IMG/VR virus record: IMGVR_UViG_3300037075_000004
Location: 1-64,000 of that record
Length of the DNA stretch: 64,000 nt
DNA from: a virus
Taxonomy: Duplodnaviria; Caudoviricetes
Strand: one strand, 5' to 3'
The translations under genes and the position numbers were made by a program. Each line of letters begins with the position of its first letter. Within the stretch, counting starts at the first letter, position 1. Below, piece after piece: positions 1-64,000 of the stretch. The notes beneath the pieces were generated by a model, which saw only the letters and a list, made by a program, of their open reading frames with translations, was not told the origin of the DNA and ran no database searches.

Positions 1-814
1 CCACAACCATTGTCCCGCCAATATCATTACCATCATCCGAGAAATTCCAGAAACGGCATTCCTTGACAAGAAAATAAGCATTGGGTAGCGTATGAAGGGT
101 ATCGTATTGAGTTGCCGATATCCACCTGCCATTATGAGTATATTTAATCCCATCGGCAGCATTACCTGGGTGTGCGCTTGTCGAATCACATAAGTTATAA
201 AAGTCACACCTGTAAAATGTTGTAGTATCTTCTGTTACAGTTACTGGAGTCCAGGTTGAATTATAATATCCTATAAAGCCTGAGCCATAAACACCCCTGC
301 CGCTTATATTGCGAAACGTGCATCTCTCAAATTTTATATTGGCTGAATAATTAAGAGTGACTCCCTGCGGCATTTTCGTGGTGCCTCTTTGAAATACATT
401 CTGAATAGTCAAACCCTTAAAGTGAATATACTGGCACATATAAAGAACAATCCCCTTTACAATTGATGAAGCTGTAGATATTTGTCCGCTACAATCGAGT
501 ATGGGTGTTTCTCCCGGATATGCAAAGAATGAAATCCAATGTGCGGCATTCCCACTATGACCTCTTGCGGGCGGGTAATAGCCATAAGGATCAATACGGG
601 GGTAGTTGTCGTCCCCCACCGAAGTGTAAACCCCTCCCCTGAAATATACGGTATCCCCAGCATTGGCGGTTGTGAATGCTTTTTGCCATGTAGCCCATAG
701 TGCACCTATCGTCCCGGCAGCACCATCACTGCCTGTTGTGGCAACATAATAGGTGTTCTGTGCATTTAACCCGACACCCAGGGAGAACAGCAGTATTATA
801 AGTATCTTCCTCAT
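1..814 (-). CDS. Right-handed beta-helix, PL9 pectate-lyase-like protein (tailspike/depolymerase candidate); 3' end runs off the window
   Basis: Absent from the ORF track because it has no stop in the window. Manual translation from ATG 814 is open to position 1: MRKILIILLFSLGVGLNA-QNTYYVATTGSDGAAGT...AGDTVYFRGGVY...AYPGETPILD...GNAADGI...FWNFSDDGND. YYVA/GSD, AGDTVYFRGG.Y, YPGE.PILD and DG/DDG are PL9/DUF1565-like hallmarks. Predicted Sec signal peptide. Confidence 0.75.
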   Translation of the reverse strand, partial: MRKILIILLFSLGVGLNAQNTYYVATTGSDGAAGTIGALWATWQKAFTTANAGDTVYFRGGVYTSVGDDNYPRIDPYGYYPPARGHSGNAAHWISFFAYPGETPILDCSGQISTASSIVKGIVLYMCQYIHFKGLTIQNVFQRGTTKMPQGVTLNYSANIKFERCTFRNISGRGVYGSGFIGYYNSTWTPVTVTEDTTTFYRCDFYNLCDSTSAHPGNAADGIKYTHNGRWISATQYDTLHTLPNAYFLVKECRFWNFSDDGNDIGGTMVV

Positions 815-815
815 T

Positions 816-1739
816 TTAGTATATAGTTACCCAAAACGGAGCATTACTTACAGTCCAACCCGAACTTAGATCAAGAGTGGGAGAGGGTAAAGTTGTCTGT
901 GTATCTTTATATGCATATTGCACTAAACTATTTGTAAACATAGTATTCATTCCGGTAATAACACCCAAGAGTCTTGTTAATGTAGGATCGACAGCGTGTG
1001 CAGATGTCCAACTATAAAGTAATGCCACATAATACAGACCTTTAGCGGCAACATAAGGCGTGGTAAAGGCTTTTGTAGTATAGGTATTTGCTGTTGCTTT
1101 CCATATATTACCATCATTTGTTGATGATGCAACGAGGGTTAATACTGAACCAGACACGGAATATAAACCAACTCCGTTGTAATTAGCTGCCGTATAATCT
1201 CCTTGCGCTGATTGCAACCATCCCACTCCTGTGATTGTAGCAGCAGTTTGTAAATATACAGGTTGCAAGTAACATCTTCGATCAGACATTGCAGCAGCAG
1301 AGGTAGTCATATTCAGCCCCCCTCCAACATTAAAGGCCTTTATCGTTGATCCCATCGCAGTAATAGCCGCAATCTCAGCAGAACCCACGCTTGCTAAACC
1401 ATCGGCAAGCATCTTACCTGTTGCATAAGAATTTGCTTTTGCCGTAGACGATGAGTCGGTAAGAGCCACAACGGTAATCTGTGCCCCTGCCGGTATATCG
1501 GGATTGAGTTGCGTACTGCCCCGATAAACCTTAAACAAGGTAGGAGTTGTCGTATTATCTGTCGATATGGAATCTATGGTAAGCAAGTAACTACCGGTCT
1601 TATTAACTCCCGTCTTCTCAACAGTCCTTCCCACCTTTAGGCCACCATGTGCGTCAACAATATAACGATACCAGTTTATTTGTGCCGATAGTGAGACCGT
1701 CAGCGTAAATGCTATTAAAAATAGAACAATTCTTTTCAT
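816..1739 (-). CDS. Signal-peptide-bearing, beta-rich putative virion or secreted protein
   Basis: 307 aa, N-terminus MKRIVLFLIAFTLTVSLSA-Q, Thr/Ala/Gly rich; abuts neighbours by 1-2 nt in the tail operon. Confidence 0.5.
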   Translation of the reverse strand: MKRIVLFLIAFTLTVSLSAQINWYRYIVDAHGGLKVGRTVEKTGVNKTGSYLLTIDSISTDNTTTPTLFKVYRGSTQLNPDIPAGAQITVVALTDSSSTAKANSYATGKMLADGLASVGSAEIAAITAMGSTIKAFNVGGGLNMTTSAAAMSDRRCYLQPVYLQTAATITGVGWLQSAQGDYTAANYNGVGLYSVSGSVLTLVASSTNDGNIWKATANTYTTKAFTTPYVAAKGLYYVALLYSWTSAHAVDPTLTRLLGVITGMNTMFTNSLVQYAYKDTQTTLPSPTLDLSSGWTVSNAPFWVTIY

Positions 1740-1740
1740 A

Positions 1741-2064
1741 TTATTGTGATATTAAAATTTCGTAGTCAATACCTTCGGTTCCGCTAAAACTTGTACCTAC
1801 CTCTAAAACATAATTTCCACTAATAACTGTTTCCCTGTAAGTACCGGTTAGCGAACCGCTATGGGAGTCAATGGTTATATAATCAATATCCTCTGTACCA
1901 GCAAAACCGAGTACGGTGAGTTCTACCTGTGTTACAAATATCCCTCCTACCTGCCCACAGCGAACACGGAGACCGGTATCAGGGTCAGTCCAGTACAACA
2001 CAACCGTGGTCGACAGTACCGCCAATGTGAAAGGTGTGCCAACGCCAACTCCTGTTACTGACAT
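1741..2064 (-). CDS. Hypothetical protein with an internal duplicated motif
   Basis: 107 aa; GFAGTEDIDY and SFSGTEGIDY; collinear with the operon. Confidence 0.55.
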   Translation of the reverse strand: MSVTGVGVGTPFTLAVLSTTVVLYWTDPDTGLRVRCGQVGGIFVTQVELTVLGFAGTEDIDYITIDSHSGSLTGTYRETVISGNYVLEVGTSFSGTEGIDYEILISQ

Positions 2065-2075
2065 TGTTTTAAGTA

Positions 2076-2486
2076 TTAGAGTATCCTACCTACATTAATT
2101 GCTGTGATGCTCGAAGGGAAGTTTGCATCATTGGCGGCAAACACTTTTACTATCGGAGTTACTGCCCATTCGCCAGCCAGTAAGTCAATCCTCCGTGGTG
2201 TGATCCCCGCTAAAGTCCAATTTGCAGGTAATACCCCCCTGTTCTCTTTTATATAGGTCTCAAACTGACTCCATGTGACAGCATAAATATATCCAGAACT
2301 ATCGGTGGCGTTCTTAACCCCAAACCCGTTCTCCCAGAGTGCCGTCATAAGCGATAATATAGCCGATGTTGGTGATGCCTGATATATTGCAATCGGATCA
2401 AAGTTTGCTGTCGCTATACTTGAGTATTCGATGTCTTCAAACCAGAAGGGGAAACGCCCACCTCCACGTAAAGTTAACATTGCCAT
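2076..2486 (-). CDS. Hypothetical protein (structural module)
   Basis: 136 aa ORF with a TATCTTTG box at 2510-2517 upstream. Confidence 0.6.
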   Translation of the reverse strand: MAMLTLRGGGRFPFWFEDIEYSSIATANFDPIAIYQASPTSAILSLMTALWENGFGVKNATDSSGYIYAVTWSQFETYIKENRGVLPANWTLAGITPRRIDLLAGEWAVTPIVKVFAANDANFPSSITAINVGRIL

Positions 2487-2529
2487 TTTATTCTATTTTT
2501 AATGTTTCACAAAGATACTTCAATTTTAC

Positions 2530-5500
2530 TTATTTGTTTTGCTCTCGCCCGCTAACGATATCTTCCATATCTCTCTTAGCCTGCTTAAGTGCTCTTGACC
2601 ATGATTTGTTTAGTTCCTCTATGAAAGTACTCTTGCCGGTGTCGGGGTCTGGCTCTTTATCTTTAGCGAGTTCTTCTTTTGAAACCCCCGATAGATAAGG
2701 CATTATATCATCAGCATAATAAGAGAGGGCTATGTTATTTAATTGTTCTACCTCTTGCGGGGTTAATTTCACGTCTCCTAACTTCTTAACCATTGATGGT
2801 AACGGCAAGGCGTCCTCATCGAGCATAGTCTTCCAGTTATTGGGTTCTCTCTGCCTGTAGTTATTCCAACTAAACATCTGTGCCTCGGCCTCCTTGCGTG
2901 CATTCGAATATATAGAACCAAGTTCTTTCATCCTGTCGTCCATGGTGGCCTCGTCCCACTCCTTAGAGTTCACATATGCCTCAGCATCCTGTGCTCTCGT
3001 TCTCCCGACCCTGATCTGATATTCTTCAAACTCTTTAGGTGTCATCTTTGAATCTACCCATCCCACCTTTGTTGACGGTGATGGCGGTGTGGGGAATATT
3101 TTTTTAGCTTCTTCGGGGTCTTTCTGACTGAACTGTTCGTACATCTCGTATAACTTTGTACCGAAGGAATATTTCTGATACTTTTTCTCCTTTGTAATAC
3201 CTAACAGACTGTACATTACTCTGTTTTCTCCTTTGGGTATTCTCTCTACTCTGTCTCCCCATACACTTACCTTGGCGGGTAGGTCTTTGCCCATGAACAG
3301 CCTGTCCTTGAATGAGTTCTCGATATGTCTTGTTATCTTGCCCTTATCCTGACTTAAATCTCTTGTCTCCCTTATCAATCTTTCGGGGTCGTATGCCTGA
3401 CTTATTGCCGCAACAGTGTTGGGATATAGCAATGTTGATAATACCTGTGCCTCGCTTACCATCCACCTGTCTTTCTCTGCCTCTCCGCCCGTCAATGCCT
3501 GCAAGAGAGTATTAGTACCCGTAAGAATAGACTGTTGTAATGCCATCTTGGGTACATACTCGGTCATACCCACATTGGTCTGCCATATCTGCTGAAGTGG
3601 ATTACCTTTCAGCATCTCATCTATCTCTTGCGGGGTTTTATCTTTATACGCTTGTGCCACGGCCATGAGTTGTACGGATACTATGGCAAGTCTTTTTATC
3701 GACCATGTTTTGTCACCTTCCTGCCATGACGGGTCGTCACCATTGATTAACCTACGCAACCCACTGATATTTAGCCGTCCTTCTTCTTTCCCTGATGCAA
3801 GCTGTGCGGCCTTGACATCTTTATCATCTGACAGGGTTGTTATAAGTCCATGGCGGGCCAAAGCTATTGCCACACTCATCACGGCACTACTCATAACAAA
3901 CTTACCCAGATCATCCATTGCCGCCCTGCGGTTGCCACTAAACTCACCTTTGCCCATTATTTGACTTGGCAATCCAGTGTGATATAGGAATTTAACGGCA
4001 GGTATCATCGGGATACTTGTCTCAAAGGATAACTTTGTCAAGTTAATAGGAACCTTCACATAAGGAAGGGCGGTCGCTTTGATAAGTCTCAGGATGCTAT
4101 TCCCTATCTTACCGGTGGTATTGTCTTTTTTGTTGGAGAACTGTCTTCCAAGTGATGTCAGCCATTTGCTCAGTTCGGTGGCCTCGGCAAAGGTAGCTAT
4201 ATCACCCTGCTTACGGGAGGCGGTAAGGGATTCGGCATCGGGATGTGATATAAATTTATCCCTCTCTATGTTCTTGATCTTGGAGTCATTAAGATAGGCA
4301 AGTCTCTTGTCCTTCTCGGCAGGATCGGTGATATTCTTGGCATCTGTTATTTTCTTGCGCCAGTTAAGTTCGAATATCTCACTAAGGCGCCCTCTCTCTG
4401 CCCCGCCCCGGAAAGGCTTATCACCCAAGTTAAGTAATCTGAACTGTGCCTCTGCAAAATATCCGGCGGGTAACGCCTGTAACACATCACCAAAGACCTT
4501 ACTAAACTCTCTTTTATTTTTTAGTGTGACTACATCCCATATCCGTTTGGCTGCATCCAGTGGATGTACGCCTCTCTGCACCTCCGTTTTCATCAAGTCT
4601 CTCTCGAGTGCCCCGGAGTAAAGTTGCCTGAAACCCTCTAAAGTATTCAGCCATGCTCCCTTTAGATATCCTCTTGCATAGGTTAGCGGTAATGTGGTTC
4701 GCTCGGTGGATGGTAACATCTGGGCGAGATGATAGAGATCGGGATGCTTTCTTGGGTCTATCTTCTTTAGCGGTTCTGTTAGTCGTGCCATCTGTGATAT
4801 TAGTGCATCGGCCATACCCGATATGAGATATGCAGGCCCGTTAAAGGGAATAATAGCTATGTTGCCGGCAATATTGGCAATCTGGGATGACGGTACAAGT
4901 AAGTTACCCTGTATAAGCGTACTTGCCACGTCTACAAGGTCGGGTTCCTGTGCCAACATCTCTTTTATTTTCTGGTTGGCTTCGAGTGCCTTGCGTTGTG
5001 CTTTCTGTGCCTGTTTTCTTGATTTATTTATTATATCTCTCAAGTCGGTCAACTTGGCCGAATTGGGGTCTTTATTATATTCGTCAATATAATCCTGAAA
5101 TGTCTTGGCAAATTCTTCCGTCTTTTTATTAGCGTTACCGAGTGCCCTGGCGGCATCCGTCAGCTTGGCTTCGGTCTGTTCGGTCACATAGTCCCGCCCC
5201 AAAGCCTTAGACAGTATTGCCCTCATCCGTGGGTCTGTGATAGCCCCTTTCTCACTTAGCTCCTCAAGATATTTGGCAACGAAATCACCAACCTGTTTGC
5301 GTGTGGCGAACTTAGCCATCTTCTCGAAGATTTTATCCACTACTTCCTGTTGTGATGGCGGAGCTTTAGGCTTTTTTACTCTCTTGGTTACTCCTTTTTC
5401 TACTTTTGGTAACTTTTCTATGAGGGGTTTAAGTCTTTGTTGTGTATCAGCAATATATTCATCTCTTCCCCAATCAGGAGAATCTATTTCGCCCTTTTCG

Positions 5501-8500
5501 TATTTATTCTTAAACTCCCTATCAAGATATTCAACTCCTCTTTGGACAGCTACGGTTAGTCCTACTCCTAATTTCATAGCGTCCCTGATGACGAGCATAG
5601 CACCATTATACATTGCTACGGGGATACCAAGTAGTCCACCATAAAGATTCTGTTGTTTAGGATCAATGAGAAGCCCGTTAAAGAAATCATCAATTTTTTT
5701 ATTGGCTTCTTCCCCCCAGTTTTTAGTGCCTATCTTATCAATCTCTTCGCCTATGCCTTTCTGTACCGCTTCCTTAAATTCGGGGGTATTGACATATTCC
5801 TCCATTATCTTCTTGGCGAACTCGACCTCGGTAGTTTTATCGCCAAAATATTCCCTATTTGCCCTGTCAAGTTTTTCCCTTACAGATGCTACTAATAACT
5901 CTGGCGTGCTTCCGAGTAATTTTCCCCATCGTTTCTTGGATTCTACACTCTGACCGCCCAAAGTACCCTGTTCGGCATCAAAGATTATAGAATTGGTAAG
6001 TTTATCTCTTATAACTGCTCTTTGGTCAGCATCAGTGACACCCTCCAATCTCTGTGCTAACTTCTCGGCAACTATGGCATTTAAGGTAGTTCTTGTATCG
6101 GCCAACATCCCATTGGACATATTAAACACCTCTGCCTGTAGTTTATCGAGTCCTGCATCGTCCGTGCCAAAGACATTAACAAGTTCCTGTGCCTCTGCAT
6201 CCGTTACTTTCCTGCCCCTTGGGACATAGTTTATTCCTTTCTCCCGTATTTCTTGCTTGACATCCTCAGGAAGATTAGAATTTAATGCTCTTTCAAGTAT
6301 CTTTCGGACATTCCCCTCGTTTTCGCCCGTTTTAAGCGGTTCTGGCGGTACTTCGGTCGGGAGTGGTGTCTCTATCGGCTTTTCGGTGATCGGGGCGGAA
6401 ATCGCTTCTTTTGGGGCAATTTCGGGCTGTGTGACCTCTGTTAAAGGTTCGATAGGCTCTTTTTGTAACAAATCAGCCACTTCTTTAAGATAATCGGGTA
6501 TTTCACCCGTTTCCCTGAACTTTTGCTCTGCCGGTAGTCCCGCCTCCTCATGTGCCTTATCGTAACTCCATCCTTTCTCGTCCATCGCCCTCTGCTCCTC
6601 GGCTTCATGGATCAAGTCTGCGATTTTGTCTTTAGTGGCTTCGACATCCTCAACGAAGATATCTCCTTTCTCCATCCACGGATAGGCGCTTGAATTACCG
6701 CCCTCGGTAAAATTAGTATATATCTTATCTCGTATCTGTTCCCCGCTAACGATAAATACTTTACGCCCGTCAGAGAGAGTACCTATTTCTTTTTTAGGTA
6801 TAGTAGGTAGTGCTTCTTCCCAATTAGGTTGAAGCTCCCCTTTCTGTTTAAACTCTTTTATTTGTTCTTTTACCCCCTTTGGGGCGCCTTCGGGATTTTC
6901 AAGAAAAGATTCGGGTTTTACTTCTTCTCCCTTGACGGCTTCCAGCCTGTTTTTCTCATTATCCCGTAAACGAAGGCGTTCTTCCTCTCCTTGCTCCAAT
7001 TTTGGTGCTTGCTGGCTACTCTCTTGAGTGCTTTCTCCTGTGCTAATGGCATTTTCTTGTCCTCCTAATTTGTTTTGTGATTTAAAATTATCTGTCCATT
7101 CATTTATTGCTTTTATAGTCTTGGGTTCCGGCCAAAGGTCTTCCTTGTAATCAAAAAATGCTCTGTTAAGTTTCCCTGTTTCTTTATCTACCGCATTCTT
7201 GTCAAGAAAATCATTCAGTTCTTCTTTGGTCTGGAACTTATCCTTTCCTATCTGGTAGGGATAGGCATCGTCTTCTATATTTTTAGTAAGGATATCTTTC
7301 TGTTCCTTTGGCAGGTCGCTGTTCTTGACAGTCTCTGTGAATGCCTCGGGGTTTTTCTTGACTTCCTCCGTTACTGCTTTGATATCGGCAAGGGCATCAA
7401 CGACATTGGCTGCCGTTTCATGCGTTGCTTGCTTTTGTAGATCGGGTTGTTTCTTAGCCTCCTCCCGTATGTCGAATGCCTTATCCCGTAGTTCGGTAGG
7501 GCTGAGTTGAATATTATTTGCTTCTTCCTTGGCTTTGGGCGATGACATGAGGTAGTTTCCCGTAGCCCTCATCCCCGCAAACTCGGCAAACTGCGGTATG
7601 GTAAGTAGTCCCCCGAGTTCTGCCGACTGCTGTACCTGATCCCAATCTATTGGCTGACCGGACATAACCTGTCTCATCAGGTCATAACCCGCAAAACCCC
7701 CACCATTTATTACCGCATTGGTAAGTCCTCCTGCTACACCACTCTTGGTAGCATTGGCGATTACCCTAGCCGTCTTGCCACCGGCATAGCCAAGTGCCGT
7801 GAAGATAGCCGCATCAAACGCACCACCTCCCGCCCCCTTGACACCCTCCCAAAGTTCTTTACCTTCCGGTGTATTATCTCTGTTAATATTTGATGCGTAT
7901 TTGTTAACAAAGCCCTTACCCGCCATTTGCGTGATGAGTTTGGGTATCTCCCTTACTTTACCGAGTGCCTTAAATTTGAACTCTGGCGTGATGCCCATTT
8001 CTATAAAGAGTGGTTCGAGTCCTATTGCCCCGCTGAGTAACTTCCCCACATGAGTCTGTGGCATCGGTCTTATCTGCTCTGCCTGTGCATCAAACCAGTT
8101 ACCTATATCACCAAACAACCCACCATGCTTTAATCCTGTAGCGTTAGAAAGAACCTTCGCGGCATCGTCAAGATCATGAAATACCGTACCAAATGCCTTA
8201 CCTATCTCAGCCCCTGCACCCCAGAAATAAGATGGTTTAGGGAGTTCCAACCCTTTTCTTTTTATGATAGCATTGAACGCTTCTTCCTCGCCAGGCCGTA
8301 GATTTCTGTCAAGATTTATGTTATCCGAAAGTCCAAGATCGGACGGTTGTACCTGTGTCTTGTTAAGATAACTTCTTAGGGTAGGTATCTGTAGAGGTTT
8401 AGTAAGAGTGCTGACTTTTGACGCGTCCGATGCCTGTATGAGCGGATTATGCGGCTCGGGTGACTTAGTTAACAGATCGTTTATCTTGGTATTGATATCA

Positions 8501-8817
8501 ACCGATGGTGATGGTTGTAGTGGAGTTAAAGATTCTTGCGAGAACTCTTCGGGTTTTACTGAAATATTCTTTGAAAGAATTTCCTGAGTTTGCTCGAAAG
8601 GTTGTGTTGGCTCTTTTTTTTTTCGACCTATATAGTCGCTGAACTTATTAAAATCAGGGTCAACATTTTCTACATTCTGTGAAAGTAAAAATTGATGTAC
8701 CTTCTGTGCTTTGGCATCATCGTCCATGAGACTCTCAAACCCACTAAAGTCTTTAGGTAGATTCTCTACATTTTGAGAAGAAAGATATTGATATATTTTA
8801 CTTAATTTATCGTCCAT
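2530..8817 (-). CDS. Giant internal virion/ejection (polyvalent-type) protein
   Basis: 2095 aa, largely helical and charged; last of three cargo-like genes after the tail genes. Internal LIHEAEEQRAM...YDKAH motif. No DFDxD RNA polymerase motif seen. Confidence 0.65.
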   Translation of the reverse strand: MDDKLSKIYQYLSSQNVENLPKDFSGFESLMDDDAKAQKVHQFLLSQNVENVDPDFNKFSDYIGRKKKEPTQPFEQTQEILSKNISVKPEEFSQESLTPLQPSPSVDINTKINDLLTKSPEPHNPLIQASDASKVSTLTKPLQIPTLRSYLNKTQVQPSDLGLSDNINLDRNLRPGEEEAFNAIIKRKGLELPKPSYFWGAGAEIGKAFGTVFHDLDDAAKVLSNATGLKHGGLFGDIGNWFDAQAEQIRPMPQTHVGKLLSGAIGLEPLFIEMGITPEFKFKALGKVREIPKLITQMAGKGFVNKYASNINRDNTPEGKELWEGVKGAGGGAFDAAIFTALGYAGGKTARVIANATKSGVAGGLTNAVINGGGFAGYDLMRQVMSGQPIDWDQVQQSAELGGLLTIPQFAEFAGMRATGNYLMSSPKAKEEANNIQLSPTELRDKAFDIREEAKKQPDLQKQATHETAANVVDALADIKAVTEEVKKNPEAFTETVKNSDLPKEQKDILTKNIEDDAYPYQIGKDKFQTKEELNDFLDKNAVDKETGKLNRAFFDYKEDLWPEPKTIKAINEWTDNFKSQNKLGGQENAISTGESTQESSQQAPKLEQGEEERLRLRDNEKNRLEAVKGEEVKPESFLENPEGAPKGVKEQIKEFKQKGELQPNWEEALPTIPKKEIGTLSDGRKVFIVSGEQIRDKIYTNFTEGGNSSAYPWMEKGDIFVEDVEATKDKIADLIHEAEEQRAMDEKGWSYDKAHEEAGLPAEQKFRETGEIPDYLKEVADLLQKEPIEPLTEVTQPEIAPKEAISAPITEKPIETPLPTEVPPEPLKTGENEGNVRKILERALNSNLPEDVKQEIREKGINYVPRGRKVTDAEAQELVNVFGTDDAGLDKLQAEVFNMSNGMLADTRTTLNAIVAEKLAQRLEGVTDADQRAVIRDKLTNSIIFDAEQGTLGGQSVESKKRWGKLLGSTPELLVASVREKLDRANREYFGDKTTEVEFAKKIMEEYVNTPEFKEAVQKGIGEEIDKIGTKNWGEEANKKIDDFFNGLLIDPKQQNLYGGLLGIPVAMYNGAMLVIRDAMKLGVGLTVAVQRGVEYLDREFKNKYEKGEIDSPDWGRDEYIADTQQRLKPLIEKLPKVEKGVTKRVKKPKAPPSQQEVVDKIFEKMAKFATRKQVGDFVAKYLEELSEKGAITDPRMRAILSKALGRDYVTEQTEAKLTDAARALGNANKKTEEFAKTFQDYIDEYNKDPNSAKLTDLRDIINKSRKQAQKAQRKALEANQKIKEMLAQEPDLVDVASTLIQGNLLVPSSQIANIAGNIAIIPFNGPAYLISGMADALISQMARLTEPLKKIDPRKHPDLYHLAQMLPSTERTTLPLTYARGYLKGAWLNTLEGFRQLYSGALERDLMKTEVQRGVHPLDAAKRIWDVVTLKNKREFSKVFGDVLQALPAGYFAEAQFRLLNLGDKPFRGGAERGRLSEIFELNWRKKITDAKNITDPAEKDKRLAYLNDSKIKNIERDKFISHPDAESLTASRKQGDIATFAEATELSKWLTSLGRQFSNKKDNTTGKIGNSILRLIKATALPYVKVPINLTKLSFETSIPMIPAVKFLYHTGLPSQIMGKGEFSGNRRAAMDDLGKFVMSSAVMSVAIALARHGLITTLSDDKDVKAAQLASGKEEGRLNISGLRRLINGDDPSWQEGDKTWSIKRLAIVSVQLMAVAQAYKDKTPQEIDEMLKGNPLQQIWQTNVGMTEYVPKMALQQSILTGTNTLLQALTGGEAEKDRWMVSEAQVLSTLLYPNTVAAISQAYDPERLIRETRDLSQDKGKITRHIENSFKDRLFMGKDLPAKVSVWGDRVERIPKGENRVMYSLLGITKEKKYQKYSFGTKLYEMYEQFSQKDPEEAKKIFPTPPSPSTKVGWVDSKMTPKEFEEYQIRVGRTRAQDAEAYVNSKEWDEATMDDRMKELGSIYSNARKEAEAQMFSWNNYRQREPNNWKTMLDEDALPLPSMVKKLGDVKLTPQEVEQLNNIALSYYADDIMPYLSGVSKEELAKDKEPDPDTGKSTFIEELNKSWSRALKQAKRDMEDIVSGREQNK

Positions 8818-8818
8818 A

Positions 8819-10108
8819 TCAAATACCTATATTTATCTTAGGTTTCTCTTGCGGGGTTCCTGCCTTATTTCTCAATGTTCCCAGGTTAGTCGTCTGCCCA
8901 TTCACAACTATCGGTATCTTGTCTATCTCCGCCTTGTTAAGATTACCTGCCGGTATTTCCAGTAGTGTCCCGTTGTCTATATTGGGATCGGTGCCTGTCG
9001 CAGCGATAATTATTTTATCGCCATCAGGATCGTATGCTTTCAGGTATCCTTCGATATTGCCCTTGGATGTCAGGTTTCTCGATGTTCTTGCTCCTAGTTT
9101 AATCCCTCCCGTGGTTGGTACATAACTTATCTTGGCAGTGCCATCAAACTCTATAGGATTATTATAGGTCTTATCGGCATAAGTTATTGACCCATTCCTC
9201 TGTTGTCCTGCTTGGAAGTTAGCGTAATGCCGCCCAAAGAGATCAATATCTATCCCGCCTTTCTTTCCTGTAAGTACTGGCTTTTGCTCGGTTATCTCTT
9301 TTGTTTTTAATACCTTGTCCCAATAGTTATCCTGTGCCCATCTGAGAATAGGGTTATTACCTTCTTCTATATATTTTTTGTACTCTTGCGGATTTGTAGT
9401 CTTAAGTTGCTGGAACTTTTCTATCCATCCCCTCGCCATTCTGTCATTACCGTGCATATAGGACGCCACAAGGTTCCTTCCGTCTTGTTCCGTACCGGTA
9501 GATTCAAACTTTTTGGTAGTAAGTGTCTTGTCGGGATTAAGAACTGTCTTGGATACGGTGGTGTCTCCGAAATTACCTTTGTTAACATCTTTCCCGAAGA
9601 ACTCATCGGGGTCTACGGAACTCGGGAGTAGCGGCCCCTGTTCCCAATCCCCCGTAGAGATAAAACTATCCCATCGCCTCTGGAAATCCTGATGATCTAA
9701 GTTACCTTGTATATCTTTGCTTACAGCATCTTTGGCGGCAAAAGCCTGAGTCATATCACTCTGCATCTTTTGCTGATTCATAATAATGAAATCTCTTTCT
9801 TTTGACATATTTACCTTGTCATCGGTAGAGAGGTTACCACCTTTTTGCTTCATCACCGCTCCCCACTTGTTATTGAACTGGTCGAGTAACTTGGATTGTG
9901 TCTCACGGGCAGCCGTGGAGAGAACAAATACAGGATCAATATTAGCCGTCTTTAGAAACTCTTCCTCGTTCTTTTTATAGGTATCGTATTTTAACTTTTG
10001 GGCGGATAGGATAAGATCAGACATCCCCTTCTGAGCTGACTGTACCTGCTCATTGCCCGGGAGTAAGATACCGGTATTTTTACCTGTGAAACTATTCTCG
10101 AAGGCCAT
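8819..10108 (-). CDS. Putative internal virion/ejection protein
   Basis: 429 aa, coupled between the 212 aa and 2095 aa genes; helical Q/K-rich N-terminal half. Confidence 0.5.
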   Translation of the reverse strand: MAFENSFTGKNTGILLPGNEQVQSAQKGMSDLILSAQKLKYDTYKKNEEEFLKTANIDPVFVLSTAARETQSKLLDQFNNKWGAVMKQKGGNLSTDDKVNMSKERDFIIMNQQKMQSDMTQAFAAKDAVSKDIQGNLDHQDFQRRWDSFISTGDWEQGPLLPSSVDPDEFFGKDVNKGNFGDTTVSKTVLNPDKTLTTKKFESTGTEQDGRNLVASYMHGNDRMARGWIEKFQQLKTTNPQEYKKYIEEGNNPILRWAQDNYWDKVLKTKEITEQKPVLTGKKGGIDIDLFGRHYANFQAGQQRNGSITYADKTYNNPIEFDGTAKISYVPTTGGIKLGARTSRNLTSKGNIEGYLKAYDPDGDKIIIAATGTDPNIDNGTLLEIPAGNLNKAEIDKIPIVVNGQTTNLGTLRNKAGTPQEKPKINIGI

Positions 10109-10746
10109 TATGAGTAGTTTGTATTAACATCGGGTGTTACATTTTGCTTTTGTAATCCTTGAAGCATTTTCAGATAGGCAGATGTCCCCGCAAAGTTCAT
10201 CAGCCCAGATGTCAGGTCGTTAGCCCCGCCAAAGGTATTCTGTGCTCCTGCCATCCTCTGCTCATTTGCCATATTTGCTCTTATATTCCACGGGTCTGCT
10301 ACATTATACTGCCATAATTCATCTTCTCTTTGCCCCATGAAATTTTGTTCTTGAGCGAGATTCTGCCTCTGTTGCGATCTCCACTGTGCCGAAGCGAGTC
10401 CTAACTGTTTCAATGCGTCAAGTTCTTTATTTTGCGATGCGAGCACGCCACTCATATACTGATTCGATCCCATGGCGCCTCTCTCTAACTGCTGCCCTAC
10501 ATTGGCGGCCTCCTGCCCAATTAGACCCCTTTGGATACCATAACCGGGTAACTCGGAATTGGCGAGTTGTTGATAAGTTTTATATGCGTTAGCATAGCCA
10601 GTAGATAATTCTGCTACGGGACGATTGTTTAACAAATTATTTAGTTGTTTAGTCCCTTTGCGCCATTGGGCGATGCCGATACCCATCTTGGCTATATTTG
10701 TCAGGGCGTTCAGCCCCTCGCCTATTATTGGTAATCCTAATGCCAT
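10108..10746 (-). CDS. Putative small ejection protein
   Basis: 212 aa; G/A-rich amphipathic N-terminus and Q/N/A-rich coiled coil, as in small podovirus ejection proteins; position fits. Confidence 0.55.
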   Translation of the reverse strand: MALGLPIIGEGLNALTNIAKMGIGIAQWRKGTKQLNNLLNNRPVAELSTGYANAYKTYQQLANSELPGYGIQRGLIGQEAANVGQQLERGAMGSNQYMSGVLASQNKELDALKQLGLASAQWRSQQRQNLAQEQNFMGQREDELWQYNVADPWNIRANMANEQRMAGAQNTFGGANDLTSGLMNFAGTSAYLKMLQGLQKQNVTPDVNTNYS

Positions 10747-10771
10747 GTTATAAAATATTTACAAAGATACT

Positions 10772-11377
10772 TCAATTTATACTACCACGACTCCCGCTCA
10801 TCCTGATGTCCGTCTTAAAGAGCTTCACTTGGCTCGTATCGGTATTTCTTAATAGGATATATGCACTTAGCCCTCTGAGTGGTTCGCCTTTAATGGCCTC
10901 GATAACCGATGCCGTGCCAGAGGTAGTCTTCATATTCCGCAAGAACTCGCTCTGCCATACGCCTTCCCGTTTCTTAAATCTCTCTTTTGGTATCACCGAG
11001 TACATACCATTGGGGTGATTCAATGTTTTGGGTATGGTCACACTGACGACCTCCCAACGCCCATCGGAGTGAATGCCTATTGAGTCCAGTAGTTTAACAA
11101 TATTGGGTTGTTCGTTTGCCACAACCCCGACCTCACAGTTCTTGGCCTCGCCAAAGAGATTACATCTATCCACATCATCTGAGTTATGAACCCAGAGATC
11201 ACCACCCATGAAACTCACGAAGCCCAAGGAAAGTGATTGTAAAAAGTCGACTGCTCTCTTGCCATACTTCGTGACCCATAGCTGCCACTGGAAACTTGCA
11301 AGAGAATCGCTATCCAATCCTACCTCTATGTAGTGAATCCCGTTTGTTGTCGAAATGAGGTCTACTTGACGTGCCAT
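10772..11377 (-). CDS. C-terminal part of tail stabilisation/muzzle protein, encoded as a separate ORF
   Basis: FVSFMGGDLWVHNSDDVDRCNLFG...VANEQPNIVKLLDSI...W...F.KREG.W...FLRN...G.PLRG resembles the usual C-terminus of crAss-like muzzle (P22 gp10-like) proteins. Confidence 0.6.
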   Translation of the reverse strand: MARQVDLISTTNGIHYIEVGLDSDSLASFQWQLWVTKYGKRAVDFLQSLSLGFVSFMGGDLWVHNSDDVDRCNLFGEAKNCEVGVVANEQPNIVKLLDSIGIHSDGRWEVVSVTIPKTLNHPNGMYSVIPKERFKKREGVWQSEFLRNMKTTSGTASVIEAIKGEPLRGLSAYILLRNTDTSQVKLFKTDIRMSGSRGSIN

Positions 11378-11378
11378 G

Positions 11379-12134
11379 TTATATATCTCTTACAAGTCGT
11401 ATCGACATTCCATATTCGGGGTGTCCCAAAGCAACGCTTCCTGTTGAAAATGTTGTACTATCGTAATAAAGAAGTGCCTCATAGGGAGAATCTGGAAATC
11501 CCAACCAATCGGATGCCCACATAAGACTCCGATCTTTCAATAATGCAAATGTCCCTCCCGTTCCCCTATAGCCTCCGGGCCGTCCCAAGAATCCTATTTC
11601 ATTTGTTGCCCCCGTATTAGGCGATGTCCAATGCGAGGTACCTATTTCCTTAAGTTTCCCTCCCGCTACAGTAGCCCCCCCTAGATATGTTCTTAATGCC
11701 AAAAAATCAGCATTTGTGGGAATTCTCCAACCCGTTATCCCTAATCCATGTGCATTCTGAACGGCATGAGCACTGTATAATGCTCCGTAAACTATTTCAT
11801 TAGTTATATCATTATTATACCAGCAATAGGCACCTGTCACATCAGCCGCCCAGGTAGCATTATCCGTAATATTAGGAATGACTGTACCATCAAGATAATG
11901 CAATACCTTTAAGTTTTCCGTTGTCCATTCCTGCGTGCCTATAATTACAGTGCCATAATAGTTACCATCAAAATCTTTGACTGTTGAGTTACTTATTGCC
12001 TCCGCTATCGTAGTACTCCCACTTCCCATTAGATTAATAACAAAATTTCCACTTTCATCCTTGATAAGAAAGTGCAAAATATCACCTTCATCCATGTGAA
12101 ACAAACTTGAACGGAAGACGTTATCTTTATTCAT
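11379..12134 (-). CDS. FISUMP (Fib_succ_major) domain protein
   Basis: KDFDGNYYGTVIIGTQEWTTENLK...YGALY...GWRIPT...GMSIRLVRD are the typical family motifs. Confidence 0.85.
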   Translation of the reverse strand: MNKDNVFRSSLFHMDEGDILHFLIKDESGNFVINLMGSGSTTIAEAISNSTVKDFDGNYYGTVIIGTQEWTTENLKVLHYLDGTVIPNITDNATWAADVTGAYCWYNNDITNEIVYGALYSAHAVQNAHGLGITGWRIPTNADFLALRTYLGGATVAGGKLKEIGTSHWTSPNTGATNEIGFLGRPGGYRGTGGTFALLKDRSLMWASDWLGFPDSPYEALLYYDSTTFSTGSVALGHPEYGMSIRLVRDI

Positions 12135-12532
12135 TAACTAATAGTTAGAATACCTGATGCGTTCCATGCTAGCGTTAGCGTGCCCCCCGAGCATGGTTTA
12201 TCGCCCCCAAGATCATGTTCAGATACCACATCCCCTGTCGTGGGGTCGTAGACTACTGCATATCGTGCCGTGAGTGTCACGCCCGCAAACACCGCACTGG
12301 CTGCCGTGAACTTGGCATTATTACCCACCTGTGAGGATGCAGGGGTGGTTAGTGCTATACCCCCTGCCGTATACCCCGCCCCAGAGCATTCCCATGCACT
12401 TACATCGGAATAGTGTTGGTGTCCCGCACCAAGGGTGAAGGTATTAAGTAACAGACAGACCTTCATTACCGGAGATAAGGCTGCCAAGTTATCTGTTAAT
12501 GTCTTCTTGTAATACTTAGAAATTATTGCCAT
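12134..12532 (-). CDS. Small beta-rich phage structural protein (GYTAGG family, fibre/adaptor-associated)
   Basis: ECSGAGYTAGGIAL...TARYAVVYD...DLGGDK...GTLTLAWNASGILTI matches a widespread ~130 aa environmental-phage family recognised by eye. Confidence 0.55.
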   Translation of the reverse strand: MAIISKYYKKTLTDNLAALSPVMKVCLLLNTFTLGAGHQHYSDVSAWECSGAGYTAGGIALTTPASSQVGNNAKFTAASAVFAGVTLTARYAVVYDPTTGDVVSEHDLGGDKPCSGGTLTLAWNASGILTIS

Positions 12533-12542
12533 CGTTATTTAA

Positions 12543-15500
12543 TTATGTACTTGTAAATCCCATTGTCTTAGCTCCCGTCCATGTAGGCGTAGCACTTCTC
12601 TTAACTTGAATACTGTAATTTCCCGCAGGACTAGGATAGGTCAAAGTTAATGTAAATGTAGAACTTGTCTCTCCGAGAAAAGTTTCGGGTATAGTCCCGC
12701 TTGATATTACTGCGAGACTTGCATCCCTAAAACGATAATCTATGTTCTCTGTTCCTGCATCACCCGCATTGGTATAGTTAACGAACGCATATAGCGTTGT
12801 CCCATGCGCCCCCGAAGGAATAGTGTCTATGCCGTCTATGGTGACCGTCAGTGGTAATGTGACCGTTACAGTAGGGTCGTACGGTGTTATCGTCAGTGCT
12901 GACAGGTCTGCCGTGGTAGCACAGTCTACTGTCACTGTCGGGTCATAGGCCACTACGCTTAATCCCGCTACGTCTAAGGCGGGATTGTAGTTCTTCGGGG
13001 TATTTATCGTAAAGACAGCAAACCGTGTCTCCTCGTCAAAAGAAAAGCCTATCCCTGCATCAAATCCCCTCACTACCGAGTATGATAGCTCTAGCGGGAC
13101 ATTAAACCCACCTTGGGGTGTCTGGTCGAAGCTCGCAAAGGTTATCCACCTGTTACTCGGCTCGTGCCATACTATCGTCTCATCGTTATCTGCGAGCACA
13201 TAATCCTTGAAGGTGAGGAAAAAATTCTTAAACTCCTCATCCCATACACCTACCACATCGACATGATCCACTCCCGATTGCATAAGTGCCTTGGCCTTCA
13301 GTTTGAAGTAGGTCTGCATCTTATAGTCGACATCGGCTCCTGACTCCGCATATCGTCCGCTAATGGGAAAGAGTCCATTCACACTGTCTCTCCATACTAC
13401 CCCGTTATATATATCAAAGCCGTAGATGAACTTATTATTCCTTGCTATGCTCTCAGGGAATATCGTAGAGTAGTTAGAAGGAGAGTATCTTATAGCTCCT
13501 AGGACAACCGTGCTTACCGATACCGCATTATTGCCCTGCGTATCGTAATATTCAGTTCTTCCTATGAGTATGGATGATGCTTTCCTTGCCTGGTAGACCT
13601 TTAGCGTGTCCCCCTGCTCGTATATTGCTATGATATCACCATATATGTCGTTCAGTTCCTTGAAACCCGCCCAGTTATTCACAGGGTCTTCCTCGAAGGT
13701 AGGCAGTCCGTTTATCTGCGTGTTCTGGAAGTATGGCCTTGAATATCTGATGATATTAAGGAACCGCTCGCCAAAGGTAGTCTCTATACCTATCTTTCCC
13801 CTGTCATAGTCCGTACTATCATAGAAATCGGAGTACCACATAGACTCATGGAAGACTGCTTTTGTCGTGCTTACGGTGTCCAATGGTTTGGAAGGTGTTC
13901 TCATTATGTGATAGATATCCCCGCTGTCAAAGGTACCAAGTGCGGCATGGGAGAGTAATGTATCCTGATTATGTAATCCGTTCTGTCCTGCGTGTACGAG
14001 AACCCCGGCAGAGTCTTCTATTATTGGCATCAGGTCTCCAAACTCATGGTAGACTATCTTTGTATCTTCGTTTCTCTTTAGCGGGGTGTAAATCTCCACT
14101 AGGGTGTTCTGCCCAAGGTTGGCGGTTGTATAATCAAAATATTGGGTATATACCGAGTTGTCGGTGTCATCCTGTTTTATTATCTCGTAGTCATAGACCT
14201 CATAGACAGGCTCCCCAAGCGTAGTCCCGGGTGCGGGAACAACTTTCGCCGTGATAAACCGTATCCTATCACCCGCCTGCCATGCGTAAGGGTCAATGCT
14301 TGAGTTGGGGTATTGATTCCATGTAGCCGTAGCAGTCGTCCTTAGTGTCTGTAATGGCGTGATATCCACCTTGGCCATTGCACCTACCGTAGTTATATCA
14401 CTGACGATATACTGCACCATCTTATCGCACAGGCTATTGCCCGCATATCCCCATCTCCAATATTTAGCTCCCGCGGGGGGCAAGTGATACACTTCCCAGT
14501 TTATTATCCATCTGTAGCCGGTATCTTCCACTATTGGGTGGGGGAACTCGGTGAACATCGGCACATAGACCGTTGTACCTTCCACGGTGGGAAATGTTAA
14601 TATAGTGTTATCCTTGGATACCTGTGCGTCCCACCGTCTCAGATTCTCATCGTAATAGAATATACAGAATGGGTGGTTGGCACCTGTCTTGAATCCCCTT
14701 TTCTTGGTGAAGGATGTGTTGGTGGCACCCACCGTGCAGAAAAGGAACTGTGTTATGTTAGCGAAACTGACACTACCTTTGGGCGACCATAGAGTCACAT
14801 AGTTAGCCCCCGAGGAGTTATTAACATTATATGCAGGAAAATTATCTCTTATAAAGTTAGTAACTACTAGGATAAAATTGGCCTTGGATGTGGATACCTC
14901 TCCGGCAGTAAAGAAATGTGATACTGTCTTGCCGTCTATAGTTACTATAAGTTGCTGACCATCTGCCAACCCATCGAGATACCAACTACCTATATCCAAT
15001 CTTATACCTATCGTAGCGGGAGTGGTCGATGTATCATATACTTTTACCTTATAGGTAACAGTGTTTACATCTTTTACCGTAGCGCCGGGTAGTGGCGGGA
15101 TAACTATCGTTTCAAGTGTTGGCTCGAGCACAACCCTCAGATCATCTTTATTGAGGTTATTAAAGCCCTCGAGGCACCCGCCATAGGCCAATATGTTCTT
15201 ATTGATGATCTCTTGCGAGTTCGCTTCTTTTGGCACAAAATCGGCTATCCTTGCTACCTGTATCTCATCTACCTGTGGATAACTCTCATTATTATAGAAC
15301 TTGAAACTGGTGGTGAATAAGTCTATGACATCCTGACTCTGCCTGTTGATAATCTTGGCACGCTTCCAGAAACTACCAGTCTCCTGAAATACTATCTCTA
15401 TCTCTTTGACAAGTGCCGGAGAGTGGAGATAGGTGGTGATTTCTATGTAATTATTTTTATAGACCGCCCCAAGGTACTCGCCATTATATAATTCATCATA

Positions 15501-16367
15501 CTCTGGCAGGGACACATCGGAATATGCTGAATAGACTGAATACGAGTTATCAAAATATTTGTACCTGTAAGAGAACCTGAATATCTTCCCCCTAACATTA
15601 TTCGAGTTTACGTTTGTGTCGCTCCCGTAGACTAACTTGGGTCTCTCATAAGGAGGCATTTTTATCACGTTAAACGCATACTCAAACTCATAATTGAAGG
15701 CAAGATCGGTATCTTCCTTGTACGAATCACCTATCCTTGTCCACTTGGTAATATTTGTCGATGGCGTCTGCCCGGCAGAGACATTCCCCGTAGCCATAAA
15801 CAATCCACCCTTATATGTTACGTTATCTCCGTAGATATATGTTTTTGTAGAGTCATAGGCGGGATAGTTAGTGTAGTTGAACGCCCTGACCACATCAATC
15901 ATCTTCGGTTCCGATATGCGGGGGTTGAAATATAACCAGTCGCCTATCATCGTGCAATCCCGCATTGGATATTTCACATCGAGGCCGAACCAGTTCTTAG
16001 TATCGGTGAATATCAGGTCGAGATTGAAACTATCCTCATTATAACAGAAGAGTTTGTTGTCGTATATGTAATCCCCGCTAGAGGTCGCATCATAGGGTTG
16101 GCTAAAGACAAAATAATAGCATTTGCGGGTTAACCTATTATAATAGCTTCCTACTGTTACATAAGTATTAGATTTAGTTAGGAGATGATCGTTGATGTCT
16201 ACCGTGCGACTATTCCCTTTCATGTTGGTCAGGATACCGATAGCATTATCTTCCGATACGAGGATATTAAGTCTGTAGGGCGATGATCCTAAATCTATAA
16301 ACTTTTCTTCGTCATCTGAATTAAGCCCTGACCCGGGAAAGATAATCTCCTGATTTATATTACTCAT
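12543..16367 (-). CDS. Tail stabilisation/muzzle protein, N-terminal and central part, with a novel C-terminal extension
   Basis: Start moved to ATG 16367 (MSNINQE), which overlaps the upstream TGA as ATGA. GSGLNSDD...YRLNI...NMKGN; RFSYRYKY.DNSYS.YS.YS; GANHPFCIFYYDE..R; IRYS...INGL..F; ...EPSNRWITF. Confidence 0.7.
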   Translation of the reverse strand: MSNINQEIIFPGSGLNSDDEEKFIDLGSSPYRLNILVSEDNAIGILTNMKGNSRTVDINDHLLTKSNTYVTVGSYYNRLTRKCYYFVFSQPYDATSSGDYIYDNKLFCYNEDSFNLDLIFTDTKNWFGLDVKYPMRDCTMIGDWLYFNPRISEPKMIDVVRAFNYTNYPAYDSTKTYIYGDNVTYKGGLFMATGNVSAGQTPSTNITKWTRIGDSYKEDTDLAFNYEFEYAFNVIKMPPYERPKLVYGSDTNVNSNNVRGKIFRFSYRYKYFDNSYSVYSAYSDVSLPEYDELYNGEYLGAVYKNNYIEITTYLHSPALVKEIEIVFQETGSFWKRAKIINRQSQDVIDLFTTSFKFYNNESYPQVDEIQVARIADFVPKEANSQEIINKNILAYGGCLEGFNNLNKDDLRVVLEPTLETIVIPPLPGATVKDVNTVTYKVKVYDTSTTPATIGIRLDIGSWYLDGLADGQQLIVTIDGKTVSHFFTAGEVSTSKANFILVVTNFIRDNFPAYNVNNSSGANYVTLWSPKGSVSFANITQFLFCTVGATNTSFTKKRGFKTGANHPFCIFYYDENLRRWDAQVSKDNTILTFPTVEGTTVYVPMFTEFPHPIVEDTGYRWIINWEVYHLPPAGAKYWRWGYAGNSLCDKMVQYIVSDITTVGAMAKVDITPLQTLRTTATATWNQYPNSSIDPYAWQAGDRIRFITAKVVPAPGTTLGEPVYEVYDYEIIKQDDTDNSVYTQYFDYTTANLGQNTLVEIYTPLKRNEDTKIVYHEFGDLMPIIEDSAGVLVHAGQNGLHNQDTLLSHAALGTFDSGDIYHIMRTPSKPLDTVSTTKAVFHESMWYSDFYDSTDYDRGKIGIETTFGERFLNIIRYSRPYFQNTQINGLPTFEEDPVNNWAGFKELNDIYGDIIAIYEQGDTLKVYQARKASSILIGRTEYYDTQGNNAVSVSTVVLGAIRYSPSNYSTIFPESIARNNKFIYGFDIYNGVVWRDSVNGLFPISGRYAESGADVDYKMQTYFKLKAKALMQSGVDHVDVVGVWDEEFKNFFLTFKDYVLADNDETIVWHEPSNRWITFASFDQTPQGGFNVPLELSYSVVRGFDAGIGFSFDEETRFAVFTINTPKNYNPALDVAGLSVVAYDPTVTVDCATTADLSALTITPYDPTVTVTLPLTVTIDGIDTIPSGAHGTTLYAFVNYTNAGDAGTENIDYRFRDASLAVISSGTIPETFLGETSSTFTLTLTYPSPAGNYSIQVKRSATPTWTGAKTMGFTST

Positions 16368-17080
16368 CTCTGCGGTGACTGTGTTAGCGAGCCGTAAATG
16401 ACATCCTGCCACTGAGACAGTGACATACTGTTTATAAAGTTTCTTACATTAAGTTTTTCTCTCCAATAGTCGGCTTTCCTGCTTTCTCTCTCGGGAGCAA
16501 GACCGGGAACCCAAAACGATTCTTTCCATAACAGGTAGGCGTTTATCATCGGTATGAGGAAGGTGGGTACTTCCGTTGTAGCCCCTACCTTGATCCCGCT
16601 AGAGACATAGAACAGTACAAGATAATCAGTTACCGCTTCGTCTATATATATCCTTCGTGTCTCCCAATCAAGTTTATATCTTATCTTGTTCCATGCACCC
16701 TTTGAGCCATAACCGGTCACTCTCGGCTGGTCTATCGTCACTCCTTCACCCTGGTTACTGTCTCTCGTCTCTACGCCTCCCACAGTAGTCGTTGTGTTGA
16801 CTATCTGATCTTTCTGCGATGCTGGCCACCAAGACCCCCTAAAGGGAGTCATAAGATCAACAAACCCTTGCATATCATCGGGCATATCCAACCATTTGTT
16901 TGTAGCATCGAGAGTATATTTTTGGTATGACGCTATATTGCCATCGTATAGGTTAAATTCCTGAAAGCAGTTGGCGGCATGTTCAACGTACAGCGGTGCA
17001 TCATCCGTACTCTTCTTGTATGCGAACAGGAACCTTGTAACTGCCTGTTCTATTGGTATAAGGGTATCTGAGTATGCCAT
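16364..17080 (-). CDS. Putative tail ring/adaptor protein
   Basis: 238 aa; position among three ~220-250 aa genes as in the crAss-like tail block; 4-nt overlap coupling. Confidence 0.55.
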   Translation of the reverse strand: MAYSDTLIPIEQAVTRFLFAYKKSTDDAPLYVEHAANCFQEFNLYDGNIASYQKYTLDATNKWLDMPDDMQGFVDLMTPFRGSWWPASQKDQIVNTTTTVGGVETRDSNQGEGVTIDQPRVTGYGSKGAWNKIRYKLDWETRRIYIDEAVTDYLVLFYVSSGIKVGATTEVPTFLIPMINAYLLWKESFWVPGLAPERESRKADYWREKLNVRNFINSMSLSQWQDVIYGSLTQSPQR

Positions 17081-17742
17081 TAGTTATCTTTTTGTAAAAC
17101 GGTCTGACCACTATTATCGTCCTTGAGGTCAACAGGTGCAGCAACACCGAGTATAGCCATCACCCTCTCCATAAATCCTTCGCTCCTTTTCTGATAGTTG
17201 GTGCCTAGTATCTCGGTTAATTCTGGTATCTTAACCTCATCATTCTCATCATATTTACTGAACGGGATTATTAGGTCTAGTCGCACGCCCACCGCCTGCA
17301 CTGCCGCAGACATATTATAATACTCAATTCTTGTCTGGTTGACTGCATAACCTATCTTGGTAGTGAGGGTATCAAAGAAACTACCGTTACTCACTAGGTC
17401 TATCTCACGGGCGTCCATAGGAAAAAATGTTATCCCTCCTTGTGCCACAGTAGAAATCCTCCTTACTCCCGACATCTTATCCTGAAAAGGTATTATAGAC
17501 TCTGGCAGGGTCGAATATGCGATGCCTGTTCCTGCCTCGGTAGACACGGCAATCGGCGTAGAGTACCCATACTGCTTGACATATCTCTGAAGATTTAAGG
17601 GGCTTACTTTCCATACATCTTCATATAGTGTTGCGATAGCTTTCTCTATGGCCGCATTGAGGTAAAGATCATGCCAGCGGTTAGTCTTGTCAATCTTGGG
17701 TAGGGTGTTTCGGACTAGGGAACGTATCTCTTGTTTAATCAT
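17080..17742 (-). CDS. Putative tail tubular/ring protein (P22 gp4-like position)
   Basis: 220 aa; helical N-terminus, beta core, PFS.Y motif; synteny. Confidence 0.55.
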   Translation of the reverse strand: MIKQEIRSLVRNTLPKIDKTNRWHDLYLNAAIEKAIATLYEDVWKVSPLNLQRYVKQYGYSTPIAVSTEAGTGIAYSTLPESIIPFQDKMSGVRRISTVAQGGITFFPMDAREIDLVSNGSFFDTLTTKIGYAVNQTRIEYYNMSAAVQAVGVRLDLIIPFSKYDENDEVKIPELTEILGTNYQKRSEGFMERVMAILGVAAPVDLKDDNSGQTVLQKDN

Positions 17743-18488
17743 GCTTTTTCTATTCTAGGGTCATCCACATTAGACACTTCCACCAACATCTGATCCGGCA
17801 GACTGATACCAACGTATTCCAAGATAAGGTTAATCAGTTGGGGTATATCGTGCTCGTGCCATTCAAAATTCTTCGTCTGTGATACCACATTGGCCGCCCC
17901 CGCCGTGCCATCCCTTGCTGTGCTGCCCGCCGGTACTGCTACTGTTGCCCCCGCAGACATATATGTTAGTTCAAAAGTCGTATCGTTGACATAATAATCA
18001 AGGAATGGGACATCCACTTTTCTGATATAATCAACATATATCGGTGTACAGGTGGTGGGAGTGACATACACGCTCATATCGTCACTTGTCGCTCCGTATG
18101 CAAGGAAACAGGTAGGATAGAGTGCTGATCCCTTGGTGAGATAATCCATCTCTCTCTGGCTATGTTCAAGGGATGTGATAAGGTCTACTCTGCGCCGCCC
18201 CACCGTAGGGTGGAGATAATAGGGATCGCCTACCAAAGTATAGAAATCAGTAGGTAATGCTCCTATCCCATTAACATCAAGATTTATTGTATAACTCGGA
18301 ACCTTGAAACTGTCCAGTTCGTTCATTGATAACTTGGTCGTTTCAAAATCCCGATAGTTCATCCGAAAAAGTCTCTGATTTATCGGTATGATTGCGTTAT
18401 TGAAGTCATCTGGACTAAAGTTCAGTCCCCTCCTGTCTTTCCTTATTATTGCCAATACCGAATCATAGATTGTAGAAACAAGGATCAT
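17739..18488 (-). CDS. Putative head-tail adaptor/ring protein
   Basis: 249 aa; MI.V.TIY..VL.II.KD.RG...P.DFN N-terminus typical of this gene in Bacteroidota podophages; promoter box at 18507-18514. Confidence 0.6.
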   Translation of the reverse strand: MILVSTIYDSVLAIIRKDRRGLNFSPDDFNNAIIPINQRLFRMNYRDFETTKLSMNELDSFKVPSYTINLDVNGIGALPTDFYTLVGDPYYLHPTVGRRRVDLITSLEHSQREMDYLTKGSALYPTCFLAYGATSDDMSVYVTPTTCTPIYVDYIRKVDVPFLDYYVNDTTFELTYMSAGATVAVPAGSTARDGTAGAANVVSQTKNFEWHEHDIPQLINLILEYVGISLPDQMLVEVSNVDDPRIEKA

Positions 18489-18540
18489 GTCTATCTTTAT
18501 TTAGTGCAAAGATAGTCAGATTTGGCGATATGCTAAAAAT

Positions 18541-18570
18541 AAAAAAGCCGGAGGGTAAACCCACTCCGGC
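18541..18570 (-). terminator. Rho-independent terminator
   Basis: Minus strand GCCGGAG-TGGGTTTACC-CTCCGGC-TTTTTT. Confidence 0.8.
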
Positions 18571-18815
18571 AACATCTCCCCCCCTTTGGATAAACCGATT
18601 CGCGAGTTCGGTATTGCGTCATCGGGATTCTTCTTTTCTTCGGAGACGTTCCTCCGTAGTGGTGCAATGCTTATGCGCAATAGACATTGCTCTATCTTTT
18701 CGCAATTTATCGGCTTCCACTCTTTACCGATGAATGTTTGGGGCGCATCTAGGCGCTCTCCACCAGTTTGGAAGATGCCAAACACATTTCCTTGTCAACG
18801 TACTCTGCTAAGTTC
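18541..18815 (-). ncRNA. Candidate ~270 nt structured non-coding RNA
   Basis: Bounded by a TATCTTTG box (18820-18827) and the terminator; several hairpins; only a weak non-ATG ORF. Confidence 0.4.
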
Positions 18816-18926
18816 AATACAAAGATAAATCAAATATTTTAATTATCCAAATGTTTTTCTAACTTTTTTTCTTGCTTTTCTCATTTCTTCGTTTTATCTT
18901 TGGCGGGAAATCAAAATTAAAGAACT

Positions 18927-19193
18927 ATGTGCCGTTGTAAATTTTGTAGAAATTACCACAGATATGTGTGGGCGGTAGTCATGGAGTGTGGATGTAGTTG
19001 CCACACAAACCCCGATGGGCGTCCTTCGGGACATGATGGCCTTTGTTGTGAATTCCCCAATGGATTAAGAAAAAACAATCCATACAAAAAACTCTTGCCC
19101 GCTTCTGTTTACAGACAAAGAATTGAAGAATGGGAAAAGGAATGTGAAGAAGAGGAAAAATTATACTTTAAAACACCAAAACCCCTCGACTAA
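18927..19193 (+). CDS. Cys/His-rich small protein, lone plus-strand gene in the structural module
   Basis: ATG start with its own TATCTTTG box at 18895-18902; CxCxxC, CxCxCH and CC motifs. Confidence 0.6.
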   Translation: MCRCKFCRNYHRYVWAVVMECGCSCHTNPDGRPSGHDGLCCEFPNGLRKNNPYKKLLPASVYRQRIEEWEKECEEEEKLYFKTPKPLD

Positions 19194-19262
19194 CTCGTAG
19201 CCAAGGGGAAAACAAGAACCTCCCGTAGTATCGTTAGCACGACTCACGGAAGACAGAAACAG

Positions 19263-20318
19263 CTATACAGCAAATTCAGCAAAGACCATTTCCTTAACTT
19301 GTTCTGGGGGTTTATTGAAATAACCCTCTATCTTCATGCATTCTGCGAGCCACCTGAAGTCTTTCGGGTCGATCACACTCTCGAGATATGTCCTGTCGAC
19401 AGTATCAGTCAGTAGTTCTTTCAGCTTATCGCTATTATTTTGTGCCGAGAAGTAGTTAACGAGCCATTCTTTCTTGTTTTTTGCCTCATTAGCGGGCACT
19501 AGGGCGATGATCTTATCTCCCACCTTATATTTGCCGTCCGGCTTCCAGACTATCACAGCGTTGTCTATCCTGTCCTGTATGAAGGCCGACAACCTCATGT
19601 AGTTTGTTATCTTCATGTCCTCAAGGAAGTCTTTCGTTCCCTTGATGCCCGGTTCGCTCTCCCGCCTCTTATCGTTGGCCGTCAAGAGTTCTTCAAGTTC
19701 AAATCTTATAGCATCTGGTTCTTTCTTCATGGCATCAGAAATACCATAGCCCATAGCTACCTTACGGAGTTGAGCATCATCGGCAAGTGTCTGCCATATA
19801 GCAGTTTTCCTTTCGAGTGCTTCCCGTTCTTTCTTCCCTTTGGCGCGAATCTCCCCGGCAGGATCGTCCACCTTGAGATGCCCTTTGAGCACCAGCGGTG
19901 ACCTGTAATACATGAAGAAGGCGAGGTCGGCATCGTTTATCAAGTCGATAACAAGTTTGTCTTCGATGATAGTACCTTTCTTGTCACCTATATCCCATAG
20001 ACCTCCCTGAAGTGGTTTAGGTAGACCCTGACAAACCGCCCAAAGCTCCTTACCTCTCTTAGGATGTTCAAACTTAGCCTTAAAGGATATTCTCATAGGA
20101 GAGATAGGCTCGGGTATGCCTCTCACTTCTTTTCCTGATCCCGTTATCCCATCAATCAGTTTAGGATAGCCTACTCTTTTAAGTGTTATCGTACCTTCGG
20201 GGTACATTTGGCGGAGTTCGCGAATACCTTTATCGTATTCCTCCGCATAGACACACATCGGGTGGTTTGGGTTACCCAATGCGGTCATGTCTAGTTTCTG
20301 ATAGTCGATTAACAACAT
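19263..20318 (-). CDS. Conserved capsid-module protein downstream of MCP (crAss gene 75-like position)
   Basis: Start moved to ATG 20318 (MLLIDYQ) because the longer track ORF contains a promoter box at 20343-20350; synteny. Confidence 0.55.
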   Translation of the reverse strand: MLLIDYQKLDMTALGNPNHPMCVYAEEYDKGIRELRQMYPEGTITLKRVGYPKLIDGITGSGKEVRGIPEPISPMRISFKAKFEHPKRGKELWAVCQGLPKPLQGGLWDIGDKKGTIIEDKLVIDLINDADLAFFMYYRSPLVLKGHLKVDDPAGEIRAKGKKEREALERKTAIWQTLADDAQLRKVAMGYGISDAMKKEPDAIRFELEELLTANDKRRESEPGIKGTKDFLEDMKITNYMRLSAFIQDRIDNAVIVWKPDGKYKVGDKIIALVPANEAKNKKEWLVNYFSAQNNSDKLKELLTDTVDRTYLESVIDPKDFRWLAECMKIEGYFNKPPEQVKEMVFAEFAV

Positions 20319-20355
20319 TTCTGTTTCTGTTTTTGTTTGGTACAAAGATACAGAT

Positions 20356-20382
20356 AAAAAAAATACCCTCATTTCTGAGGGT
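20356..20382 (-). terminator. Rho-independent terminator
   Basis: ACCCTC-AGAAAT-GAGGGT-ATTTTTTTT. Confidence 0.7.
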
Positions 20383-20470
20383 TCATAGAATCATCCCAAA
20401 CCTGGTAAATATTCTCTCGTTTAAAAATAATAAGATCGCCGTAATTATAATCTGGCATTCTACCCATCAT
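20369..20470 (-). CDS. Putative 33 aa small protein (or sRNA)
   Basis: MMGRMPDYNYGDLIIFKRENIYQVWDDSMNPQK*, between promoter box 20493-20500 and terminator 20356-20382. Confidence 0.4.
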   Translation of the reverse strand: MMGRMPDYNYGDLIIFKRENIYQVWDDSMNPQK

Positions 20471-20525
20471 AATATTTCCTACCTATCCTACACAAAGATA
20501 GAAACAATAATTGACATTTCAAAAT

Positions 20526-20555
20526 AAAAAAGAGGGAATCTTGCGTATCCCTCTT
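20526..20555 (-). terminator. Major capsid gene terminator
   Basis: AAGAGGGA-loop-TCCCTCTT followed by a T-run, 21 nt after the MCP stop. Confidence 0.8.
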
Positions 20556-20576
20556 AAAATATTCAGAAATTAATTT

Positions 20577-22046
20577 CTATAACACATCGTCATTCTGAAC
20601 CAATATCATCTGATTCCTTTTGAGAACGATGAGCATAAATTCGCTCAACATCGTTCCTCTCACGTCATCAAACGTGTCCACAGAAATGTCCCCTCCGCCT
20701 GCACCAACATTTGCAACGCCTGGTATGACCTTGTTGATACGGGTACGGTTCTCTCCGTTGTAGTTCTTGTAGCCCAAAGCTAGGTTCTTCATCTTGAAGG
20801 TAGCAGCATCTTCGATATCGCCACGGATGGTCACTTCCACATCGGGAACGATGAAGCCGAGACCTGTGAAGAAATCGTCGAAAGCTGTTGCACCGTAAGC
20901 TGTCGGGTCGCTAAGAGAGGGCAGTTCTTTTATTGTGGTGTAGACTCCGTTCTTGTTTATAGTACGGAAGGCTACATTAAGTTCTGTCCATTCTTTCATT
21001 AGGCGGGTTCCGCCTGCGAACTCTTTCAGGAAGTCAAGCCCTGCGTTCTCGATCTGTTTGTACAGTTCACTACCGCAGAAGAAGGTAACATTCCTGTTGG
21101 CTATACCCTGAGATATAAGCAGAGGTTTGAGGTCATCGAAATCAGTATATCCATAGGCGGATGTGTAGTACTGTTTCATACCACCATCTACTAGGTGCTG
21201 AAGAAGACCCACCGTACCTGTAGGTGCGATGCTGTTGCTATCCCTGTCACTCTGGTTGAGTGCTGTAGCGGTAAGTGACTGTCCGATGAACAGTTCATCA
21301 TTGATGTACTTACTCAGTAGGAAATCAGCTTCCATGGATGCCTTGGTGAAGATACCTGTTCCACCGCCACGCAGTTTCTCATAGTATCTCTCGTTGGACT
21401 GCTGACTACCGGTCATTGCCCAGTCGGCTTTCTTTGTTGAGGTATAGAAATACCTTGTATAGAAGCCTGCTGATTTGGGTTTACCACTCTGGACGCCGTT
21501 GGGATAGTTACCTCCGGTTACCATCAGCTTAGTGGCTGTGGGGATGGTCACATTAATCCTGTCAAGGATGTTTTTACCATAGAGAGTGTAGCTCTTTAGC
21601 ACACCATCGGCAGCATCAACAGCCTGTACCTGCCATTCCGAAGGCATTGTAGCCTTAACACCAGCATTAGTTATATACTTGGCGGGAACGACAACGATGT
21701 CATTTATTGACAGGTATGCGTTATCGGTTGTCCCACCAAACTCAGCGGCTGCCAAGTGAAGTGTCCATGCGGCACCTGCGGCTACTGCGCCAGAGGCACC
21801 AAAGGTCTCAACTGTCTTGACGAATGATCCTTCTTCAAACAATTTCTTTTGCGGGCCTGCAATCGGTACTATTGATCCGGTCATGTACAGGAACTCCAAG
21901 AGTCCTATCCCCGGGCCATACCTCTTCACGATCTCCCCCCATATCTGGGGTACTTGCATGTCTGTATCGTACAGCGATGCCCATACACTATTATACCCTG
22001 TATTTAGGGTGTTGCTTGTTACAGCGGGTTTACTTAAAGTCGACAT
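20577..22046 (-). CDS. Major capsid protein (crAss-like size and position)
   Basis: 489 aa; downstream of portal and scaffold-like gene; ends ...VDTFDDVRGTMLSEFMLIVLKRNQMILVQ; strong terminator follows. Confidence 0.8.
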   Translation of the reverse strand: MSTLSKPAVTSNTLNTGYNSVWASLYDTDMQVPQIWGEIVKRYGPGIGLLEFLYMTGSIVPIAGPQKKLFEEGSFVKTVETFGASGAVAAGAAWTLHLAAAEFGGTTDNAYLSINDIVVVPAKYITNAGVKATMPSEWQVQAVDAADGVLKSYTLYGKNILDRINVTIPTATKLMVTGGNYPNGVQSGKPKSAGFYTRYFYTSTKKADWAMTGSQQSNERYYEKLRGGGTGIFTKASMEADFLLSKYINDELFIGQSLTATALNQSDRDSNSIAPTGTVGLLQHLVDGGMKQYYTSAYGYTDFDDLKPLLISQGIANRNVTFFCGSELYKQIENAGLDFLKEFAGGTRLMKEWTELNVAFRTINKNGVYTTIKELPSLSDPTAYGATAFDDFFTGLGFIVPDVEVTIRGDIEDAATFKMKNLALGYKNYNGENRTRINKVIPGVANVGAGGGDISVDTFDDVRGTMLSEFMLIVLKRNQMILVQNDDVL

Positions 22047-22070
22047 TTTAAATTAAAAATAAGCGTTAGT

Positions 22071-23231
22071 TTATATTTCTCCATTTGCTAACGCTGCACT
22101 CAGGCTCTTGCCGGGAAGTTTCGGCTCGAGATCGTTGTCATCAGTGGCTGTGGTCGTATTGGGTTGTACGTCATTATGTAATTCTGCGTCTACTTTCTTT
22201 TGTACGGATGTCTGACCATGTTTTACTGCTATCTCCCATATCTTTGGCAGGTTTTCGTAAACCATGAAGGCGTTCCGCAGGTCTATTGCCGACTGTAGAT
22301 TCTCCTCTGTCGGCTCCATCCCCGCATCTATAAAAGTAGCCTGAAACATATCTCCAAGTTTTGACTTATAGTCTGAAGGAACATCGTAATCTCCTAACTC
22401 TGGTATTCTTTCGTCTTTAAATTTATCAAACTGCGAGAACTTAGCTTTAAGAGGTTCAGTCGCCTGTATCCTCTTTTGCAGGTCTTCCGCTTCCTTCGCT
22501 TGGCGTTCCTCGGCTGTCACCGTCTTCGGTAACTCGATTCCGCTTGTAAGGGATTTGATATTTGCTCTTGCACCTTTTGCATCTATGGCTATCTTGGTCT
22601 TGGCGATACTCGACCATTCTTCAGGTTTAGTCTCGGGATCAATACCATATTTGTCCAAGAGGGCAACACGGATATCCGACTCGGCAAGAGTGGGTAAATC
22701 CATTTTCTGCTCCTTGATAAGTACATCCAAGTCCCCCATCTTACTCAAGTCCGACATTGCAATCTCCTGCAACACGAACGGGTCTTTATCGGGATACTTG
22801 TCAAGCAACTGCTGTGCGACATACGCACTACGCACCAGAGGTTTAGATAAAAATTCTGAGTTGCCAGCGTTTTTTATTTCCTCAATCTGTTGTTTGTAGG
22901 CTTCAATCTCCTTGGCATATGACTCTGCCTGTTTGACTTTAGGTTCATACTCAGCTATCTTTTGCTGAAGACCCAAGACATTCTTGACATCATCATCGCC
23001 TTTAAACGAAGTATTGAAGCGTTTATTGAAATCTTCAAAGAACTTATCCGGTTGTGGTTCGCTAACTTTAGCGGGCTGTGCCGGTTCAGCCGGTGGTGTT
23101 ACTACTGTGGGTTCCGTCACGGGTGCCTGTGCACTTGGCTCGGGTGCTGGTTCCACACTATTGGGTGTACTATCCACTCTTTGTTCGGGTGGTGTAGTAA
23201 ACCGTTTTAAACCATCATCATTTCCTAACAT
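22071..23231 (-). CDS. Scaffold-like protein
   Basis: 386 aa; disordered P/A/T/E-rich N-terminus then acidic coiled coils; immediately upstream of MCP; TAACTTTG box at 23257-23264. Confidence 0.6.
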   Translation of the reverse strand: MLGNDDGLKRFTTPPEQRVDSTPNSVEPAPEPSAQAPVTEPTVVTPPAEPAQPAKVSEPQPDKFFEDFNKRFNTSFKGDDDVKNVLGLQQKIAEYEPKVKQAESYAKEIEAYKQQIEEIKNAGNSEFLSKPLVRSAYVAQQLLDKYPDKDPFVLQEIAMSDLSKMGDLDVLIKEQKMDLPTLAESDIRVALLDKYGIDPETKPEEWSSIAKTKIAIDAKGARANIKSLTSGIELPKTVTAEERQAKEAEDLQKRIQATEPLKAKFSQFDKFKDERIPELGDYDVPSDYKSKLGDMFQATFIDAGMEPTEENLQSAIDLRNAFMVYENLPKIWEIAVKHGQTSVQKKVDAELHNDVQPNTTTATDDNDLEPKLPGKSLSAALANGEI

Positions 23232-23267
23232 ATGTTTCTGTTTCTTGTTTAGGGTACAAAGTTAACA

Positions 23268-23543
23268 CTATTTTTTATCTTGTTTTTGTCGCCTCTTTTC
23301 CCGAAGCACAAGGATGACGTTGCCGAGGGAGGCTCCAACAGCCGCAAAAAGTAAGTAATAGAAGTTGTGCGTATATTCGATCACCCCGACACCCGCACCC
23401 ATCTGCAAGAGGAACGTCAGTATCGTTGTTGTTGCTATCTGTAGTCTGTTTAACGCTATGATGAACCATGAACTTAGAAAATCAAGTAATCCGAAACCTA
23501 ATAAAATCAAAACTGCTATGCCAATGTGAAAGTTACTTTCCAT
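23268..23543 (-). CDS. Small multi-pass membrane protein (holin-like candidate)
   Basis: 91 aa, about three hydrophobic segments, basic C-terminal tail REKRRQKQDKK. Confidence 0.5.
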   Translation of the reverse strand: MESNFHIGIAVLILLGFGLLDFLSSWFIIALNRLQIATTTILTFLLQMGAGVGVIEYTHNFYYLLFAAVGASLGNVILVLREKRRQKQDKK

Positions 23544-23565
23544 GGGCGGAGATATTAGTGAATAA

Positions 23566-23877
23566 TTATGGCGTTGTCATCGCACCCTGCCCTTCAGTAT
23601 TAGAATTTGCGTTATTTGGTGTATTTAATGCGTTTTGCGCCCCCAATGGCTCTTGCGGGGTATTACCTGCCGGAGAAGAGATCGTGCCTCCTGCGGCATT
23701 ATTTGGCGTCACAGGGGGTGTGTTTTGCATATTCTGTATGCTCTGCACGCTCTCGAAGGCATGATAATTGGCTTTTGCCTGTGCAAACTTACCTATTAAC
23801 TGCGGATCATCGAGTCCCATTGGGGAACTTGCGATGATATTTTGGAATATCTTGAGTTCGTCTGCTGCTGATAACAT
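23566..23877 (-). CDS. Hypothetical protein coupled to portal
   Basis: 103 aa, 2 nt after the portal stop; N/P/Q-rich tail. Confidence 0.5.
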   Translation of the reverse strand: MLSAADELKIFQNIIASSPMGLDDPQLIGKFAQAKANYHAFESVQSIQNMQNTPPVTPNNAAGGTISSPAGNTPQEPLGAQNALNTPNNANSNTEGQGAMTTP

Positions 23878-23879
23878 AT

Positions 23880-26249
23880 CTATGTGTTTGCTGGTTGTAA
23901 CCCCTTTTCGGCATCTGCCGCCTGCTGTAGTTGTTTTAAGAATTGGTAATTATATTCTTTGGTGAGTAGTTGATCCTTACCCACCTGTCTCATCTGTTCT
24001 ATAGCGGCCTTACCTTTATTCATGTTAGTATCGACGGCCATCTGACCTTGCTGCTTGGACTGTTCTGCCTGTGCGTTAGCCTGTGCCTGCTGTTGTATAA
24101 CTGCTGCCTGCTGTTGCTGTGCCTCCTGCTTATTCTTACTGATGATATATCTCATCTGCTGTACCAATTCATACATATCCTCGCCCCTGTCGAGTGCAGT
24201 CTCGAAGAACATAGCATCTGGTAGGTCTATACCTGGTCTCTGCTCTCTCACATTCTGTAGTGCTATGCTTATCCATTCGAGGAACTTGGCCTTTTGTCTC
24301 TGATCGGGTTTGGCTTTTAGTGAGATACCATACTGTACACCCTCATCTTCCATGGTGAGCATGGCATCCATGTCTGCCGGTGAAATGATCCCACCATAGG
24401 CTTCTCTCTGCCTGTCACTATTCCGTAGTCCAATCTGTATCCTACGCATAAGACTTGTAGAGACACTCTGTTTTATCTCGAAGATAGCATCTAAGATAGG
24501 TTTAAGGACATTAGTTGTAACTTGCATGGCTATATCCTGATTACCTTTTGTGGGGTCTCCCGCAGGCGTGGCTATGCTGAGAAGATTTATGCCGGTCAGC
24601 TTCTCAAGTAGTGTGAACTGCATCTGCATGGCCTCCATGGTCTCCTGCACCCTCGCACCGAGTCCCCCGTCAAGAGGCGTCACCGGTGTGGCTGCCCCGC
24701 CAGAGTACATACCCGAGGGTGTATTAGCATAAGAATAGAGTAGTGTACCTGTCTGCCTGTACATCTTTAGTACCTCTGCCGGTTTAAGTTTCTGCCCGCC
24801 AAAGGTCACCTGTGCCAGCATAGAAGTGTTTATTGCCACTCCCCTCTCTATCATCATAGCGAGTGAGTTCTGCCATCTGAGGAATAGTTGAGAAATCTGA
24901 TCTAAGATAGGTATAGCCCTTTTCATAATAGAAGGCTGAAGTAACTGTTCTACATGGAAAGAGAGTTGTGGTTTGGATAGTCCTTCGCGGGATGCCATGG
25001 GCACAACACCATAATCAAAGACATAATCGGTATTGAGCACCCAGAAACACCTGCGGATGACCCTCTTATAGATCATCTTGACTTCCTGGCTCGCTCCGGC
25101 CTTCTTAGCTTCTTCGGTCAAGTCTCTTATCGGTGAGTCATATCGCAAATCTATGATACTGTCACGCCCTCTAAAGCTCCTATAATAAAGTTTCTTCTGT
25201 ACATCTGTATCTATCCATTCTGTCTCAAAGATTGGTACTTTAAACCCATCATATCTATAAGTACCTGTTGTAGGGTCTATTTCGGAATAGAAGTTCTGCC
25301 ACCTGTCCCTTGGGTTACCGTATAGTGTGTAACAGGCTTTGGCGAGCGACTGCCACTGCGACTCAGGCACGAGAGGTAACTTATCCCGAAGGTTAGATAT
25401 AGTCCAGTAACAGAAATATCCCACATATTCCGAATCACCATAGTCATATTCATTGGAGAACTGCATGACGAGCCGTGCAGGGTCTACATACTTAACTTTC
25501 CATTTGTTATCTTCGGTATCGAAATAATCCCGAACCGCCCCATAGTTCAAAACTACTAAATCATCTACTACTTTCTTTCTTACTGTTCCATCCCAATCAC
25601 TTATGTTCATAGAATGTCTCGTAAGTTTCTGCATGGCCTTTGCTATGGCGAGCTTAAACCCATCCTGTGCCTCGAACATAGCCAATTCCTCTGGTGACTT
25701 GGGAAGTATCACATCCTCATCAACGGGTATTCCTGCGTTTCTTTTATACTCGACCTGCCAGTCAGCATTCTTCGCCTCGCAGAGCTTTACATATTTTTGC
25801 TGCTCTTTTAGTTCCTGAGAATTAGAGTCTATGGTGTCACAGTAGATGTCGTAGTCCAACTTATCGAACATGCCATGGATGGCATTCATGATAGCGGGCG
25901 CGGGTGAGACATTTTGCCACATAATATTCATCCATCCCTCCCTCTTGACCACTCGACCTACGGGCGTATCGTCGAAGACGGTAAAGTTAGTCTCTGCTCC
26001 GTCACTCAATCCATCGTTAAGAAGCCAACTTTTATACTGATTCACATCATTTTCCCCTCTACTATAATCTCGTACTATAGCAAAGTCCCTATAACCAGTT
26101 ATGCCCCATGAAGTTTTATTGCGTAAAAATAAGGAATATATGGCTTGAGCATTTTTTCTATGGTAGACATCCCCCTTGAGGGCTGGATCAATATCACGCT
26201 GGGGGAATCCCCACTCCGAATTTGAATACTCTATAAGTACGGGAATCAA
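23880..26249 (-). CDS. Portal protein
   Basis: 789 aa; KYVDPARLV, Q-rich coiled-coil C-terminus; follows the terminase; promoter box at 26274-26281. Confidence 0.85.
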   Translation of the reverse strand: MIPVLIEYSNSEWGFPQRDIDPALKGDVYHRKNAQAIYSLFLRNKTSWGITGYRDFAIVRDYSRGENDVNQYKSWLLNDGLSDGAETNFTVFDDTPVGRVVKREGWMNIMWQNVSPAPAIMNAIHGMFDKLDYDIYCDTIDSNSQELKEQQKYVKLCEAKNADWQVEYKRNAGIPVDEDVILPKSPEELAMFEAQDGFKLAIAKAMQKLTRHSMNISDWDGTVRKKVVDDLVVLNYGAVRDYFDTEDNKWKVKYVDPARLVMQFSNEYDYGDSEYVGYFCYWTISNLRDKLPLVPESQWQSLAKACYTLYGNPRDRWQNFYSEIDPTTGTYRYDGFKVPIFETEWIDTDVQKKLYYRSFRGRDSIIDLRYDSPIRDLTEEAKKAGASQEVKMIYKRVIRRCFWVLNTDYVFDYGVVPMASREGLSKPQLSFHVEQLLQPSIMKRAIPILDQISQLFLRWQNSLAMMIERGVAINTSMLAQVTFGGQKLKPAEVLKMYRQTGTLLYSYANTPSGMYSGGAATPVTPLDGGLGARVQETMEAMQMQFTLLEKLTGINLLSIATPAGDPTKGNQDIAMQVTTNVLKPILDAIFEIKQSVSTSLMRRIQIGLRNSDRQREAYGGIISPADMDAMLTMEDEGVQYGISLKAKPDQRQKAKFLEWISIALQNVREQRPGIDLPDAMFFETALDRGEDMYELVQQMRYIISKNKQEAQQQQAAVIQQQAQANAQAEQSKQQGQMAVDTNMNKGKAAIEQMRQVGKDQLLTKEYNYQFLKQLQQAADAEKGLQPANT

Positions 26250-26299
26250 TGTGGTAAACTTTTAAATTTATCACAAAGATACAGACTTTTATCTAAACT

Positions 26300-27073
26300 C
26301 TATTTGCCCCATCTAGCGATTCGGGCGTTTTGAATATGTTCAGGTGTTTGCTTTTTACCGGTCATGGCGTTACTTATTTTTGAACACTCTTCTTTGGGTC
26401 TATGTCTACCGGTCTTTTTCTCGCTTGCCGATTTTAAGGATGGATGTGTATTTTTAGTAAATCCCTTAGACCATGGAATCCTTCCTTTTAATGCGTCACT
26501 TCTACGTCTACGTGTCTCTTCTGATTCGGGAATCCCATTAGCCCGTCTTGCTTTTTGTGCAATACTTAACGCCATTCTATGTTCTGCCGACTTTGGCTTA
26601 CCTCTATTGCCCTTGCTGATTTTATTTTTAGTTTCTTGTGATAAATGCTTACCAAGCATATTTTTATTCCCCATTGATCCCTTGCGTAATTTTTCTATCT
26701 TTTCCTCACTCGGATGCCCAAATTTCATCCCAAGGGGACTTCCCGGGGTAGGGAATATATTGAAATATGGTTTGTTAGTATCCCTATATTTATTAGCATC
26801 AATATAAAATTGTTCTCTGCCCAATAAATGTTTCTTAGACACAAAATCTATTACTTCTACAATGGATATGACAAAATCATCCCATCCATATTTATCGAAA
26901 TGTCTTTGTAATATTATATTGTCATGTCTGTGTCTTTCTAAATCTCTTTTGTGGGCACTCAATCTCTTGTGCCAATTATTTGTACTTCCAATATAAAGTC
27001 TATCGGGATGTACTTTTGATTCAAATTTATAAACACAACAAATTTTCATATTATTATGTATTATATATTCCAC
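26300..27073 (-). CDS. GIY-YIG homing endonuclease with NUMOD3-type repeats
   Basis: CVYKFESKVHPDRLYIGST...R...H...L...H.N..LQR...KYG...REQFYID; repeated K.S.ET..KIS motifs; AT-rich. Confidence 0.9.
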   Translation of the reverse strand: MEYIIHNNMKICCVYKFESKVHPDRLYIGSTNNWHKRLSAHKRDLERHRHDNIILQRHFDKYGWDDFVISIVEVIDFVSKKHLLGREQFYIDANKYRDTNKPYFNIFPTPGSPLGMKFGHPSEEKIEKLRKGSMGNKNMLGKHLSQETKNKISKGNRGKPKSAEHRMALSIAQKARRANGIPESEETRRRRSDALKGRIPWSKGFTKNTHPSLKSASEKKTGRHRPKEECSKISNAMTGKKQTPEHIQNARIARWGK

Positions 27074-27097
27074 AGATTTTAAGCACTTTAGCGGGAG

Positions 27098-27316
27098 TTA
27101 AAATGAGATATTCCCATATTCGCCGAGATGCCATTTCAATTTCCCATCCAATTCCTTTATCTCCTTAGAATCACGCCTCTTAATAAACTCCTGTAAAAAT
27201 TTTATAACATCTTCTGCACTAAACTGCCTTGTGGGGATATTACCACATAAATAAAGTTCAATCCGTGCCTTGGGTTGATCTTTAATTGTTTTTATTCCAA
27301 AAATTGAAGTTGCCAT
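27098..27316 (-). CDS. Hypothetical protein
   Basis: 72 aa ATG ORF collinear with neighbours. Confidence 0.45.
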   Translation of the reverse strand: MATSIFGIKTIKDQPKARIELYLCGNIPTRQFSAEDVIKFLQEFIKRRDSKEIKELDGKLKWHLGEYGNISF

Positions 27317-27377
27317 ACTTTTTTATTTTCCCCAAATGTATGTTATATTTGGGACATTTCCAAATATTTTCAGATAA

Positions 27378-29990
27378 TTATTTTTTCTCTCTTCCCTCTC
27401 TAGAATGGCGATCTATGTTAAGTATTTTTTGGATTTCTCGCGGTACATATCCGCTTCCATCTAGGTCTATACTATTATCATTATTATTACCTCCAAAAAA
27501 GTCTCGATATCTGGACTTGCTCCCCAATAATGCGAATCCAAAGGCTGTTTTCAAATCTAAGTGGGTGAAACTTTCAACTCCCCTAAAAAGTTTGATTTCG
27601 TTTAGTAAGTCATCATGGTTCTCTACGTGACCTCTTAATTCAATATAATCCTTATATTCCCTTATTAATTCCTGATGTGTTTCTTGTCCTGTCCACTTAC
27701 CCGGGAGTTTCTTTGGTCTCCCATCTAAACCCAACTCATATAAGAAATATCCAGCATAACCTCGTTTAAATACATGAGATATGAACGCCTCTACGTTCCA
27801 TTCAGGGAACATCATCGCACCAAAATACTGACATGCCATTATCACATCTTCAAAATATTCATCCTGCGTAGCGGGACGATAACTATAACTCAATATACAT
27901 TTAAAACTATCCCATTCTTTTTTGGCCTTGCCGTGATCTATGGAATCATCATATTCCCAAAGTATTGCTATACCTCCATTACTTTGGCGGGAATTAGACA
28001 AACTAAATCCTCTTTTGCTGTTAATTTTTGCCTCGGCCTCTCGCATATTCCTGAAGGCATCTATACCACAAGTAAACCTCTGCCCGTTTATCGGGCGCCA
28101 AGATTTTACTATTCTCTGCCCTTGCCCATCCCAAACATCTATCAATTCCCTCCGATTAGTCATTGCTTGTGGGATATCCATAGATAATCTGAACTTAGGC
28201 ATATCGGGGTTGGTCTCCCACTTAACTTCTCCATCGGGATAACTATCACGATAAAAGAATCCTACTTTATAAGGTGGTTTACCTAAAGACTTTAGGCGGT
28301 TTACCTCTCCAAGACGCTTGTCCACAATCTCAAGATTATATCCTACATTCCCCGATGACCCGAGCCAACACTCCGCCCAAGAGAACGGACTCTTACGCCT
28401 TATACTGCGATATGTCTCAAGAGACTGTGGCGTGTTCTCAGCAAGTAGTGCGTCCCTCTCCTCCTGTAGCATCTGTCTCGCACCTTTCTTAGCAACTGCG
28501 AAGATGGCGTAGGGTGATAATTTTATCTGTCTCTCCGTGGGTGCCTCGATGACTGACTTGCCAAACCTGTCTATGAATCCCTCCATTCTCAGGTATGCCG
28601 GTATGAATATCCTTGCGAACCCCGAAACAGTCTGACCCTTGATGGGTACCCGCCTATAGAAATCACTCATCATACACATACGATAGTAAGGTGCCGAGTC
28701 GGACTCCATCTCCTCTACCGTGGACGGGTTCTTCACATATGCTCCTTTCAAAATGTTTATCCCCATACCCGTTGACATGGTGAATTTATTGACATTCCAT
28801 CTCTCGAAGATGTTGATATTCAGATTACTGGATTTCCCCTGCTCGTCATTAAGCAGACCATTCAATCTATCGCCTTCATTCTTGAATAGTCCCCCTGAAT
28901 CTGAGAATGTGATAGAGCTACCAAGTCCTCCCTGTACATAGACATTCGGCGGCACATCAAGCCTCAGAACAGTTGGGCGCCTGTTGCCCTCCCACATTGG
29001 TTTAAGGCACATAGGCAGGGTATCGAAGGCCGGGAGTAGTTTCTTTTTGTAATGTATTTCTGCGTTATTGCCCTCGAAGGATATTATGGTGCTAAAGAAT
29101 GAATAGTTTGTAGTAGAACCTTTAAGAATCTTATGTAATGCCTCATGCGTTGCGCCGGTTCTACGGGTCTTTGGCTCGACATCACCGAAGAATAGTCGCC
29201 TGCCAAGGTCTATTATCTCGTACCCACCGTCTTTCTTTATTGCTCTGCCCGTTTCCTGATCTATGTCTTTAAATGTCTCAGTACAGTTCTCTAGGTACCA
29301 TGCGAAGCAAAACTTTCGGCGGACATCATCTCTGTACTCGGGATATGTCTCAGCTTCGGCAATATAGTAGAAGTTCAGAAAATCGAAGTAATCAGGGGGC
29401 AGAAATGTAGGTTCGCCATCGTTATAGAACCAGTACCCGTAAGTCCTGCACCACCATACCTTCTGTAACCATTTTATCTCCTCTTGCAGGTTTTCTTTTT
29501 CCTGTTCAAATATCTCCCAGAATTTAAGATAGAACTTGTAACCCTGTATGGTGTCCTGCCTGTTACGTTTCTCTATCTCATAGAGGTCATTTAAGGCTTT
29601 CTTTTCTATCTTTTTGAAGTTCTCCGGTACTTCGAGCCGTCTAAAGTACTGCTCATCCTCGGATAGTCCGTAGTTATCTATTTTCTTTAGATTCTTTGGC
29701 GGGGAGGGCATAGAGAAATATATTGGCGTCAAATCTTGGTCATTTTCATTAATTAATTCCCAGAGTCTCGTACCATCTTCCCTAAACTGGTACTCGGTGG
29801 GTTGCTCATCATTAATAAACTTGGGTAACTCCGGCTTATATCCCGCCTCATATGGGCTGAAACCCCATATATCCTCTTCGGCAATAAGGCTTACTATGTT
29901 CTCTGGCTTGAGTTGAAATTTCTTTTCTTCTTCCTGATATTCTTGCGATGACTCGAATGAAAGTTTGCCTTTCGTTTTTTTACGACCCAT
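27378..29990 (-). CDS. terL: Terminase large subunit
   Basis: 870 aa; Walker A-like KTRRTGAT, Walker B LLNDEQGK, coupling motif STVEE, RNase H-like CGIDAF and terminal DLKTAFG; promoter box at 30010-30017. Confidence 0.9.
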   Translation of the reverse strand: MGRKKTKGKLSFESSQEYQEEEKKFQLKPENIVSLIAEEDIWGFSPYEAGYKPELPKFINDEQPTEYQFREDGTRLWELINENDQDLTPIYFSMPSPPKNLKKIDNYGLSEDEQYFRRLEVPENFKKIEKKALNDLYEIEKRNRQDTIQGYKFYLKFWEIFEQEKENLQEEIKWLQKVWWCRTYGYWFYNDGEPTFLPPDYFDFLNFYYIAEAETYPEYRDDVRRKFCFAWYLENCTETFKDIDQETGRAIKKDGGYEIIDLGRRLFFGDVEPKTRRTGATHEALHKILKGSTTNYSFFSTIISFEGNNAEIHYKKKLLPAFDTLPMCLKPMWEGNRRPTVLRLDVPPNVYVQGGLGSSITFSDSGGLFKNEGDRLNGLLNDEQGKSSNLNINIFERWNVNKFTMSTGMGINILKGAYVKNPSTVEEMESDSAPYYRMCMMSDFYRRVPIKGQTVSGFARIFIPAYLRMEGFIDRFGKSVIEAPTERQIKLSPYAIFAVAKKGARQMLQEERDALLAENTPQSLETYRSIRRKSPFSWAECWLGSSGNVGYNLEIVDKRLGEVNRLKSLGKPPYKVGFFYRDSYPDGEVKWETNPDMPKFRLSMDIPQAMTNRRELIDVWDGQGQRIVKSWRPINGQRFTCGIDAFRNMREAEAKINSKRGFSLSNSRQSNGGIAILWEYDDSIDHGKAKKEWDSFKCILSYSYRPATQDEYFEDVIMACQYFGAMMFPEWNVEAFISHVFKRGYAGYFLYELGLDGRPKKLPGKWTGQETHQELIREYKDYIELRGHVENHDDLLNEIKLFRGVESFTHLDLKTAFGFALLGSKSRYRDFFGGNNNDNSIDLDGSGYVPREIQKILNIDRHSREGREKK

Positions 29991-30051
29991 GTTTCTGTGC
30001 TTGTTTGCACAAAGATAAGAAAAAAGAAGAAGTAGTCGTGATTAATAATTA

Positions 30052-30396
30052 TTATTCTTGTTGATTTGTGGGTAACTCATATTGACAGAAGAAACTATCA
30101 ACTGTTTTACCGCTAGCGTCTGTTATATAACAATCTGCCTTAGGCAAAATAAACAAGGTGTTTTTAAGTTCAAAATCTCCTGCAAGAATCAAAACATCGG
30201 AAACAACAAATAACTGCTGACTTGATGTTTCTAACATCTGTCCAATACATCTTGCGTTTGGCGTATTCTTCTGTACCTTAGAGGCGATGTAATGATCGCT
30301 ACTAAAATACTCTTTGTGTGTAATTGAATCGCCTGAAAAAAGATGAGTCCTGACTTGACCATCTAGGTCTGTTGTGATTACTTTAAGTGTTAACAT
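30052..30396 (-). CDS. Hypothetical protein
   Basis: 114 aa with its own promoter box at 30443-30450. Confidence 0.55.
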   Translation of the reverse strand: MLTLKVITTDLDGQVRTHLFSGDSITHKEYFSSDHYIASKVQKNTPNARCIGQMLETSSQQLFVVSDVLILAGDFELKNTLFILPKADCYITDASGKTVDSFFCQYELPTNQQE

Positions 30397-30458
30397 TTCT
30401 AATTCCTCCTAATTCTTCTTTTATAACTACTTCTTCTGAATACAAAGATAATAATAAT

Positions 30459-30485
30459 AAAAAGACCCGCCACTTTGGGCGGGTC
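30459..30485 (-). terminator. Rho-independent terminator
   Basis: GACCCGCC-CAAAGT-GGCGGGTC-TTTTT. Confidence 0.8.
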
Positions 30486-30512
30486 GAGCATGGGTTATTA
30501 TCCCATCGGAAG

Positions 30513-31004
30513 TTACGCAACCAATGCGAGGATCGCCGCCAGAGTATGACTTACTCTTAGTCTTACAACCTTAAATCCATCATCTTCTCTTATCCATATA
30601 TAGGACTGTGTAGCGGAATAGCTATCTGGTACTGCACAGGCATAAGCTATCTGCCAGATGAAGAAAGTATGAGACGCAGTACTCTCGGTGGGGTCACCCT
30701 TGGGGTAGACATTCAGTGTTATATGGGTATGGGTCATTGCCGTGTCCATATGTACAATGATCTGTGCTGCCGAATGATCGGTCTCCATATAATTAGAATC
30801 GCACCTATGGTCAAACGGGTTATCAAAAAAATACATAGATGAGTGAGCATTTGTTATGGTCGAATGATCCCGTAACCCGTCAATACCGTTAGTGTTCAAT
30901 AGGTAGCTTGTGCCATTGGTGGCATCCCTTACCCTTTTTTGTCCTTTTACCTGCCACTTATAGACTGTCGCTATAAAGAGGCTTGTTGATCTGTAATGTG
31001 CCAT
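30513..31004 (-). CDS. Hypothetical protein, paralog B of a tandem pair
   Basis: Shares LFI..VY.W, DN..D.R, AQII...DTA, ITL..YP...P, IAY and GFK.V patterns with 31018-31596. Confidence 0.65.
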   Translation of the reverse strand: MAHYRSTSLFIATVYKWQVKGQKRVRDATNGTSYLLNTNGIDGLRDHSTITNAHSSMYFFDNPFDHRCDSNYMETDHSAAQIIVHMDTAMTHTHITLNVYPKGDPTESTASHTFFIWQIAYACAVPDSYSATQSYIWIREDDGFKVVRLRVSHTLAAILALVA

Positions 31005-31017
31005 TACTCAGTCCTCC

Positions 31018-31596
31018 TTAGAATTCGAACTTCAGTTTCTCGGTGGTCTCGTCTTCAAATGCCGTCTCTACGGTACTGAAGGTCGTTGAGGTAGAACCAC
31101 CCCTTACAAGATCAGGAACATCTTCCAATGCCAGGTTGGTCAGTACCTCTACTCTCTTGAAACTCCCCTTGTCGTAAACAACCCAACATTTATGGGCGGG
31201 ATCGGGATTGTATCTCTCAACATAAGCAATAGACGCCCATCCAATAGTGGTGTCAACGGTGTCCCTTAATGGAAACTTTGGCGTGCCCCATGGGTTATTA
31301 AATGGATATATTGGCAGTGTGATTGCTGTGCTTGCTGGTGCGGTATCGGAATATGTAATTATTTGTGCCACCGTCTTGTCACATACGATTCTTGACCATC
31401 GTTCCCTGCGATCTCCGATGTTATCGGAATAGAGGAACTCAGACCCGAGGGCATTAGTTTTCAGGTCTGTAATGAAATAAGGATTCAACACAAACTCACG
31501 AAAGCCGTGTTTGGAAATATCGAGTGGTGATACTCGATTCTTGCTATCTCGTTGATCTTCCCAGAGATAGACCTTTGTAATAAAGAGAACGCTCAT
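31018..31596 (-). CDS. Hypothetical protein, paralog A of a tandem pair
   Basis: Same shared patterns as paralog B; TACCTTTG box at 31646-31653. Confidence 0.65.
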   Translation of the reverse strand: MSVLFITKVYLWEDQRDSKNRVSPLDISKHGFREFVLNPYFITDLKTNALGSEFLYSDNIGDRRERWSRIVCDKTVAQIITYSDTAPASTAITLPIYPFNNPWGTPKFPLRDTVDTTIGWASIAYVERYNPDPAHKCWVVYDKGSFKRVEVLTNLALEDVPDLVRGGSTSTTFSTVETAFEDETTEKLKFEF

Positions 31597-31665
31597 TGTT
31601 TTTTACCTTTTTAGGATGAATACATAAAAAATTACAACTATCCCACAAAGGTAAATATTTATTTT

Positions 31666-31896
31666 TTAATGATTAAATTCAATCTTTATTAATTTCCATC
31701 GGTGTTCCTTGTCGTGATGTTCCATGCCCATAATTCTATGTGCCAATTCCAATCCTTCCCTGCCGTCAAAAGAATGATGCTTTAATAAAACAGAAAATTC
31801 ATCATCTTTATCTAATGTAGGATGACATGGGCAATTTCTTTTGGCGGAATGTCTCCTTAAATCATTAACAGGGATTATATGGAATTCATCTTTCAT
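31666..31896 (-). CDS. Small His/Cys-motif phage protein
   Basis: HIIPVNDLRRH...CPCHP...HHSFDGRE. Confidence 0.55.
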   Translation of the reverse strand: MKDEFHIIPVNDLRRHSAKRNCPCHPTLDKDDEFSVLLKHHSFDGREGLELAHRIMGMEHHDKEHRWKLIKIEFNH

Positions 31897-32395
31897 TTTC
31901 CATTTCTTTTAATCTTAATCCCTTTTCTTCAGGGAAATTTAGACAAGCGAATTCACCAAAATATTTAATTGCTGCCCTATCGTAAGCATGTGCGGCATCT
32001 ATTTCGTTATTGGACACGCCTAAATATATTTGTTTTCTTTTGAATTTTATTTTCGCATAAAAATTATTACTACATGGACATTTGAATACTCCCTTGTATT
32101 TCCTAAGTAATTTCTTATTAAATGCATTTTGTTGTTGCGTGCAATTCCTTAAATTATATCGTTGATTATTGAGAGAATTATGGTCTATGTGATCGACTTG
32201 CATACCCTTAGGGGTACTCATTATTAACCGATGCATGTAAATAATATTAGACTTCCCTTTTCTTTTAATATTCCTAACAGCAACAAATTGCCCCTTGGGT
32301 TGCCTGTGTGCTGACCATTTCCATTGGTTTAACCAATCGAAATCTGCATCATCCACAAGTGCAACTTGTTCTCTTGTCAACTTAATCTCTTTCAT
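31886..32395 (-). CDS. HNH endonuclease with AP2-like C-terminal domain
   Basis: ALVDDADFDWLNQWKW...YMHRLIM...VDHIDHNSLNNQRYNLR; YKGV...AKI...IYLG...AAHAYD.AA..YFGEFA.LNF. Confidence 0.9.
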   Translation of the reverse strand: MKEIKLTREQVALVDDADFDWLNQWKWSAHRQPKGQFVAVRNIKRKGKSNIIYMHRLIMSTPKGMQVDHIDHNSLNNQRYNLRNCTQQQNAFNKKLLRKYKGVFKCPCSNNFYAKIKFKRKQIYLGVSNNEIDAAHAYDRAAIKYFGEFACLNFPEEKGLRLKEMENER

Positions 32396-32494
32396 TAATC
32401 CATACTTTAAATTTCACCATACTATAAAAGGAGGAAGAGCGTATGGTTAACTCTTGTCGGCGGCAGCCATCTCCGCCTATCCTCCACAAAAATA
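32396..32494 (-). promoter_or_regulatory. Promoter box plus structured leader of the HNH-AP2 gene
   Basis: TATTTTTG at 32487-32494; GGAGG/CCTCC stem enclosing GGCGG/CCGCC and AAGAG/CTCTT hairpins; loop ACCATAC complementary to downstream GTATGGT. Confidence 0.5.
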
Positions 32495-32547
32495 GTTATT
32501 TTTTATGACTTCTTGCCGCAAATATTTGCTTAATTTACGACAAGTTA

Positions 32548-32991
32548 TCAATCTAAACCACTGGCAGGTAATTCATTATCAAGGAAATTTTGCCGAACCC
32601 CCTCCGCAAAATTATCACTGGGATGGAGTCGGATATTCCGACAAACAATTCCATTACTAAATTCATAATAAACACTGTTTGGAACTTCGGGGTGGGGTGT
32701 GATTTTAACAACACTCACATGTTCTATTCTACCGTTTCCCATATCAAGATCAATTTCATCCCCCATATTAAGACTAGATTTCTTTTCTTTCTCAAAATGT
32801 TGATTTGCATTCATTTCATAAATATCTGCATCACAGAGTAGATCAAGTCCAACATTCTTTTTCAAAAGATTGTACTCTGCGAGAAGATCATCATAGGTCT
32901 TATACCCTCGATATTTGCCCGTATCAATTAATGAAAGCAGTTCATCTCCAACTTTCATTATTCTAATCATATTATCTGTTAATTCTCTCAT
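32548..32991 (-). CDS. Hypothetical protein
   Basis: 147 aa, 1 nt after the upstream glycosyltransferase stop. Confidence 0.5.
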   Translation of the reverse strand: MRELTDNMIRIMKVGDELLSLIDTGKYRGYKTYDDLLAEYNLLKKNVGLDLLCDADIYEMNANQHFEKEKKSSLNMGDEIDLDMGNGRIEHVSVVKITPHPEVPNSVYYEFSNGIVCRNIRLHPSDNFAEGVRQNFLDNELPASGLD

Positions 32992-32992
32992 A

Positions 32993-33976
32993 TTATCTAC
33001 TTATTAGCTTTCCTTCTCTTTTATTGCGTTTTCTTATACTTTGGACGGCATCCCAATTTTGTCTTATCCATACCTGTGCTACCGATAGATTATGAGAAAA
33101 ATTAAGATGGTTTAGGCATTCTTCCTTTAGCGGGTTGTCAAGCATAGTATGGACAATCCAAAGTTTGTTCCACCAATGCCAATCTTCCCTTATCGACCGA
33201 ACTTTAGATATATTGTCAATATTTATTCTCTGGAAAACATGGCCAACCTTGATATTGGGATACATCATACATTTCCCCCCGTAAACTCTCGCCTTGAGAC
33301 TCAGCATTGCCTCCAGGTGCCCCCACATCCTGAATCCCCGGAACTGCTCTCCCGCTACCGTGTCAAATCCGTGCATTCTCTCATAAAATTCCCTTGTGGT
33401 GAAGTAGAATGCACCATAGACAGCATCAATCTCATAAGGTTCATCTGATTTCTTATTAGCCCACCGACAGCCTATAATTTCTCTATAATTAGGGTCTTTT
33501 CTTAGTTCTGAATTCTTTGGCAGGTCGTCAACTGTCATCGTCCATGTGATAGTTGCCCCGTATCTATGATATAATCCCTCTTGTGCGATGTCATAATTGC
33601 CCGGTTGGAGCCCTACGGAGCAAGCACACCCCATTTCATTCGATTTAAGGGCATTTTTAAGCGATTTAAGCCACTTTCCCCTCTCGGGGTATATATCAGC
33701 CCCACTTATGACGATAATGTCTCCTGACGCATCTTTCACGCATCGGTCAATGCCATATCCCACACCCCATCTTTTATCGGAATTTAGGATAATTGTGTTA
33801 TGCCAAGGGATTTGTTCGTCTATGATGTACTTTGGCGAGCCGTCATCATTCATGCTTCCGTCATTCCATATCACGATCTGCAAATCGGAGTGTTTCTGTC
33901 CGTAGGTAAGATTTTCTATGACATTCCAAAGACTTTTGTCATCTTCGTTGAGGCAAGGGATACAGACGGAAATCAT
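32993..33976 (-). CDS. GT2-family (GT-A) glycosyltransferase
   Basis: MISVCIPCLNE...IVIWNDGS...GVG...ASGDIIVISGAD; late WGHLE...LS.KA...GG.C......VGH.F. Confidence 0.85.
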   Translation of the reverse strand: MISVCIPCLNEDDKSLWNVIENLTYGQKHSDLQIVIWNDGSMNDDGSPKYIIDEQIPWHNTIILNSDKRWGVGYGIDRCVKDASGDIIVISGADIYPERGKWLKSLKNALKSNEMGCACSVGLQPGNYDIAQEGLYHRYGATITWTMTVDDLPKNSELRKDPNYREIIGCRWANKKSDEPYEIDAVYGAFYFTTREFYERMHGFDTVAGEQFRGFRMWGHLEAMLSLKARVYGGKCMMYPNIKVGHVFQRINIDNISKVRSIREDWHWWNKLWIVHTMLDNPLKEECLNHLNFSHNLSVAQVWIRQNWDAVQSIRKRNKREGKLISR

Positions 33977-34191
33977 GTGCCTACCTCCCTGATATTTTTT
34001 GGTCTAACTTGATATTCCTCTCCCTTGTTATCAATCACAACGCACATACCACCCTTGGTTATTCTATCTAATTTCAATGGCGTTTTATTATGGATAAACA
34101 TCTTTAAATCTCCCCGCACCATCATGTCCCCATCTGGGGCTATATAGACCATACTACCCACGGCTTGATTCACAAAATCCATTGTTTTCAT
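33973..34191 (-). CDS. Hypothetical protein
   Basis: 72 aa with 4-nt overlap coupling. Confidence 0.5.
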   Translation of the reverse strand: MKTMDFVNQAVGSMVYIAPDGDMMVRGDLKMFIHNKTPLKLDRITKGGMCVVIDNKGEEYQVRPKNIREVGT

Positions 34192-34221
34192 TTTCTTTCT
34201 ATTATTGCAACAATATTTACT

Positions 34222-34449
34222 TTAGCGGGATTTGCCGACCTTTTTCCCTTTTTTCTCTAACTGATGATACCTATGCCATGTACTACTTGCATCGCTATCA
34301 TAAAAGTACCCCCAACTACTCTGGGTAGCGAATTTGGTACCACAATTCCGACATTCAATCCACGATTCGTGGGTGCAATCTCCATGACCATAATCATTTC
34401 TATAGTTGAGATATATCTCCCCTCCGCATAATACACAAGTCTCTTTCAT
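34222..34449 (-). CDS. Small Zn-ribbon protein
   Basis: CVLCGG...CRNCG; 4-nt overlap with the upstream gene. Confidence 0.55.
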   Translation of the reverse strand: MKETCVLCGGEIYLNYRNDYGHGDCTHESWIECRNCGTKFATQSSWGYFYDSDASSTWHRYHQLEKKGKKVGKSR

Positions 34450-35249
34450 GTTTTCCTATTTAAGATTGCAACAATATTTTTCCGTTGAATACACCAATAC
34501 AACTTATCATCAAATTTACTATTCCATGTCGTTCTTTCAAGAAGAAACGGAACCGATTTCCGATCAAACAAAACTAAATCTCCTATTTTTAGGTCTTTAA
34601 AATCAATAAGTTCTGGAAATCTATAGCGGGCATTAGGTTTGCCAAGATACCGCACAACACCTCTATCTTGATAGATTTTGTCTTCGCTTATCACATCGAG
34701 ATCGGATAGCTTGGGTTTGGCAACTTGTGTGCAGAGGATATAGCCATTTAGAGTGAAGATATCTTCCCTTCTATCTTCCACATATTTATCGGAATATGTA
34801 ATAGGGTCTAATTTATAGTAATTTCGTGTTACGCCAATTAATCGCTTTGAAACGTAGATATCCTGATAATTTATCAATTTGTATTCTTCGCCTTCACAAA
34901 CAAGAGTAAGAGAATTTAGAGCGTCGATTGGATTGGTAAAGATTATATCTCCTTCCTGTAACTCTTGCGTGGTCTCCCAATCCATGCTTTTAGGGTCTTC
35001 GGGATTGAAATAAAGGCTCTTGGGGGTTTTATAGACTATGAGTGAAGTCTCCGCAAGATCGGCAACGTGCGAGCTTGTGTCCTTGCCATCCTCAGAAGCG
35101 TAGGTATTTTCATTATTAAATCCCACGACTATCCCTGCCTTTGTTTTCGCCCCCTCGTTGCTATAGTATGCCCGGCAGAGAACATGATTACTCAGCACCT
35201 CGCCATTGTCGAGTTCACTTCTCGATATCTCCTTCTTTGGGTTCTCCAT
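34446..35249 (-). CDS. Tandem-domain GroES-like (co-chaperonin-like) protein
   Basis: Two units: VLSNHVLCR...TKAGIVVG...LQEGDIIF and LNGYILCT...RGVVRYLG...LKIGDLVLF, each resembling the Cpn10 pattern. Confidence 0.55.
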   Translation of the reverse strand: MENPKKEISRSELDNGEVLSNHVLCRAYYSNEGAKTKAGIVVGFNNENTYASEDGKDTSSHVADLAETSLIVYKTPKSLYFNPEDPKSMDWETTQELQEGDIIFTNPIDALNSLTLVCEGEEYKLINYQDIYVSKRLIGVTRNYYKLDPITYSDKYVEDRREDIFTLNGYILCTQVAKPKLSDLDVISEDKIYQDRGVVRYLGKPNARYRFPELIDFKDLKIGDLVLFDRKSVPFLLERTTWNSKFDDKLYWCIQRKNIVAILNRKT

Positions 35250-35439
35250 GAGGAATATTTCTAATTTTTACATTATAGGTTGTCATGGGAGATATAAGAT
35301 GTTTTACTTCATCCCTTAGGACATCCAATTCTCGATCAGTGTCTATTCTATCCCATTTCCCAAATAATCCAATTTTGTATTCAAGAAGCCAAAACTTTCC
35401 ACCACTCAAAATAATCGGTTTAATTCTGTACTTTGTCAT
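35215..35439 (-). CDS. Hypothetical protein
   Basis: 74 aa, overlapping neighbours in the same direction. Confidence 0.45.
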   Translation of the reverse strand: MTKYRIKPIILSGGKFWLLEYKIGLFGKWDRIDTDRELDVLRDEVKHLISPMTTYNVKIRNIPHGEPKEGDIEK

Positions 35440-35710
35440 CTTTTTCTTTTTTCTTTTCTATAGGTCTGTAAAATAAATCTATCTTTAGCGGGCTATATCC
35501 TACCGTCATCCTCGACCCATCATCGTAATACACAAATATCCGATCCTTCGTTATCGCCATCGCCATCTTCTCAATAAGGGTAGTACCTCCCTTATGGGAC
35601 GGTACAGGATTGCCCACCATGTAATATACATCATGGATGGTCAGTCCTCCTCTCTGCTCTCCTTTGATGAGAATGGCGTATAGTTCTTCTCGGACTTTGG
35701 CGGGACTCAT
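35420..35710 (-). CDS. Hypothetical protein
   Basis: 96 aa; its ATG overlaps the upstream TGA. Confidence 0.55.
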   Translation of the reverse strand: MSPAKVREELYAILIKGEQRGGLTIHDVYYMVGNPVPSHKGGTTLIEKMAMAITKDRIFVYYDDGSRMTVGYSPLKIDLFYRPIEKKKEKDDKVQN

Positions 35711-35877
35711 TGGATATATGCTATCGCACTAGTGTTGATAATGATATCTCCCCCTTCTTCATTACCTGAGTATATCCATTTAAGGTTTTCCTGTGCAGAG
35801 ACGGCCTCCTTAATCTGCTCGAATAAGTCATCGGAAATTTTAATTTCCTGTTTGTTTTTTAATACTATCTTTTTCAT
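35707..35877 (-). CDS. Hypothetical 56 aa protein (below the ORF-track cutoff)
   Basis: MKKIVLKNKQEIKISDDLFEQIK...AIAYIQ*; ATGA overlaps at both ends. Confidence 0.55.
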   Translation of the reverse strand: MKKIVLKNKQEIKISDDLFEQIKEAVSAQENLKWIYSGNEEGGDIIINTSAIAYIQ

Positions 35878-36560
35878 AATGTGTCAAGTATTTGTTTTTC
35901 CTCATCTGATAATATGTCATAGAACTTTTGCGGGTCTTCCGCATCCTTTATCTTGCTCATCCAGAGCGTGATTTTGTTTAGTGACTCAAAATTTTTGACA
36001 TCCACTACCATGCCATCCGCAATAGTCCTTGTTTTTATATAAGGCAGCATATTTTTTAGGCAGTCCCCATCCATTGCCCAACTGCGGTCTTTCGTCCATA
36101 GCTTACCAACCTTTTCGATAATCCTCCGGTTGATACATCTTCCTACGCCCAATGGTTGAGTAGTTACAAACTTCCGCAGGTTCCCCCTGAACTTACCATC
36201 CCCGCCATAGAACCAAACTTCTGTTAGACATACAAGGTCTACCCCAAACTCCATCTTTGCTATCATGTTACGCATGAGTGCCGTGCTAAAGATATCATCA
36301 CTTCCGCTCACCACCACATAATCTACTCCCTGTCCCATAAGATAGTCTACTCCTGTATTCCATTTGCGGGATGCCGGATGGTTATCTTGGGTGATATGGT
36401 GACAATGATAGGATTCCACGAGGTCTTTGTGTTCTGCATCCCCTACCACAACAACGGGTATGAATATTTCTAATTGCTCTCGCAGGCGCTTAATAGAAGC
36501 CAACCAAAGCCTAAGAATCTGTGTTCTACGGTAACTGATGGTGACGATCCCGAAGGTCAT
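35874..36560 (-). CDS. GT-A-fold glycosyltransferase-like protein
   Basis: FGIVTISYRR...VVVGD...KWNTG...YVVVSGSDDIF...GVGRCI. Confidence 0.7.
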   Translation of the reverse strand: MTFGIVTISYRRTQILRLWLASIKRLREQLEIFIPVVVVGDAEHKDLVESYHCHHITQDNHPASRKWNTGVDYLMGQGVDYVVVSGSDDIFSTALMRNMIAKMEFGVDLVCLTEVWFYGGDGKFRGNLRKFVTTQPLGVGRCINRRIIEKVGKLWTKDRSWAMDGDCLKNMLPYIKTRTIADGMVVDVKNFESLNKITLWMSKIKDAEDPQKFYDILSDEEKQILDTL

Positions 36561-36561
36561 A

Positions 36562-36801
36562 TTATTTAATTCGTACTGCCGAAGTTATTTTATCATAATT
36601 CCCCTTTACTGTTACATATAAAATACTGTCGCCCTGCACCACAATATAACGCCATGATTCATCTGGAAGGGGGAACACCTTTGCGTTGGGAAATTTCTCG
36701 CAAACCGTTTGCATACATTTAGAATTATCCATATCATTACATGCCATTAAAAACATAAATGATGCAACCGACAAGAGTACTAAGAAAATTTTAGTTTTCA
36801 T
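36562..36801 (-). CDS. Small lipoprotein
   Basis: MKTKIFLVLLSVASFMFLMA-C lipobox-like signal. Confidence 0.6.
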   Translation of the reverse strand: MKTKIFLVLLSVASFMFLMACNDMDNSKCMQTVCEKFPNAKVFPLPDESWRYIVVQGDSILYVTVKGNYDKITSAVRIK

Positions 36802-36860
36802 AATTTTAAATTTTGATTACCCAACAAATGTAGAACATATTAATTTAAAAAACAAGTATT

Positions 36861-37310
36861 TTATGATTTATTTTTTGTTAAGTAATCTATAGCCTTATAT
36901 AATATATCTACATTATCTTTCGCCCCACCTAAAAGAATATTACATGTATGACAAAGTAATCCCCTTGTTTTTCCTGTATTGTGGTCGTGATCTACATGCA
37001 ACATTCTTCTCTTTCCGATGGGATGTGCACCACATATAGCACAACACCCACATTGTTTATTGAATAGTTCATTATATTGGTTTAATGTCATCCCAAAATA
37101 GGTTTTAATCAGATGATATTCAAATCTCTTATCTGGGTTTTCCTTAATCCATTTTTTCCTATACTTAGAGGCTTCTTCTTTATGCGATTGATAATATGCC
37201 TTGGCATTAGCGTTTTTCTTTTCCTTAAATTTTTGATAGTATATCCTACTAAGAATCCTTATTCCCTCCATCTTTTCCTCTCTCGTAAAATATTTGCGTT
37301 TTCTCCCCAT
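36861..37310 (-). CDS. Endonuclease VII-like (HNH) homing endonuclease
   Basis: KQCGCCAICG...LHVDHDHNTGKTRGLLCHTCNILLG..KDN; AT-rich. Confidence 0.9.
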   Translation of the reverse strand: MGRKRKYFTREEKMEGIRILSRIYYQKFKEKKNANAKAYYQSHKEEASKYRKKWIKENPDKRFEYHLIKTYFGMTLNQYNELFNKQCGCCAICGAHPIGKRRMLHVDHDHNTGKTRGLLCHTCNILLGGAKDNVDILYKAIDYLTKNKS

Positions 37311-37513
37311 ATCTTATTATTATTTATAATTAATCGACAATTTCAGTACGCTACTTTTTGTTTTGGGGAAGAGCAAGGTATGAGAAAACCCCTTTTCGAT
37401 GTCGGCAATGAATCCATGCTGTGGAGAGAAAGCCAACCCTACTTCGGGGTCTGTTTTTTCATCTATGTTTTTAAAACTCTTTTGCATGGACTCATTTTAA
37501 CCATGCAAAGGTA
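37311..37513 (-). promoter_or_regulatory. Promoter box plus structured leader of the EndoVII gene
   Basis: TACCTTTG at 37506-37513; 5' GAGTCCATGC is complementary to GCATGGATTC in the loop of an ACCCC/GGGGT hairpin. Confidence 0.5.
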
Positions 37514-37524
37514 CAACTTATTTT

Positions 37525-37794
37525 TTAATCGAATAATTTTGCATTCATGGAGTCTATAATATCCTCCAAATCGTCTTTTAACTTTTGTGCTTGGCTTTTA
37601 AGGATTGTCACGGAATTATTATGCCACCCCTCCTTCTCTGCCTTGGGGTCTTCGTCTGGATTCCATCCCCATGAAAGTTTAATTATGGGTTCGCTATCTT
37701 CCTTTTTGCCGTTTTTTCTGCCCGTGTCCTTTACATTGATATTCCAAAATATATCATTGAAGTCCACTTTTACATAACCATCATTTTCTTCCAT
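37525..37794 (-). CDS. Hypothetical acidic protein
   Basis: 89 aa following the AAA ATPase gene. Confidence 0.55.
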   Translation of the reverse strand: MEENDGYVKVDFNDIFWNINVKDTGRKNGKKEDSEPIIKLSWGWNPDEDPKAEKEGWHNNSVTILKSQAQKLKDDLEDIIDSMNAKLFD

Positions 37795-37810
37795 TTTATT
37801 TTATATAGGT

Positions 37811-38791
37811 TTAAATTGAATCTTTAGGCGGTTTTATGAATCCCACTGGGTCTTCTTTTGTGTTCTTGAGCACTCTCGTACTGAGGATGCCCGATACCTC
37901 TTCAAATGCCTCATCATGCGAATATCCCAACACGAAAACCGACAAGAGATATTCTTTCAAGTGATCTATTGTAAACCCCTCCGTCTTATCCACAAGATCA
38001 TTTACATTTATAGAACTCAGGTCGGCTCTTTGTAGCTTATGTTCTATATAGTATCTCCGTGTCTCGGCATTGGGTTTGCCAACCTCATATCGCCTGTCGA
38101 ATCTGCTCGGTCTGTTGGTTATCCTCTCCACGAGCTTTTCAGGGTAATTGGTGGTGGCTATGGTCACTATCCCATCACAACTTCCCACGCCATCAAGGAA
38201 GTTGAGTAACAATGTCTCAGACCATGAACCGTCCTTCCCCACAAAAGAATCTATATCCTCAAGTACTACTATAATTCTCTTGTCGGGTTCGATATCTTTG
38301 ATGTGTGGCAATATCTTCATTGTCCAGTTTATCTGATCCTCGTTCTGCGGAATAAATACTACCCCATTATAGTTAGATATAAGTTCTTTGGCGAGCAACA
38401 TAATCACAGACGACTTTCCACATCCGGCAATACCATAGAGCAAGATACCTCTCTTGTAGACGCTCTTATATTTTGCATACTTATCCCGATTCTTCCAAAA
38501 AGACCGTACATCTGTTAGCACCCGATCAAGGATCGGCGTAGGCAACACAAGTAACTCATCTATGTCAATATTTTTGCTTATAGGTATGCCCATGCTCATA
38601 TCCGAATCCCATTCAGTATTGTACACGCCCGGAGGTAGTATGTGTGTTGTCGCCCCTATGGGTGCAAGTTTATTACCTTTATATAGCCATTGTACATATC
38701 CTGACTTTATTGCTGCAATATTGCTCCTATTCATTTCTGCTTCTTTCTTGACCGCCTCTTCTTTGGCTATTCTTTCTGGTTTTGATTCCAT
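37811..38791 (-). CDS. AAA+ ATPase
   Basis: YKRGILLYGIAGCGKS (Walker A), VLEDID (Walker B), ATTNYPEKL..RITNRPSRFDRR (sensor 1 and Arg finger). Confidence 0.9.
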   Translation of the reverse strand: MESKPERIAKEEAVKKEAEMNRSNIAAIKSGYVQWLYKGNKLAPIGATTHILPPGVYNTEWDSDMSMGIPISKNIDIDELLVLPTPILDRVLTDVRSFWKNRDKYAKYKSVYKRGILLYGIAGCGKSSVIMLLAKELISNYNGVVFIPQNEDQINWTMKILPHIKDIEPDKRIIVVLEDIDSFVGKDGSWSETLLLNFLDGVGSCDGIVTIATTNYPEKLVERITNRPSRFDRRYEVGKPNAETRRYYIEHKLQRADLSSINVNDLVDKTEGFTIDHLKEYLLSVFVLGYSHDEAFEEVSGILSTRVLKNTKEDPVGFIKPPKDSI

Positions 38792-38792
38792 A

Positions 38793-39482
38793 TTATTTTA
38801 TATAAGTTCTCATCACTTCTATGTGCTTAGAATAATCTCTTGTAGATTTCCATATGGTCTCTCCTTTGGGCGGGATGTACTGTACATACTGTCCTGCGTT
38901 ATGTTTTAAGACTACCATTGGCACGCCCTGGTCACTTGCCGTCTTGCTCAGATACACATCAGCCATGTTCTTGGAATGGAAATCACTAAGTGTGATATCC
39001 AATCTGTCAGTATGGAAACAGCAACATCCGCTTCCTATAAGGTTCACAGGGACGTCCTCGCTGACAGTATTAAGACATCGGTATGCCCCCGCCCATCTGC
39101 GGAAGTCCGTCACGGGAGGAAGATAGGTGCGACCATGTAGACTCACCAACCCGTTATACCTGTCGACCCCGCTAATGAGATAATCTATTGTACCTGGTAA
39201 GCATATCAAGTCATCATCCCATCCTATATAATAACCATCCTCGACTTTTCCTACCATGGCGAACTTCTGAGCATCGCCCTGCTTATTGTCCGTTGACCAC
39301 CAAAAAATATTAGAGTATTTATCTAAGAACTTTTGGGCGGTTACTTCACCATAGTTTAATGACACAAATATTTGATCTGCCTGCCCCACTAGAGAATCGA
39401 GTACTCTCTCCAAACTTTCGCTTCTTGACGATATGGTTGCTATGCCAACGGTTCTCATCTTTTTAGGTAATAATCGTACCAA
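38793..39482 (-). CDS. GT-A-fold glycosyltransferase
   Basis: VGIATISSR..SL..VLDSL..QAD...GDAQKF...YYIGWDDDLI...IGSGC. Confidence 0.75.
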   Translation of the reverse strand: MVRLLPKKMRTVGIATISSRSESLERVLDSLVGQADQIFVSLNYGEVTAQKFLDKYSNIFWWSTDNKQGDAQKFAMVGKVEDGYYIGWDDDLICLPGTIDYLISGVDRYNGLVSLHGRTYLPPVTDFRRWAGAYRCLNTVSEDVPVNLIGSGCCCFHTDRLDITLSDFHSKNMADVYLSKTASDQGVPMVVLKHNAGQYVQYIPPKGETIWKSTRDYSKHIEVMRTYIK

Positions 39483-40429
39483 TATTGGATCATCTCTTCC
39501 ATTGTCTGCTCAAACGTAAATTCGGGAGACCACCCCAAGATAACTCTTGCGCGCGAAGAGTCTCCCCTGAGATAAGGTAGCTCTTCAGGACGCAGAAAGA
39601 TGGGGTTTTGAACTACATAATCTTTGTAATCTAACCCTAAGCAACTAAATACATAGTCACACATTTCTCGCACGGAATGCGTCTCCCCTGTTGCTATCAC
39701 AAAATCATCTGCCCTAACATGATTGAGTATAGCGTACATGGCCCGCACATAGTCCTTAGAGTTGCCGATGTCCCGATACGAATCCATATTACCTAGTTCG
39801 AGTTTAGTCTTTAGCCCAAGTTTTATTTCTACGGCAGTCTTAACAATTTTCTGGCATACAAAATTAGACCCCCTGCGGAACCCGGAATGATTGAACAATA
39901 TCCCCACACAGGCAAACAATCCGTACGCACGCCTGTAATGTCTCACGAGATTTATGGATGCTACTTTAGAGATACCGTAGGGGCTAGTCGGAACGAATGG
40001 GGTAGTCTCTCTCTGATATTTGTCGTCATCTACTGACAATCCGAAGCACTCACTCGACCCGGCAAAGTAGAGGTGGGCATCGGGGGCATACTTACGATAC
40101 GCCTCAAGTACATTCAATGTCCCCACAAAATTGGTCTGCATGACAAAGGTAGGCATGGAGAAGGAGATTTTTACGTGACTCATGGCTGCGAGGTGGAATA
40201 TGTAATCAGGTTTAACTAATTCCATTACCTCGTTCACTGATATTGGGTCTGTCACATCTCCATAGTGGGTATGAATATTGTCTTTGACGGCATCGAGCCG
40301 ATAGGCTTGGTTCTCTGCCACCGAATGCCTCCTGACAATCCCATGTACCTCGTGCCCTAACGAGAGCATATAGTCAGTCAGGTTAGCCCCATCCATCCCA
40401 GATATGCCCGTTATCAGTATTTTAGCCAT
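39455..40429 (-). CDS. gmd: GDP-mannose 4,6-dehydratase (Gmd family)
   Basis: Start moved to ATG 40429 (MAKILITGISGMDG); HYGDVTD, HLAAMSHV.ISF, AGSSECFG, SPYGISK, GILFNH, LGNMDSYRD.G, LRPEE...LRGD. Confidence 0.95.
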   Translation of the reverse strand: MAKILITGISGMDGANLTDYMLSLGHEVHGIVRRHSVAENQAYRLDAVKDNIHTHYGDVTDPISVNEVMELVKPDYIFHLAAMSHVKISFSMPTFVMQTNFVGTLNVLEAYRKYAPDAHLYFAGSSECFGLSVDDDKYQRETTPFVPTSPYGISKVASINLVRHYRRAYGLFACVGILFNHSGFRRGSNFVCQKIVKTAVEIKLGLKTKLELGNMDSYRDIGNSKDYVRAMYAILNHVRADDFVIATGETHSVREMCDYVFSCLGLDYKDYVVQNPIFLRPEELPYLRGDSSRARVILGWSPEFTFEQTMEEMIQYWYDYYLKR

Positions 40430-40661
40430 TAACCACCTCCCTTGTTGATGGGTCTGCACCAAAATGTCTGCGGTAGACAGTACTCCCATCTCTTTCGTAA
40501 ATCCATTCGTCACTTTGGACGAGATTCCTAGTCAGGGATTCCACCCATTTATCTCTCATATGCTTCATACCTTTTATAAATCCGTCTATCTCTGGCCCGG
40601 TTTCCTGCATCGTGCCGGTATAGACTTCGTTTTCAATTTCTTGATCTGTCGGTGGTCTCAT
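40422..40661 (-). CDS. Hypothetical protein
   Basis: 79 aa overlapping both neighbours in the operon. Confidence 0.5.
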   Translation of the reverse strand: MRPPTDQEIENEVYTGTMQETGPEIDGFIKGMKHMRDKWVESLTRNLVQSDEWIYERDGSTVYRRHFGADPSTREVVNG

Positions 40662-41269
40662 AATATATGTTTAAAAACTGTCATCTTAGTTAAGTCTGGC
40701 CAATCTGTTATTACCCATTTCTTTGGCGGGGTTTCGATGGCCTCCGGTAATTTCCACAGACCCTTCTCTGCGGTCTCCGGGGGTAGATAATAGTGGTATC
40801 CGATAGAGTCGATGTTTTGCTCTCTCCACGGCACACCCGGCAATCTCCCATCATATGACATCTTCTTTAATTTTAGCCACGCATCCTCATCATCAAATAA
40901 GATCATCCCTCCCCGCCCGAGACTGAGATGCTTCTGAAACTGGAAGCTAACAGACATGAATGTACCGGAAATATAACTATTCTTTCTCCATAATACGGCA
41001 GCATCCGCCACCTTGTCCGTCAGAAAATAATAATCCTGCCAATCGTTATCCTCCCATATTAATCTGATATTCATCTTATAGGCAAGGAAGGGGATAGATA
41101 GGTATGTTCTATAGGGGACATATATCTCTTTTGCCCCAGTATATCTTAGTGATAGTTCTATCCCGTGCGTACATGAGTCCACCGCCACGGCATATGGCGC
41201 CCCAAAGAACTCAGCAATCTTCTCCTCAAAGAGTCTTACACTATTGTAATCTACCTTTCTTAGTTCCAT
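40658..41269 (-). CDS. Short DegT/DnrJ/EryC1/StrS-type PLP sugar aminotransferase
   Basis: FEEKIAEFFGAPYAVAVDSCTHGI, DAA, SFQFQKHLSLGRGG (PLP lysine); only 203 aa. Confidence 0.8.
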   Translation of the reverse strand: MELRKVDYNSVRLFEEKIAEFFGAPYAVAVDSCTHGIELSLRYTGAKEIYVPYRTYLSIPFLAYKMNIRLIWEDNDWQDYYFLTDKVADAAVLWRKNSYISGTFMSVSFQFQKHLSLGRGGMILFDDEDAWLKLKKMSYDGRLPGVPWREQNIDSIGYHYYLPPETAEKGLWKLPEAIETPPKKWVITDWPDLTKMTVFKHIL

Positions 41270-42027
41270 TATAGTCTGTGTACTTTAGTTATTGTATCTG
41301 AGAATATTATCGCAGCATTGGCGAGGTTGCTCACCCTGCACAAGAACTGACATCCCTTACCGAGTAGTAGCATCTCGACAAACGCTTCCTCCCAAAGTAG
41401 GGGATTGGTAAAGTTCTTGACATGCATAGAATCGTCCTTAAACACCTCCTTCTTCTCCCTGAACCTGCAATCGTAGTATACCACATTACCGAAAACCTTT
41501 CCTATTCTGTCTATCGACTCCATGTTGTCCGATGCCACAAATATTCTGTCGATATCTTCAGTTTGTAGTATCTCGCCTATCTTGGCAATGTAATCATCGG
41601 TACCGAACACCCCAAACTCAGGATGGTATAGGTTCATATCGGCAGTCCTCACATGCACAGAAAGGGTCTTTGATGTCATGTTCTCGCTATAGAACTTATC
41701 AACCTTATCGGTTATGTAACTTTTAACCTTTACCAGCCTCCTCACATCCTGCATCTTGGGGAATAGTGGAGATTTCTCTATCGGCCCCAAGCCTATGGTG
41801 TCTACCTTGCTATACGTTCCCGGGTTGTAGCAATGGAAGTCTACGAAACTATCATCCTTCCACTGATCGAATATCCAATCGAAAGGATTACCCTTTATGT
41901 TATCGTTCTGTGAAGTGTAATAAACGCCCTCCACCGCCTCGTTTTGATTGACAGCGTGGGGTAACATGAGCATAAACTGGCAATAGATACCCTTAAAGCC
42001 TCTCGGTAGTATCAAATTAATCTTCAT
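41269..42027 (-). CDS. NodZ/O-fucosyltransferase-like GT-B protein
   Basis: LSVHVRTAD, IFVASDN, EMLLLGKGCQFL.RVSN. Confidence 0.7.
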   Translation of the reverse strand: MKINLILPRGFKGIYCQFMLMLPHAVNQNEAVEGVYYTSQNDNIKGNPFDWIFDQWKDDSFVDFHCYNPGTYSKVDTIGLGPIEKSPLFPKMQDVRRLVKVKSYITDKVDKFYSENMTSKTLSVHVRTADMNLYHPEFGVFGTDDYIAKIGEILQTEDIDRIFVASDNMESIDRIGKVFGNVVYYDCRFREKKEVFKDDSMHVKNFTNPLLWEEAFVEMLLLGKGCQFLCRVSNLANAAIIFSDTITKVHRL

Positions 42028-42541
42028 ATCCTAGTTCTTTAGCGAGTTCCATTATTTTAGTCCCGTCAATCTTCTTGACCAACTTGGCGGGGTTGCCTTT
42101 GTAAATCCCCCATTCCTCAGTATCTCCTATGAGCAGACTGCCCGCCGATAACAGCACGCCTTTTCTCAGTCTTGTCCCTGGTAGTACGATAGCGTTTGTC
42201 CCGATATTGGAGAACATCTCCATGATGACGGGTTTGATGATCTGCTTCCCCTTGAGGTGTGCCGGGATCATGGCACCAAACAGGCCACTATCATCGAACC
42301 TGTCGGAACCACATATTATTCGTGCTCCCGCCATGATATTATTGAACCCGAGAGCCTGAAAGAATCCCTCATCCCCGCCAATGCAAGTAACATAAGGCGA
42401 TATATGAACATAATTACCGATATTGAATGCCGTTGTACAGTAGAATCCCCTGTCTATTGAACAGTGATTGCCCACTCTTGCAAGTTCGGGATGCTTAAAG
42501 TACACATCCACATCTATCCGTACATCGCTACCGCTTACCAT
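42017..42541 (-). CDS. Hexapeptide-repeat (left-handed beta-helix) acetyltransferase
   Basis: IGNYVHI, IGTNAIVLPGT, WGIYKGNPAKLVK. Confidence 0.85.
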   Translation of the reverse strand: MVSGSDVRIDVDVYFKHPELARVGNHCSIDRGFYCTTAFNIGNYVHISPYVTCIGGDEGFFQALGFNNIMAGARIICGSDRFDDSGLFGAMIPAHLKGKQIIKPVIMEMFSNIGTNAIVLPGTRLRKGVLLSAGSLLIGDTEEWGIYKGNPAKLVKKIDGTKIMELAKELGYED

Positions 42542-42543
42542 CG

Positions 42544-43344
42544 TTATTTATTTTCTGCTAGTATCTCTGTTATCTTGGCCTTTAGCGTATCCCCGTAGGG
42601 GGTGAACTTGGATGCCCGGGCAAAGTTATCCTCTATAGCATCTATTCTCTTGGCATAATCATCTTCTGTAAGTCCGTTACATACCGCTATCATCTCATCT
42701 ACATTACGGCATTCATATATGCCGTCCATATTGAAGAAATCTCCAATATTGGGAGTGCCGTAATGTATCGGTATCGTCTTCGACATGAAACAATCAACAA
42801 TCTTCTCCGTGAAACAGTTTCTTATGCAGACATTCTCTATGGCGATATGAAACTGAGAATCGAATAATGGTTCCTTACTACTCCCGAGGATCGGGTTATT
42901 GCTATAGTCGGCACCCTGATATCTCTTGTGGGAACTAAGATAAAATGCCTTAGGGATGGATATCTCTCCCCGTCTTGCCCATAGTTCATGCCTCTTGGCA
43001 TATCCCGGGAATCCCCTGTCGGCTTTCCCTCCTACGACTGTCGACACGCCAAAGGTATGCGTTCTCTGTTTGTTAGGATCAATCCATGTACTGAGCCCCA
43101 TATAATATCTTGCCTTGGGGTTATTATCAAGTATCTCCTGATGGTAGGTCAGCACATAGTCATAAAACTCAGTATGCCCCATCACCTCGCCATTTAACTT
43201 CATGTTGGGTTCCTGTAATATGATTATGCGGATAGTCCCTTCTGGCGGGAAGTCCCGCTTAAAATGATCCACCAGTATCTCGATCTGTTTGTCGGTATCG
43301 AGATCAATCATTAGATTCCAGTTTGCCCTTACCGTTATGCTCAT
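42544..43344 (-). CDS. GT10 fucosyltransferase-like protein
   Basis: FHIAIENVCIRNCFTEKIVDCFMSKTIPIHYG.PNI..FFN. Confidence 0.75.
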   Translation of the reverse strand: MSITVRANWNLMIDLDTDKQIEILVDHFKRDFPPEGTIRIIILQEPNMKLNGEVMGHTEFYDYVLTYHQEILDNNPKARYYMGLSTWIDPNKQRTHTFGVSTVVGGKADRGFPGYAKRHELWARRGEISIPKAFYLSSHKRYQGADYSNNPILGSSKEPLFDSQFHIAIENVCIRNCFTEKIVDCFMSKTIPIHYGTPNIGDFFNMDGIYECRNVDEMIAVCNGLTEDDYAKRIDAIEDNFARASKFTPYGDTLKAKITEILAENK

Positions 43345-43757
43345 TCAATAAATGTTTTATCGTTTTCCTGCCCGAGATAGGGGCCGGTTTTAAATTCGAG
43401 GATTTTGCTCGGATCGCTAAGCACCTTATAGGTGTGACCGCCATAGAGAGTAAATGATGTATCCCCCTCATAAAGTATTGGTTCGGCTATGATAGTATCA
43501 TCCAGATCATAAAGAATACACTTAACTCGTCCCTTAATGACGTGCCATGCTTCCTGTGCGATCTTATCGGCATAACTGACTTCATGTTCTATGTGCTTAT
43601 GGGGTCGGAATGTCTTACCGGCATTATGACTCATGGCGGCACATTGCAGAAACCCGTTAACGGGTAATATGTCGATCCTCCCATCTTGGAAATCGTATAG
43701 TCTCCATACCACATGAAGGAGTAATCCTTCTTCCACTTTAGAATATATCTTCTCCAT
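43341..43757 (-). CDS. Cupin-fold sugar isomerase/epimerase-like protein
   Basis: FLQ.AAM.H..GKTFRPHKH...QEAW.VIKG.V...YD...GGHTY...EFKTGPY.G.ENDK.FI. Confidence 0.7.
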   Translation of the reverse strand: MEKIYSKVEEGLLLHVVWRLYDFQDGRIDILPVNGFLQCAAMSHNAGKTFRPHKHIEHEVSYADKIAQEAWHVIKGRVKCILYDLDDTIIAEPILYEGDTSFTLYGGHTYKVLSDPSKILEFKTGPYLGQENDKTFIE

Positions 43758-44341
43758 TATTTTAAGTGTGCTACTAATATGTCATTGGGTACATCGTGAT
43801 CTTCGTAAGAAAGTGTGTAGTTGGGATTTATCTTCAGCAGGGCGTCAATTATATCCTGCGAATAGAACCCGTAAAAGTTCTTACATGGGTACAGTTCGCA
43901 TCTGCAAACGGGTTTGCCATCTAAAGGCTTGCTCCAACATCTCATATCATCTATCATTATCGTATGGGTATTAAGAGAATGTTTTTCTATCTGCATCAGT
44001 TCTATCATTAGCGGGGTGCAATATTTCCCGATAGCCGTATCACCCTTTGAGTAATGCCCATCAAGCCAGAATGTTATAGGTTCGCGAATATCCCTGATTA
44101 CATATTTGAGCATCTTGCTTGAATCACCCTGATAAATCTTAACCTTCTTATTATCCCTGAATCGCTCCCGCGCCAAAGCACAATACTTCTCCGATAGTTC
44201 GATAGACATAACATTCTCAAATCCTGCATCCAGTGCAAGTTGCACCGAATCCCCGATATAGGTACCTGTTTCTACGAAGTACTTATTTGGGTACTTGGCG
44301 AAAACATTCTCTTTTAATTTTTTATAGGTTACCTCCATCAT
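43757..44341 (-). CDS. SAM-dependent methyltransferase-like protein
   Basis: Start moved to ATG 44341 (ATGA overlap); FVETGTYIGD, SIELS, GDS, FWLDGH, IMIDD. Confidence 0.7.
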   Translation of the reverse strand: MMEVTYKKLKENVFAKYPNKYFVETGTYIGDSVQLALDAGFENVMSIELSEKYCALARERFRDNKKVKIYQGDSSKMLKYVIRDIREPITFWLDGHYSKGDTAIGKYCTPLMIELMQIEKHSLNTHTIMIDDMRCWSKPLDGKPVCRCELYPCKNFYGFYSQDIIDALLKINPNYTLSYEDHDVPNDILVAHLK

Positions 44342-44946
44342 TTCTTTAATTCGTGGCATTCCCATACCCAATCGTAGCAATAGACTTCATCATGTGTCTC
44401 AGACAGCCATTTGCGGATAATATTACGCTTAATCTCCGCGTTTTTAACCCAAGGATGAAACTGCATCTGAAGTCTCTTTATTTTAGTTATTTTATCATTT
44501 ATTAAAAGTCTAAATAATATATCATATTCCATCCCTTCTATGTTGATGTTGGCTAAATCAATTTTATCATAATCATCTATTTCATCATTTATATCAAGCA
44601 AAATCACTCCCTCTGTTTCGGTGGATTGGTATGCGTATCTTCGGGATGAATCTTCGTTAGAAGCGAAGGGCGCCCCTTCTTCGATGTGGTCACTAAGACC
44701 ATAATTATGACAATATAATTTAATATTACATAACGCTCTATTCTTCAAAATATCGTAATTTTTAGTCATGGGTTCATAAACATCCACCCAACACCCATAT
44801 TTCTGATTAATAGCAATCGCCCAATCACCATGATATCCCCCAACCTCCCAAACATAAGAATCATTATTTAGCGGATGATCGAGCAATAATGTATTATCAC
44901 CATCATCGGCACGCCATCTTTCAAGTTCCTTGCTATTATCTATCAT
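44338..44946 (-). CDS. FkbM-family methyltransferase
   Basis: VWEVGGYHG, VYEP, NINIEGMEYDIL, LQMQFH; visibly more AT-rich than neighbours. Confidence 0.8.
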   Translation of the reverse strand: MIDNSKELERWRADDGDNTLLLDHPLNNDSYVWEVGGYHGDWAIAINQKYGCWVDVYEPMTKNYDILKNRALCNIKLYCHNYGLSDHIEEGAPFASNEDSSRRYAYQSTETEGVILLDINDEIDDYDKIDLANINIEGMEYDILFRLLINDKITKIKRLQMQFHPWVKNAEIKRNIIRKWLSETHDEVYCYDWVWECHELKK

Positions 44947-45554
44947 ATCTTGCGTAAAAAGTCGTAATCAACATAAAATTTGAACACATCACTTATCCCT
45001 GCCCTCTGAAATGCCAAATTTGGGCTAAAACAGAAGGAATTAGACACTTTCTGTAGCCCAGCAAGGATTATGTCGTCTTGAGGCTCAAGTGGCTCTAATG
45101 CCTTTAAAACAGCGTTAAACACGGTATTTCTCAAGGCGAAGGCATGGGTAGCGTAAGTATTGGTTATTTTTATCACATGATCTGATATCTTTGGCGGGTT
45201 TTCGCCATTGTGGTTGCCTCCGATCCATAGCATATCCCAGTTTTCGGGGACTTCCTTGCTCCACTCGGCAAACTTATTGTTAAAATCCTCCGCAAACTCC
45301 ACGTCATCCTCCAATATCAGCACGCTATCGTAATTTCTCTCTACCGCCAGCTTAACTATCCCGATCTTGCTAAGACAGTTACCGACACTCCCCCTCGGAA
45401 CCTTATAATTGAATGGTTCTATGAGATTGCCGTCCACAGCGGGGAATCTCTCGACATCGAGTCCCCACTTGGCGAACTCTTTCTGTGACAGTTCCCACTT
45501 ATCGAGGCACCCGTCAAGGTTCACACAGAAAATATGACTAAAAAACTCATTCAT
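44943..45554 (-). CDS. GT25-family glycosyltransferase
   Basis: Start moved to ATG 45554 (MNEFFSHIFCVNLD); ERFPAVDG, VLILEDDV, P.NWDMLWIG, THAFA. Confidence 0.85.
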   Translation of the reverse strand: MNEFFSHIFCVNLDGCLDKWELSQKEFAKWGLDVERFPAVDGNLIEPFNYKVPRGSVGNCLSKIGIVKLAVERNYDSVLILEDDVEFAEDFNNKFAEWSKEVPENWDMLWIGGNHNGENPPKISDHVIKITNTYATHAFALRNTVFNAVLKALEPLEPQDDIILAGLQKVSNSFCFSPNLAFQRAGISDVFKFYVDYDFLRKI

Positions 45555-46197
45555 CCTTCGTAAGTAATATACCATCAAGAATATACCATTGCGGATGTGA
45601 CAATTTCCACCCGGCAAACACCTCCTTCACCATTTCCTCCCAGTTTTCATGGCACCCGGGGTTCTCTATGAGAAAAACATACTCATTGGATGCTTTTTTC
45701 ATGTTAGCGAGTGCATTGATAGCATTCTCGGTGCTCAGGTGCATAACCACGGCCTGCGAGAACACAAAATCGAAAGTCCTGTCGGGTATTTCCTTCGTTA
45801 TATCCATCACTTTCACGTTCTGATAGATATTATCTGGCAAGCTCATGTACCACTTCCCTATGTCTATCTGACTCTGCGATATGTCGATGCCATACAATTC
45901 GGCCTTGGGTACTATTAATGGCAGGTTAGCAAGCTGATAGCACATCCCACAACCCACCTCAAGGATACTTTGGGGTTGTAACAGATATAATAGAGCATAA
46001 AGTTCCCTAGAATTATTGTGGATATTACAACCCGCCCTAAAGGAAAGATCATCTCCCTTAATCAGATCATCGGGATTGACAAAAAAATCAAATGACTTAT
46101 CCCGTAATACTTCTACTACTTGCCGGAGATAACTATCTCCCGTATATGTAACCCAATTCCAATCGTCTTTTTCTTTCATACCTTTATCCAGTGCCAC
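45547..46197 (-). CDS. Class I SAM-dependent methyltransferase
   Basis: ILEVGCG, YGIDIS, FDFVFSQAVVMH, VFLIE. Confidence 0.85.
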   Translation of the reverse strand: MALDKGMKEKDDWNWVTYTGDSYLRQVVEVLRDKSFDFFVNPDDLIKGDDLSFRAGCNIHNNSRELYALLYLLQPQSILEVGCGMCYQLANLPLIVPKAELYGIDISQSQIDIGKWYMSLPDNIYQNVKVMDITKEIPDRTFDFVFSQAVVMHLSTENAINALANMKKASNEYVFLIENPGCHENWEEMVKEVFAGWKLSHPQWYILDGILLTKDE

Positions 46198-46970
46198 GGC
46201 ACTATGTCTTTTGCTCTATTATTATCATCTCCAAACCATCTCTCGGGTGCAATCGTCCTTTTATCGACGTTCTGTCCGATCCAGGCCGCCCACCATGAGA
46301 ATGAACTATTTGCAATTATATGATGAGTACACCTCGACTGTAAGAAAAGGCAAATATAATCAGTATCTTCGACAAATACAAACTTTTCCCCAATAAAATT
46401 TTCTCTGCACCAGGTCATGTCGTCACTTACCACGATATACCGTTCAATACCATAGGGTCGCAGGTACTCCATTGCCCGGTTATAGTAATCCATGTCACAT
46501 GGCGGGTGTATATGGGCCAGTTGGACATAATTGCCCCTGCGTACATGAATGGAACAGGTTGTACCCTTAAGTAAATCATCGTATTTTGAGAGTCTGGCGC
46601 TGATATCGTCCGATGGTTCCAACGATTTTAGTACAAAATCCCGGTAGTGTGCAAAATAACTCTCACTCTGGAAATATCCCACATATCTCGTATCGTCCTC
46701 GGCAATTATCCTCCTATATTCAAAAGGTACTCTTACTATTCTCTTTGGCGGGACTGCCCAATCCTGATTTTTTCTCAAGTCCAAATTCTTAAATATAGTG
46801 AGATATTCTCTTGCGTGCGTAGTCCATGCCGTCTGCCTACTCAACATCTCGATAAAATTATCAATGTCGGCATAATAAACATCCGTGCCTATTTCCTGCG
46901 CCATGACCTCTATGGTTGCAATCTGGAACATTTGATTCCCAATCCCGCCCATGAGTTCGATACTAAGCAT
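46176..46970 (-). CDS. GT11 alpha-1,2-fucosyltransferase-like protein
   Basis: GGIGNQMFQ, GYFQSESYF, SIHVRRGNY, SDDMTWC, HIIANSSFSWWAAW, P.RWF. Confidence 0.9.
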   Translation of the reverse strand: MLSIELMGGIGNQMFQIATIEVMAQEIGTDVYYADIDNFIEMLSRQTAWTTHAREYLTIFKNLDLRKNQDWAVPPKRIVRVPFEYRRIIAEDDTRYVGYFQSESYFAHYRDFVLKSLEPSDDISARLSKYDDLLKGTTCSIHVRRGNYVQLAHIHPPCDMDYYNRAMEYLRPYGIERYIVVSDDMTWCRENFIGEKFVFVEDTDYICLFLQSRCTHHIIANSSFSWWAAWIGQNVDKRTIAPERWFGDDNNRAKDIVPWHWIKV

Positions 46971-47838
46971 ACCTACTGATGAGTTGAAATTTATATTCTA
47001 TGACACTTGTCTTGCTCTCCACGGGAAGTGCCTCAAATTCTTTCGCTATCCTCACCATATCTAGGAGATGAGGATTGGTGTTAACCGTTGACGGGTGACA
47101 TAGATGAAATACTTCAACAACAGGATCGTCACACATCCCCACTTTCGTATACAACGATATTTTGTGCCAGAAGAACCTATCCTCTGGCGAGTATCCGACA
47201 AATAACTCCGGGTCATATCCCCCCACCGCAAAGAACAGTCGTCTTGATAATGTGATCGACCCTCCGGGGGCTTCGCCCTTAACGGTATATATTCCCTTGC
47301 TGTTTATATTTAGGTTATCGACATCCACCTTGCCCGATATTAAGTCCGGTGTGAGGCGGTGATCGCAATACAGCACCCGCCTTGCATTGAACGACTGTAC
47401 TGCCGATGTCTCTTTTTTTTCTATATTATCTAATACTCCGTGGTAGAAATTCTTTTGAACAAGGCAATCGAGGTCATGGCATATTATCCACTTGCTCTTG
47501 GGAGTTACAAAAACCCCGATATTGAACGCCAGACACTTGTTGAAAGCCCCCTCATCCTGTATCCACACATAGTTAATCCCGTGCATGAGGCAGGTATTAT
47601 AATGCCTCGCAACATTATCGTGCTCTACAACAGTCAGTTGGATGAGTAAACCCTTATCATCTGCACTCTTTAGTGAACAAAGTAGTGGTGAGAGAAAGTC
47701 CATCCTACCCCGTACCGGTACCACCACATTAATGTCGTAATACAGATCATCGTTGTATAAGATATGAATGCTGGCATTCTTTAGCACACTATCGTAGTCT
47801 ACTGCGTTATCCTTGATCTTTTGGAGTAGTTTATTCAT
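46963..47838 (-). CDS. GT2/GT7-like glycosyltransferase
   Basis: VVVPVRGR, FNKCLAFNIG, HDLD, GGYDPELFVGYSPED, HLCH. Confidence 0.85.
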   Translation of the reverse strand: MNKLLQKIKDNAVDYDSVLKNASIHILYNDDLYYDINVVVPVRGRMDFLSPLLCSLKSADDKGLLIQLTVVEHDNVARHYNTCLMHGINYVWIQDEGAFNKCLAFNIGVFVTPKSKWIICHDLDCLVQKNFYHGVLDNIEKKETSAVQSFNARRVLYCDHRLTPDLISGKVDVDNLNINSKGIYTVKGEAPGGSITLSRRLFFAVGGYDPELFVGYSPEDRFFWHKISLYTKVGMCDDPVVEVFHLCHPSTVNTNPHLLDMVRIAKEFEALPVESKTSVIEYKFQLISRYA

Positions 47839-48356
47839 TTCTTCAGTTCTTTAACTACATAATGGAGTATCATGGAATGAATGCTCTCCACGGTTTCCAT
47901 ATCGTCAAGCGGAACATGGACATTAATATCGCATAGGTTCTTCAGTGTTCCCCCGTCAAAACCCGTAAGAGCCACAACCCTCAGTCCAAACTTTCTACAT
48001 TTACTTGCCAGACTAAGAACATTGGCACTCTTGCCTGATCCGCTGAGAACCACCGCCAATGTCTTTTCCGTCACCCCCATCCTATCCGCTATATTTGTCA
48101 GTGCGCTACCGTAACTATCATCATTGGAATATGCAGTCAGTAGTCCCGTGTTATCAGTAAGACATATAGCTTTTATATGGCATCCTTTCATAAGGTCTTG
48201 TGCAAAATGAGATGCCGTAGCTGATGACCCTCCATTCCCCGCAACAATTACATGGTCACTATCCCTTATTGCCTTGATAAACCCGTAAACCGATTCTGCA
48301 TCTATTTGTTTTAACACAGCACCAAAATATCCGCTATAGTCCTGAAAATTCATCAT
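47835..48356 (-). CDS. gmhA: Sedoheptulose-7-phosphate isomerase (SIS fold)
   Basis: AGNGGSSATASHFAQD, LTAYSND, LSGSGKSANV, ALTGFDGG.L, VESIH...H. Start is probably ATG 48356 or 48353. Confidence 0.9.
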   Translation of the reverse strand: MMNFQDYSGYFGAVLKQIDAESVYGFIKAIRDSDHVIVAGNGGSSATASHFAQDLMKGCHIKAICLTDNTGLLTAYSNDDSYGSALTNIADRMGVTEKTLAVVLSGSGKSANVLSLASKCRKFGLRVVALTGFDGGTLKNLCDINVHVPLDDMETVESIHSMILHYVVKELKK

Positions 48357-49014
48357 TTGCAAGTTTTAAGTCTTCTAATGTCCCAATGTCTCTTAGATAA
48401 TCACTTATGAGATATACTCCCATATTGCCTATGTACATGGGTAATAGGTCATATGCTATATCTTTGCCGGGGATGCTGTCAAGCACACCCCGCTCCATGA
48501 CATACACTCCCGCATTGACATAATCAGACCTGGGTTCCTTGGGTTTCTCCTGAAAATCCACCACGGTTATCCCGTTATGTACGACAATACCCCTACCCAT
48601 CACATCATCCATCTGTTTTGCCGACATTGTTATTGGGTAGGTATGTCCTCTGTGCCACCATAAAAGATCGGTCAGATCAAGGTTGGTTAATACATCCGCA
48701 TAGGCTACAAAAAAATCCTCCCCGTTTTTAATAAACGACCTATTCTCCCGTAGTGTTCCTGCCGAACCAAGCAGAGATTCCTCATACACGATCTTGAACT
48801 GACATTTTCTCCAATGGGTAGCGAGATATCTTTCTACCTGGTCGGCATGATGATGGACATTCACGAGGACTTCCGTTACGCCATGTTTTTCAAATAGTTT
48901 ACCCCACCAATAGAGAAGGGGTCTGCCTTGCACCGTGGCAAGACATTTGGGTATTGTATCAGTCAGGGGTGCCAATCTCGTCCCGAGACCTGCCGCCAAG
49001 AGAAATGCTTTCAT
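48334..49014 (-). CDS. hddC: Sugar-1-phosphate nucleotidyltransferase (HddC / mannose-1-P guanylyltransferase family)
   Basis: AFLLAAGLGTRLAPLTDTIPKCL, LGSAG, YAD, F.EKP, VNAGVY, DIGT; next to gmhA and the GHMP kinase. Confidence 0.75.
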   Translation of the reverse strand: MKAFLLAAGLGTRLAPLTDTIPKCLATVQGRPLLYWWGKLFEKHGVTEVLVNVHHHADQVERYLATHWRKCQFKIVYEESLLGSAGTLRENRSFIKNGEDFFVAYADVLTNLDLTDLLWWHRGHTYPITMSAKQMDDVMGRGIVVHNGITVVDFQEKPKEPRSDYVNAGVYVMERGVLDSIPGKDIAYDLLPMYIGNMGVYLISDYLRDIGTLEDLKLANDEFSGL

Positions 49015-49973
49015 TGGATATTAAATATTATTCTTGCTCCAAATGGATCAATAGAGAATGGTAGTTCTCGGTAATTTTTCATTGCCTCCTTAAATCGGTA
49101 TTGCTCTTGTGGGGGCACATATGACAATAGGAATCCACCACCACCAGCACCACATATCTTACATCCCGTAGCACCGCCCGTGTATGCAATATCAATTATC
49201 CGATCTATCTCACCATTACTTATTCCCGTTGCGAGGGTTTGTTTAAGCACCCAACTCGAATGAATAATTTCACCAACCTTATCATAATCCATGGCGAGTA
49301 TCGCATCATGGGCGTCTCGGGCATAGTCGGCCAATTTCCCAAGAATACTTATATTTTTGTTTGTATCCCTATCTTGCTCCTCTAATATTTTGTTCCCGTC
49401 CCTCGTGATACCAGTAAAGTGCAAAAACAAATTATCCGCTATATCATAGTGTTTAGCGGGAATAGGCAACGACAACACGCCAGAACTATTAAAATAAATA
49501 TTCATAAAGCCGCCTATCGCACAAGTATATTGATCCTGCCTTCCTATTGGTTTATCCAAGGTATCTATCTCTATCATACAGGCATCTTCGGCAAGTTCCT
49601 TTGGTGTCACATAAATCCCTTGATAGGCGAACATGGCCTGCAAGAGACCTATCGTGATGGCTGATGACGAACCGAGTCCGGTGCCCGCGGATGGGATATC
49701 AGCAAGTGTCGAAATCTCGACTCCCTTTTTTATCTCGGCATACTCCATACACGCCCTGATAATCTCATGCTTTATTTCGCTAACATCACTAACAATCTCG
49801 TGTTGGGTATAGTTAAGAACAACCAGATCATCGTATCGTTCCCTGATGATGACATAGACATATTTGTTGATGGCGAAGGATACCACATATCCGTCATACT
49901 CTCGTGAATAGGCATCAAAGTCCGAGCCTCCTCCGGCCAGACTTATTCTTAAAGGAACTTTTATTACTATCAA
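49011..49973 (-). CDS. hddA: D-glycero-D-manno-heptose-7-phosphate kinase (GHMP family)
   Basis: PLRISLAGGGSD, IPSAGTGLGSSSA, PIGRQDQY..A.GG, KICGAGGGGF. Confidence 0.9.
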   Translation of the reverse strand: MIVIKVPLRISLAGGGSDFDAYSREYDGYVVSFAINKYVYVIIRERYDDLVVLNYTQHEIVSDVSEIKHEIIRACMEYAEIKKGVEISTLADIPSAGTGLGSSSAITIGLLQAMFAYQGIYVTPKELAEDACMIEIDTLDKPIGRQDQYTCAIGGFMNIYFNSSGVLSLPIPAKHYDIADNLFLHFTGITRDGNKILEEQDRDTNKNISILGKLADYARDAHDAILAMDYDKVGEIIHSSWVLKQTLATGISNGEIDRIIDIAYTGGATGCKICGAGGGGFLLSYVPPQEQYRFKEAMKNYRELPFSIDPFGARIIFNIQ

Positions 49974-50881
49974 TATCTTGGATTTTTACGCCATTTATAG
50001 GCAGATGAAATAATGTCTGATAGGCTTTTGCGGGGTTGCCACCCAATAAGTTGTCTGGCATAATATGCGTTAGACACAAGCCATTCCATATCTCCATCCC
50101 TCCGCGGTTCGTGTGTCCTCGGTACTGCCAACCCCGTCTGATGCTCCACCTCCCTTATAATATCTAATACCGAATAACCACGCCCCATGCCAAGTTCTAT
50201 GGTATCATTACTTTTTTTATCAAATGGCAATACCGATATAATGGCATCGGTTATATCTTCCACATGAATATAATCTCTTATTGCTGTACCGTCCCCGGTG
50301 TCATAATCCATCCCGTAGATAATTAATTTATCTTTCTTCCCCATCGCCACGTCCAATACGGTCGGGATGAGGTGTGTCTCGTGCTCCCGAGATTCGCCAT
50401 GCTTCTCCGTGGCACCCGCAACGCAGTAGAATCGGAAGATATAGTATTGGATGCCGTATGCCCGGGCAAAGTCCCTAATCATATCTTCACATGCTCTTTT
50501 TGAGTTACCGTAGGGCGTATTGCTATCTATTGCCGCTGTTGATGCGAAAATGATTTTTTTAACCCCGCCATCTACCATCGCAGTCAAGAGGTGAAATGTA
50601 CTTACAACATTATTATCATAATACTCTTGCGGGTCTTTAATAGACTCCGGCACATTGGCTGAGGCCGCAAGATGAATCACGGTGTCTATGTCATAAGATT
50701 CAAAGAGGAACCGTGCGTCATCAACAACACACTCCTCGAATATTGCCCGCTCGTCTACCGCTTCCGCATGGCCGTCTCTCAAATCATCTATTACAACAAC
50801 TTGATGTCCGGCATCGCAGAGTTTTTCAACTGCCACGCTGCCTATATATCCCGCTCCTCCAGTAACCGCTATCATACGCAA
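49970..50881 (-). CDS. galE: UDP-glucose 4-epimerase-like extended SDR
   Basis: VTGGAGYIGS, HLAA...V.ES...P..YY.NN, YGNSK, HLIP, DGTAIRDYIHVED, RRDGD. Confidence 0.85.
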   Translation of the reverse strand: MRMIAVTGGAGYIGSVAVEKLCDAGHQVVVIDDLRDGHAEAVDERAIFEECVVDDARFLFESYDIDTVIHLAASANVPESIKDPQEYYDNNVVSTFHLLTAMVDGGVKKIIFASTAAIDSNTPYGNSKRACEDMIRDFARAYGIQYYIFRFYCVAGATEKHGESREHETHLIPTVLDVAMGKKDKLIIYGMDYDTGDGTAIRDYIHVEDITDAIISVLPFDKKSNDTIELGMGRGYSVLDIIREVEHQTGLAVPRTHEPRRDGDMEWLVSNAYYARQLIGWQPRKSLSDIISSAYKWRKNPRY

Positions 50882-51459
50882 AATCTATTATAATTTGTTA
50901 CTATTGTTGAAACATCCGATCTTCTACAGGTATCACTCTGAAAATCTGCTTGCGTACACACCATCGGATAAGTGCAGAAACAATTAAATTTAGGTTGTAC
51001 CTCGTTCATCAGGAAAACGTCCCATTTCCCAATCCGGTATTCATCATCGGCAGTAAGACAATATTCTAATGCACCGTTTTCTCTGACATTCCAGATCATT
51101 GCGTGAGTTGTTAGTGCTTTAGTAATCTTAAATAGATGAGGGGAATACTGCTCTTGCGGGGCTTGGGGACTGCACCCGAGATACAGGATATCCCAATCCG
51201 AGGGTAGTTCGGTCATCGCCTCCGTTGCCACCGAAATATCCGTAAGAAACTTTATATCATCTTCGAAGATAGCTGATACCTCTTGGTTGGCAAATATTTT
51301 TACGAGACAACTCAGATGTGAATCTCGGCATCCCATCCAACCGATTTTATTGATCTTGGCGGGATAGAGATATGCGTTGAGGTTTTGATTTTCTAATTCC
51401 GTCATCGCATGTTTCCGCCTTTCGGGTCTGTCGGTTCTGTTAATGAGATAAATCTGCAT
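50872..51459 (-). CDS. GT25-family glycosyltransferase, first gene of the operon
   Basis: YLINRTDRPERR, GC..SH, IFEDDI, LP.DWDILYLG, THA. Confidence 0.85.
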   Translation of the reverse strand: MQIYLINRTDRPERRKHAMTELENQNLNAYLYPAKINKIGWMGCRDSHLSCLVKIFANQEVSAIFEDDIKFLTDISVATEAMTELPSDWDILYLGCSPQAPQEQYSPHLFKITKALTTHAMIWNVRENGALEYCLTADDEYRIGKWDVFLMNEVQPKFNCFCTYPMVCTQADFQSDTCRRSDVSTIVTNYNRFCV

Positions 51460-51476
51460 TCTTGTTTTCTATTCAG

Positions 51477-51524
51477 CAAATGTAAGAAGTCTTTTTGACT
51501 TTTCCAAATAATTTTGTACTTTTG
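51477..51524. promoter_or_regulatory. Overlapping divergent Bacteroidota-type promoters (glycan operon and groES)
   Basis: Minus: TTTG (51505-51508), 20 nt, TACATTTG (51477-51484). Plus: TTTG (51494-51497), 19 nt, TACTTTTG (51517-51524). Confidence 0.75.
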
Positions 51525-51547
51525 TTTCAAATAAAAACAAGAAACAG

Positions 51548-51835
51548 ATGATAGAAGAAGGATTTATCTTAGCCACAAAAGTTTTAGTCAAGCCCGAGGA
51601 AATTAAGGAGTCTAAAAGCTCTGGGGGGATTTTATTGCCCGGGAACCGTAAGGCATCCCACATCTCAGGAACCGTCATCAAGACAGGCACGGGGACTGAT
51701 GCAGTAAAAATGGAGGCATCCGTGGGGGATCAGATATTTTTCTATGAACGGTCAGCCCAACCTCTTATACTGGATGGGGAAGACTATCTGTTACTCGATT
51801 GCCGAGAGATTCTTTTCCGGCTCCCCGCTGGTTAG
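51548..51835 (+). CDS. groES: Co-chaperonin GroES
   Basis: KVLVKP...KSSGGILLP...GTVIKTG.G...VGDQIF...LDGEDYLLL...EIL. Confidence 0.9.
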   Translation: MIEEGFILATKVLVKPEEIKESKSSGGILLPGNRKASHISGTVIKTGTGTDAVKMEASVGDQIFFYERSAQPLILDGEDYLLLDCREILFRLPAG

Positions 51836-52072
51836 TTGTATTATCTCAGATTCTCTTTTAAGAACTTCTTTAAGAAGAGACATAGCTAATTTGAATCTCT
51901 CTTGCAGGGCTTGGTTGGGGTGCGTCCCCGCCTTAAGCAGTTCTGAGTCTTCGTGACTGATGCCCGCCAAGTCACTATCCTGCATGATCTTATTAAACTC
52001 AGTATGCTTTTTTATCCATTCAAGCTCTTTGCGGAGTTCCCGTACCTTCTTTCTTCTCTGCTGTCTGTTCAT
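51791..52072 (-). CDS. Hypothetical protein
   Basis: 93 aa; NRQQRR start typical of phage small proteins. Confidence 0.5.
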   Translation of the reverse strand: MNRQQRRKKVRELRKELEWIKKHTEFNKIMQDSDLAGISHEDSELLKAGTHPNQALQERFKLAMSLLKEVLKRESEIIQLTSGEPEKNLSAIE

Positions 52073-52082
52073 AGATGTCTAT

Positions 52083-52865
52083 TCATAACCCACACAATCC
52101 ATCACATTCCTCTATCATTTCGGGAAATAGACTCGGTGATTGTGAAAAATCAATATCTCTTAGGGGTTTTAGATGTTTAGATAGATACGCCCTCCGCCGC
52201 AATCCGGGATAATCACGGATGATATCATCAAATCCACATGCCTCTTCAAACTCATCGGGAAATTGTTTCTTGAATACCCTCCAATAGTTATCTGAGTGAA
52301 ATGGGCATATAAGACAGGCACTTTTACCGGGTTCCCTCATGCTGGTTGATTTAAACCAATGGACTATCTCATCAATAGTAATTTTATAATCAACAAGTGG
52401 ATAATAGTTATCAATATATTTAACATTGCTCTCCTTCATTCGCTCTCTCTCATCGAGAGATATGCCGATCCAAAGCCTAACCCTCTTTCCTCTTCTTAGT
52501 TCTTGTAATTTTCTACGCAGGGGTGCAATTTTATAGTCTCCTGTACATTGTCGTGGTGTAATACCCCCATCGCCTGCCAGCCGTAGCGGTAGCATTGCTA
52601 CTCTATCCCTTTTGCCATTTATTTTATCTGCCACGTCCTGCATTAAATTGCCGATAGACACAATCTCGATATAAAAATTATATTTATTCCATACATAAGG
52701 GCGCAACCACTCAAGATACTCATAAACATATTTTGGTTCGCATCCCGTATCTGAAAATATCGCAAAATCGGGTTTATATTCAAATTTCCCATCAAGCGCA
52801 TTTAGAAGCATAAAGCTACTTTGTTTCCCCGCACCGAGAGATATTACATTAAGTATGTCACTCAT
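52083..52865 (-). CDS. PAPS-reductase-like / adenine nucleotide alpha-hydrolase protein
   Basis: VISLGAGKQSS (PP-loop-like), IFSDTG.EP, CT..YKI.P, IGISLDE, YPL, KSAC..CPFH, terminal ECDGLCG. Confidence 0.8.
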   Translation of the reverse strand: MSDILNVISLGAGKQSSFMLLNALDGKFEYKPDFAIFSDTGCEPKYVYEYLEWLRPYVWNKYNFYIEIVSIGNLMQDVADKINGKRDRVAMLPLRLAGDGGITPRQCTGDYKIAPLRRKLQELRRGKRVRLWIGISLDERERMKESNVKYIDNYYPLVDYKITIDEIVHWFKSTSMREPGKSACLICPFHSDNYWRVFKKQFPDEFEEACGFDDIIRDYPGLRRRAYLSKHLKPLRDIDFSQSPSLFPEMIEECDGLCGL

Positions 52866-53196
52866 CTTCTAACATATATGTTTTTTTAGGAGTGGTAATA
52901 GATACCCTTGTTTGGCCCATAGCAAGACGCAATCTATCCGCTAATATAATAGCCCTTGCAATAATTACCATTTTTGTCCGTGGGAAACGTGGGTAATTAA
53001 TATAACCCACAATAACTCCCGGTTCGTTACCATCAACATAACAAAACTCGGTTGGTGTTATGGTAACGCAGTCTTTGATTTCGTTTACCCATTCATTGCA
53101 TACCTTACGAACATCGTCAATGGAATGAATTTGGTCGGTATAGCCGACCCGAAGCCCAACCCAAATCTGCACATTAAATGATTTTTCTGTTTTCAT
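52858..53196 (-). CDS. Conserved phage protein, possibly ferredoxin-like fold
   Basis: CVTITPTEFCYVDGNEPGVIVGYINYPRFP...LA..L....GQ.RVSI.TP; promoter box at 53201-53208. Confidence 0.6.
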   Translation of the reverse strand: MKTEKSFNVQIWVGLRVGYTDQIHSIDDVRKVCNEWVNEIKDCVTITPTEFCYVDGNEPGVIVGYINYPRFPRTKMVIIARAIILADRLRLAMGQTRVSITTPKKTYMLEDE

Positions 53197-53229
53197 ACCT
53201 CAAAGATAAAACTTAGTTCTGACATTTCC

Positions 53230-53262
53230 AAAGAAAAAGGAGACTTTTTTAGGGTCTCCTCC
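53230..53262 (-). terminator. Rho-independent terminator
   Basis: GGAGAC-CCTAAAAAA-GTCTCC-TTTTTCTTT on the minus strand. Confidence 0.65.
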
Positions 53263-53296
53263 TTTCTGCTTCTGTTCCTGTTTTTAAAACCGCTGT

Positions 53297-53557
53297 CTAG
53301 CCCGTCTTGTTTTTAGCGTTTATCTGTCGTTGACTTATCAAATCACTTTTCCGTTCTTCAATGCTTTTCTTTCTTTCTTAGTAGTAAGTTTTTAGCTCTT
53401 GCAGGCTCTCATCACACTTTTCTATTTCCTTATCTATGTATTCTTTCTTTGGGCGGAGTTCGTGGGTCTCGGGATTGTAAGTATTGACAGAATAACTCCC
53501 ATTTCTTAATGGCCATGTAAAACTGGCACCCAAATCTTCAAAAAATATTTCCCTCAT
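53297..53557 (-). pseudogene. Small coiled-coil gene with an apparent premature TAA
   Basis: ATG 53557 (ATGA overlap) reads 59 aa to TAA at 53378-53380; the frame continues ERKKSIEERKSDLISQRQINAKNKTG to TAG at 53297-53299, just before the terminator. Confidence 0.4.
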
Positions 53558-53889
53558 CGTCTTTTACGTTTTGGTTTGACAGTTTTAGGAGGAGCAATAG
53601 CCGTGCCGAGGTCATCATGTGCGTCAATCTGTCGTTTCTCTTGCCCGCTAGAGTCATTTTTGTCAGCAAAGAGTCCTATCTGTTCTGTCTTTTCGGCAGT
53701 CTTGTCAGTTACGGGCTTTGTCCACCCCAATCTCCCCTCAAACCATATCCTATGTACGGTCTCTATCACATCCCAATCACTTTCCTGTATCTCTGTCCTG
53801 TTTTTTATGCAGTCTAAGACTACCATACACCGCTCTGTGAACTTTGGCAGGAACTCATCCGAAAAATAAAGCTCTCTCTCTCCCGTCAT
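53554..53889 (-). CDS. Hypothetical protein
   Basis: Start moved to ATG 53889 because promoter box 53905-53912 overlaps the track start. Confidence 0.55.
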   Translation of the reverse strand: MTGERELYFSDEFLPKFTERCMVVLDCIKNRTEIQESDWDVIETVHRIWFEGRLGWTKPVTDKTAEKTEQIGLFADKNDSSGQEKRQIDAHDDLGTAIAPPKTVKPKRKRR

Positions 53890-54032
53890 CCAATCAATTT
53901 TCAGCAAAGATAATATGAGAAAACGAGAAATGCAAATTTTTTAGTGATTATTTTTACTCTAGGCGATTTTTTCTGAACTTTTGTTTGGAAATGTCGAATC
54001 TTTCCCTTACTTTTGCATTCAAATCAGAAAAT

Positions 54033-54311
54033 ATGAGTAAGAAAGAATCGCCCAAGGGCACAATCTTCCGGTACCGTTCATACCTGGAAGTACTAGCAGA
54101 TAGAATATTCGATACAAGACCAACAAGAAGAGAGATTTATAATACTCTCTTTGGCGTGTTTCAGAAGGGAGCCACCGAAGGATGGCAACTCCGCCTAGAG
54201 CAATCGGTAAAATTTAAGGCAAAACGGGAAGAACACCGGGTACGATCATTCAACATGGTTAAAGATCACATAGACAGTTTGATACATGAACCAATCCCAC
54301 CGCAGGCATGA
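54033..54311 (+). CDS. Hypothetical protein
   Basis: ATG 54033 follows TTTG...TACTTTTG (54008-54015); 4-nt overlap with the next gene. Confidence 0.6.
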   Translation: MSKKESPKGTIFRYRSYLEVLADRIFDTRPTRREIYNTLFGVFQKGATEGWQLRLEQSVKFKAKREEHRVRSFNMVKDHIDSLIHEPIPPQA

Positions 54312-55264
54312 TAAGTAGAGAAAAACTCGAAAAGATAGTAGCGGTATACTTATCAGAAGGTAAGGAATCAGCACTTAAGCAATTTAACCTGACAGACGAA
54401 ACCTTTAATCGCCACATGCGTGAGGCACGGAAGATTGGCATATCAACCACCGATAGGGGCAAGATAATATCACAGATAGTACAGAATTACACCGATAGGG
54501 AACTCGAAGCGATAGCCAAGGGCGGAAGAATAGTCCCTGGGTATGGTAAGGTACCAGTAGTATCTTTTGAGGGCGAGAGAATACGGGTGGGTGCAATGAC
54601 GGATACCCATATCGGCAGTATCCAGATGCCCCCCGAAAGAATGAACCAAGCCTTTGATGAGTTTAAGAAAGCCAAAGTAGATTTTGTCGTCCATGCGGGC
54701 GATGTGACGGAAGGCATGAGCAATCGACCCGGGCATATCTACGAACTAAGTGCTCTCGGTTACGACCAACAGAAGGCGCTCGCCATAGATATGTTTAAGC
54801 AATGGACAGATACTGATATCTACGCTATAGACGGCAACCATGACAGATGGTTTCTGAAGTCCAATGGAGCCAAGATAGTCAAGGATGTAGATGAGGCGAT
54901 ACCTAATTTCCACTTTATCGGACATGACGAAGGCAGTATATCTCTTAACGGCAAGGCTACCTTATGGCTCTGGCATGGCGAAGATGGCAACTCATACGCA
55001 TTATCCTATAGGTTACAGAAGATTCTCGAGTCCCTGACGGGCGGGGAGAAACCCAATGCCATGATAGCGGGTCACACCCACAAGTATGTGGATATATTTG
55101 AACGCCATGTATTCTGTACCAGCGTTGGCTGTATGCAGTCACAGACTCCATGGATGAGGTCTAAGCGCATAGCTGCTCATCCGGGCTTCGCAATCATAGA
55201 TTATTGGGTGAATGATAAGGGTATCTGTAAGATGACGCATACCTGGCACCCGTTCTATTCATAA
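54308..55264 (+). CDS. Calcineurin-like metallophosphoesterase with an N-terminal HTH-like region
   Basis: TDTH.G, HAGD..EG, IDGNHD, LWHG, AGHTH motifs. Confidence 0.9.
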   Translation: MISREKLEKIVAVYLSEGKESALKQFNLTDETFNRHMREARKIGISTTDRGKIISQIVQNYTDRELEAIAKGGRIVPGYGKVPVVSFEGERIRVGAMTDTHIGSIQMPPERMNQAFDEFKKAKVDFVVHAGDVTEGMSNRPGHIYELSALGYDQQKALAIDMFKQWTDTDIYAIDGNHDRWFLKSNGAKIVKDVDEAIPNFHFIGHDEGSISLNGKATLWLWHGEDGNSYALSYRLQKILESLTGGEKPNAMIAGHTHKYVDIFERHVFCTSVGCMQSQTPWMRSKRIAAHPGFAIIDYWVNDKGICKMTHTWHPFYS

Positions 55265-55269
55265 TAAAG

Positions 55270-55288
55270 AAGGCGCCTAGAGCGCCTT
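55270..55288. terminator. Hairpin between convergent genes
   Basis: AAGGCGC-CTAGA-GCGCCTT. Confidence 0.55.
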
Positions 55289-55566
55289 TAGTTTTCCCCG
55301 CTAACGAGAAGATCATCCGCTATCTCGTCTCCAAACATGATATCTTTAAACTCGTTATAGTTCATTGTTATCCTAAAGACATCTCCTGATACCAATCTTA
55401 TCATTGTCTCGTCTGATTTAGTATAGGGATGGAAGGCTACTACATGATTAGTATTTATAACTAACTCTTCGAGGGTGAGTTCTACTTTCTTTCCGCGGAT
55501 TTTCCAATCCTCATCTTCGGGATCATAACCTTCGGGATACCAGTATGCTTGTAGTTCGAGGAGCAT
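55288..55566 (-). CDS. Hypothetical protein
   Basis: 92 aa ATG ORF directly downstream of the tRNA-like gene. Confidence 0.55.
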   Translation of the reverse strand: MLLELQAYWYPEGYDPEDEDWKIRGKKVELTLEELVINTNHVVAFHPYTKSDETMIRLVSGDVFRITMNYNEFKDIMFGDEIADDLLVSGEN

Positions 55567-55583
55567 ATAGACAGTAACTTTTG

Positions 55584-55657
55584 TCGCGGCAGCGGGAGTC
55601 GAACCCGCTATCCCCAGATTAGTGTCTGAGATGATTAATCCGTTTCACTCTGCCACG
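55584..55657 (-). tRNA. tRNA-like gene with a non-canonical anticodon loop; isotype undetermined; no encoded CCA
   Basis: Acceptor CGTGGCA/TGCCGCG plus A73; D stem GTGA/TCAT; anticodon stem TCAGA/TCTGG with a 6-nt loop CACTAA; T arm GCGGG-TTCGACT-CCCGC. Confidence 0.75.
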
Positions 55658-56106
55658 GTTGTTTTGGGGGTGATATCTTTTTACACATTACATTGAAGTT
55701 GTCAATTATTCAAGTAAGAGGTAACCAGGTCTCATGGTGCGCTATACTCTTATCACTGAGTGGACGCTCACAGTAGACGCCTGCCTGTCCTTTAGCATCC
55801 CCAATATCATCATTTAAAGAACTCTCAAAACCCGGCAAGGTGACTATTGAAACTAATCCCAACTAAAGAACCTTTAACGAAATTACCCTGATTCACACTT
55901 GCCGGGCAAAACCTATAACTATGAAAACGAATGTAAAGGTAATACATATTTTTTACTTTTGCAAGTTTTAATGCCAAAATTTAAGTAAACATTAAAAATA
56001 CCTTAATTTAAGTACTGTGAGTACCTATAATAGAAAATATTTAATGAAATCTATTAGGAAATATGGAATATGTTTTTTACTTTTGCAGGTATTGATAAAA
56101 AATTGC

Positions 56107-56247
56107 TATCTTTGTATCAAGTAGTGATTAACGTATGAGACAATTAAAAACATAAGTTAACAAAATAGAGGCTCCCCTGGCGGATTCTCGTTCATACGAT
56201 AATCGCTACAGCGCCAGGGAGGTGCCTCGCTTTAACACTGTAGCGTT
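56107..56247 (+). promoter_or_regulatory. Promoter box plus structured leader of the replication-initiator-like gene
   Basis: TATCTTTG at 56107-56114; hairpin 56168-56228; its loop is complementary to 56132-56138 and to 56238-56245. Confidence 0.6.
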
Positions 56248-56559
56248 ATGGCTAAAGACCCAGCATTCTTATTTTACCCGGGGGATTGGAACCTTGGAAC
56301 AATGCACATGACTCTTATACAAAAGGGGGCATACATTGATTTGTTAATGCTTCAATTTGCGAGAGATAAATTTACTATAGCACATGCTCAGCATATGCTT
56401 AGTGGTAGCTTTGAGTTAGTATGGCCAATTTTGAAAGAAAAGTTTGAAACCGATGGTACTTTTTATTGGAATAAGAGGCTCAAAGAAGAGAAAGAAAAGC
56501 GGTCAAGGTTCACAGAATCAAGAAGAAACAATGCTCTCAAAGACAAAAAGAATATATGA
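56248..56559 (+). CDS. DUF1376/YdaU-like replication initiator N-terminal domain, apparently truncated
   Basis: MAKDPAFLFYPGDW...M....KGAYIDLL..Q...W.K....G...N.RL.EE...R..F..SRR.N. Confidence 0.7.
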   Translation: MAKDPAFLFYPGDWNLGTMHMTLIQKGAYIDLLMLQFARDKFTIAHAQHMLSGSFELVWPILKEKFETDGTFYWNKRLKEEKEKRSRFTESRRNNALKDKKNI

Positions 56560-56628
56560 GCATATGTTATAGCATATGCATGGGCATATGGAAAATGAAA
56601 ATGAAGATTATAAGGGGGTGAAATTATT

Positions 56629-56817
56629 ATGGATAATCTGAACGAAGACTTTGAGGAGGAATCCCGGCTAAGGGAACAAGAATTACTATCTTCTCCTATC
56701 AAATCTCTTAATTTTAAAGATATTTATAGAGTATTCTTAGAAACAGTTGAATATGGTAAGAAGGAAGACTTTGGGTGGCTTCAAAAATTAAAAGAATATG
56801 TCAAAAATGAACAATAA
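56629..56817 (+). CDS. Hypothetical protein
   Basis: 62 aa overlapping the start of the methyltransferase gene. Confidence 0.45.
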   Translation: MDNLNEDFEEESRLREQELLSSPIKSLNFKDIYRVFLETVEYGKKEDFGWLQKLKEYVKNEQ

Positions 56818-57931
56818 GATAGTTTTATTAGACCTCTTTAGCGGGATTGGCGGATTCTCTCTGGGCTTGGAACAGGCGGGATTTAAAATTACCAGACACT
56901 ACTATTCAGAAATTGACAAACACGCTATAGCAATCTATAAATATCAATTTAAAAACTCAACTTATGCCGGATCAGTTACAGATTTGGACGGAAGAACAAT
57001 TACCCGACCAAACATTATCACTTTCGGATCGCCTTGCCAAGATTTCAGCGTGGCTGGAAAACGAGCAGGGTTGGAAGGACAAAGAAGTAGTCTTATCGGG
57101 CAAGCCATACGACTTATTACCGAGTGCAAACCTAACCTTTTTATCTGGGAAAATGTTAAAGGAGTCTTTTCCTCAAACTCTGGCGAGGACTTTTGGGCAG
57201 TTATCCAAGCCCTTGCCAACATTGGGGGTTATAGACTTGAGTGGCAACTGCTTAATACAGCATGGTTTCTACCCCAAAATAGAGAGCGGATATACCTTAT
57301 CGGACATCTTGCAGAATCCAAGCGAGGTTTCGGACAAGTATTTCCTTTCATCGAATGTAGTGGAGCGAATGATGGAAATACAAATACATTAACGGGTGTT
57401 CAAAAGGATAATCTCATAGTGTGTGATTGGCGTGATGATGAGGGATTACGGATAAGGGATGATGGTAATTCACCCACAATAAACGCCAGAGCAAGAGAAG
57501 ATAAATATGGAGTACCTATGGTTATTAGCCATTATGGTCACAAAAATAAAGACCCGCAAGAGTCTGAAATATCTCCTACTCTTAAAGCTAATAGTCACGG
57601 ACACGAACCAATGACTGTGCATAATATGTTACCACAAAGTGGCAATCCCAGAGACGGAGGAACTGGGCATTTAACCAAAAATGATGGAACAACATACTGT
57701 CTTGATACTGGTAATACCAATGGGATAGAACAAAATAGACGTATCCGCAGACTAACTCCCATAGAATGTGAAAGATTACAAGGGTTTCCAGATGGATGGA
57801 CTGAATATGGAAATTATGATGGTGTTGTTAAAAAAGTTGCCAACACACAACGGTACAAGACTCTGGGTAATGCGATAACGGTTAGGGTAATGGAGGAAAT
57901 AGGCAAAAAACTATTGAACCTCCTAAAGTAA
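56798..57931 (+). CDS. dcm: C5-cytosine DNA methyltransferase
   Basis: DLFSGIGG (I), GSPCQDFS.AG (IV), WENVKG (VI), QNRERIY (VIII), LTPIECERLQGF (IX), YK.LGNA (X). Confidence 0.95.
   Translation: MSKMNNKIVLLDLFSGIGGFSLGLEQAGFKITRHYYSEIDKHAIAIYKYQFKNSTYAGSVTDLDGRTITRPNIITFGSPCQDFSVAGKRAGLEGQRSSLIGQAIRLITECKPNLFIWENVKGVFSSNSGEDFWAVIQALANIGGYRLEWQLLNTAWFLPQNRERIYLIGHLAESKRGFGQVFPFIECSGANDGNTNTLTGVQKDNLIVCDWRDDEGLRIRDDGNSPTINARAREDKYGVPMVISHYGHKNKDPQESEISPTLKANSHGHEPMTVHNMLPQSGNPRDGGTGHLTKNDGTTYCLDTGNTNGIEQNRRIRRLTPIECERLQGFPDGWTEYGNYDGVVKKVANTQRYKTLGNAITVRVMEEIGKKLLNLLK
56964..57392 (+). CDS. Nested alternative-frame ORF, putative beta polypeptide of the methyltransferase
   Basis: 142 aa, ATG start, fully inside dcm in another frame; ends with TLSDILQNPSEVSDKYFLSS, a segment normally found after motif VIII and missing from the main frame. 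Confidence 0.65.
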   Translation: MPDQLQIWTEEQLPDQTLSLSDRLAKISAWLENEQGWKDKEVVLSGKPYDLLPSANLTFLSGKMLKESFPQTLARTFGQLSKPLPTLGVIDLSGNCLIQHGFYPKIESGYTLSDILQNPSEVSDKYFLSSNVVERMMEIQIH

Positions 57932-58001
57932 ATATTTTCCCCTAAAAACTTGTTTTTCTCAATAATAGATTATATATTTGTCAAAATAACTTTAGTGGGC
58001 G

Positions 58002-58292
58002 ATGAAAAAGATAACAAAGAAACAGATCAGACAAATTAAGTGGGGCAATCATGCCGTGCTAATGGAATGTATAACCTTCCTATTGGACTCTTTTAACGAA
58101 GATATGTTCGGGGAGGGATATAAGAGTTGCCTGTCGGATATGAGCGTTCAAAGTCAACGTCTCGCAGGGTATATAATAAAACATACATCACAAACTTCTA
58201 AAGATAAAGAAAAACCCATTAAATTTTTTTATACCCCAGAAAACCTACAAGAGTTAATAGAAGAATATTTCAGAGAGGCATTAAATGAATAA
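58002..58292 (+). CDS. Hypothetical protein
   Basis: 96 aa with a TATATTTG box at 57973-57980. Confidence 0.55.
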   Translation: MKKITKKQIRQIKWGNHAVLMECITFLLDSFNEDMFGEGYKSCLSDMSVQSQRLAGYIIKHTSQTSKDKEKPIKFFYTPENLQELIEEYFREALNE

Positions 58293-58737
58293 CCAATCTA
58301 CCATTACTGGCACTATCTTCGCCATAAACCGCAGGGAGGTGCCGGACAAGAAGAATAAGAACAATGGCAAGCCGTGGTTGTTTACGAGCATAATAATCGA
58401 GACCGATCACCCAAACCGCCAGAGCAAGACCTTTCCTGAGTTTGAACTGGGTACTAAGGCCACGCCCGATGACTACGCGGTAGGCGACCAGGTAGAGATC
58501 ACTTATTATTTGGAAGGGGAAGAGAGGAGCTGGGACGGCAAGGACGGGCAAAAGCAGACTAAAAACTTTACCAAGATAAAGGCTATGTACATAAAACATC
58601 CCGATACTAATACCATCAGCGAGGTAGGTAATGACACGGCAACAGACAAGAGGAGAAAAGCGAAGGCCGACCAGAGTTATTCTAATCCCCTTCTTGACGG
58701 TATAGGAGAGGAAGAGGGAGGGGATGCACCTTTTTAA
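58285..58737 (+). CDS. DUF3127-like single-stranded DNA-binding protein
   Basis: ITG.I...W.....IIET...FEL...VGDQVEITYYLEG.E..W.G...NFT.IKA; acidic tail ending DAPF. Confidence 0.75.
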   Translation: MNNQSTITGTIFAINRREVPDKKNKNNGKPWLFTSIIIETDHPNRQSKTFPEFELGTKATPDDYAVGDQVEITYYLEGEERSWDGKDGQKQTKNFTKIKAMYIKHPDTNTISEVGNDTATDKRRKAKADQSYSNPLLDGIGEEEGGDAPF

Positions 58738-58978
58738 ACCACTAAACATGAGAATGGATATAACAATACAAGGCAGGCAGTCGGATATGAGGTGGGGTGA
58801 CCAACAGCGCACCCGCAGGTGCCTCAGCGTCCTCCGCGCCATAGGCTTCGATATCAACTTAAATTTCACAGGGGTATCCGAAGATGACGACTCCGACTTT
58901 ACGCGCCCCGCACTCGATGGTGAGTGCCCCATAACCGGTCGTAAACGCCAACCTGCCGGCTATTCTCTGCCCCGATAA
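58724..58978 (+). CDS. Hypothetical protein
   Basis: 84 aa overlapping the SSB stop and ending in a terminator hairpin. Confidence 0.4.
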   Translation: MHLFKPLNMRMDITIQGRQSDMRWGDQQRTRRCLSVLRAIGFDINLNFTGVSEDDDSDFTRPALDGECPITGRKRQPAGYSLPR

Positions 58979-58989
58979 GGGGCTTTTTT
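58969..58989 (+). terminator. Rho-independent terminator
   Basis: GCCCC-GATAA-GGGGC-TTTTTT. Confidence 0.75.
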
Positions 58990-59883
58990 ATTGTGGATTG
59001 CTATTTTTTTGCTCTATCCGCCCGTGTTTTCCCGCCTTTTGAGGCATTTTCCACTAAACCTATGCGAAAATATTGCTATTTATAAGGTAATCTCCTCCCA
59101 AATATACAATAAGCACTAATCCTTATATATGCCAAATTTGCCACCAAAGATGCGATTTAAGACATTATGGTATTTAGGTGATGAATACCACCACAAACAA
59201 AAGATCGTGTCTGAAATCGCTTAATTATGCCCCCGAACGGGATATAATACATATGGGGTGATATGAAACAAAAAGATATGCTGAGGGTGAACGATAATAT
59301 TATGGGGCTATCGTTTATTTTCCCGGTCTTTTTTGTCGGACCCCGTACCCTGTCAAAAGAATTCTTTTTGATCCCTGGAACATAAAAAACAATGTATTTT
59401 GGCCTGTATGATCTAATAAAACAACAACACAAAGCGCTGATTTGCAGGGGTGTAAATACAATTTCATATAATAGGTTAACATAATAAATGTTATAAGCAA
59501 ACAAACTAATTGATTAGTTAAATGGTTTATTGTTAGCTTGTATTGTGCCTGGTTCGCGGGCTGCATGAGGGACAAAAACAGAAGCGAGTTAAAAAAACGA
59601 CTAGCATAACATAATTCTATTTCATCTAGCATAAGCCAATACAATCTAATAATATCAATCAATCTGCATTAATGTACTCTAATTGCCTTATTTGGCCGTT
59701 TGGTTGCGTTCTGCTGGATGATCCTGGCAATAATAGTATTATTCTATCATTTATATATAGTAAGAGATTATAGGGTTTAGGAATAACTTTAGCGGGTTTT
59801 ATGGTTTATATCAATGATTTGAGTGACATATATCACTTTTTTTCTTCTTTCTTGTCAATTTGGTGAAAACAGTTGTTAAAATA

Positions 59884-59916
59884 TTTGTTTTAGCCGGTTT
59901 GAGTGTTGTATATTTG
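59884..59916 (+). promoter_or_regulatory. Bacteroidota-type promoter heading the early-type gene array
   Basis: TTTG (59884-59887), 21 nt, TATATTTG (59909-59916). Confidence 0.75.
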
Positions 59917-59944
59917 CTTCATAAACCAATTAAATGACAAACCA

Positions 59945-60046
59945 ATGAGAACACAGAGAACCAGTAAAGGATTTGCAGTACTAATTACTATTTATTTAGC
60001 TATTAGTGTGCTATATGTGATAATCAGTACTTTAGGCGGTTTTTGA
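59945..60046 (+). CDS. 33 aa single-pass membrane peptide
   Basis: MRTQRTSKGFAVLITIYLAISVLYVIISTLGGF*; first ORF after the promoter. Confidence 0.45.
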   Translation: MRTQRTSKGFAVLITIYLAISVLYVIISTLGGF

Positions 60047-60071
60047 GTATTAACTATAAAAAATTAAGAAA

Positions 60072-60281
60072 ATGAAAAGATTTATTATTCATGCAGATCA
60101 GAAATTTGCAGTTTGGCAGGCAAATATATTTATTATTGATGCCGAAAACAAAGAGGACGCAATAAACAAACTTAAGGGAAACCCTTCTGAATATTGCGTT
60201 GATACTGAATCCCTGGTTAATACCGAGGAGTTTATCGAAACGGATTTTAAAGAAAATTTTGAAATTGAGGAAGAAAAATAA
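60072..60281 (+). CDS. Hypothetical acidic protein
   Basis: 69 aa; DAENKEDA motif; A-rich start context. Confidence 0.55.
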   Translation: MKRFIIHADQKFAVWQANIFIIDAENKEDAINKLKGNPSEYCVDTESLVNTEEFIETDFKENFEIEEEK

Positions 60282-60351
60282 AATCCGTTATATTTTTCTG
60301 AGGCTTGTGACTGTAACAAATAATAACACAAACCATTTAATAAATAAACCG

Positions 60352-60684
60352 ATGAAAACAATTAAAATTAAAACTATTGATGTGACCGCTTATGACTGGT
60401 TTGACAAAGTTAACGGTAATTCTTACTTTGCCGGAACAGTCTGTATTAATTTTGGCATGAAAAACCAAGTTAATTTAACCATGCCTTTTCAATATGGTTA
60501 CGGTTCGCATTATGAAACGAAAGCGATGAATACCTTAATTAAAGAAGGATTTATTAAAGACGCAGAATCTTATAACTCTGGCGGGGCTGAATCCTTGTGG
60601 CGCTATTGCGAACGCAAAGCAATAATTTACCGGCACGCAAAACACGAGAATTGCAGGCAAAGAGATTTAAAGGCAATTAAATAA
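60352..60684 (+). CDS. Conserved phage hypothetical protein
   Basis: Start moved to ATG 60352; WFDKVNGNSYF...PFQYGYG..Y. Confidence 0.65.
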   Translation: MKTIKIKTIDVTAYDWFDKVNGNSYFAGTVCINFGMKNQVNLTMPFQYGYGSHYETKAMNTLIKEGFIKDAESYNSGGAESLWRYCERKAIIYRHAKHENCRQRDLKAIK

Positions 60685-60864
60685 TATTGGTTTGTTTTTA
60701 TGGTTTGTTTTTTCTTTAGCGGGCTTGCAATATAACCCGCTAAAGATTAACAAATTAACTTAAAATCTTAATACTATGTTACCATATATTTTAATATTAT
60801 TTTGTTTCACTTGTTTAGTGATGATAATTTTACCAGTTATTAAACCTTTTAATAAGACAAAACT

Positions 60865-61233
60865 ATGAAAACAGAATTTAAACACACAAAAGGAGAATGG
60901 AAAGTATTTATGGGTAACTATGGGACGTTTTGTTCTATTAATACCAGTACAACGTGTCGGGTTGCTGAAATACATGTACCTAAGAATATAAATGATAAAC
61001 ACTCTGGCCGGGCACCAATAAGCGAGGCAAGTGCAAACGCTTATTTAATAGCAGCCGCACCCGATCTATTAAATGCCTTAGATAATTTTATAGAGGCAAT
61101 AGACGCAATAACCGGCAAAGAGGGGAGAAAATACATGGAAAGGGGACGACTAGCCGCCTATGATAGCCTAAAGGCAAGTTTAACCTATAAGGTGGGTTTG
61201 AATGCAATAAATAAGGCACTAAACCTAAAATAA
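60865..61233 (+). CDS. Conserved phage hypothetical protein (HT.G.W...ANA.LIAAAPDLL family)
   Basis: HTKGEWKV...ANAYLIAAAPDLLNAL. Confidence 0.7.
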   Translation: MKTEFKHTKGEWKVFMGNYGTFCSINTSTTCRVAEIHVPKNINDKHSGRAPISEASANAYLIAAAPDLLNALDNFIEAIDAITGKEGRKYMERGRLAAYDSLKASLTYKVGLNAINKALNLK

Positions 61234-61352
61234 AGCGTTTTAAGACATTATTGCCCGCTAGAGCTATAAACTACTAGCTAGTATATAAAACTGTCTTAAA
61301 TCGAATAAAAAGGGCATTTCAGACCGTATTATTCACTAATATTGATATTACT

Positions 61353-61526
61353 ATGAAATATTCAAAACAATTCCGGCAAAAGTTTATAGATAAAGCCAAT
61401 CCTGATATAATAATAGAAATAAATGAAGAAAATATGTTAGGGTTAAATATTAGCTTTAGCAGGTTTTACAGACTATACCAGGAAAAACACCGGCTAAAGT
61501 ATGGGAAAGAACTAACTGCCGATTAA
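61353..61526 (+). CDS. Hypothetical 57 aa protein (below the ORF-track cutoff)
   Basis: MKYSKQFRQKFIDKANPDII...KELTAD*. Confidence 0.4.
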   Translation: MKYSKQFRQKFIDKANPDIIIEINEENMLGLNISFSRFYRLYQEKHRLKYGKELTAD

Positions 61527-61582
61527 AAAGCAGAATATCGAGACTAAAAAGTAAATATTTATTAACTTAAAAAACAAAGAAA

Positions 61583-61765
61583 ATGAAGACAAAAACTGTA
61601 ACAAAAACCGGATGGTGGACATTAAGTTGGAATCCGACAAGTGACCCCGAAATAACAGAACTAGATGAGTGCACCCTTGAGCATATTGTGGAATGCATCA
61701 AACAGGGCTATAATAATGGCGAAATAATACAAGAAGAAACCATTTACGTGGAGTGTAATTCATAA
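61583..61765 (+). CDS. Hypothetical protein
   Basis: 60 aa; A-rich start context. Confidence 0.55.
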   Translation: MKTKTVTKTGWWTLSWNPTSDPEITELDECTLEHIVECIKQGYNNGEIIQEETIYVECNS

Positions 61766-61949
61766 AAGCCCGCTAAAGACTAAAAAGTAAACTCAAAAAC
61801 TTAATTACGAAAACACAACTTTGTTCATTAGAAAAGAATTGCAGACTTGCAACAATATGTTACATAATCTTATGTATTATAGGGTTAGTACTTTTGCGGG
61901 TGTGCTAGATTAAAAAGCATTTTATTATTAACCTATAAATTATGAAATT

Positions 61950-62165
61950 ATGAAAACAATCGTGGCATTGTGCCTATACTTCGCAGGGAAACAATTTGCA
62001 GTATCGGAATTTATTGATGAGGACACCATCACGGCCGGATATGGCAAATTGTCTGGTATTGGTGTGTTTAAATATCCACTCCCTCGGTGGGTAATTAAAA
62101 AACACTATCATACTACTTCCTGGGATACATATATGCACGACTATTTTATGGGCGATACCCACTAA
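61950..62165 (+). CDS. Hypothetical protein
   Basis: 71 aa ATG ORF in the plus-strand array. Confidence 0.5.
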   Translation: MKTIVALCLYFAGKQFAVSEFIDEDTITAGYGKLSGIGVFKYPLPRWVIKKHYHTTSWDTYMHDYFMGDTH

Positions 62166-62207
62166 AGTATAAATTCTATCTTTGTAACTATTCTAAATAA
62201 GAATAAT

Positions 62208-62474
62208 ATGAAAAAAGACTTTTTAGCATATATGGCATTCTTTATGGCTCTAGCGGGGAATGGTATTAGTCCGTTTAGCTTAAGCAAAAAAGAAGAGTAT
62301 CAACACTTGACCGATGATGAAAAACGGGATTTGGAGGAACGGGTAATGGAAAAATACAAAAAAGTGATGATTAAAAAGGGCTTATCTGAATTTACTATTG
62401 ATGGCATTACCGTACTAGCCTTAAACAGAAAAAACGCCCAAAGAAAAATTGATAAACTAAAATTAAGATTATGA
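62208..62474 (+). CDS. Hypothetical protein
   Basis: 88 aa with a TATCTTTG box at 62177-62184; ...I.ALN.KNA.RK. Confidence 0.6.
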   Translation: MKKDFLAYMAFFMALAGNGISPFSLSKKEEYQHLTDDEKRDLEERVMEKYKKVMIKKGLSEFTIDGITVLALNRKNAQRKIDKLKLRL

Positions 62475-62914
62475 AGAGGATTTTATTAATGTGCATATTA
62501 TGTACAGCCACTTTAGCGGGGCTTTGTCCTGAAAGAAAAGCGCTGTTCATTGAAAAATGTTATCCGATAGTGCATATATCTTATATCCGAATCGGGAGCC
62601 TCCTTAAAAAGCATAAAATATGGTACTCCGATATAGCGAAGGCGCAGATAAAACTCGAAACAGGGAGGTTAAAAAGCAAAATTTGTATAGAAAATAGAAA
62701 CTTGTTTGGGATGAGATATGCCCCGCAAAGAAAGACTACGGCAACCGGCCAAAGATATAACCATGCTATTTATAGTACATTTGAAAAATCTATTGAAGAC
62801 TATAAACTTTGGCAAGCATTGTATTATAAAGGTGGGGATTATTATACTTTTCTATGCCGAATGGGATATGCACAAGACAGAAATTATATTAAAAAACTTC
62901 GGGCAATAAAATAA
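62471..62914 (+). CDS. GH73 glucosaminidase-like peptidoglycan hydrolase with an N-terminal signal/anchor
   Basis: AQIKLETG...NRNLFGMR...Y.TFEKSIEDY...GYAQDRNY..KL. Confidence 0.8.
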   Translation: MKRILLMCILCTATLAGLCPERKALFIEKCYPIVHISYIRIGSLLKKHKIWYSDIAKAQIKLETGRLKSKICIENRNLFGMRYAPQRKTTATGQRYNHAIYSTFEKSIEDYKLWQALYYKGGDYYTFLCRMGYAQDRNYIKKLRAIK

Positions 62915-62977
62915 TTAAGGAAACATTAGGAAATCTCAAAAACTTGATTTACATTTGAACCATTAAAAAACAAGATT

Positions 62978-64000
62978 ATGAAAACAAAGAAAGAGGAAGT
63001 GACCGTTGGCGTGAAGGGTTTTGATAAAGACCTAAAGTGCCGTGGCTTTCAATACGAGGAAGGGGAAACATACAAAACGGGCAAAAAACCAATCCGTTGT
63101 ACCGAGAACGGTTTTCACTTTTGCGAGAACCCTATAGATGTATTTGGGTATTACCCGCCTTCCAATAGCAGATACCACGCCGTGGAGGGATTTGGAGAAA
63201 AAAGCACAGACGAAAGCGACAGCAAGATTGCGGTATCAAAAATCAAAATAGGCGCGGCAATAAGTCTTTTTGATATGATTAAATTGGGTGTCGAGTGCAT
63301 CTTAAAAAGAGTTAATTTCAAGGATGCTGCGGCTACCAATACCGGCGACCGTAGTGCGGCTACCAATACCGGCGACCGTAGTGCAGCTACCAATACCGGC
63401 AGCCGTAGTGCGGCTACCAATACCGGCGACCAGAGTGCGGCTACCAATACCGGCTACCAGAGTGCGGCTACCAATACCGGCGACCAGAGTGCGGCTACCA
63501 ATACCGGCGACCAGAGTGCGGCTACCAATACCGGCGACCAGAGTGCGGCTACCAATACCGGCTACCAGAGTGCGGCTACCAATACCGGCGACCAGAGTGC
63601 GGCTACCAATACCGGCGACCAGAGTGCGGCTACCAATACCGGCTACCAGAGTGCGGCTACCAATACCGGCTACCAGAGTGCGGCTACCAATACCGGCTAC
63701 CAGAGTGCGGCTACCAATACCGGCTACCAGAGTGCAGCTACCAATACCGGCTACCAGAGTGCAGCTACCAATACCGGCGACCAGAGTGCGGCTACCAATA
63801 CCGGCTACCAGAGTGCAGCATCTGTTGAAGGCAAGGAATCCATTGCTTGTGGTTTAGGAATTGAAAATAAAGCTAAGGCATCTTTGGGATCGTGGATTGT
63901 TTTGACCGAATGGGGGCAGGGCGACAACGGGGGATGGCATATCAAATCATTAAAATCTGCTAAAATTGATGGCAGGAAATTAAAGGCCGATGTTTGGTAT
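62978..64000 (+). CDS. Phage protein with SAATNTG nonapeptide repeats (DUF7666-like); 3' end runs off the window
   Basis: Absent from the ORF track. MKTKKEEVTVGVKGFDKDLKCRGFQYEEG...NGFHFCENPIDVFGYY...; repeat tract; then ASVEGKESIA.G.G...KAK...G.WIVL.EW. TACATTTG box at 62950-62957. Confidence 0.85.
   Translation, partial: MKTKKEEVTVGVKGFDKDLKCRGFQYEEGETYKTGKKPIRCTENGFHFCENPIDVFGYYPPSNSRYHAVEGFGEKSTDESDSKIAVSKIKIGAAISLFDMIKLGVECILKRVNFKDAAATNTGDRSAATNTGDRSAATNTGSRSAATNTGDQSAATNTGYQSAATNTGDQSAATNTGDQSAATNTGDQSAATNTGYQSAATNTGDQSAATNTGDQSAATNTGYQSAATNTGYQSAATNTGYQSAATNTGYQSAATNTGYQSAATNTGDQSAATNTGYQSAASVEGKESIACGLGIENKAKASLGSWIVLTEWGQGDNGGWHIKSLKSAKIDGRKLKADVWY
63329..63814 (+). repeat. 18 x 27-nt coding tandem repeat (AATNTG[D/Y/S][Q/R]S)
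   Basis: Unit GC[G/A]GCTACCAATACCGGC[GAC/TAC/AGC][CAG/CGT]AGT; 18 copies counted manually. Confidence 0.95.

Follow-up and report, generated by a model that had tools for sequence, protein, structure and literature searches.

A soluble glycan-building island with conserved ends and a swappable middle in an uncultured phage: a candidate protein glycosylation system

Chlorovirus PBCV-1 and the Mimiviridae encode GMD and other nucleotide-sugar enzymes, sets of several glycosyltransferases (GTs) and O-methyltransferases, and place methylated glycans with fucose or rare sugars on virion proteins independently of host machinery. In these eukaryotic giant viruses the clusters differ between clades, and the glycans of PBCV-1 are N-linked at atypical sequons. 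In mycobacteriophages, methyltransferases reportedly accompany the GTs. Soluble GTs encoded by mycobacteriophages Che8, Corndog and Myrna act on capsid and tail-tube proteins while these are still in the host cytoplasm, and the resulting glycans, shown by mass spectrometry, shield the particle, as summarized in PMC12619734 (citing Freeman et al. 2023). Phage clusters that glycosylate DNA combine GT-A enzymes of LPS-like ancestry, successive GTs and heptose (Pyle et al., 10.1101/2023.12.21.572611; Lee et al., PMC13326640).

Here we describe a glycan-building island in an uncultured 84-kb phage with a Bacteroidota-type host, whose positions 1-64,000 form the window referred to below. By gene content it resembles the capsid and fibril glycosylation of chloroviruses and Mimiviridae, and Mimivirus R699 appeared as a generic GT-A match to the phage GTs. 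Whereas the mycobacteriophage systems, as outlined in that summary, comprise a handful of genes in actinobacteriophages, this one comprises 19 plus at least 2 genes and, unlike them, includes three predicted on-board sugar-nucleotide routes and a GT27-like enzyme; size and this enzyme set the island apart. It resembles DNA glycan clusters in its LPS-like GT-A enzymes, several successive GTs and heptose, but these clusters rely on 5mYOX/TET or ThyS-type enzymes for a hydroxylated base, and none is present here. O-antigen and capsule loci and serotype-converting prophage cassettes (GtrABC, Oac, Wzy) have GT25, GT11, GT10, GMD, the heptose pathway and FkbM in common with the island; unlike them, the phage genome lacks an initiating phosphoglycosyl transferase, flippase, polymerase, ABC transporter, GtrA/B and integrase. 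The label 'crAss-like' podovirus, given in a previous sequence-only reading, was unsupported, as the nearest cultured TerL relatives were Pachyviridae and Flavobacterium podophages at 23-24% identity.

Layout and gene content of the island

The island consists of 19 co-directional minus-strand ORFs running from 51459 to 38793; the 17 genes announced before were a miscount, as that list itself named 19. The ORFs are tightly packed and mostly overlap, with junctions of -1 to -10 nt or +1/+2 nt, and longer overlaps are confined to genes whose listed start is an upstream GTG or TTG. The proposed overlap-coupled chain behind one promoter thus held up. The products comprise sugar-nucleotide enzymes, 7-8 GTs, three methyltransferases and one acetyltransferase:

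51477..51508 (-), Bacteroidota-type promoter (TTTG, 20 nt, TAcaTTTG); the first gene starts 18 nt downstream
50872..51459 (-), GT25-like glycosyltransferase, conserved 5' end (PF01755, 33.9 bits)
49970..50881 (-), GalE, UDP-glucose/GlcNAc 4-epimerase (TIGR01179, 290.5 bits, cut-off 262.3)
49011..49973 (-), sugar kinase of the GHMP type, closest to HddA, heptose-7-P kinase (156.6 bits, under the equivalog cut-off)
48334..49014 (-), sugar-1-phosphate nucleotidyltransferase, HddC-like (PF00483, E 2e-28)
47835..48362 (-), SIS isomerase, best match GmhA (TIGR00441, 89.7 bits, below the cut-off)
46963..47838 (-), 291-aa protein, possible GT-A glycosyltransferase (DLD, DxD-type motif)
46176..46970 (-), GT11, alpha1,2-fucosyltransferase family (PF01531, E 1.6e-23, 83.8 bits)
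45547..46197 (-), class I SAM methyltransferase (profile match over the curated cut-off)
44943..45617 (-), second GT25-like glycosyltransferase (PF01755, 33.7 bits)
44338..44946 (-), FkbM-family methyltransferase (PF05050, 25 bits, cut-off 22.7)
43757..44380 (-), probable SAM methyltransferase, 207 aa (language-model (Atlas) lead to class I/CmcI methyltransferases)
43341..43757 (-), possible WbuC-like cupin, 138 aa (Atlas lead alone)
42544..43344 (-), GT10-like, alpha1,3-fucosyltransferase-like (PDB 2nzw, H. pylori alpha1,3-FucT, E 4.6e-6)
42017..42541 (-), left-handed beta-helix sugar N/O-acetyltransferase (NeuD/PglB/VioB family, E 3.5e-11)
41269..42027 (-), NodZ/POFUT-like transferase, GDP-sugar dependent, 252 aa (weak match, POFUT2, E 0.11)
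40658..41269 (-), short DegT-like protein, 203 aa (PF01041, 60.9 bits)
40422..40661 (-), 79-aa ORF without assigned family
39455..40513 (-), GDP-mannose 4,6-dehydratase, Gmd (PF16363, 329.7 bits)
38793..39482 (-), KfiA/GT45-like, alpha-GlcNAc-transferase-like GT-A, conserved 3' end (PmHS2 residues 302-523, E 7e-35)

The promoter, already recognized in the sequence-only reading, fits the pattern TTTG-N18-22-TAnnTTTG, which occurs at 14 sites in the window against 1.4 expected, a number reached in 0 of 100 shuffles. Capsid-side genes are preceded by the same promoter type. The terminase lies on the same strand as the island; the sole further match between them, and the only other one on the minus strand before 27364, is at 46351-46382 within the GT11 gene. 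Expression timing of the island is judged from such motifs.

Most of the earlier gene identities were confirmed: GT25 (both genes above the PF01755 cut-off of 24 bits), GalE, the GHMP kinase, NTP_transferase and SIS domains, GT11, the class I and FkbM methyltransferases, DegT and GDP_Man_Dehyd all scored over curated cut-offs, and the GT10 and acetyltransferase calls also stood. HddA, GmhA and HddC are best matches only, below equivalog cut-offs, and HddC (76.6 bits) is not the top score of its gene, as other nucleotidyltransferases, such as Man-1-P guanylyltransferase (93 bits), score higher. Fcl was rejected as the identity of the GalE gene. The GT10-like protein also matches PF00852 (E 0.0027) and has a 45% homologue in one relative, G001. 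Matches were weak for four further calls. The NodZ-like protein has a G001 homologue that matches PF05830 NodZ at E 8.3e-5; the 207-aa putative methyltransferase has no Pfam match and a 41% homologue in G001; and the 138-aa cupin candidate, possibly a sugar epimerase or isomerase, lacks Pfam, PHROG and PDB matches. The 291-aa protein, previously listed as 'GT2/7', matched nothing in Pfam or NCBIfam and two PHROGs, both of unknown function; its hhalign alignment with a GT2 profile, over the nucleotide-binding/DxD region, was not significant. The 79-aa ORF had no match in Pfam-type or PHROG searches.

The last gene, formerly just 'GT-A', does have that fold and could be narrowed to KfiA/GT45-like (KfiA, E 5e-23; predicted model pLDDT 94, TM 0.88), with the invariant R...DDD...ED residues of the family. 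The supposed aminotransferase belongs to the DegT family in an atypical short form, within a large ~205-aa family (422 representatives at E<=1e-10, mostly 200-215 aa). Among PDB matches of Gmd, genuine GMDs scored best (274 bits, versus 132 bits for GDP-heptose dehydratase 7us5), and its true start is probably the ATG at codon 29 (~40429).

A family-wide locus and genes beyond it

We compared the phage with five relatives of 77-86 kb (six genomes in all). All five carry an island at the same locus, with GT25-like and KfiA/GT45-like ends and a different middle. Homologues of the GT25-like 5' end (41-52% identity) were found in five of five relatives and of the GT45-like 3' end in four of five. 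In G005, G007 and G008 the first gene is GT25 and the last GT45-like, as here, with unrelated middles encoding methyltransferases, GT2, GT92, WbqC, ATP-grasp, TPP-enzyme pairs and a C-methyltransferase; in G005 and G008 a DegT-like homologue comes after the GT25 gene. Only this phage of the six carries sugar-nucleotide pathways. In this phage the island thus represents one form of a hypervariable glycan locus that the whole family shares, with conserved ends and a swappable middle, an arrangement also seen in O-antigen loci.

The interval 38793-51459 delimited earlier is a real island, but the glycan system extends past it to two further genes and, beyond the window, to a separate cluster with a collagen-like fibre, a GT and FkbM:

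35874..36560 (-), family-conserved GT2 glycosyltransferase (PF00535), outside the earlier coordinates; 38-57% homologues in four of five relatives
32993..33976 (-), GT27-like (polypeptide GalNAc-transferase-like) GT-A, 327 aa, near the terminase, assigned by fold and profile; present in five of five relatives

All top 50 Foldseek matches to the predicted model of the GT27-like enzyme (pLDDT 92.8) were ppGalNAc-Ts, and structure comparison gave Z 26.2 and 25.7 for ppGalNAc-Ts versus 18.0 for the next fold. Its profile matches ppGalNAc-T10 over residues 2-256, a stretch that contains the Gal/GalNAc-T motif. With animal and Toxoplasma ppGalNAc-Ts (CAZy GT27) it shares the fold of the entire catalytic domain (Z 26, rmsd 2.8 over 274 residues) and that motif with the metal-binding His of GHVF; unlike them, it has no membrane anchor or ricin-type lectin domain, SGAD for DxH and WGHLE for WGGEN, and identity is 11-18%. 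In species-representative genomes the only match was a 5.6-kb contig, itself a fragment of the same phage family. The model suggests a candidate initiating protein O-glycosyltransferase: as its closest enzymes are animal polypeptide GalNAc-transferases, direct Ser/Thr glycosylation of protein is favoured. Activity on a peptide acceptor would be an extrapolation for an enzyme without the DxH metal motif and lectin domain.

Proposed pathway, acceptors and competing explanations

Reading the pathway from the genes, we consider it about even odds (~0.5) that the island needs no lipid carrier, acts in the cytoplasm of the host and decorates a protein made by the phage, most likely one of the virion. 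GalE would supply UDP-Gal/GalNAc, and GmhA, HddA and HddC would supply GDP-D-glycero-D-manno-heptose; as the phage genome lacks GmhB, this route would have to borrow a phosphatase. Gmd would make GDP-4-keto-6-deoxymannose, which could be aminated and acetylated by the short DegT-like protein and the beta-helix acetyltransferase, possibly after the cupin, or be converted to GDP-fucose by host Fcl; the phage has only two SDR genes and no Fcl or RMD-type reductase, leaving its pathway incomplete. The GT27-like enzyme would attach the first sugar to Ser/Thr of the acceptor; the GT45-like and GT2 enzymes, two GT25s, the 291-aa protein and three GDP-sugar-type transferases (GT11, GT10-like, NodZ-like) would elongate; three methyltransferases and the acetyltransferase would complete the glycan. 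For this phage, one plausible acceptor is its collagen-like tail fibre, which is rich in Thr and has no proline. The relatives lack such a fibre, so a family-wide acceptor must differ from it; no mucin-like tract was seen in conserved virion proteins.

No 19-residue Kyte-Doolittle window reached 1.6 in any of the 19 island proteins, in line with the soluble products expected, and each ORF of the 84-kb genome has at most four such segments. The reported absence of exporter, Wzy, GtrA/B and lipid-carrier (phosphoglycosyl) transferase proved true of the whole 84-kb genome, which also lacks a flippase and an ABC transporter. However, soluble GTs (GT25, GT11, GT10, GT2) are ordinary in host LPS, O-antigen and capsule pathways, acting on lipid-linked acceptors, so the lack of transmembrane segments discriminates less than had been assumed. 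A soluble, lipid-carrier-independent phage glycan system is nonetheless still the best reading, strengthened by the GT27-like enzyme in five of five relatives, the variable-middle island and the lack of integrase, polytopic membrane protein and TET/ThyS.

Less probably, the phage enzymes modify lipid-linked intermediates of the host (those of LPS core, O-unit, capsule or Bacteroidota general O-glycan) at the inner membrane face, with the host providing the initiating transferase, the flippase and the ligase; a cell surface changed in this way would prevent superinfection or keep progeny off debris. The GT25, GT11, GT10-like and NodZ-like enzymes and the GDP-heptose/GMD pathways are typical of LPS/O-antigen clusters, GTs in these families are normally soluble or peripheral, and the locus has the O-antigen-like architecture. 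Without GmhB and Fcl, the phage pathways also lean on host metabolism. Against this unlikely alternative, the genome has no membrane component, and neither a tyrosine nor a serine recombinase was found in it, which makes lysogenic serotype conversion unlikely and leaves no lysogen needing protection. Core GTs are kept at 34-57% identity while structural genes diverged to ~50%, which a phage-borne acceptor explains better than differing host glycans, and the conserved GT27-like enzyme is nearest to a protein-acting GT family.

A glycan on a modified phage base that evades restriction, like the hexose/HexNAc/heptose oligosaccharides on 5hmC, is improbable. Phage GT-A enzymes akin to LPS/teichoic-acid GTs do glycosylate DNA, with heptose too, in clusters that can adjoin structural genes (10.1101/2023.12.21.572611); the phage encodes a C5-cytosine methyltransferase (56798-57931), and the R...DDD...ED residues recall a motif described for DNA GT-A enzymes. 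However, no TET/JBP or thymidylate synthase homologue was found in the six genomes, even at E<=1, so no known hydroxylated base would serve as acceptor, and the cytosine methyltransferase was matched, weakly, in one of five relatives. Three fucosyltransferase-type GTs plus three methyltransferases exceed any described DNA glycan, and the GT45-like protein is strongly homologous to polysaccharide GlcNAc-transferases.

That host DNA was mis-joined to the phage contig is scarcely credible, as homologues of the two island ends and the two flanks are arranged in the same order in four independent contigs of related phages, the 19 genes (GC 0.36-0.47) are in line with the remaining genome in base composition, the promoter at which the island begins shares its extended type with other phage promoters, and the last 116 nt of the contig repeat its first 116 nt with one mismatch.

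Layout and gene content of the glycan island

The minus-strand glycan gene block at 51459-38793 (the island), which the sequence-only reading had counted as 17 genes, holds 19 ORFs joined by overlaps of 1–10 nt or gaps of 1–2 nt; where an overlap looks longer, the listed start is always an upstream GTG or TTG. The island had no megablast match among 50,697 phage records. Upstream of the first gene, the promoter at 51477-51508 (minus strand) reads TTTG-N20-TAcaTTTG and fits the Bacteroidota consensus, a pattern found at 14 sites in the window (1.4 expected), mostly directly 5' of genes. As the sole minus-strand promoter match between the island promoter and 27364 (46351-46382) lies within the GT11 gene, these motifs suggest that the island may be co-transcribed with downstream genes as far as the terminase.

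Island ORFs in transcription order (all minus strand)
1, GT25-like, 5' end of the island
2, GalE, above the equivalog cut-off
3, GHMP kinase, best match HddA
4, sugar-1-P nucleotidyltransferase, HddC-like; HddC is not its top nucleotidyltransferase match
5, SIS isomerase, best match GmhA
6, 291-aa protein, GT-A-like DxD region only
7, GT11
8, class I methyltransferase
9, second GT25
10, FkbM methyltransferase
11, 207 aa, probable methyltransferase (lead only)
12, 138 aa, possible WbuC-type cupin (lead only)
13, GT10-like (H. pylori FucT, E 4.6e-6)
14, acetyltransferase, NeuD/PglB/VioB type
15, NodZ/POFUT-like (weakly supported)
16, 40658-41269, DegT-like protein, 203 aa
17, 79-aa ORF, unassigned
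18, Gmd (PF16363, 329.7 bits)
19, 38793-39482, GT45-like (KfiA/PmHS2 type), 229 aa, 3' end of the island

An extended box, TTTGGAAA(A/T)GTC ahead of TAnnTTTG, is common to five promoter-like sites, one of which reads TTTGAAATGTC. By sequence, they may form a phage-specific promoter class common to the glycan island and capsid-side genes.

Promoter-like sites with the extended box
20493-20523, minus
27333-27364, minus
51477-51508, minus, island promoter
53201-53232, minus
53984-54015, plus

Among the sugar-nucleotide enzymes, the gene that had been called GalE-like encodes a true GalE equivalog; its score above the equivalog cut-off means that it is not a fucose synthase. Genes for the isomerase, kinase and nucleotidyltransferase of the GDP-D-glycero-alpha-D-manno-heptose pathway are adjacent (47835-49973), and in NCBIfam the isomerase and the kinase match GmhA and HddA best, yet under the equivalog cut-offs. 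No gene of this phage matched the GmhB bisphosphate phosphatase model TIGR00213 at E<=1. Gmd scores 294.5 with TIGR01472 (cut-off 415), and its closest PDB entries are true GMDs. A role as heptose 4,6-dehydratase is disfavoured, with 132 bits to the Campylobacter GDP-heptose dehydratase 7us5 versus 274 to GMD. The epimerase-reductase Fcl/GMER is absent from the genome, which has two SDR genes only, Gmd and the GalE equivalog.

Two further assignments of the sequence-only reading could be sharpened. The gene read as an aminotransferase encodes a half-size DegT relative without the C-terminal domain; the SF..K lysine and the DAA motif are kept. A cut-off of E<=1e-3 gives 858 cluster representatives of such half-size relatives (~200–215 aa), and one of E<=1e-10 at least 422; one representative is fused to a GNAT acetyltransferase, and the relatives apparently form a large, uncharacterised family. 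As this populous family has the same length, we rejected a truncated pseudogene. The last gene, read as GT-A, is more precisely GT45-like (KfiA / PmHS2 GlcNAc-transferase domain), with homology across the whole domain (E 7e-35 and 5e-23) and an invariant DDD motif (D89-D91). Together with its structural model (pLDDT 94, TM 0.88, rmsd 2.2), this marks it as a clear KfiA/PmHS2-type GlcNAc-transferase homologue. For the unassigned island ORFs, PHROGs gave function-unknown families only. A PDB sequence search with the 291-aa and 138-aa proteins returned spurious designed-protein matches only, and the 291-aa protein gave no significant hhalign alignment with the GT27-like (see below) or the GT45-like profile.

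That the island proteins are soluble was borne out: in none of the 19 does a hydrophobic stretch of 19 residues exceed 1.6 on the Kyte-Doolittle scale. Across the whole genome no ORF has more than 4 hydrophobic segments, so that 'soluble, no exporter' is true of the entire phage. Near the glyco genes, one ORF alone encodes a membrane-directed product: this 79-aa ORF at 36562-36801, in the endonuclease VII / GT2 interval, carries a lipoprotein-type signal (…FLMAC).

A locus with fixed ends in related phages

The source record of the window has 84,145 bp and is 95% complete by CheckV. Its first 116 nt are repeated, with one mismatch, as its last 116 nt, and the assembly is therefore probably complete. 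The phage is tailed: PHROGs identified the portal (23880-26249), the large terminase (TerL, 27378-29990) and a virion protein of 1289 aa, and nothing beyond these among the large structural proteins; a candidate major capsid gene lies at 20577-22046. In tblastn of TerL against INPHARED, all 78 matches were below 25% identity (nearest 23–24%) and belonged to Cellulophaga (Pachyviridae, phi46:3 group), Flavobacterium or Maribacter phages, or to an unclassified phage. None was a crAss-like record, and by this TerL comparison the phage is not demonstrably crAss-like.

The glyco system extends past the island, with more glycosyltransferase genes downstream.

Features downstream of the island (all minus strand)
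AAA ATPase
endonuclease VII
35874-36560, GT2
34446-35249, tandem GroES-like protein, 267 aa
32993-33976, second GT2-family gene, 327-aa GT27-like product, directly preceding the terminase

The GroES-like gene is family-conserved and lies upstream of the terminase, between glycosyltransferase genes. In the Cellulophaga phage phi46:3, a GroES-like gene is likewise 5' of TerL, and we took the 267-aa gene for a backbone gene rather than a glyco gene.

Five related phage contigs came up in searches with the portal and the conserved GT2: G001, 85 kb; G005, 86 kb; G007, 82.6 kb (terminal repeats); G006, 77 kb; and G008, 27 kb. In structural genes, they are 35–73% identical to this phage. At least eight contigs longer than 25 kb bear homologues. 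All five have the GT25 gene beside the same small divergent gene, and all five have the 327-aa GT27-like gene; genes for the GT45-like enzyme, the 228-aa GT2 and the GroES-like protein are each present in four. In G005, G007 and G008, a co-directional block of 8–17 genes is opened by GT25 and closed by the GT45-like gene, and the middles of these blocks have nothing in common with this phage. In G001 the glycan block with neighbouring small genes (8062-17088) is inverted relative to the GT45-like/GT2/terminase block; it contains a Dam-type DNA methyltransferase. With fixed ends and exchangeable content across this phage family, the locus behaves like a bacterial O-antigen locus. The same ends in the relatives also argue strongly against a chimeric assembly, that is, a host segment joined to the contig, which the sequence-only reading had named as a way for its proposal to fail.

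The variable genes of the relatives encode methyltransferases, GT2, GT92, GT32- and GT47-like proteins, WbqC, ATP-grasp enzymes, TPP-dependent E1-like alpha/beta pairs, a sugar C-methyltransferase and GH130-like proteins. In G005 and G008, the TPP E1-like pairs, WbqC, ATP-grasp and sugar C-methyltransferase genes suggest branched or amidated rare sugars, which would be quite different from those predicted for this phage. Its own glycan would be expected to contain heptose, 6-deoxyhexose or 4-acetamido-4,6-dideoxyhexose, and O-methyl sugars. SDR-type nucleotide-sugar enzymes are found in this phage only, one fragmentary relative having a sub-threshold Epimerase match.

A relative of polypeptide GalNAc-transferases

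The GT27-like enzyme was modelled from a 22-sequence alignment (pLDDT 92.8). In a Foldseek search of the PDB, the top 50 matches were all polypeptide GalNAc-transferases (ppGalNAc-Ts; E ~1e-15), and in an independent alignment with structural representatives, VIA Z was 26.2 and 25.7 for GalNAc-T1 and TgGalNAc-T3 versus 18.0 for the best other GT-A; the same model searched against BFVD returned generic viral GT-A proteins only. The sequence profile matches ppGalNAc-T10 across residues 2–256, including the Gal/GalNAc-T motif, and other GT2 enzymes match it in the N-terminal nucleotide-binding half only. By sequence and model, ppGalNAc-Ts are thus its closest known relatives. The Gal/GalNAc-T motif is altered (WGHLE...NIKVGHVFQR versus WGGEN...CSRVGHVFR), with the His invariant in the 22 homologues. 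In place of the DxH metal-binding motif, SGAD aligns with DSH and keeps a metal ligand at the third position only (Asp94). Unlike ppGalNAc-Ts, the 327-aa protein consists of the catalytic domain only, has no hydrophobic segment, and lacks the type II membrane anchor and the C-terminal ricin-type lectin domain. As anchor, lectin domain and DxH are all missing, we did not file the enzyme in GT27.

A scan with one peptide pattern, of limited sensitivity, over 185,579 species, each represented by a single genome, gave one match only, the 5.6-kb contig JBBACM010000072.1 in a Candidatus Paceibacterota MAG. Six genes known from this phage family, the GT27-like gene among them, lie on this contig, which is probably a mis-binned phage fragment rather than evidence on the host. 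A literature search for GT27 in phages found nothing relevant.

The acceptor of the glycan

A protein acceptor is favoured because of the GT27-like enzyme and the lack of membrane machinery or a recombinase, and because the family-conserved glycosyltransferases are kept across diverged phages and the island lies upstream of packaging genes. Taken together, the data would fit a family of ~80–86 kb Bacteroidota podophages with an O-antigen-like 'serotype locus' for their own particle, a tentative reading to which we give a little over one chance in three. A phage-restricted, anchorless ppGalNAc-T relative would start O-glycans on a virion protein in the cytoplasm, and a swappable cassette would set the phage-specific glycan type. 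Here, the cassette would combine on-board GDP-heptose, GMD and GalE routes with three fucosyltransferase-type enzymes and three methyltransferases.

We looked without success for a conserved acceptor of mucin-like or collagen-like type: the relatives lack any Gly-X-Y run or Ser/Thr-rich window, and so do the conserved virion proteins of this phage, apart from the 40 C-terminal residues of the 1289-aa protein. A Thr-rich collagen fibre is found in this phage only, the relatives having no collagen repeats. It belongs to a second cluster outside the window.

Second cluster (genome 71254-76665)
71254-73137, tail-fibre-like protein with proline-free Gly-Ser-Gln-Gly-Thr-Thr collagen repeats over ~260 residues
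small GT-like gene, Bacteroidota-type promoter 14 nt upstream
570-aa protein with FkbM methyltransferase domain, N-terminal part without a Pfam match
TPR protein

Host envelope glycans are a possible acceptor instead, as cellular pathways also use soluble enzymes of these glycosyltransferase families and the phage pathways depend on GmhB and Fcl from the host. Serotype-converting prophage cassettes combine an integrase or temperate lifestyle with membrane GtrA/GtrB/Gtr(type), Oac or Wzy; in contrast, this phage has no match to the integrase/recombinase families PF00589 and PF00239 and no polytopic membrane ORF. Glycosylation of phage DNA is unlikely, because the described DNA-glycan clusters depend on an enzyme of the TET or ThyS type (10.1101/2023.12.21.572611; PMC13326640) and, at E<=1, nothing in this genome matches the hydroxylated-base enzyme families PF12851 (5mYOX/TET) and PF00303 (ThyS), PF12851 being absent from the five relatives as well.

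Virus-encoded glycan machineries are known from giant viruses. For demonstrated virion glycosylation in phages, our literature search returned mycobacteriophages only (as cited in PMC12619734), and for glycosylated Bacteroidota phages nothing relevant. New here are the scale and the three on-board nucleotide-sugar routes predicted from sequence. Also new are the O-antigen-like architecture that the locus shows throughout a family of Bacteroidota phages and the GT27-like enzyme, which is restricted to phages. If the island decorates the particle, complex methylated heptose- or deoxy-sugar glycan coats would exist on phages of Gram-negative Bacteroidota too, and would differ between close relatives as bacterial serotypes do. 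Such variation would imply selection on the phage surface, for example through grazing, host defences, immune recognition or losses to debris by adsorption, and the GT27-like enzyme would be a soluble viral counterpart of a mucin-type initiating enzyme. For enzymologists, the locus would offer a compact soluble set of glycosyltransferases and sugar-nucleotide enzymes, including the half-size DegT-like family.

Just upstream of the island lie a gene for a PAPS-reductase-like protein (52083-52865; phrog_424, E 1.5e-38), with a homologue in none of the five relatives, and one for a C5-cytosine DNA methyltransferase (56798-57931), with one weak match among them. By their predicted functions, these two genes point to DNA modification other than glycosylation.

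Follow-up and report, generated by a model that had tools for sequence, protein, structure and literature searches.

Several known systems resemble parts of the phage locus described here. The GDP-N-acetyl-D-perosamine pathway of Caulobacter crescentus and E. coli O157 (Gmd, Per and the left-handed β-helix, LbH, enzyme PerB) uses the same three enzyme types as the phage, but it has no role for a cupin and its aminotransferase is about 370 residues long. The dTDP-Fuc3NAc and dTDP-Qui3NAc pathways (RmlB, the ~135-residue cupin 3,4-ketoisomerase FdtA/QdtA, FdtB/QdtB and FdtC/QdtC) follow the same four-part logic as the Gmd-containing half of the locus, although the phage nucleotide would be GDP, not dTDP. 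GDP-heptose/6-deoxyheptose-type systems share with it GmhA-, HddA- and HddC-type genes side by side and a Gmd-family dehydratase with a cupin, which in those systems is an RmlC-type epimerase of 175-200 residues.

Similar glycan islands have already been annotated in other phages. That of Synechococcus phage S-SCSM1 encodes Gmd, Fcl, O-FucT, alpha-1,2-FucT, NodZ and several glycosyltransferases (GTs) (PMC9602691); it, Caulobacter phage Cr30 (GalE-GT2-HddA-GmhA) and SynMITS9220M01 have gene families, a phage setting and the lack of exporter genes in common with our locus (PMC9602691, PMC7378029). Here, however, Fcl is replaced by a set of cupin, short DegT and LbH genes, and both sugar modules are joined in a 19-gene operon beside structural genes. 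Virion glycosylation in mycobacteriophages is mentioned in PMC11256854. Phage-encoded GTs there glycosylate capsid and tail proteins; as here, they are soluble and come without genes for lipid-linked assembly, and a virion protein is likewise the presumed acceptor in the present phage. Mycobacteriophages have just a handful of GTs, however, and are not known to encode modules that make nucleotide sugars.

Results

The window, a stretch of 64,000 nucleotides, belongs to the 84-kb genome of a freshwater-sediment phage. Its positions 38793-51459 hold 19 overlapping or abutting minus-strand genes (intergenic distances −71 to +2 nt) that form one operon (Table 1). Genes for packaging and for the head, in the same orientation, lie next to it. 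The genome also has a gene for a collagen-like, Thr/Ser-rich fibre, which would be well suited to O-glycosylation. None of the 19 island proteins has a transmembrane segment, and family-profile searches found no flippase, polymerase or initiating phosphoglycosyltransferase among them. An earlier note had listed Gmd, a DegT-type aminotransferase, an acetyltransferase, a cupin, GT10, GT11 and NodZ-like GTs and GmhA, HddA and HddC types as co-occurring; all these enzyme types are encoded on the minus strand within 39455-50881. Its statement that a GDP-fucose synthase (Fcl) is missing is borne out across the 84-kb genome, which likewise lacks a GDP-sugar C4-reductase and the GmhB that the note had placed, in brackets, in the heptose set.

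Table 1 Genes of the glycan operon, in order of window position
Feature	Length (aa)	Position	Strand	Evidence
GT-A-like protein, last operon gene, just outside 39455-50881	229	38793..39482	-	DDD motif by eye, function from this motif only; no match in Pfam or NCBIfam
Short-form Gmd, member of the GDP-mannose 4,6-dehydratase family	324	39455..40429	-	PF16363 329.7 bits; TIGR01472 294.5 bits
ORF between short DegT and Gmd	79	40422..40661	-	ORF only; no family match, and none of 190 related loci has a homologue
Short DegT-family PLP sugar aminotransferase (predicted)	203	40658..41269	-	PF01041 60.9 bits
FUT8/NodZ/O-FucT-like (GT23/GT65-type) GT	252	41269..42027	-	Atlas feature score 0.96; no Pfam match
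LbH (hexapeptide) acetyltransferase	174	42017..42541	-	TIGR03570 NeuD/PglB/VioB 43.1 bits (below cut-off); PF00132 18.5 bits
GT10-like (alpha-1,3-fucosyltransferase family) GT	266	42544..43344	-	PF00852 17.8 bits at family motif (below 23.9 cut-off)
WbuC-like cupin, putative isomerase/epimerase on GDP-4-keto-6-deoxy sugar	138	43341..43757	-	TIGR04366 30.6 bits (below 42 cut-off)
Putative class I methyltransferase (weak)	207	43757..44380	-	Sub-threshold Pfam methyltransferase matches only, E 0.01-0.05
FkbM-family methyltransferase	202	44338..44946	-	TIGR01444 41.8 bits (above 37.7 cut-off); PF05050 25 bits
GT25-family GT	224	44943..45617	-	PF01755 33.7 bits (above 24 cut-off)
Class I SAM methyltransferase	216	45547..46197	-	PF13649 40.3 bits; PF08241 39.7 bits; TIGR03587 51.8 bits (below cut-off)
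GT11-family (alpha-1,2-fucosyltransferase family) GT	264	46176..46970	-	PF01531 83.8 bits
GT-A (GT2-like) candidate	291	46963..47838	-	Sub-threshold PF10111, PF00535, PF13733 matches only
GmhA-like sedoheptulose-7-phosphate isomerase (SIS)	175	47835..48362	-	TIGR00441 89.7 bits, best family, below 209 cut-off
HddC-sized sugar-1-phosphate nucleotidyltransferase	226	48334..49014	-	PF00483 100 bits
HddA-like GHMP kinase		49011..49973	-	NF049969 156.6 bits, best family by 66 bits, below 600 cut-off
GalE, UDP-glucose/galactose 4-epimerase	303	49970..50881	-	TIGR01179 290.5 bits (above 262.3 cut-off)
Second GT25-family GT, first operon gene	195	50872..51459	-	PF01755 33.9 bits

The earlier note had combined these enzymes into a single route to a 6-deoxy- or 4-amino-6-deoxy-heptose. 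In such a hybrid route Gmd would act on phage-made GDP-heptose, the cupin, short DegT and LbH enzymes would then yield GDP-4-acetamido-4,6-dideoxyheptose for transfer by the fucosyltransferase-like GTs, and a 6-deoxyheptose would need a host reductase. We favour, on balance, a different reading, in which the core of this glycan-building operon consists of two self-standing nucleotide-sugar modules and GalE, working as separate routes. The most likely products are a GDP-heptose, with seven carbons, and an amino-deoxy sugar that is derived from GDP-mannose and acetylated, not a hybrid amino-deoxy-heptose.

The start of Gmd is likely the MAKILITG at position 40429, in favour of which a GTG at 40513 was set aside. 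Gmd scores 274.8, 242.5 and 237.1 bits against the GDP-mannose dehydratases of a plant (1n7g), Pseudomonas (1rpn) and E. coli (1db3), respectively, versus 133.0 bits against the C. jejuni GDP-heptose 4,6-dehydratase (7us5), from which a canonical bacterial GMD is as distant (137 bits). These scores (275 versus 133 bits) place Gmd, as judged from its sequence, inside the GDP-mannose dehydratase family and apart from the Campylobacter heptose-dehydratase lineage. The GMD signature [ST]SE..Yx3K (PMC8987622) is retained as SSE127 and Y151x3K155. Other near-universal GMD motifs, located around the cofactor and sugar site, are changed in the phage Gmd subclade (GQDG to GMDG, AAQSHV to AAMSHV, NHESPRRG to NHSGFRRG and RDWGH to RDIGN), which could reflect an altered substrate and speaks for the hybrid route. 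Within this superfamily, a dehydratase can use both GDP-mannose and GDP-heptose, and weak activity on GDP-mannose is known for heptose dehydratases (PMC7949155); the specificity of Gmd therefore does not follow from its family.

The DegT-type aminotransferase of the earlier note is present and keeps its PLP lysine, although it has only 203 residues. It is not a gene fragment, as it belongs to a conserved short family (303 clusters at E<=1e-30, mostly ~200 residues) in which Asp89, Ser108 and the Schiff-base/PLP lysine Lys113 are invariant. GDP-perosamine synthase is its closest counterpart, both in a profile search of the PDB, where it ranks first, and in a Foldseek comparison of the AF2 model (pLDDT 92.7; 3dr4/3dr7/3bn1, E 8e-11, TMq 0.70). 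Relative to Per, the phage enzyme is without the C-terminal domain and ~45 internal residues. ColD-type 3-dehydratases have a histidine at the Schiff-base lysine position (PMC8987622); because the phage protein keeps this lysine, along with the aspartate, that function was rejected, and the protein is predicted to be an aminotransferase.

The cupin epimerase of the note corresponds to a small WbuC-like cupin, which is not of the RmlC type by sequence. While its own match to the WbuC family is sub-threshold, its Muribaculaceae orthologue scores 43.1 bits with TIGR04366, and H53, H55, E69 and H108 are invariant in the family alignment of this metal-type cupin. VIA-align comparisons of the AF2 model (pLDDT 93) give Z scores of 8.0 for the FdtD ketoisomerase domain, its best structural neighbour, 7.9 for WbcA, 7.4 for StrM, 7.2 for RmlC, 7.0 for the HCAN_0198 ketoisomerase and 6.5 for GDP-heptose 3-epimerase, all within the background range stated for the program, and ketoisomerases score no higher than epimerases. 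The invariant H-x-H pair recalls the dTDP-Fuc3NAc/dTDP-Qui3NAc enzymes, but at the sequence level the cupin does not match the FdtA family, and we regard the likeness to those pathways as one of design, not of membership. With the extra cupin and the shortened aminotransferase, the product may differ in stereochemistry from that of the perosamine route. The LbH acetyltransferase is 69-72% identical to LbH genes that adjoin the same cassette in three other loci (L006, L036 and L057).

Among the heptose genes, the GmhA-like protein has phosphoheptose isomerases as all of its 13 best PDB matches (top 1tk9, 76 bits), and the best NCBIfam and PDB matches of the HddA-like protein are heptose kinases (3k85, 130.9; 4n3o, 128.6; 4usk, WcbL, 120.8 bits). 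The HddC-sized protein aligns end to end with Yersinia pseudotuberculosis HddC (6jq8, 225 aa, 66 bits) and is 42% identical to an hddA-adjoining gene of gut phage contig MT835644; its family scores (archaeal GlmU-type 102, ManC-type 93, NF049965 HddC 76.6 bits) do not fix its nucleotide specificity. The gene at 49970-50881, the only second SDR and the SDR reductase of the earlier reading, is a genuine GalE by TIGR01179 and by its 30+ best PDB matches, all GalE (top 2c20, 214 bits), and was rejected as a GDP-sugar C4 reductase. As no reductase is encoded, a route to 6-deoxyheptose would be without its last step, and this product is unlikely.

Comparison with other genomes separates the two modules. 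Across 63 non-redundant phage and metagenome loci (at least 8 kb, Gmd at least 45% identical), the cupin is found in 49 and the short DegT in 41; their order upstream of Gmd is constant, and LbH is variably present. A GmhA or HddA homologue occurs in two of the 63; heptose genes are absent from 47 of the 49 cupin-bearing phage loci and from the cassette surroundings in all 32 Bacteroidota loci examined. HddA is present in two of 21 whole viral records; most viral records are fragments, so the absence of heptose genes applies to the recovered parts of those genomes. Conversely, Cr30 (GalE-GT2-HddA-orf-GmhA) and MT835644 (GmhA..SDR-HddC-HddA) carry heptose genes without Gmd. In one phage locus (L015) heptose genes directly adjoin the cassette, which favours the hybrid route, but the Gmd motifs there are canonical. 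The nearest cellular relatives are in Bacteroidota, whose MAGs carry the cassette with a full-length DegT, the best match of which is likewise GDP-perosamine synthase; two such loci (cupin-Gmd-LbH-full-length DegT in L119, DegT-cupin-Gmd...GT11 in L122) have no heptose genes within 10 kb. The Gmd cassette and the heptose module thus occur independently.

Three GTs resemble fucosyltransferases. The FUT8/NodZ-like protein has a structure similar to FUT8_N_cat, NodZ and GT11 Atlas clusters (TM 0.74-0.82), mostly viral, and the 30 nearest Atlas clusters of the GT10-like protein are all GT10 (score 0.98, TM 0.94). Phage loci and Muribaculaceae alike have homologues of the GT11 protein (30-36% identity) next to the cassette.

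Discussion

Combining these results, we propose the following model. In the heptose module, the 7-phosphate would be removed by a host phosphatase because GmhB is not encoded. The other module (Gmd, cupin, short DegT and LbH acetyltransferase, 39455-43757) would start from host GDP-mannose, which Gmd would convert to GDP-4-keto-6-deoxy-D-mannose. The cupin may then act on the keto sugar, by either 3,4-ketoisomerisation or C3/C5 epimerisation. Amination by the PLP enzyme and acetylation of the new amino group by the LbH enzyme would follow, giving a GDP-N-acetyl-amino-6-deoxyhexose that is either perosamine-type or an isomer of that sugar. The GT10, GT11 and FUT8/NodZ-like enzymes would most likely transfer this sugar instead of fucose. 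We infer these substrates, the step order, the GT donors and the acceptor, which would be soluble and most plausibly a virion protein. The part of the earlier reading that gave these GTs a non-fucose donor survives for a perosamine-like sugar, which the Gmd, aminotransferase and acetyltransferase set could supply; a deoxyheptose donor is unsupported.

It is rather unlikely that the operon instead serves ordinary GDP-L-fucose, with phage Gmd raising the GDP-4-keto-6-deoxymannose pool, host Fcl completing fucose, and the GT-A/GT25-type GTs moving the amino sugar and the heptose. GDP-L-fucose use defines the GT10, GT11 and FUT8/NodZ families, the nearest cellular relatives are in Bacteroidota, and fucose synthesis is common in that phylum. 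In S-SCSM1 these three GT types occur alongside Gmd and Fcl (PMC9602691), and an Fcl-like SDR lies next to Gmd and GT11 in some related loci (L014 and L097). The phage itself, however, has no Fcl, and GT11 homologues accompany the cassette without an Fcl-like gene in the flank in five loci (L005, L085, L087, L121 and L122).

Less probable again is remodelling of the host surface (LPS, capsule, O-glycans) against superinfection, in which the nucleotide sugars would feed host lipid-linked assembly and not virion decoration. For cyanophage islands of this sort the usual annotation is LPS or cell-wall modification (PMC9602691), and a Wzx flippase adjoins the cellular cassette in L119, yet the 19 phage genes include no membrane protein or assembly function, the island lies by the packaging and head genes, and the fibre is apt for O-glycosylation.

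The hybrid route appears the least probable of these alternatives: the phage would make its own GDP-heptose and no GDP-mannose, and both modules share one overlapping operon, but they occur separately elsewhere, the one heptose dehydratase with a solved structure is distant from Gmd, and the C. jejuni heptose pathways that have been reviewed (PMC10680097) use no aminotransferase. In the two-module model, GalE would provide UDP-galactose for the GT25 enzymes, and the methyltransferases would decorate the glycan.

Organization of the glycan island

The region that encodes Gmd, the heptose enzymes and GalE lies within a run of 19 minus-strand genes, adjacent members of which overlap or abut (gaps of −71 to +2 nucleotides). 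The viral record is 84,145 bp long and an estimated ~95% complete, the window being its first 64 kb, and its minus strand also carries the portal protein, the large terminase and virion proteins. Near-identical DNA is present in 24 metagenome runs from sediment or freshwater; the listed sequencing runs with phage DNA include no RNA data. A sediment member of the Bacteroidota is the probable host. Family searches of the island found two or three methyltransferases and two GT25 enzymes and detected no flippase, polymerase or initiating transferase, and a hydrophobic stretch of transmembrane strength is absent from all 19 products. Most of the enzyme types that an earlier note had read from the sequence of this region were confirmed by these searches, whereas the SDR, GmhB, the length of the DegT protein and the type of the cupin have to be corrected.

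Coordinates of the island, its neighbors and related loci
Feature	Position	Strand	Remarks
Glycan operon	38793-51459	-	19 genes
Region under study	39455-50881	-	Gmd to GalE
Gmd	39455-40429	-	PF16363, 330 bits
Short DegT, 203 aa	40658-41269	-	DegT/PLP family
Heptose module	47835-49973	-	GmhA-like, HddC-sized and HddA-like genes
GalE	49970-50881	-	SDR beside heptose genes
GT2-family glycosyltransferase	32993-33976	-	PF00535, 51.6 bits
267-aa protein	34446-35249	-	Cpn10/GroES family, 21.9 bits
AAA+ ATPase	37811-38791	-	PF00004
C5-cytosine DNA methyltransferase	56825-57916	+	PF00145, 210 bits
627-aa collagen-like fibre	genome C1, 71254-73137	+	outside the window
L119 cassette	8073-12681		Bacteroidota MAG; Wzx, cupin, Gmd, LbH, full-length DegT (363 aa)
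L122 cassette	8370-14069		Bacteroidota MAG; DegT (368 aa), cupin, Gmd, then GT11 2 kb on
L115 SDR	5984-7003		beside heptose genes
L114 SDR	8746-9885		beside heptose genes
L200 SDR	6124-7065		beside heptose genes

The Gmd cassette and the heptose genes occur apart

Relatives of Gmd were collected from 110 viral and metagenome loci and from 80 loci of bacterial and archaeal genomes, and all of these were searched with every island protein; of the viral or metagenome loci, the 63 that are non-redundant and 8 kb or longer underlie the counts below. The cupin is present in 49 of the 63 and the short DegT protein in 41. The order is fixed as cupin ... DegT-Gmd, with the short DegT gene immediately before Gmd in all 41. 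The gene of an LbH (hexapeptide-repeat) acetyltransferase was found in 10 loci, and a homologue of GmhA or HddA in just two (L015 and L057). HMMs applied to 21 viral records in their entirety detected HddA in two, and one of these had been retrieved through HddA in the first place.

Nearly all of the closest cellular Gmds (55–66% identity) belong to Bacteroidota MAGs, in which the cupin gene is directly upstream of Gmd and the LbH gene directly downstream. The best-scoring type of the Wzx in one of these loci (L119) is an O-glycosylation flippase, and the GT11 of another (L122) shares 36% identity with the phage GT11. No heptose genes were found within 10 kb of the Bacteroidota cassettes. Heptose genes are in turn found without Gmd: Caulobacter phage Cr30 carries GalE, GT2, HddA, a small open reading frame and GmhA, and a contig of a human-gut phage carries GmhA, an SDR, HddC (42%) and HddA (46%). 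The plasmid heptose clusters of Lawsonia and Rhizobium offer no Gmd-type gene that could be used for reference.

As the cassette is found without heptose genes and the heptose genes without Gmd, the two gene sets are best seen as separate mobile modules, brought together by chance in this phage. Two independently working modules are also our best reading of the region, which we hold somewhat more likely than not. If it holds, the region is an ordinary phage glycan island of the kind annotated in cyanophages and Cr30, and the exotic heptose drops out. Heptose genes are annotated in both Cr30 and SynMITS9220M01, and the annotation of cyanophage S-SCSM1 lists Gmd, Fcl, O-FucT, alpha-1,2-FucT, NodZ and more glycosyltransferases (PMC9602691).

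The earlier note had instead combined the two enzyme sets into one route to a 6-deoxy- or 4-amino-6-deoxy-heptose. On the boldest reading of our own data, Gmd would act with the cupin, the acetyltransferase and the aminotransferase of 200 aa to make GDP-4-acetamido-4,6-dideoxyheptose, a sugar class so far undescribed, and the fucosyltransferase-like enzymes would place it on a proline-free collagen-like fibre of the phage. Most of the enzyme types on which the combined route draws do lie together here; given the separate occurrence of the modules and the analysis of Gmd below, we find the route unsupported and consider it improbable.

Gmd belongs to the GDP-mannose dehydratase family

Gmd scores 275, 242 and 237 bits against the GDP-mannose 4,6-dehydratases (GMDs) of Arabidopsis, Pseudomonas and E. 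coli, respectively, and 133 bits against the heptose-specific dehydratase of C. jejuni (7us5). These bit scores, which form part of a check of Gmd against heptose-specific dehydratases, place it inside the GMD family and 7us5 outside. Because a canonical bacterial GMD (L189) is as distant from 7us5 (137 bits) as is the phage protein, the Campylobacter enzyme is, judged by sequence, an outgroup to the whole family, to which the phage Gmd belongs. Furthermore, the motif [ST]SE..Yx3K, described as a signature of GDP-mannose 4,6-dehydratases (PMC8987622), is kept in the phage protein as SSE127, Y151 and K155. Family placement nevertheless leaves the specificity unfixed, since DdahA itself turns over GDP-mannose too, albeit poorly (PMC7949155).

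Together with metagenome relatives at 65–80% identity (P0002–P0017), the phage Gmd forms a single subclade in which GQDG is changed to GMDG, AAQSHV to AAMSHV, NHESPRRG to NH(S/T)G.RRG and RDWGH to RD(I/F)G(N/S/Y), with the catalytic SSE..Yx3K retained. The remaining cassette Gmds, at least 90 in number, all have these motifs unchanged, and they are canonical in L015, the one further locus in which heptose genes adjoin the cassette. A metagenome scan found one short contig of the subclade (L034).

The heptose module probably relies on a host phosphatase

The 175-aa SIS protein resembles GmhA: TIGR00441 is its best family (89.7 bits, below the equivalog cut-off), and phosphoheptose isomerases take the first 13 places among its PDB matches. 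The 320-aa GHMP kinase matches the HddA model NF049969 best by a wide margin (156.6 bits, below the cut-off of 600), and its best PDB matches are heptose kinases, including 3k85, 4n3o and WcbL (4usk). The alignment of the 226-aa nucleotidyltransferase with HddC of Y. pseudotuberculosis (6jq8) runs from end to end, although the N-domains of ManC- and GlmU-type proteins score higher. A heptose kinase of the GHMP type implies the alpha-anomer, and on this pathway knowledge the phage route is expected to be GDP-linked.

GmhB, which had been counted as a member of the pathway, is missing: TIGR00213 has no match at E ≤ 1 across the whole 84-kb genome. The heptose 7-phosphatase must therefore, to judge from the gene content, come from the host. 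A GmhB-type phosphatase was not seen in the heptose regions of Cr30 or the gut phage contig either.

The gene beside this module, previously taken for an SDR reductase, encodes a genuine UDP-glucose 4-epimerase (GalE) and not a GDP-sugar reductase: it clears the equivalog cut-off of NCBIfam, and GalE proteins fill at least the first 30 places among its PDB matches. Apart from Gmd and GalE the genome has no extended SDR, so neither a C4 reductase of GDP-4-keto-sugars (none in an SDR survey of the 84 kb) nor a GDP-fucose synthase (Fcl/GMER) is encoded. The absence of the latter had been proposed before and stands: the NF047922 model yields weak cross-matches alone, of ~40 bits on GalE and Gmd, versus a cut-off of 500.

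A GalE-like or other SDR adjoins heptose genes in this phage, Cr30, the gut phage contig and Rhizobium plasmids, an adjacency that may be more than chance. The SDRs next to heptose genes in three loci (L004, L015, L114) lack the dehydratase signature.

A short, probable aminotransferase and a WbuC-like cupin in the cassette

The cassette does contain a DegT-type protein as claimed, in a short form of merely 203 aa. Its family is 196–215 aa long throughout and comprises 303 clusters (50% identity) at E ≤ 1e-30 in a library of 1.84 billion proteins. Compared with full-length enzymes, it is without ~45 internal residues and without the C-terminal domain; its AlphaFold model (pLDDT 92.7) retains the seven-stranded core. 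By both profile and fold, its best match is the GDP-perosamine synthase of C. crescentus (fold E 8e-11, TMq 0.70). Asp89 and Lys113 of the PLP site and also Ser108 are invariant in the family, the Lys being kept in the 40 members aligned.

PLP 3-dehydratases of the ColD type have a His in place of the Schiff-base Lys (PMC8987622). With that Lys invariant and no His, a ColD/E1-type 3-dehydratase was rejected, and the Lys argues for an aminotransferase. A pseudogene fragment is rejected given the conservation of the family at ~200 aa. A recent origin by deletion from the full-length enzyme of Bacteroidota is likewise rejected, as the two share only 24% identity. That full-length enzyme has perosamine synthase tied for the top place among its matches (169 bits), above the C3 aminotransferase QdtB (143 bits), a ranking that leans towards amination at C4. 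If active, the ~200-aa proteins would be smaller than any sugar aminotransferase known. In cultured phages they are annotated as ‘AHBA synthase’ or ‘dTDP-4-amino-4,6-dideoxygalactose transaminase’.

The cupin had been read as an epimerase; by sequence it is WbuC-like, not RmlC-like, and a Muribaculaceae orthologue passes the WbuC model cut-off. H53, H55, E69 and H108, a metal-binding cupin pattern, are invariant in its family (n = 48). Pfam gave no match to any of the 48 proteins, including to the FdtA/QdtA family; the family profile found only spurious matches to designed propellers among PDB sequences, and Foldseek with the structure model (pLDDT 93) found none at E ≤ 0.001. Exhaustive structural comparison ranked nucleotide-4-keto-sugar enzymes at the top, all with Z scores within the background range stated for the tool: 8.0 for the ketoisomerase domain of FdtD, yet 7.9, 7.4 and 7.2 for the epimerases WbcA, StrM and RmlC, followed by a 3,4-ketoisomerase (7.0) and a GDP-heptose 3-epimerase (6.5). 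Since it is strictly linked to Gmd across phages and bacteria, the cupin is predicted to act on the Gmd product, either as a 3,4-ketoisomerase, as in the Fdt/Qdt pathway, or as a C3/C5 epimerase. An epimerase would lead to an L-fucose-like 4-amino sugar, which would fit the fucosyltransferase-like enzymes of the island.

The LbH protein has hexapeptide-repeat and NeuD/PglB/VioB-type matches, all below cut-offs, and its gene shows synteny with the cassette in the 10 phage loci and in several Bacteroidota loci. The cassette of Gmd, WbuC-type cupin, aminotransferase and acetyltransferase is common to Bacteroidota and many aquatic phages, and neither its product nor any activity of the 200-aa DegT proteins has been described to date; the two are relevant to the way in which phages assemble glycans without lipid carriers.

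Glycosyltransferases and the candidate acceptor

GT11 was recognized with 84 bits in the family search. For the GT10-like and NodZ-like proteins the Pfam scores stay below threshold, and the protein Atlas backs both assignments: the 30 nearest clusters of the 266-aa protein are all GT10 (score 0.98, TM 0.94), and the 252-aa protein matches FUT8/NodZ/O-FucT clusters (score 0.96, TM 0.74–0.82). The cassette product may replace fucose as the donor of these GT10/GT11/GT23-type transferases.

Considering that all products are soluble and that the island lies beside the packaging genes on the same strand, a virion protein appears the most plausible acceptor. A candidate is the collagen-like fibre, which carries ~260 residues of proline-free, Thr/Ser-rich Gly-X-Y (GSQGTT and similar) and whose gene is followed by a GT-A-like gene. 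DNA is an unlikely acceptor, and glycan hypermodification of DNA was rejected, because a cytosine methyltransferase is present with no Tet/JBP dioxygenase anywhere in the genome.

Three further genes lie downstream of the operon on the same strand. The AAA+ ATPase directly adjoins it and has an FtsH/proteasome-ATPase-like C-terminal part. The extra GT2-family enzyme, 5 kb away towards the terminase gene, has a weak PHROG match to GtrB-like O-antigen conversion, and the C-terminus of the 267-aa protein weakly matches the Cpn10/GroES family, just above the cut-off.
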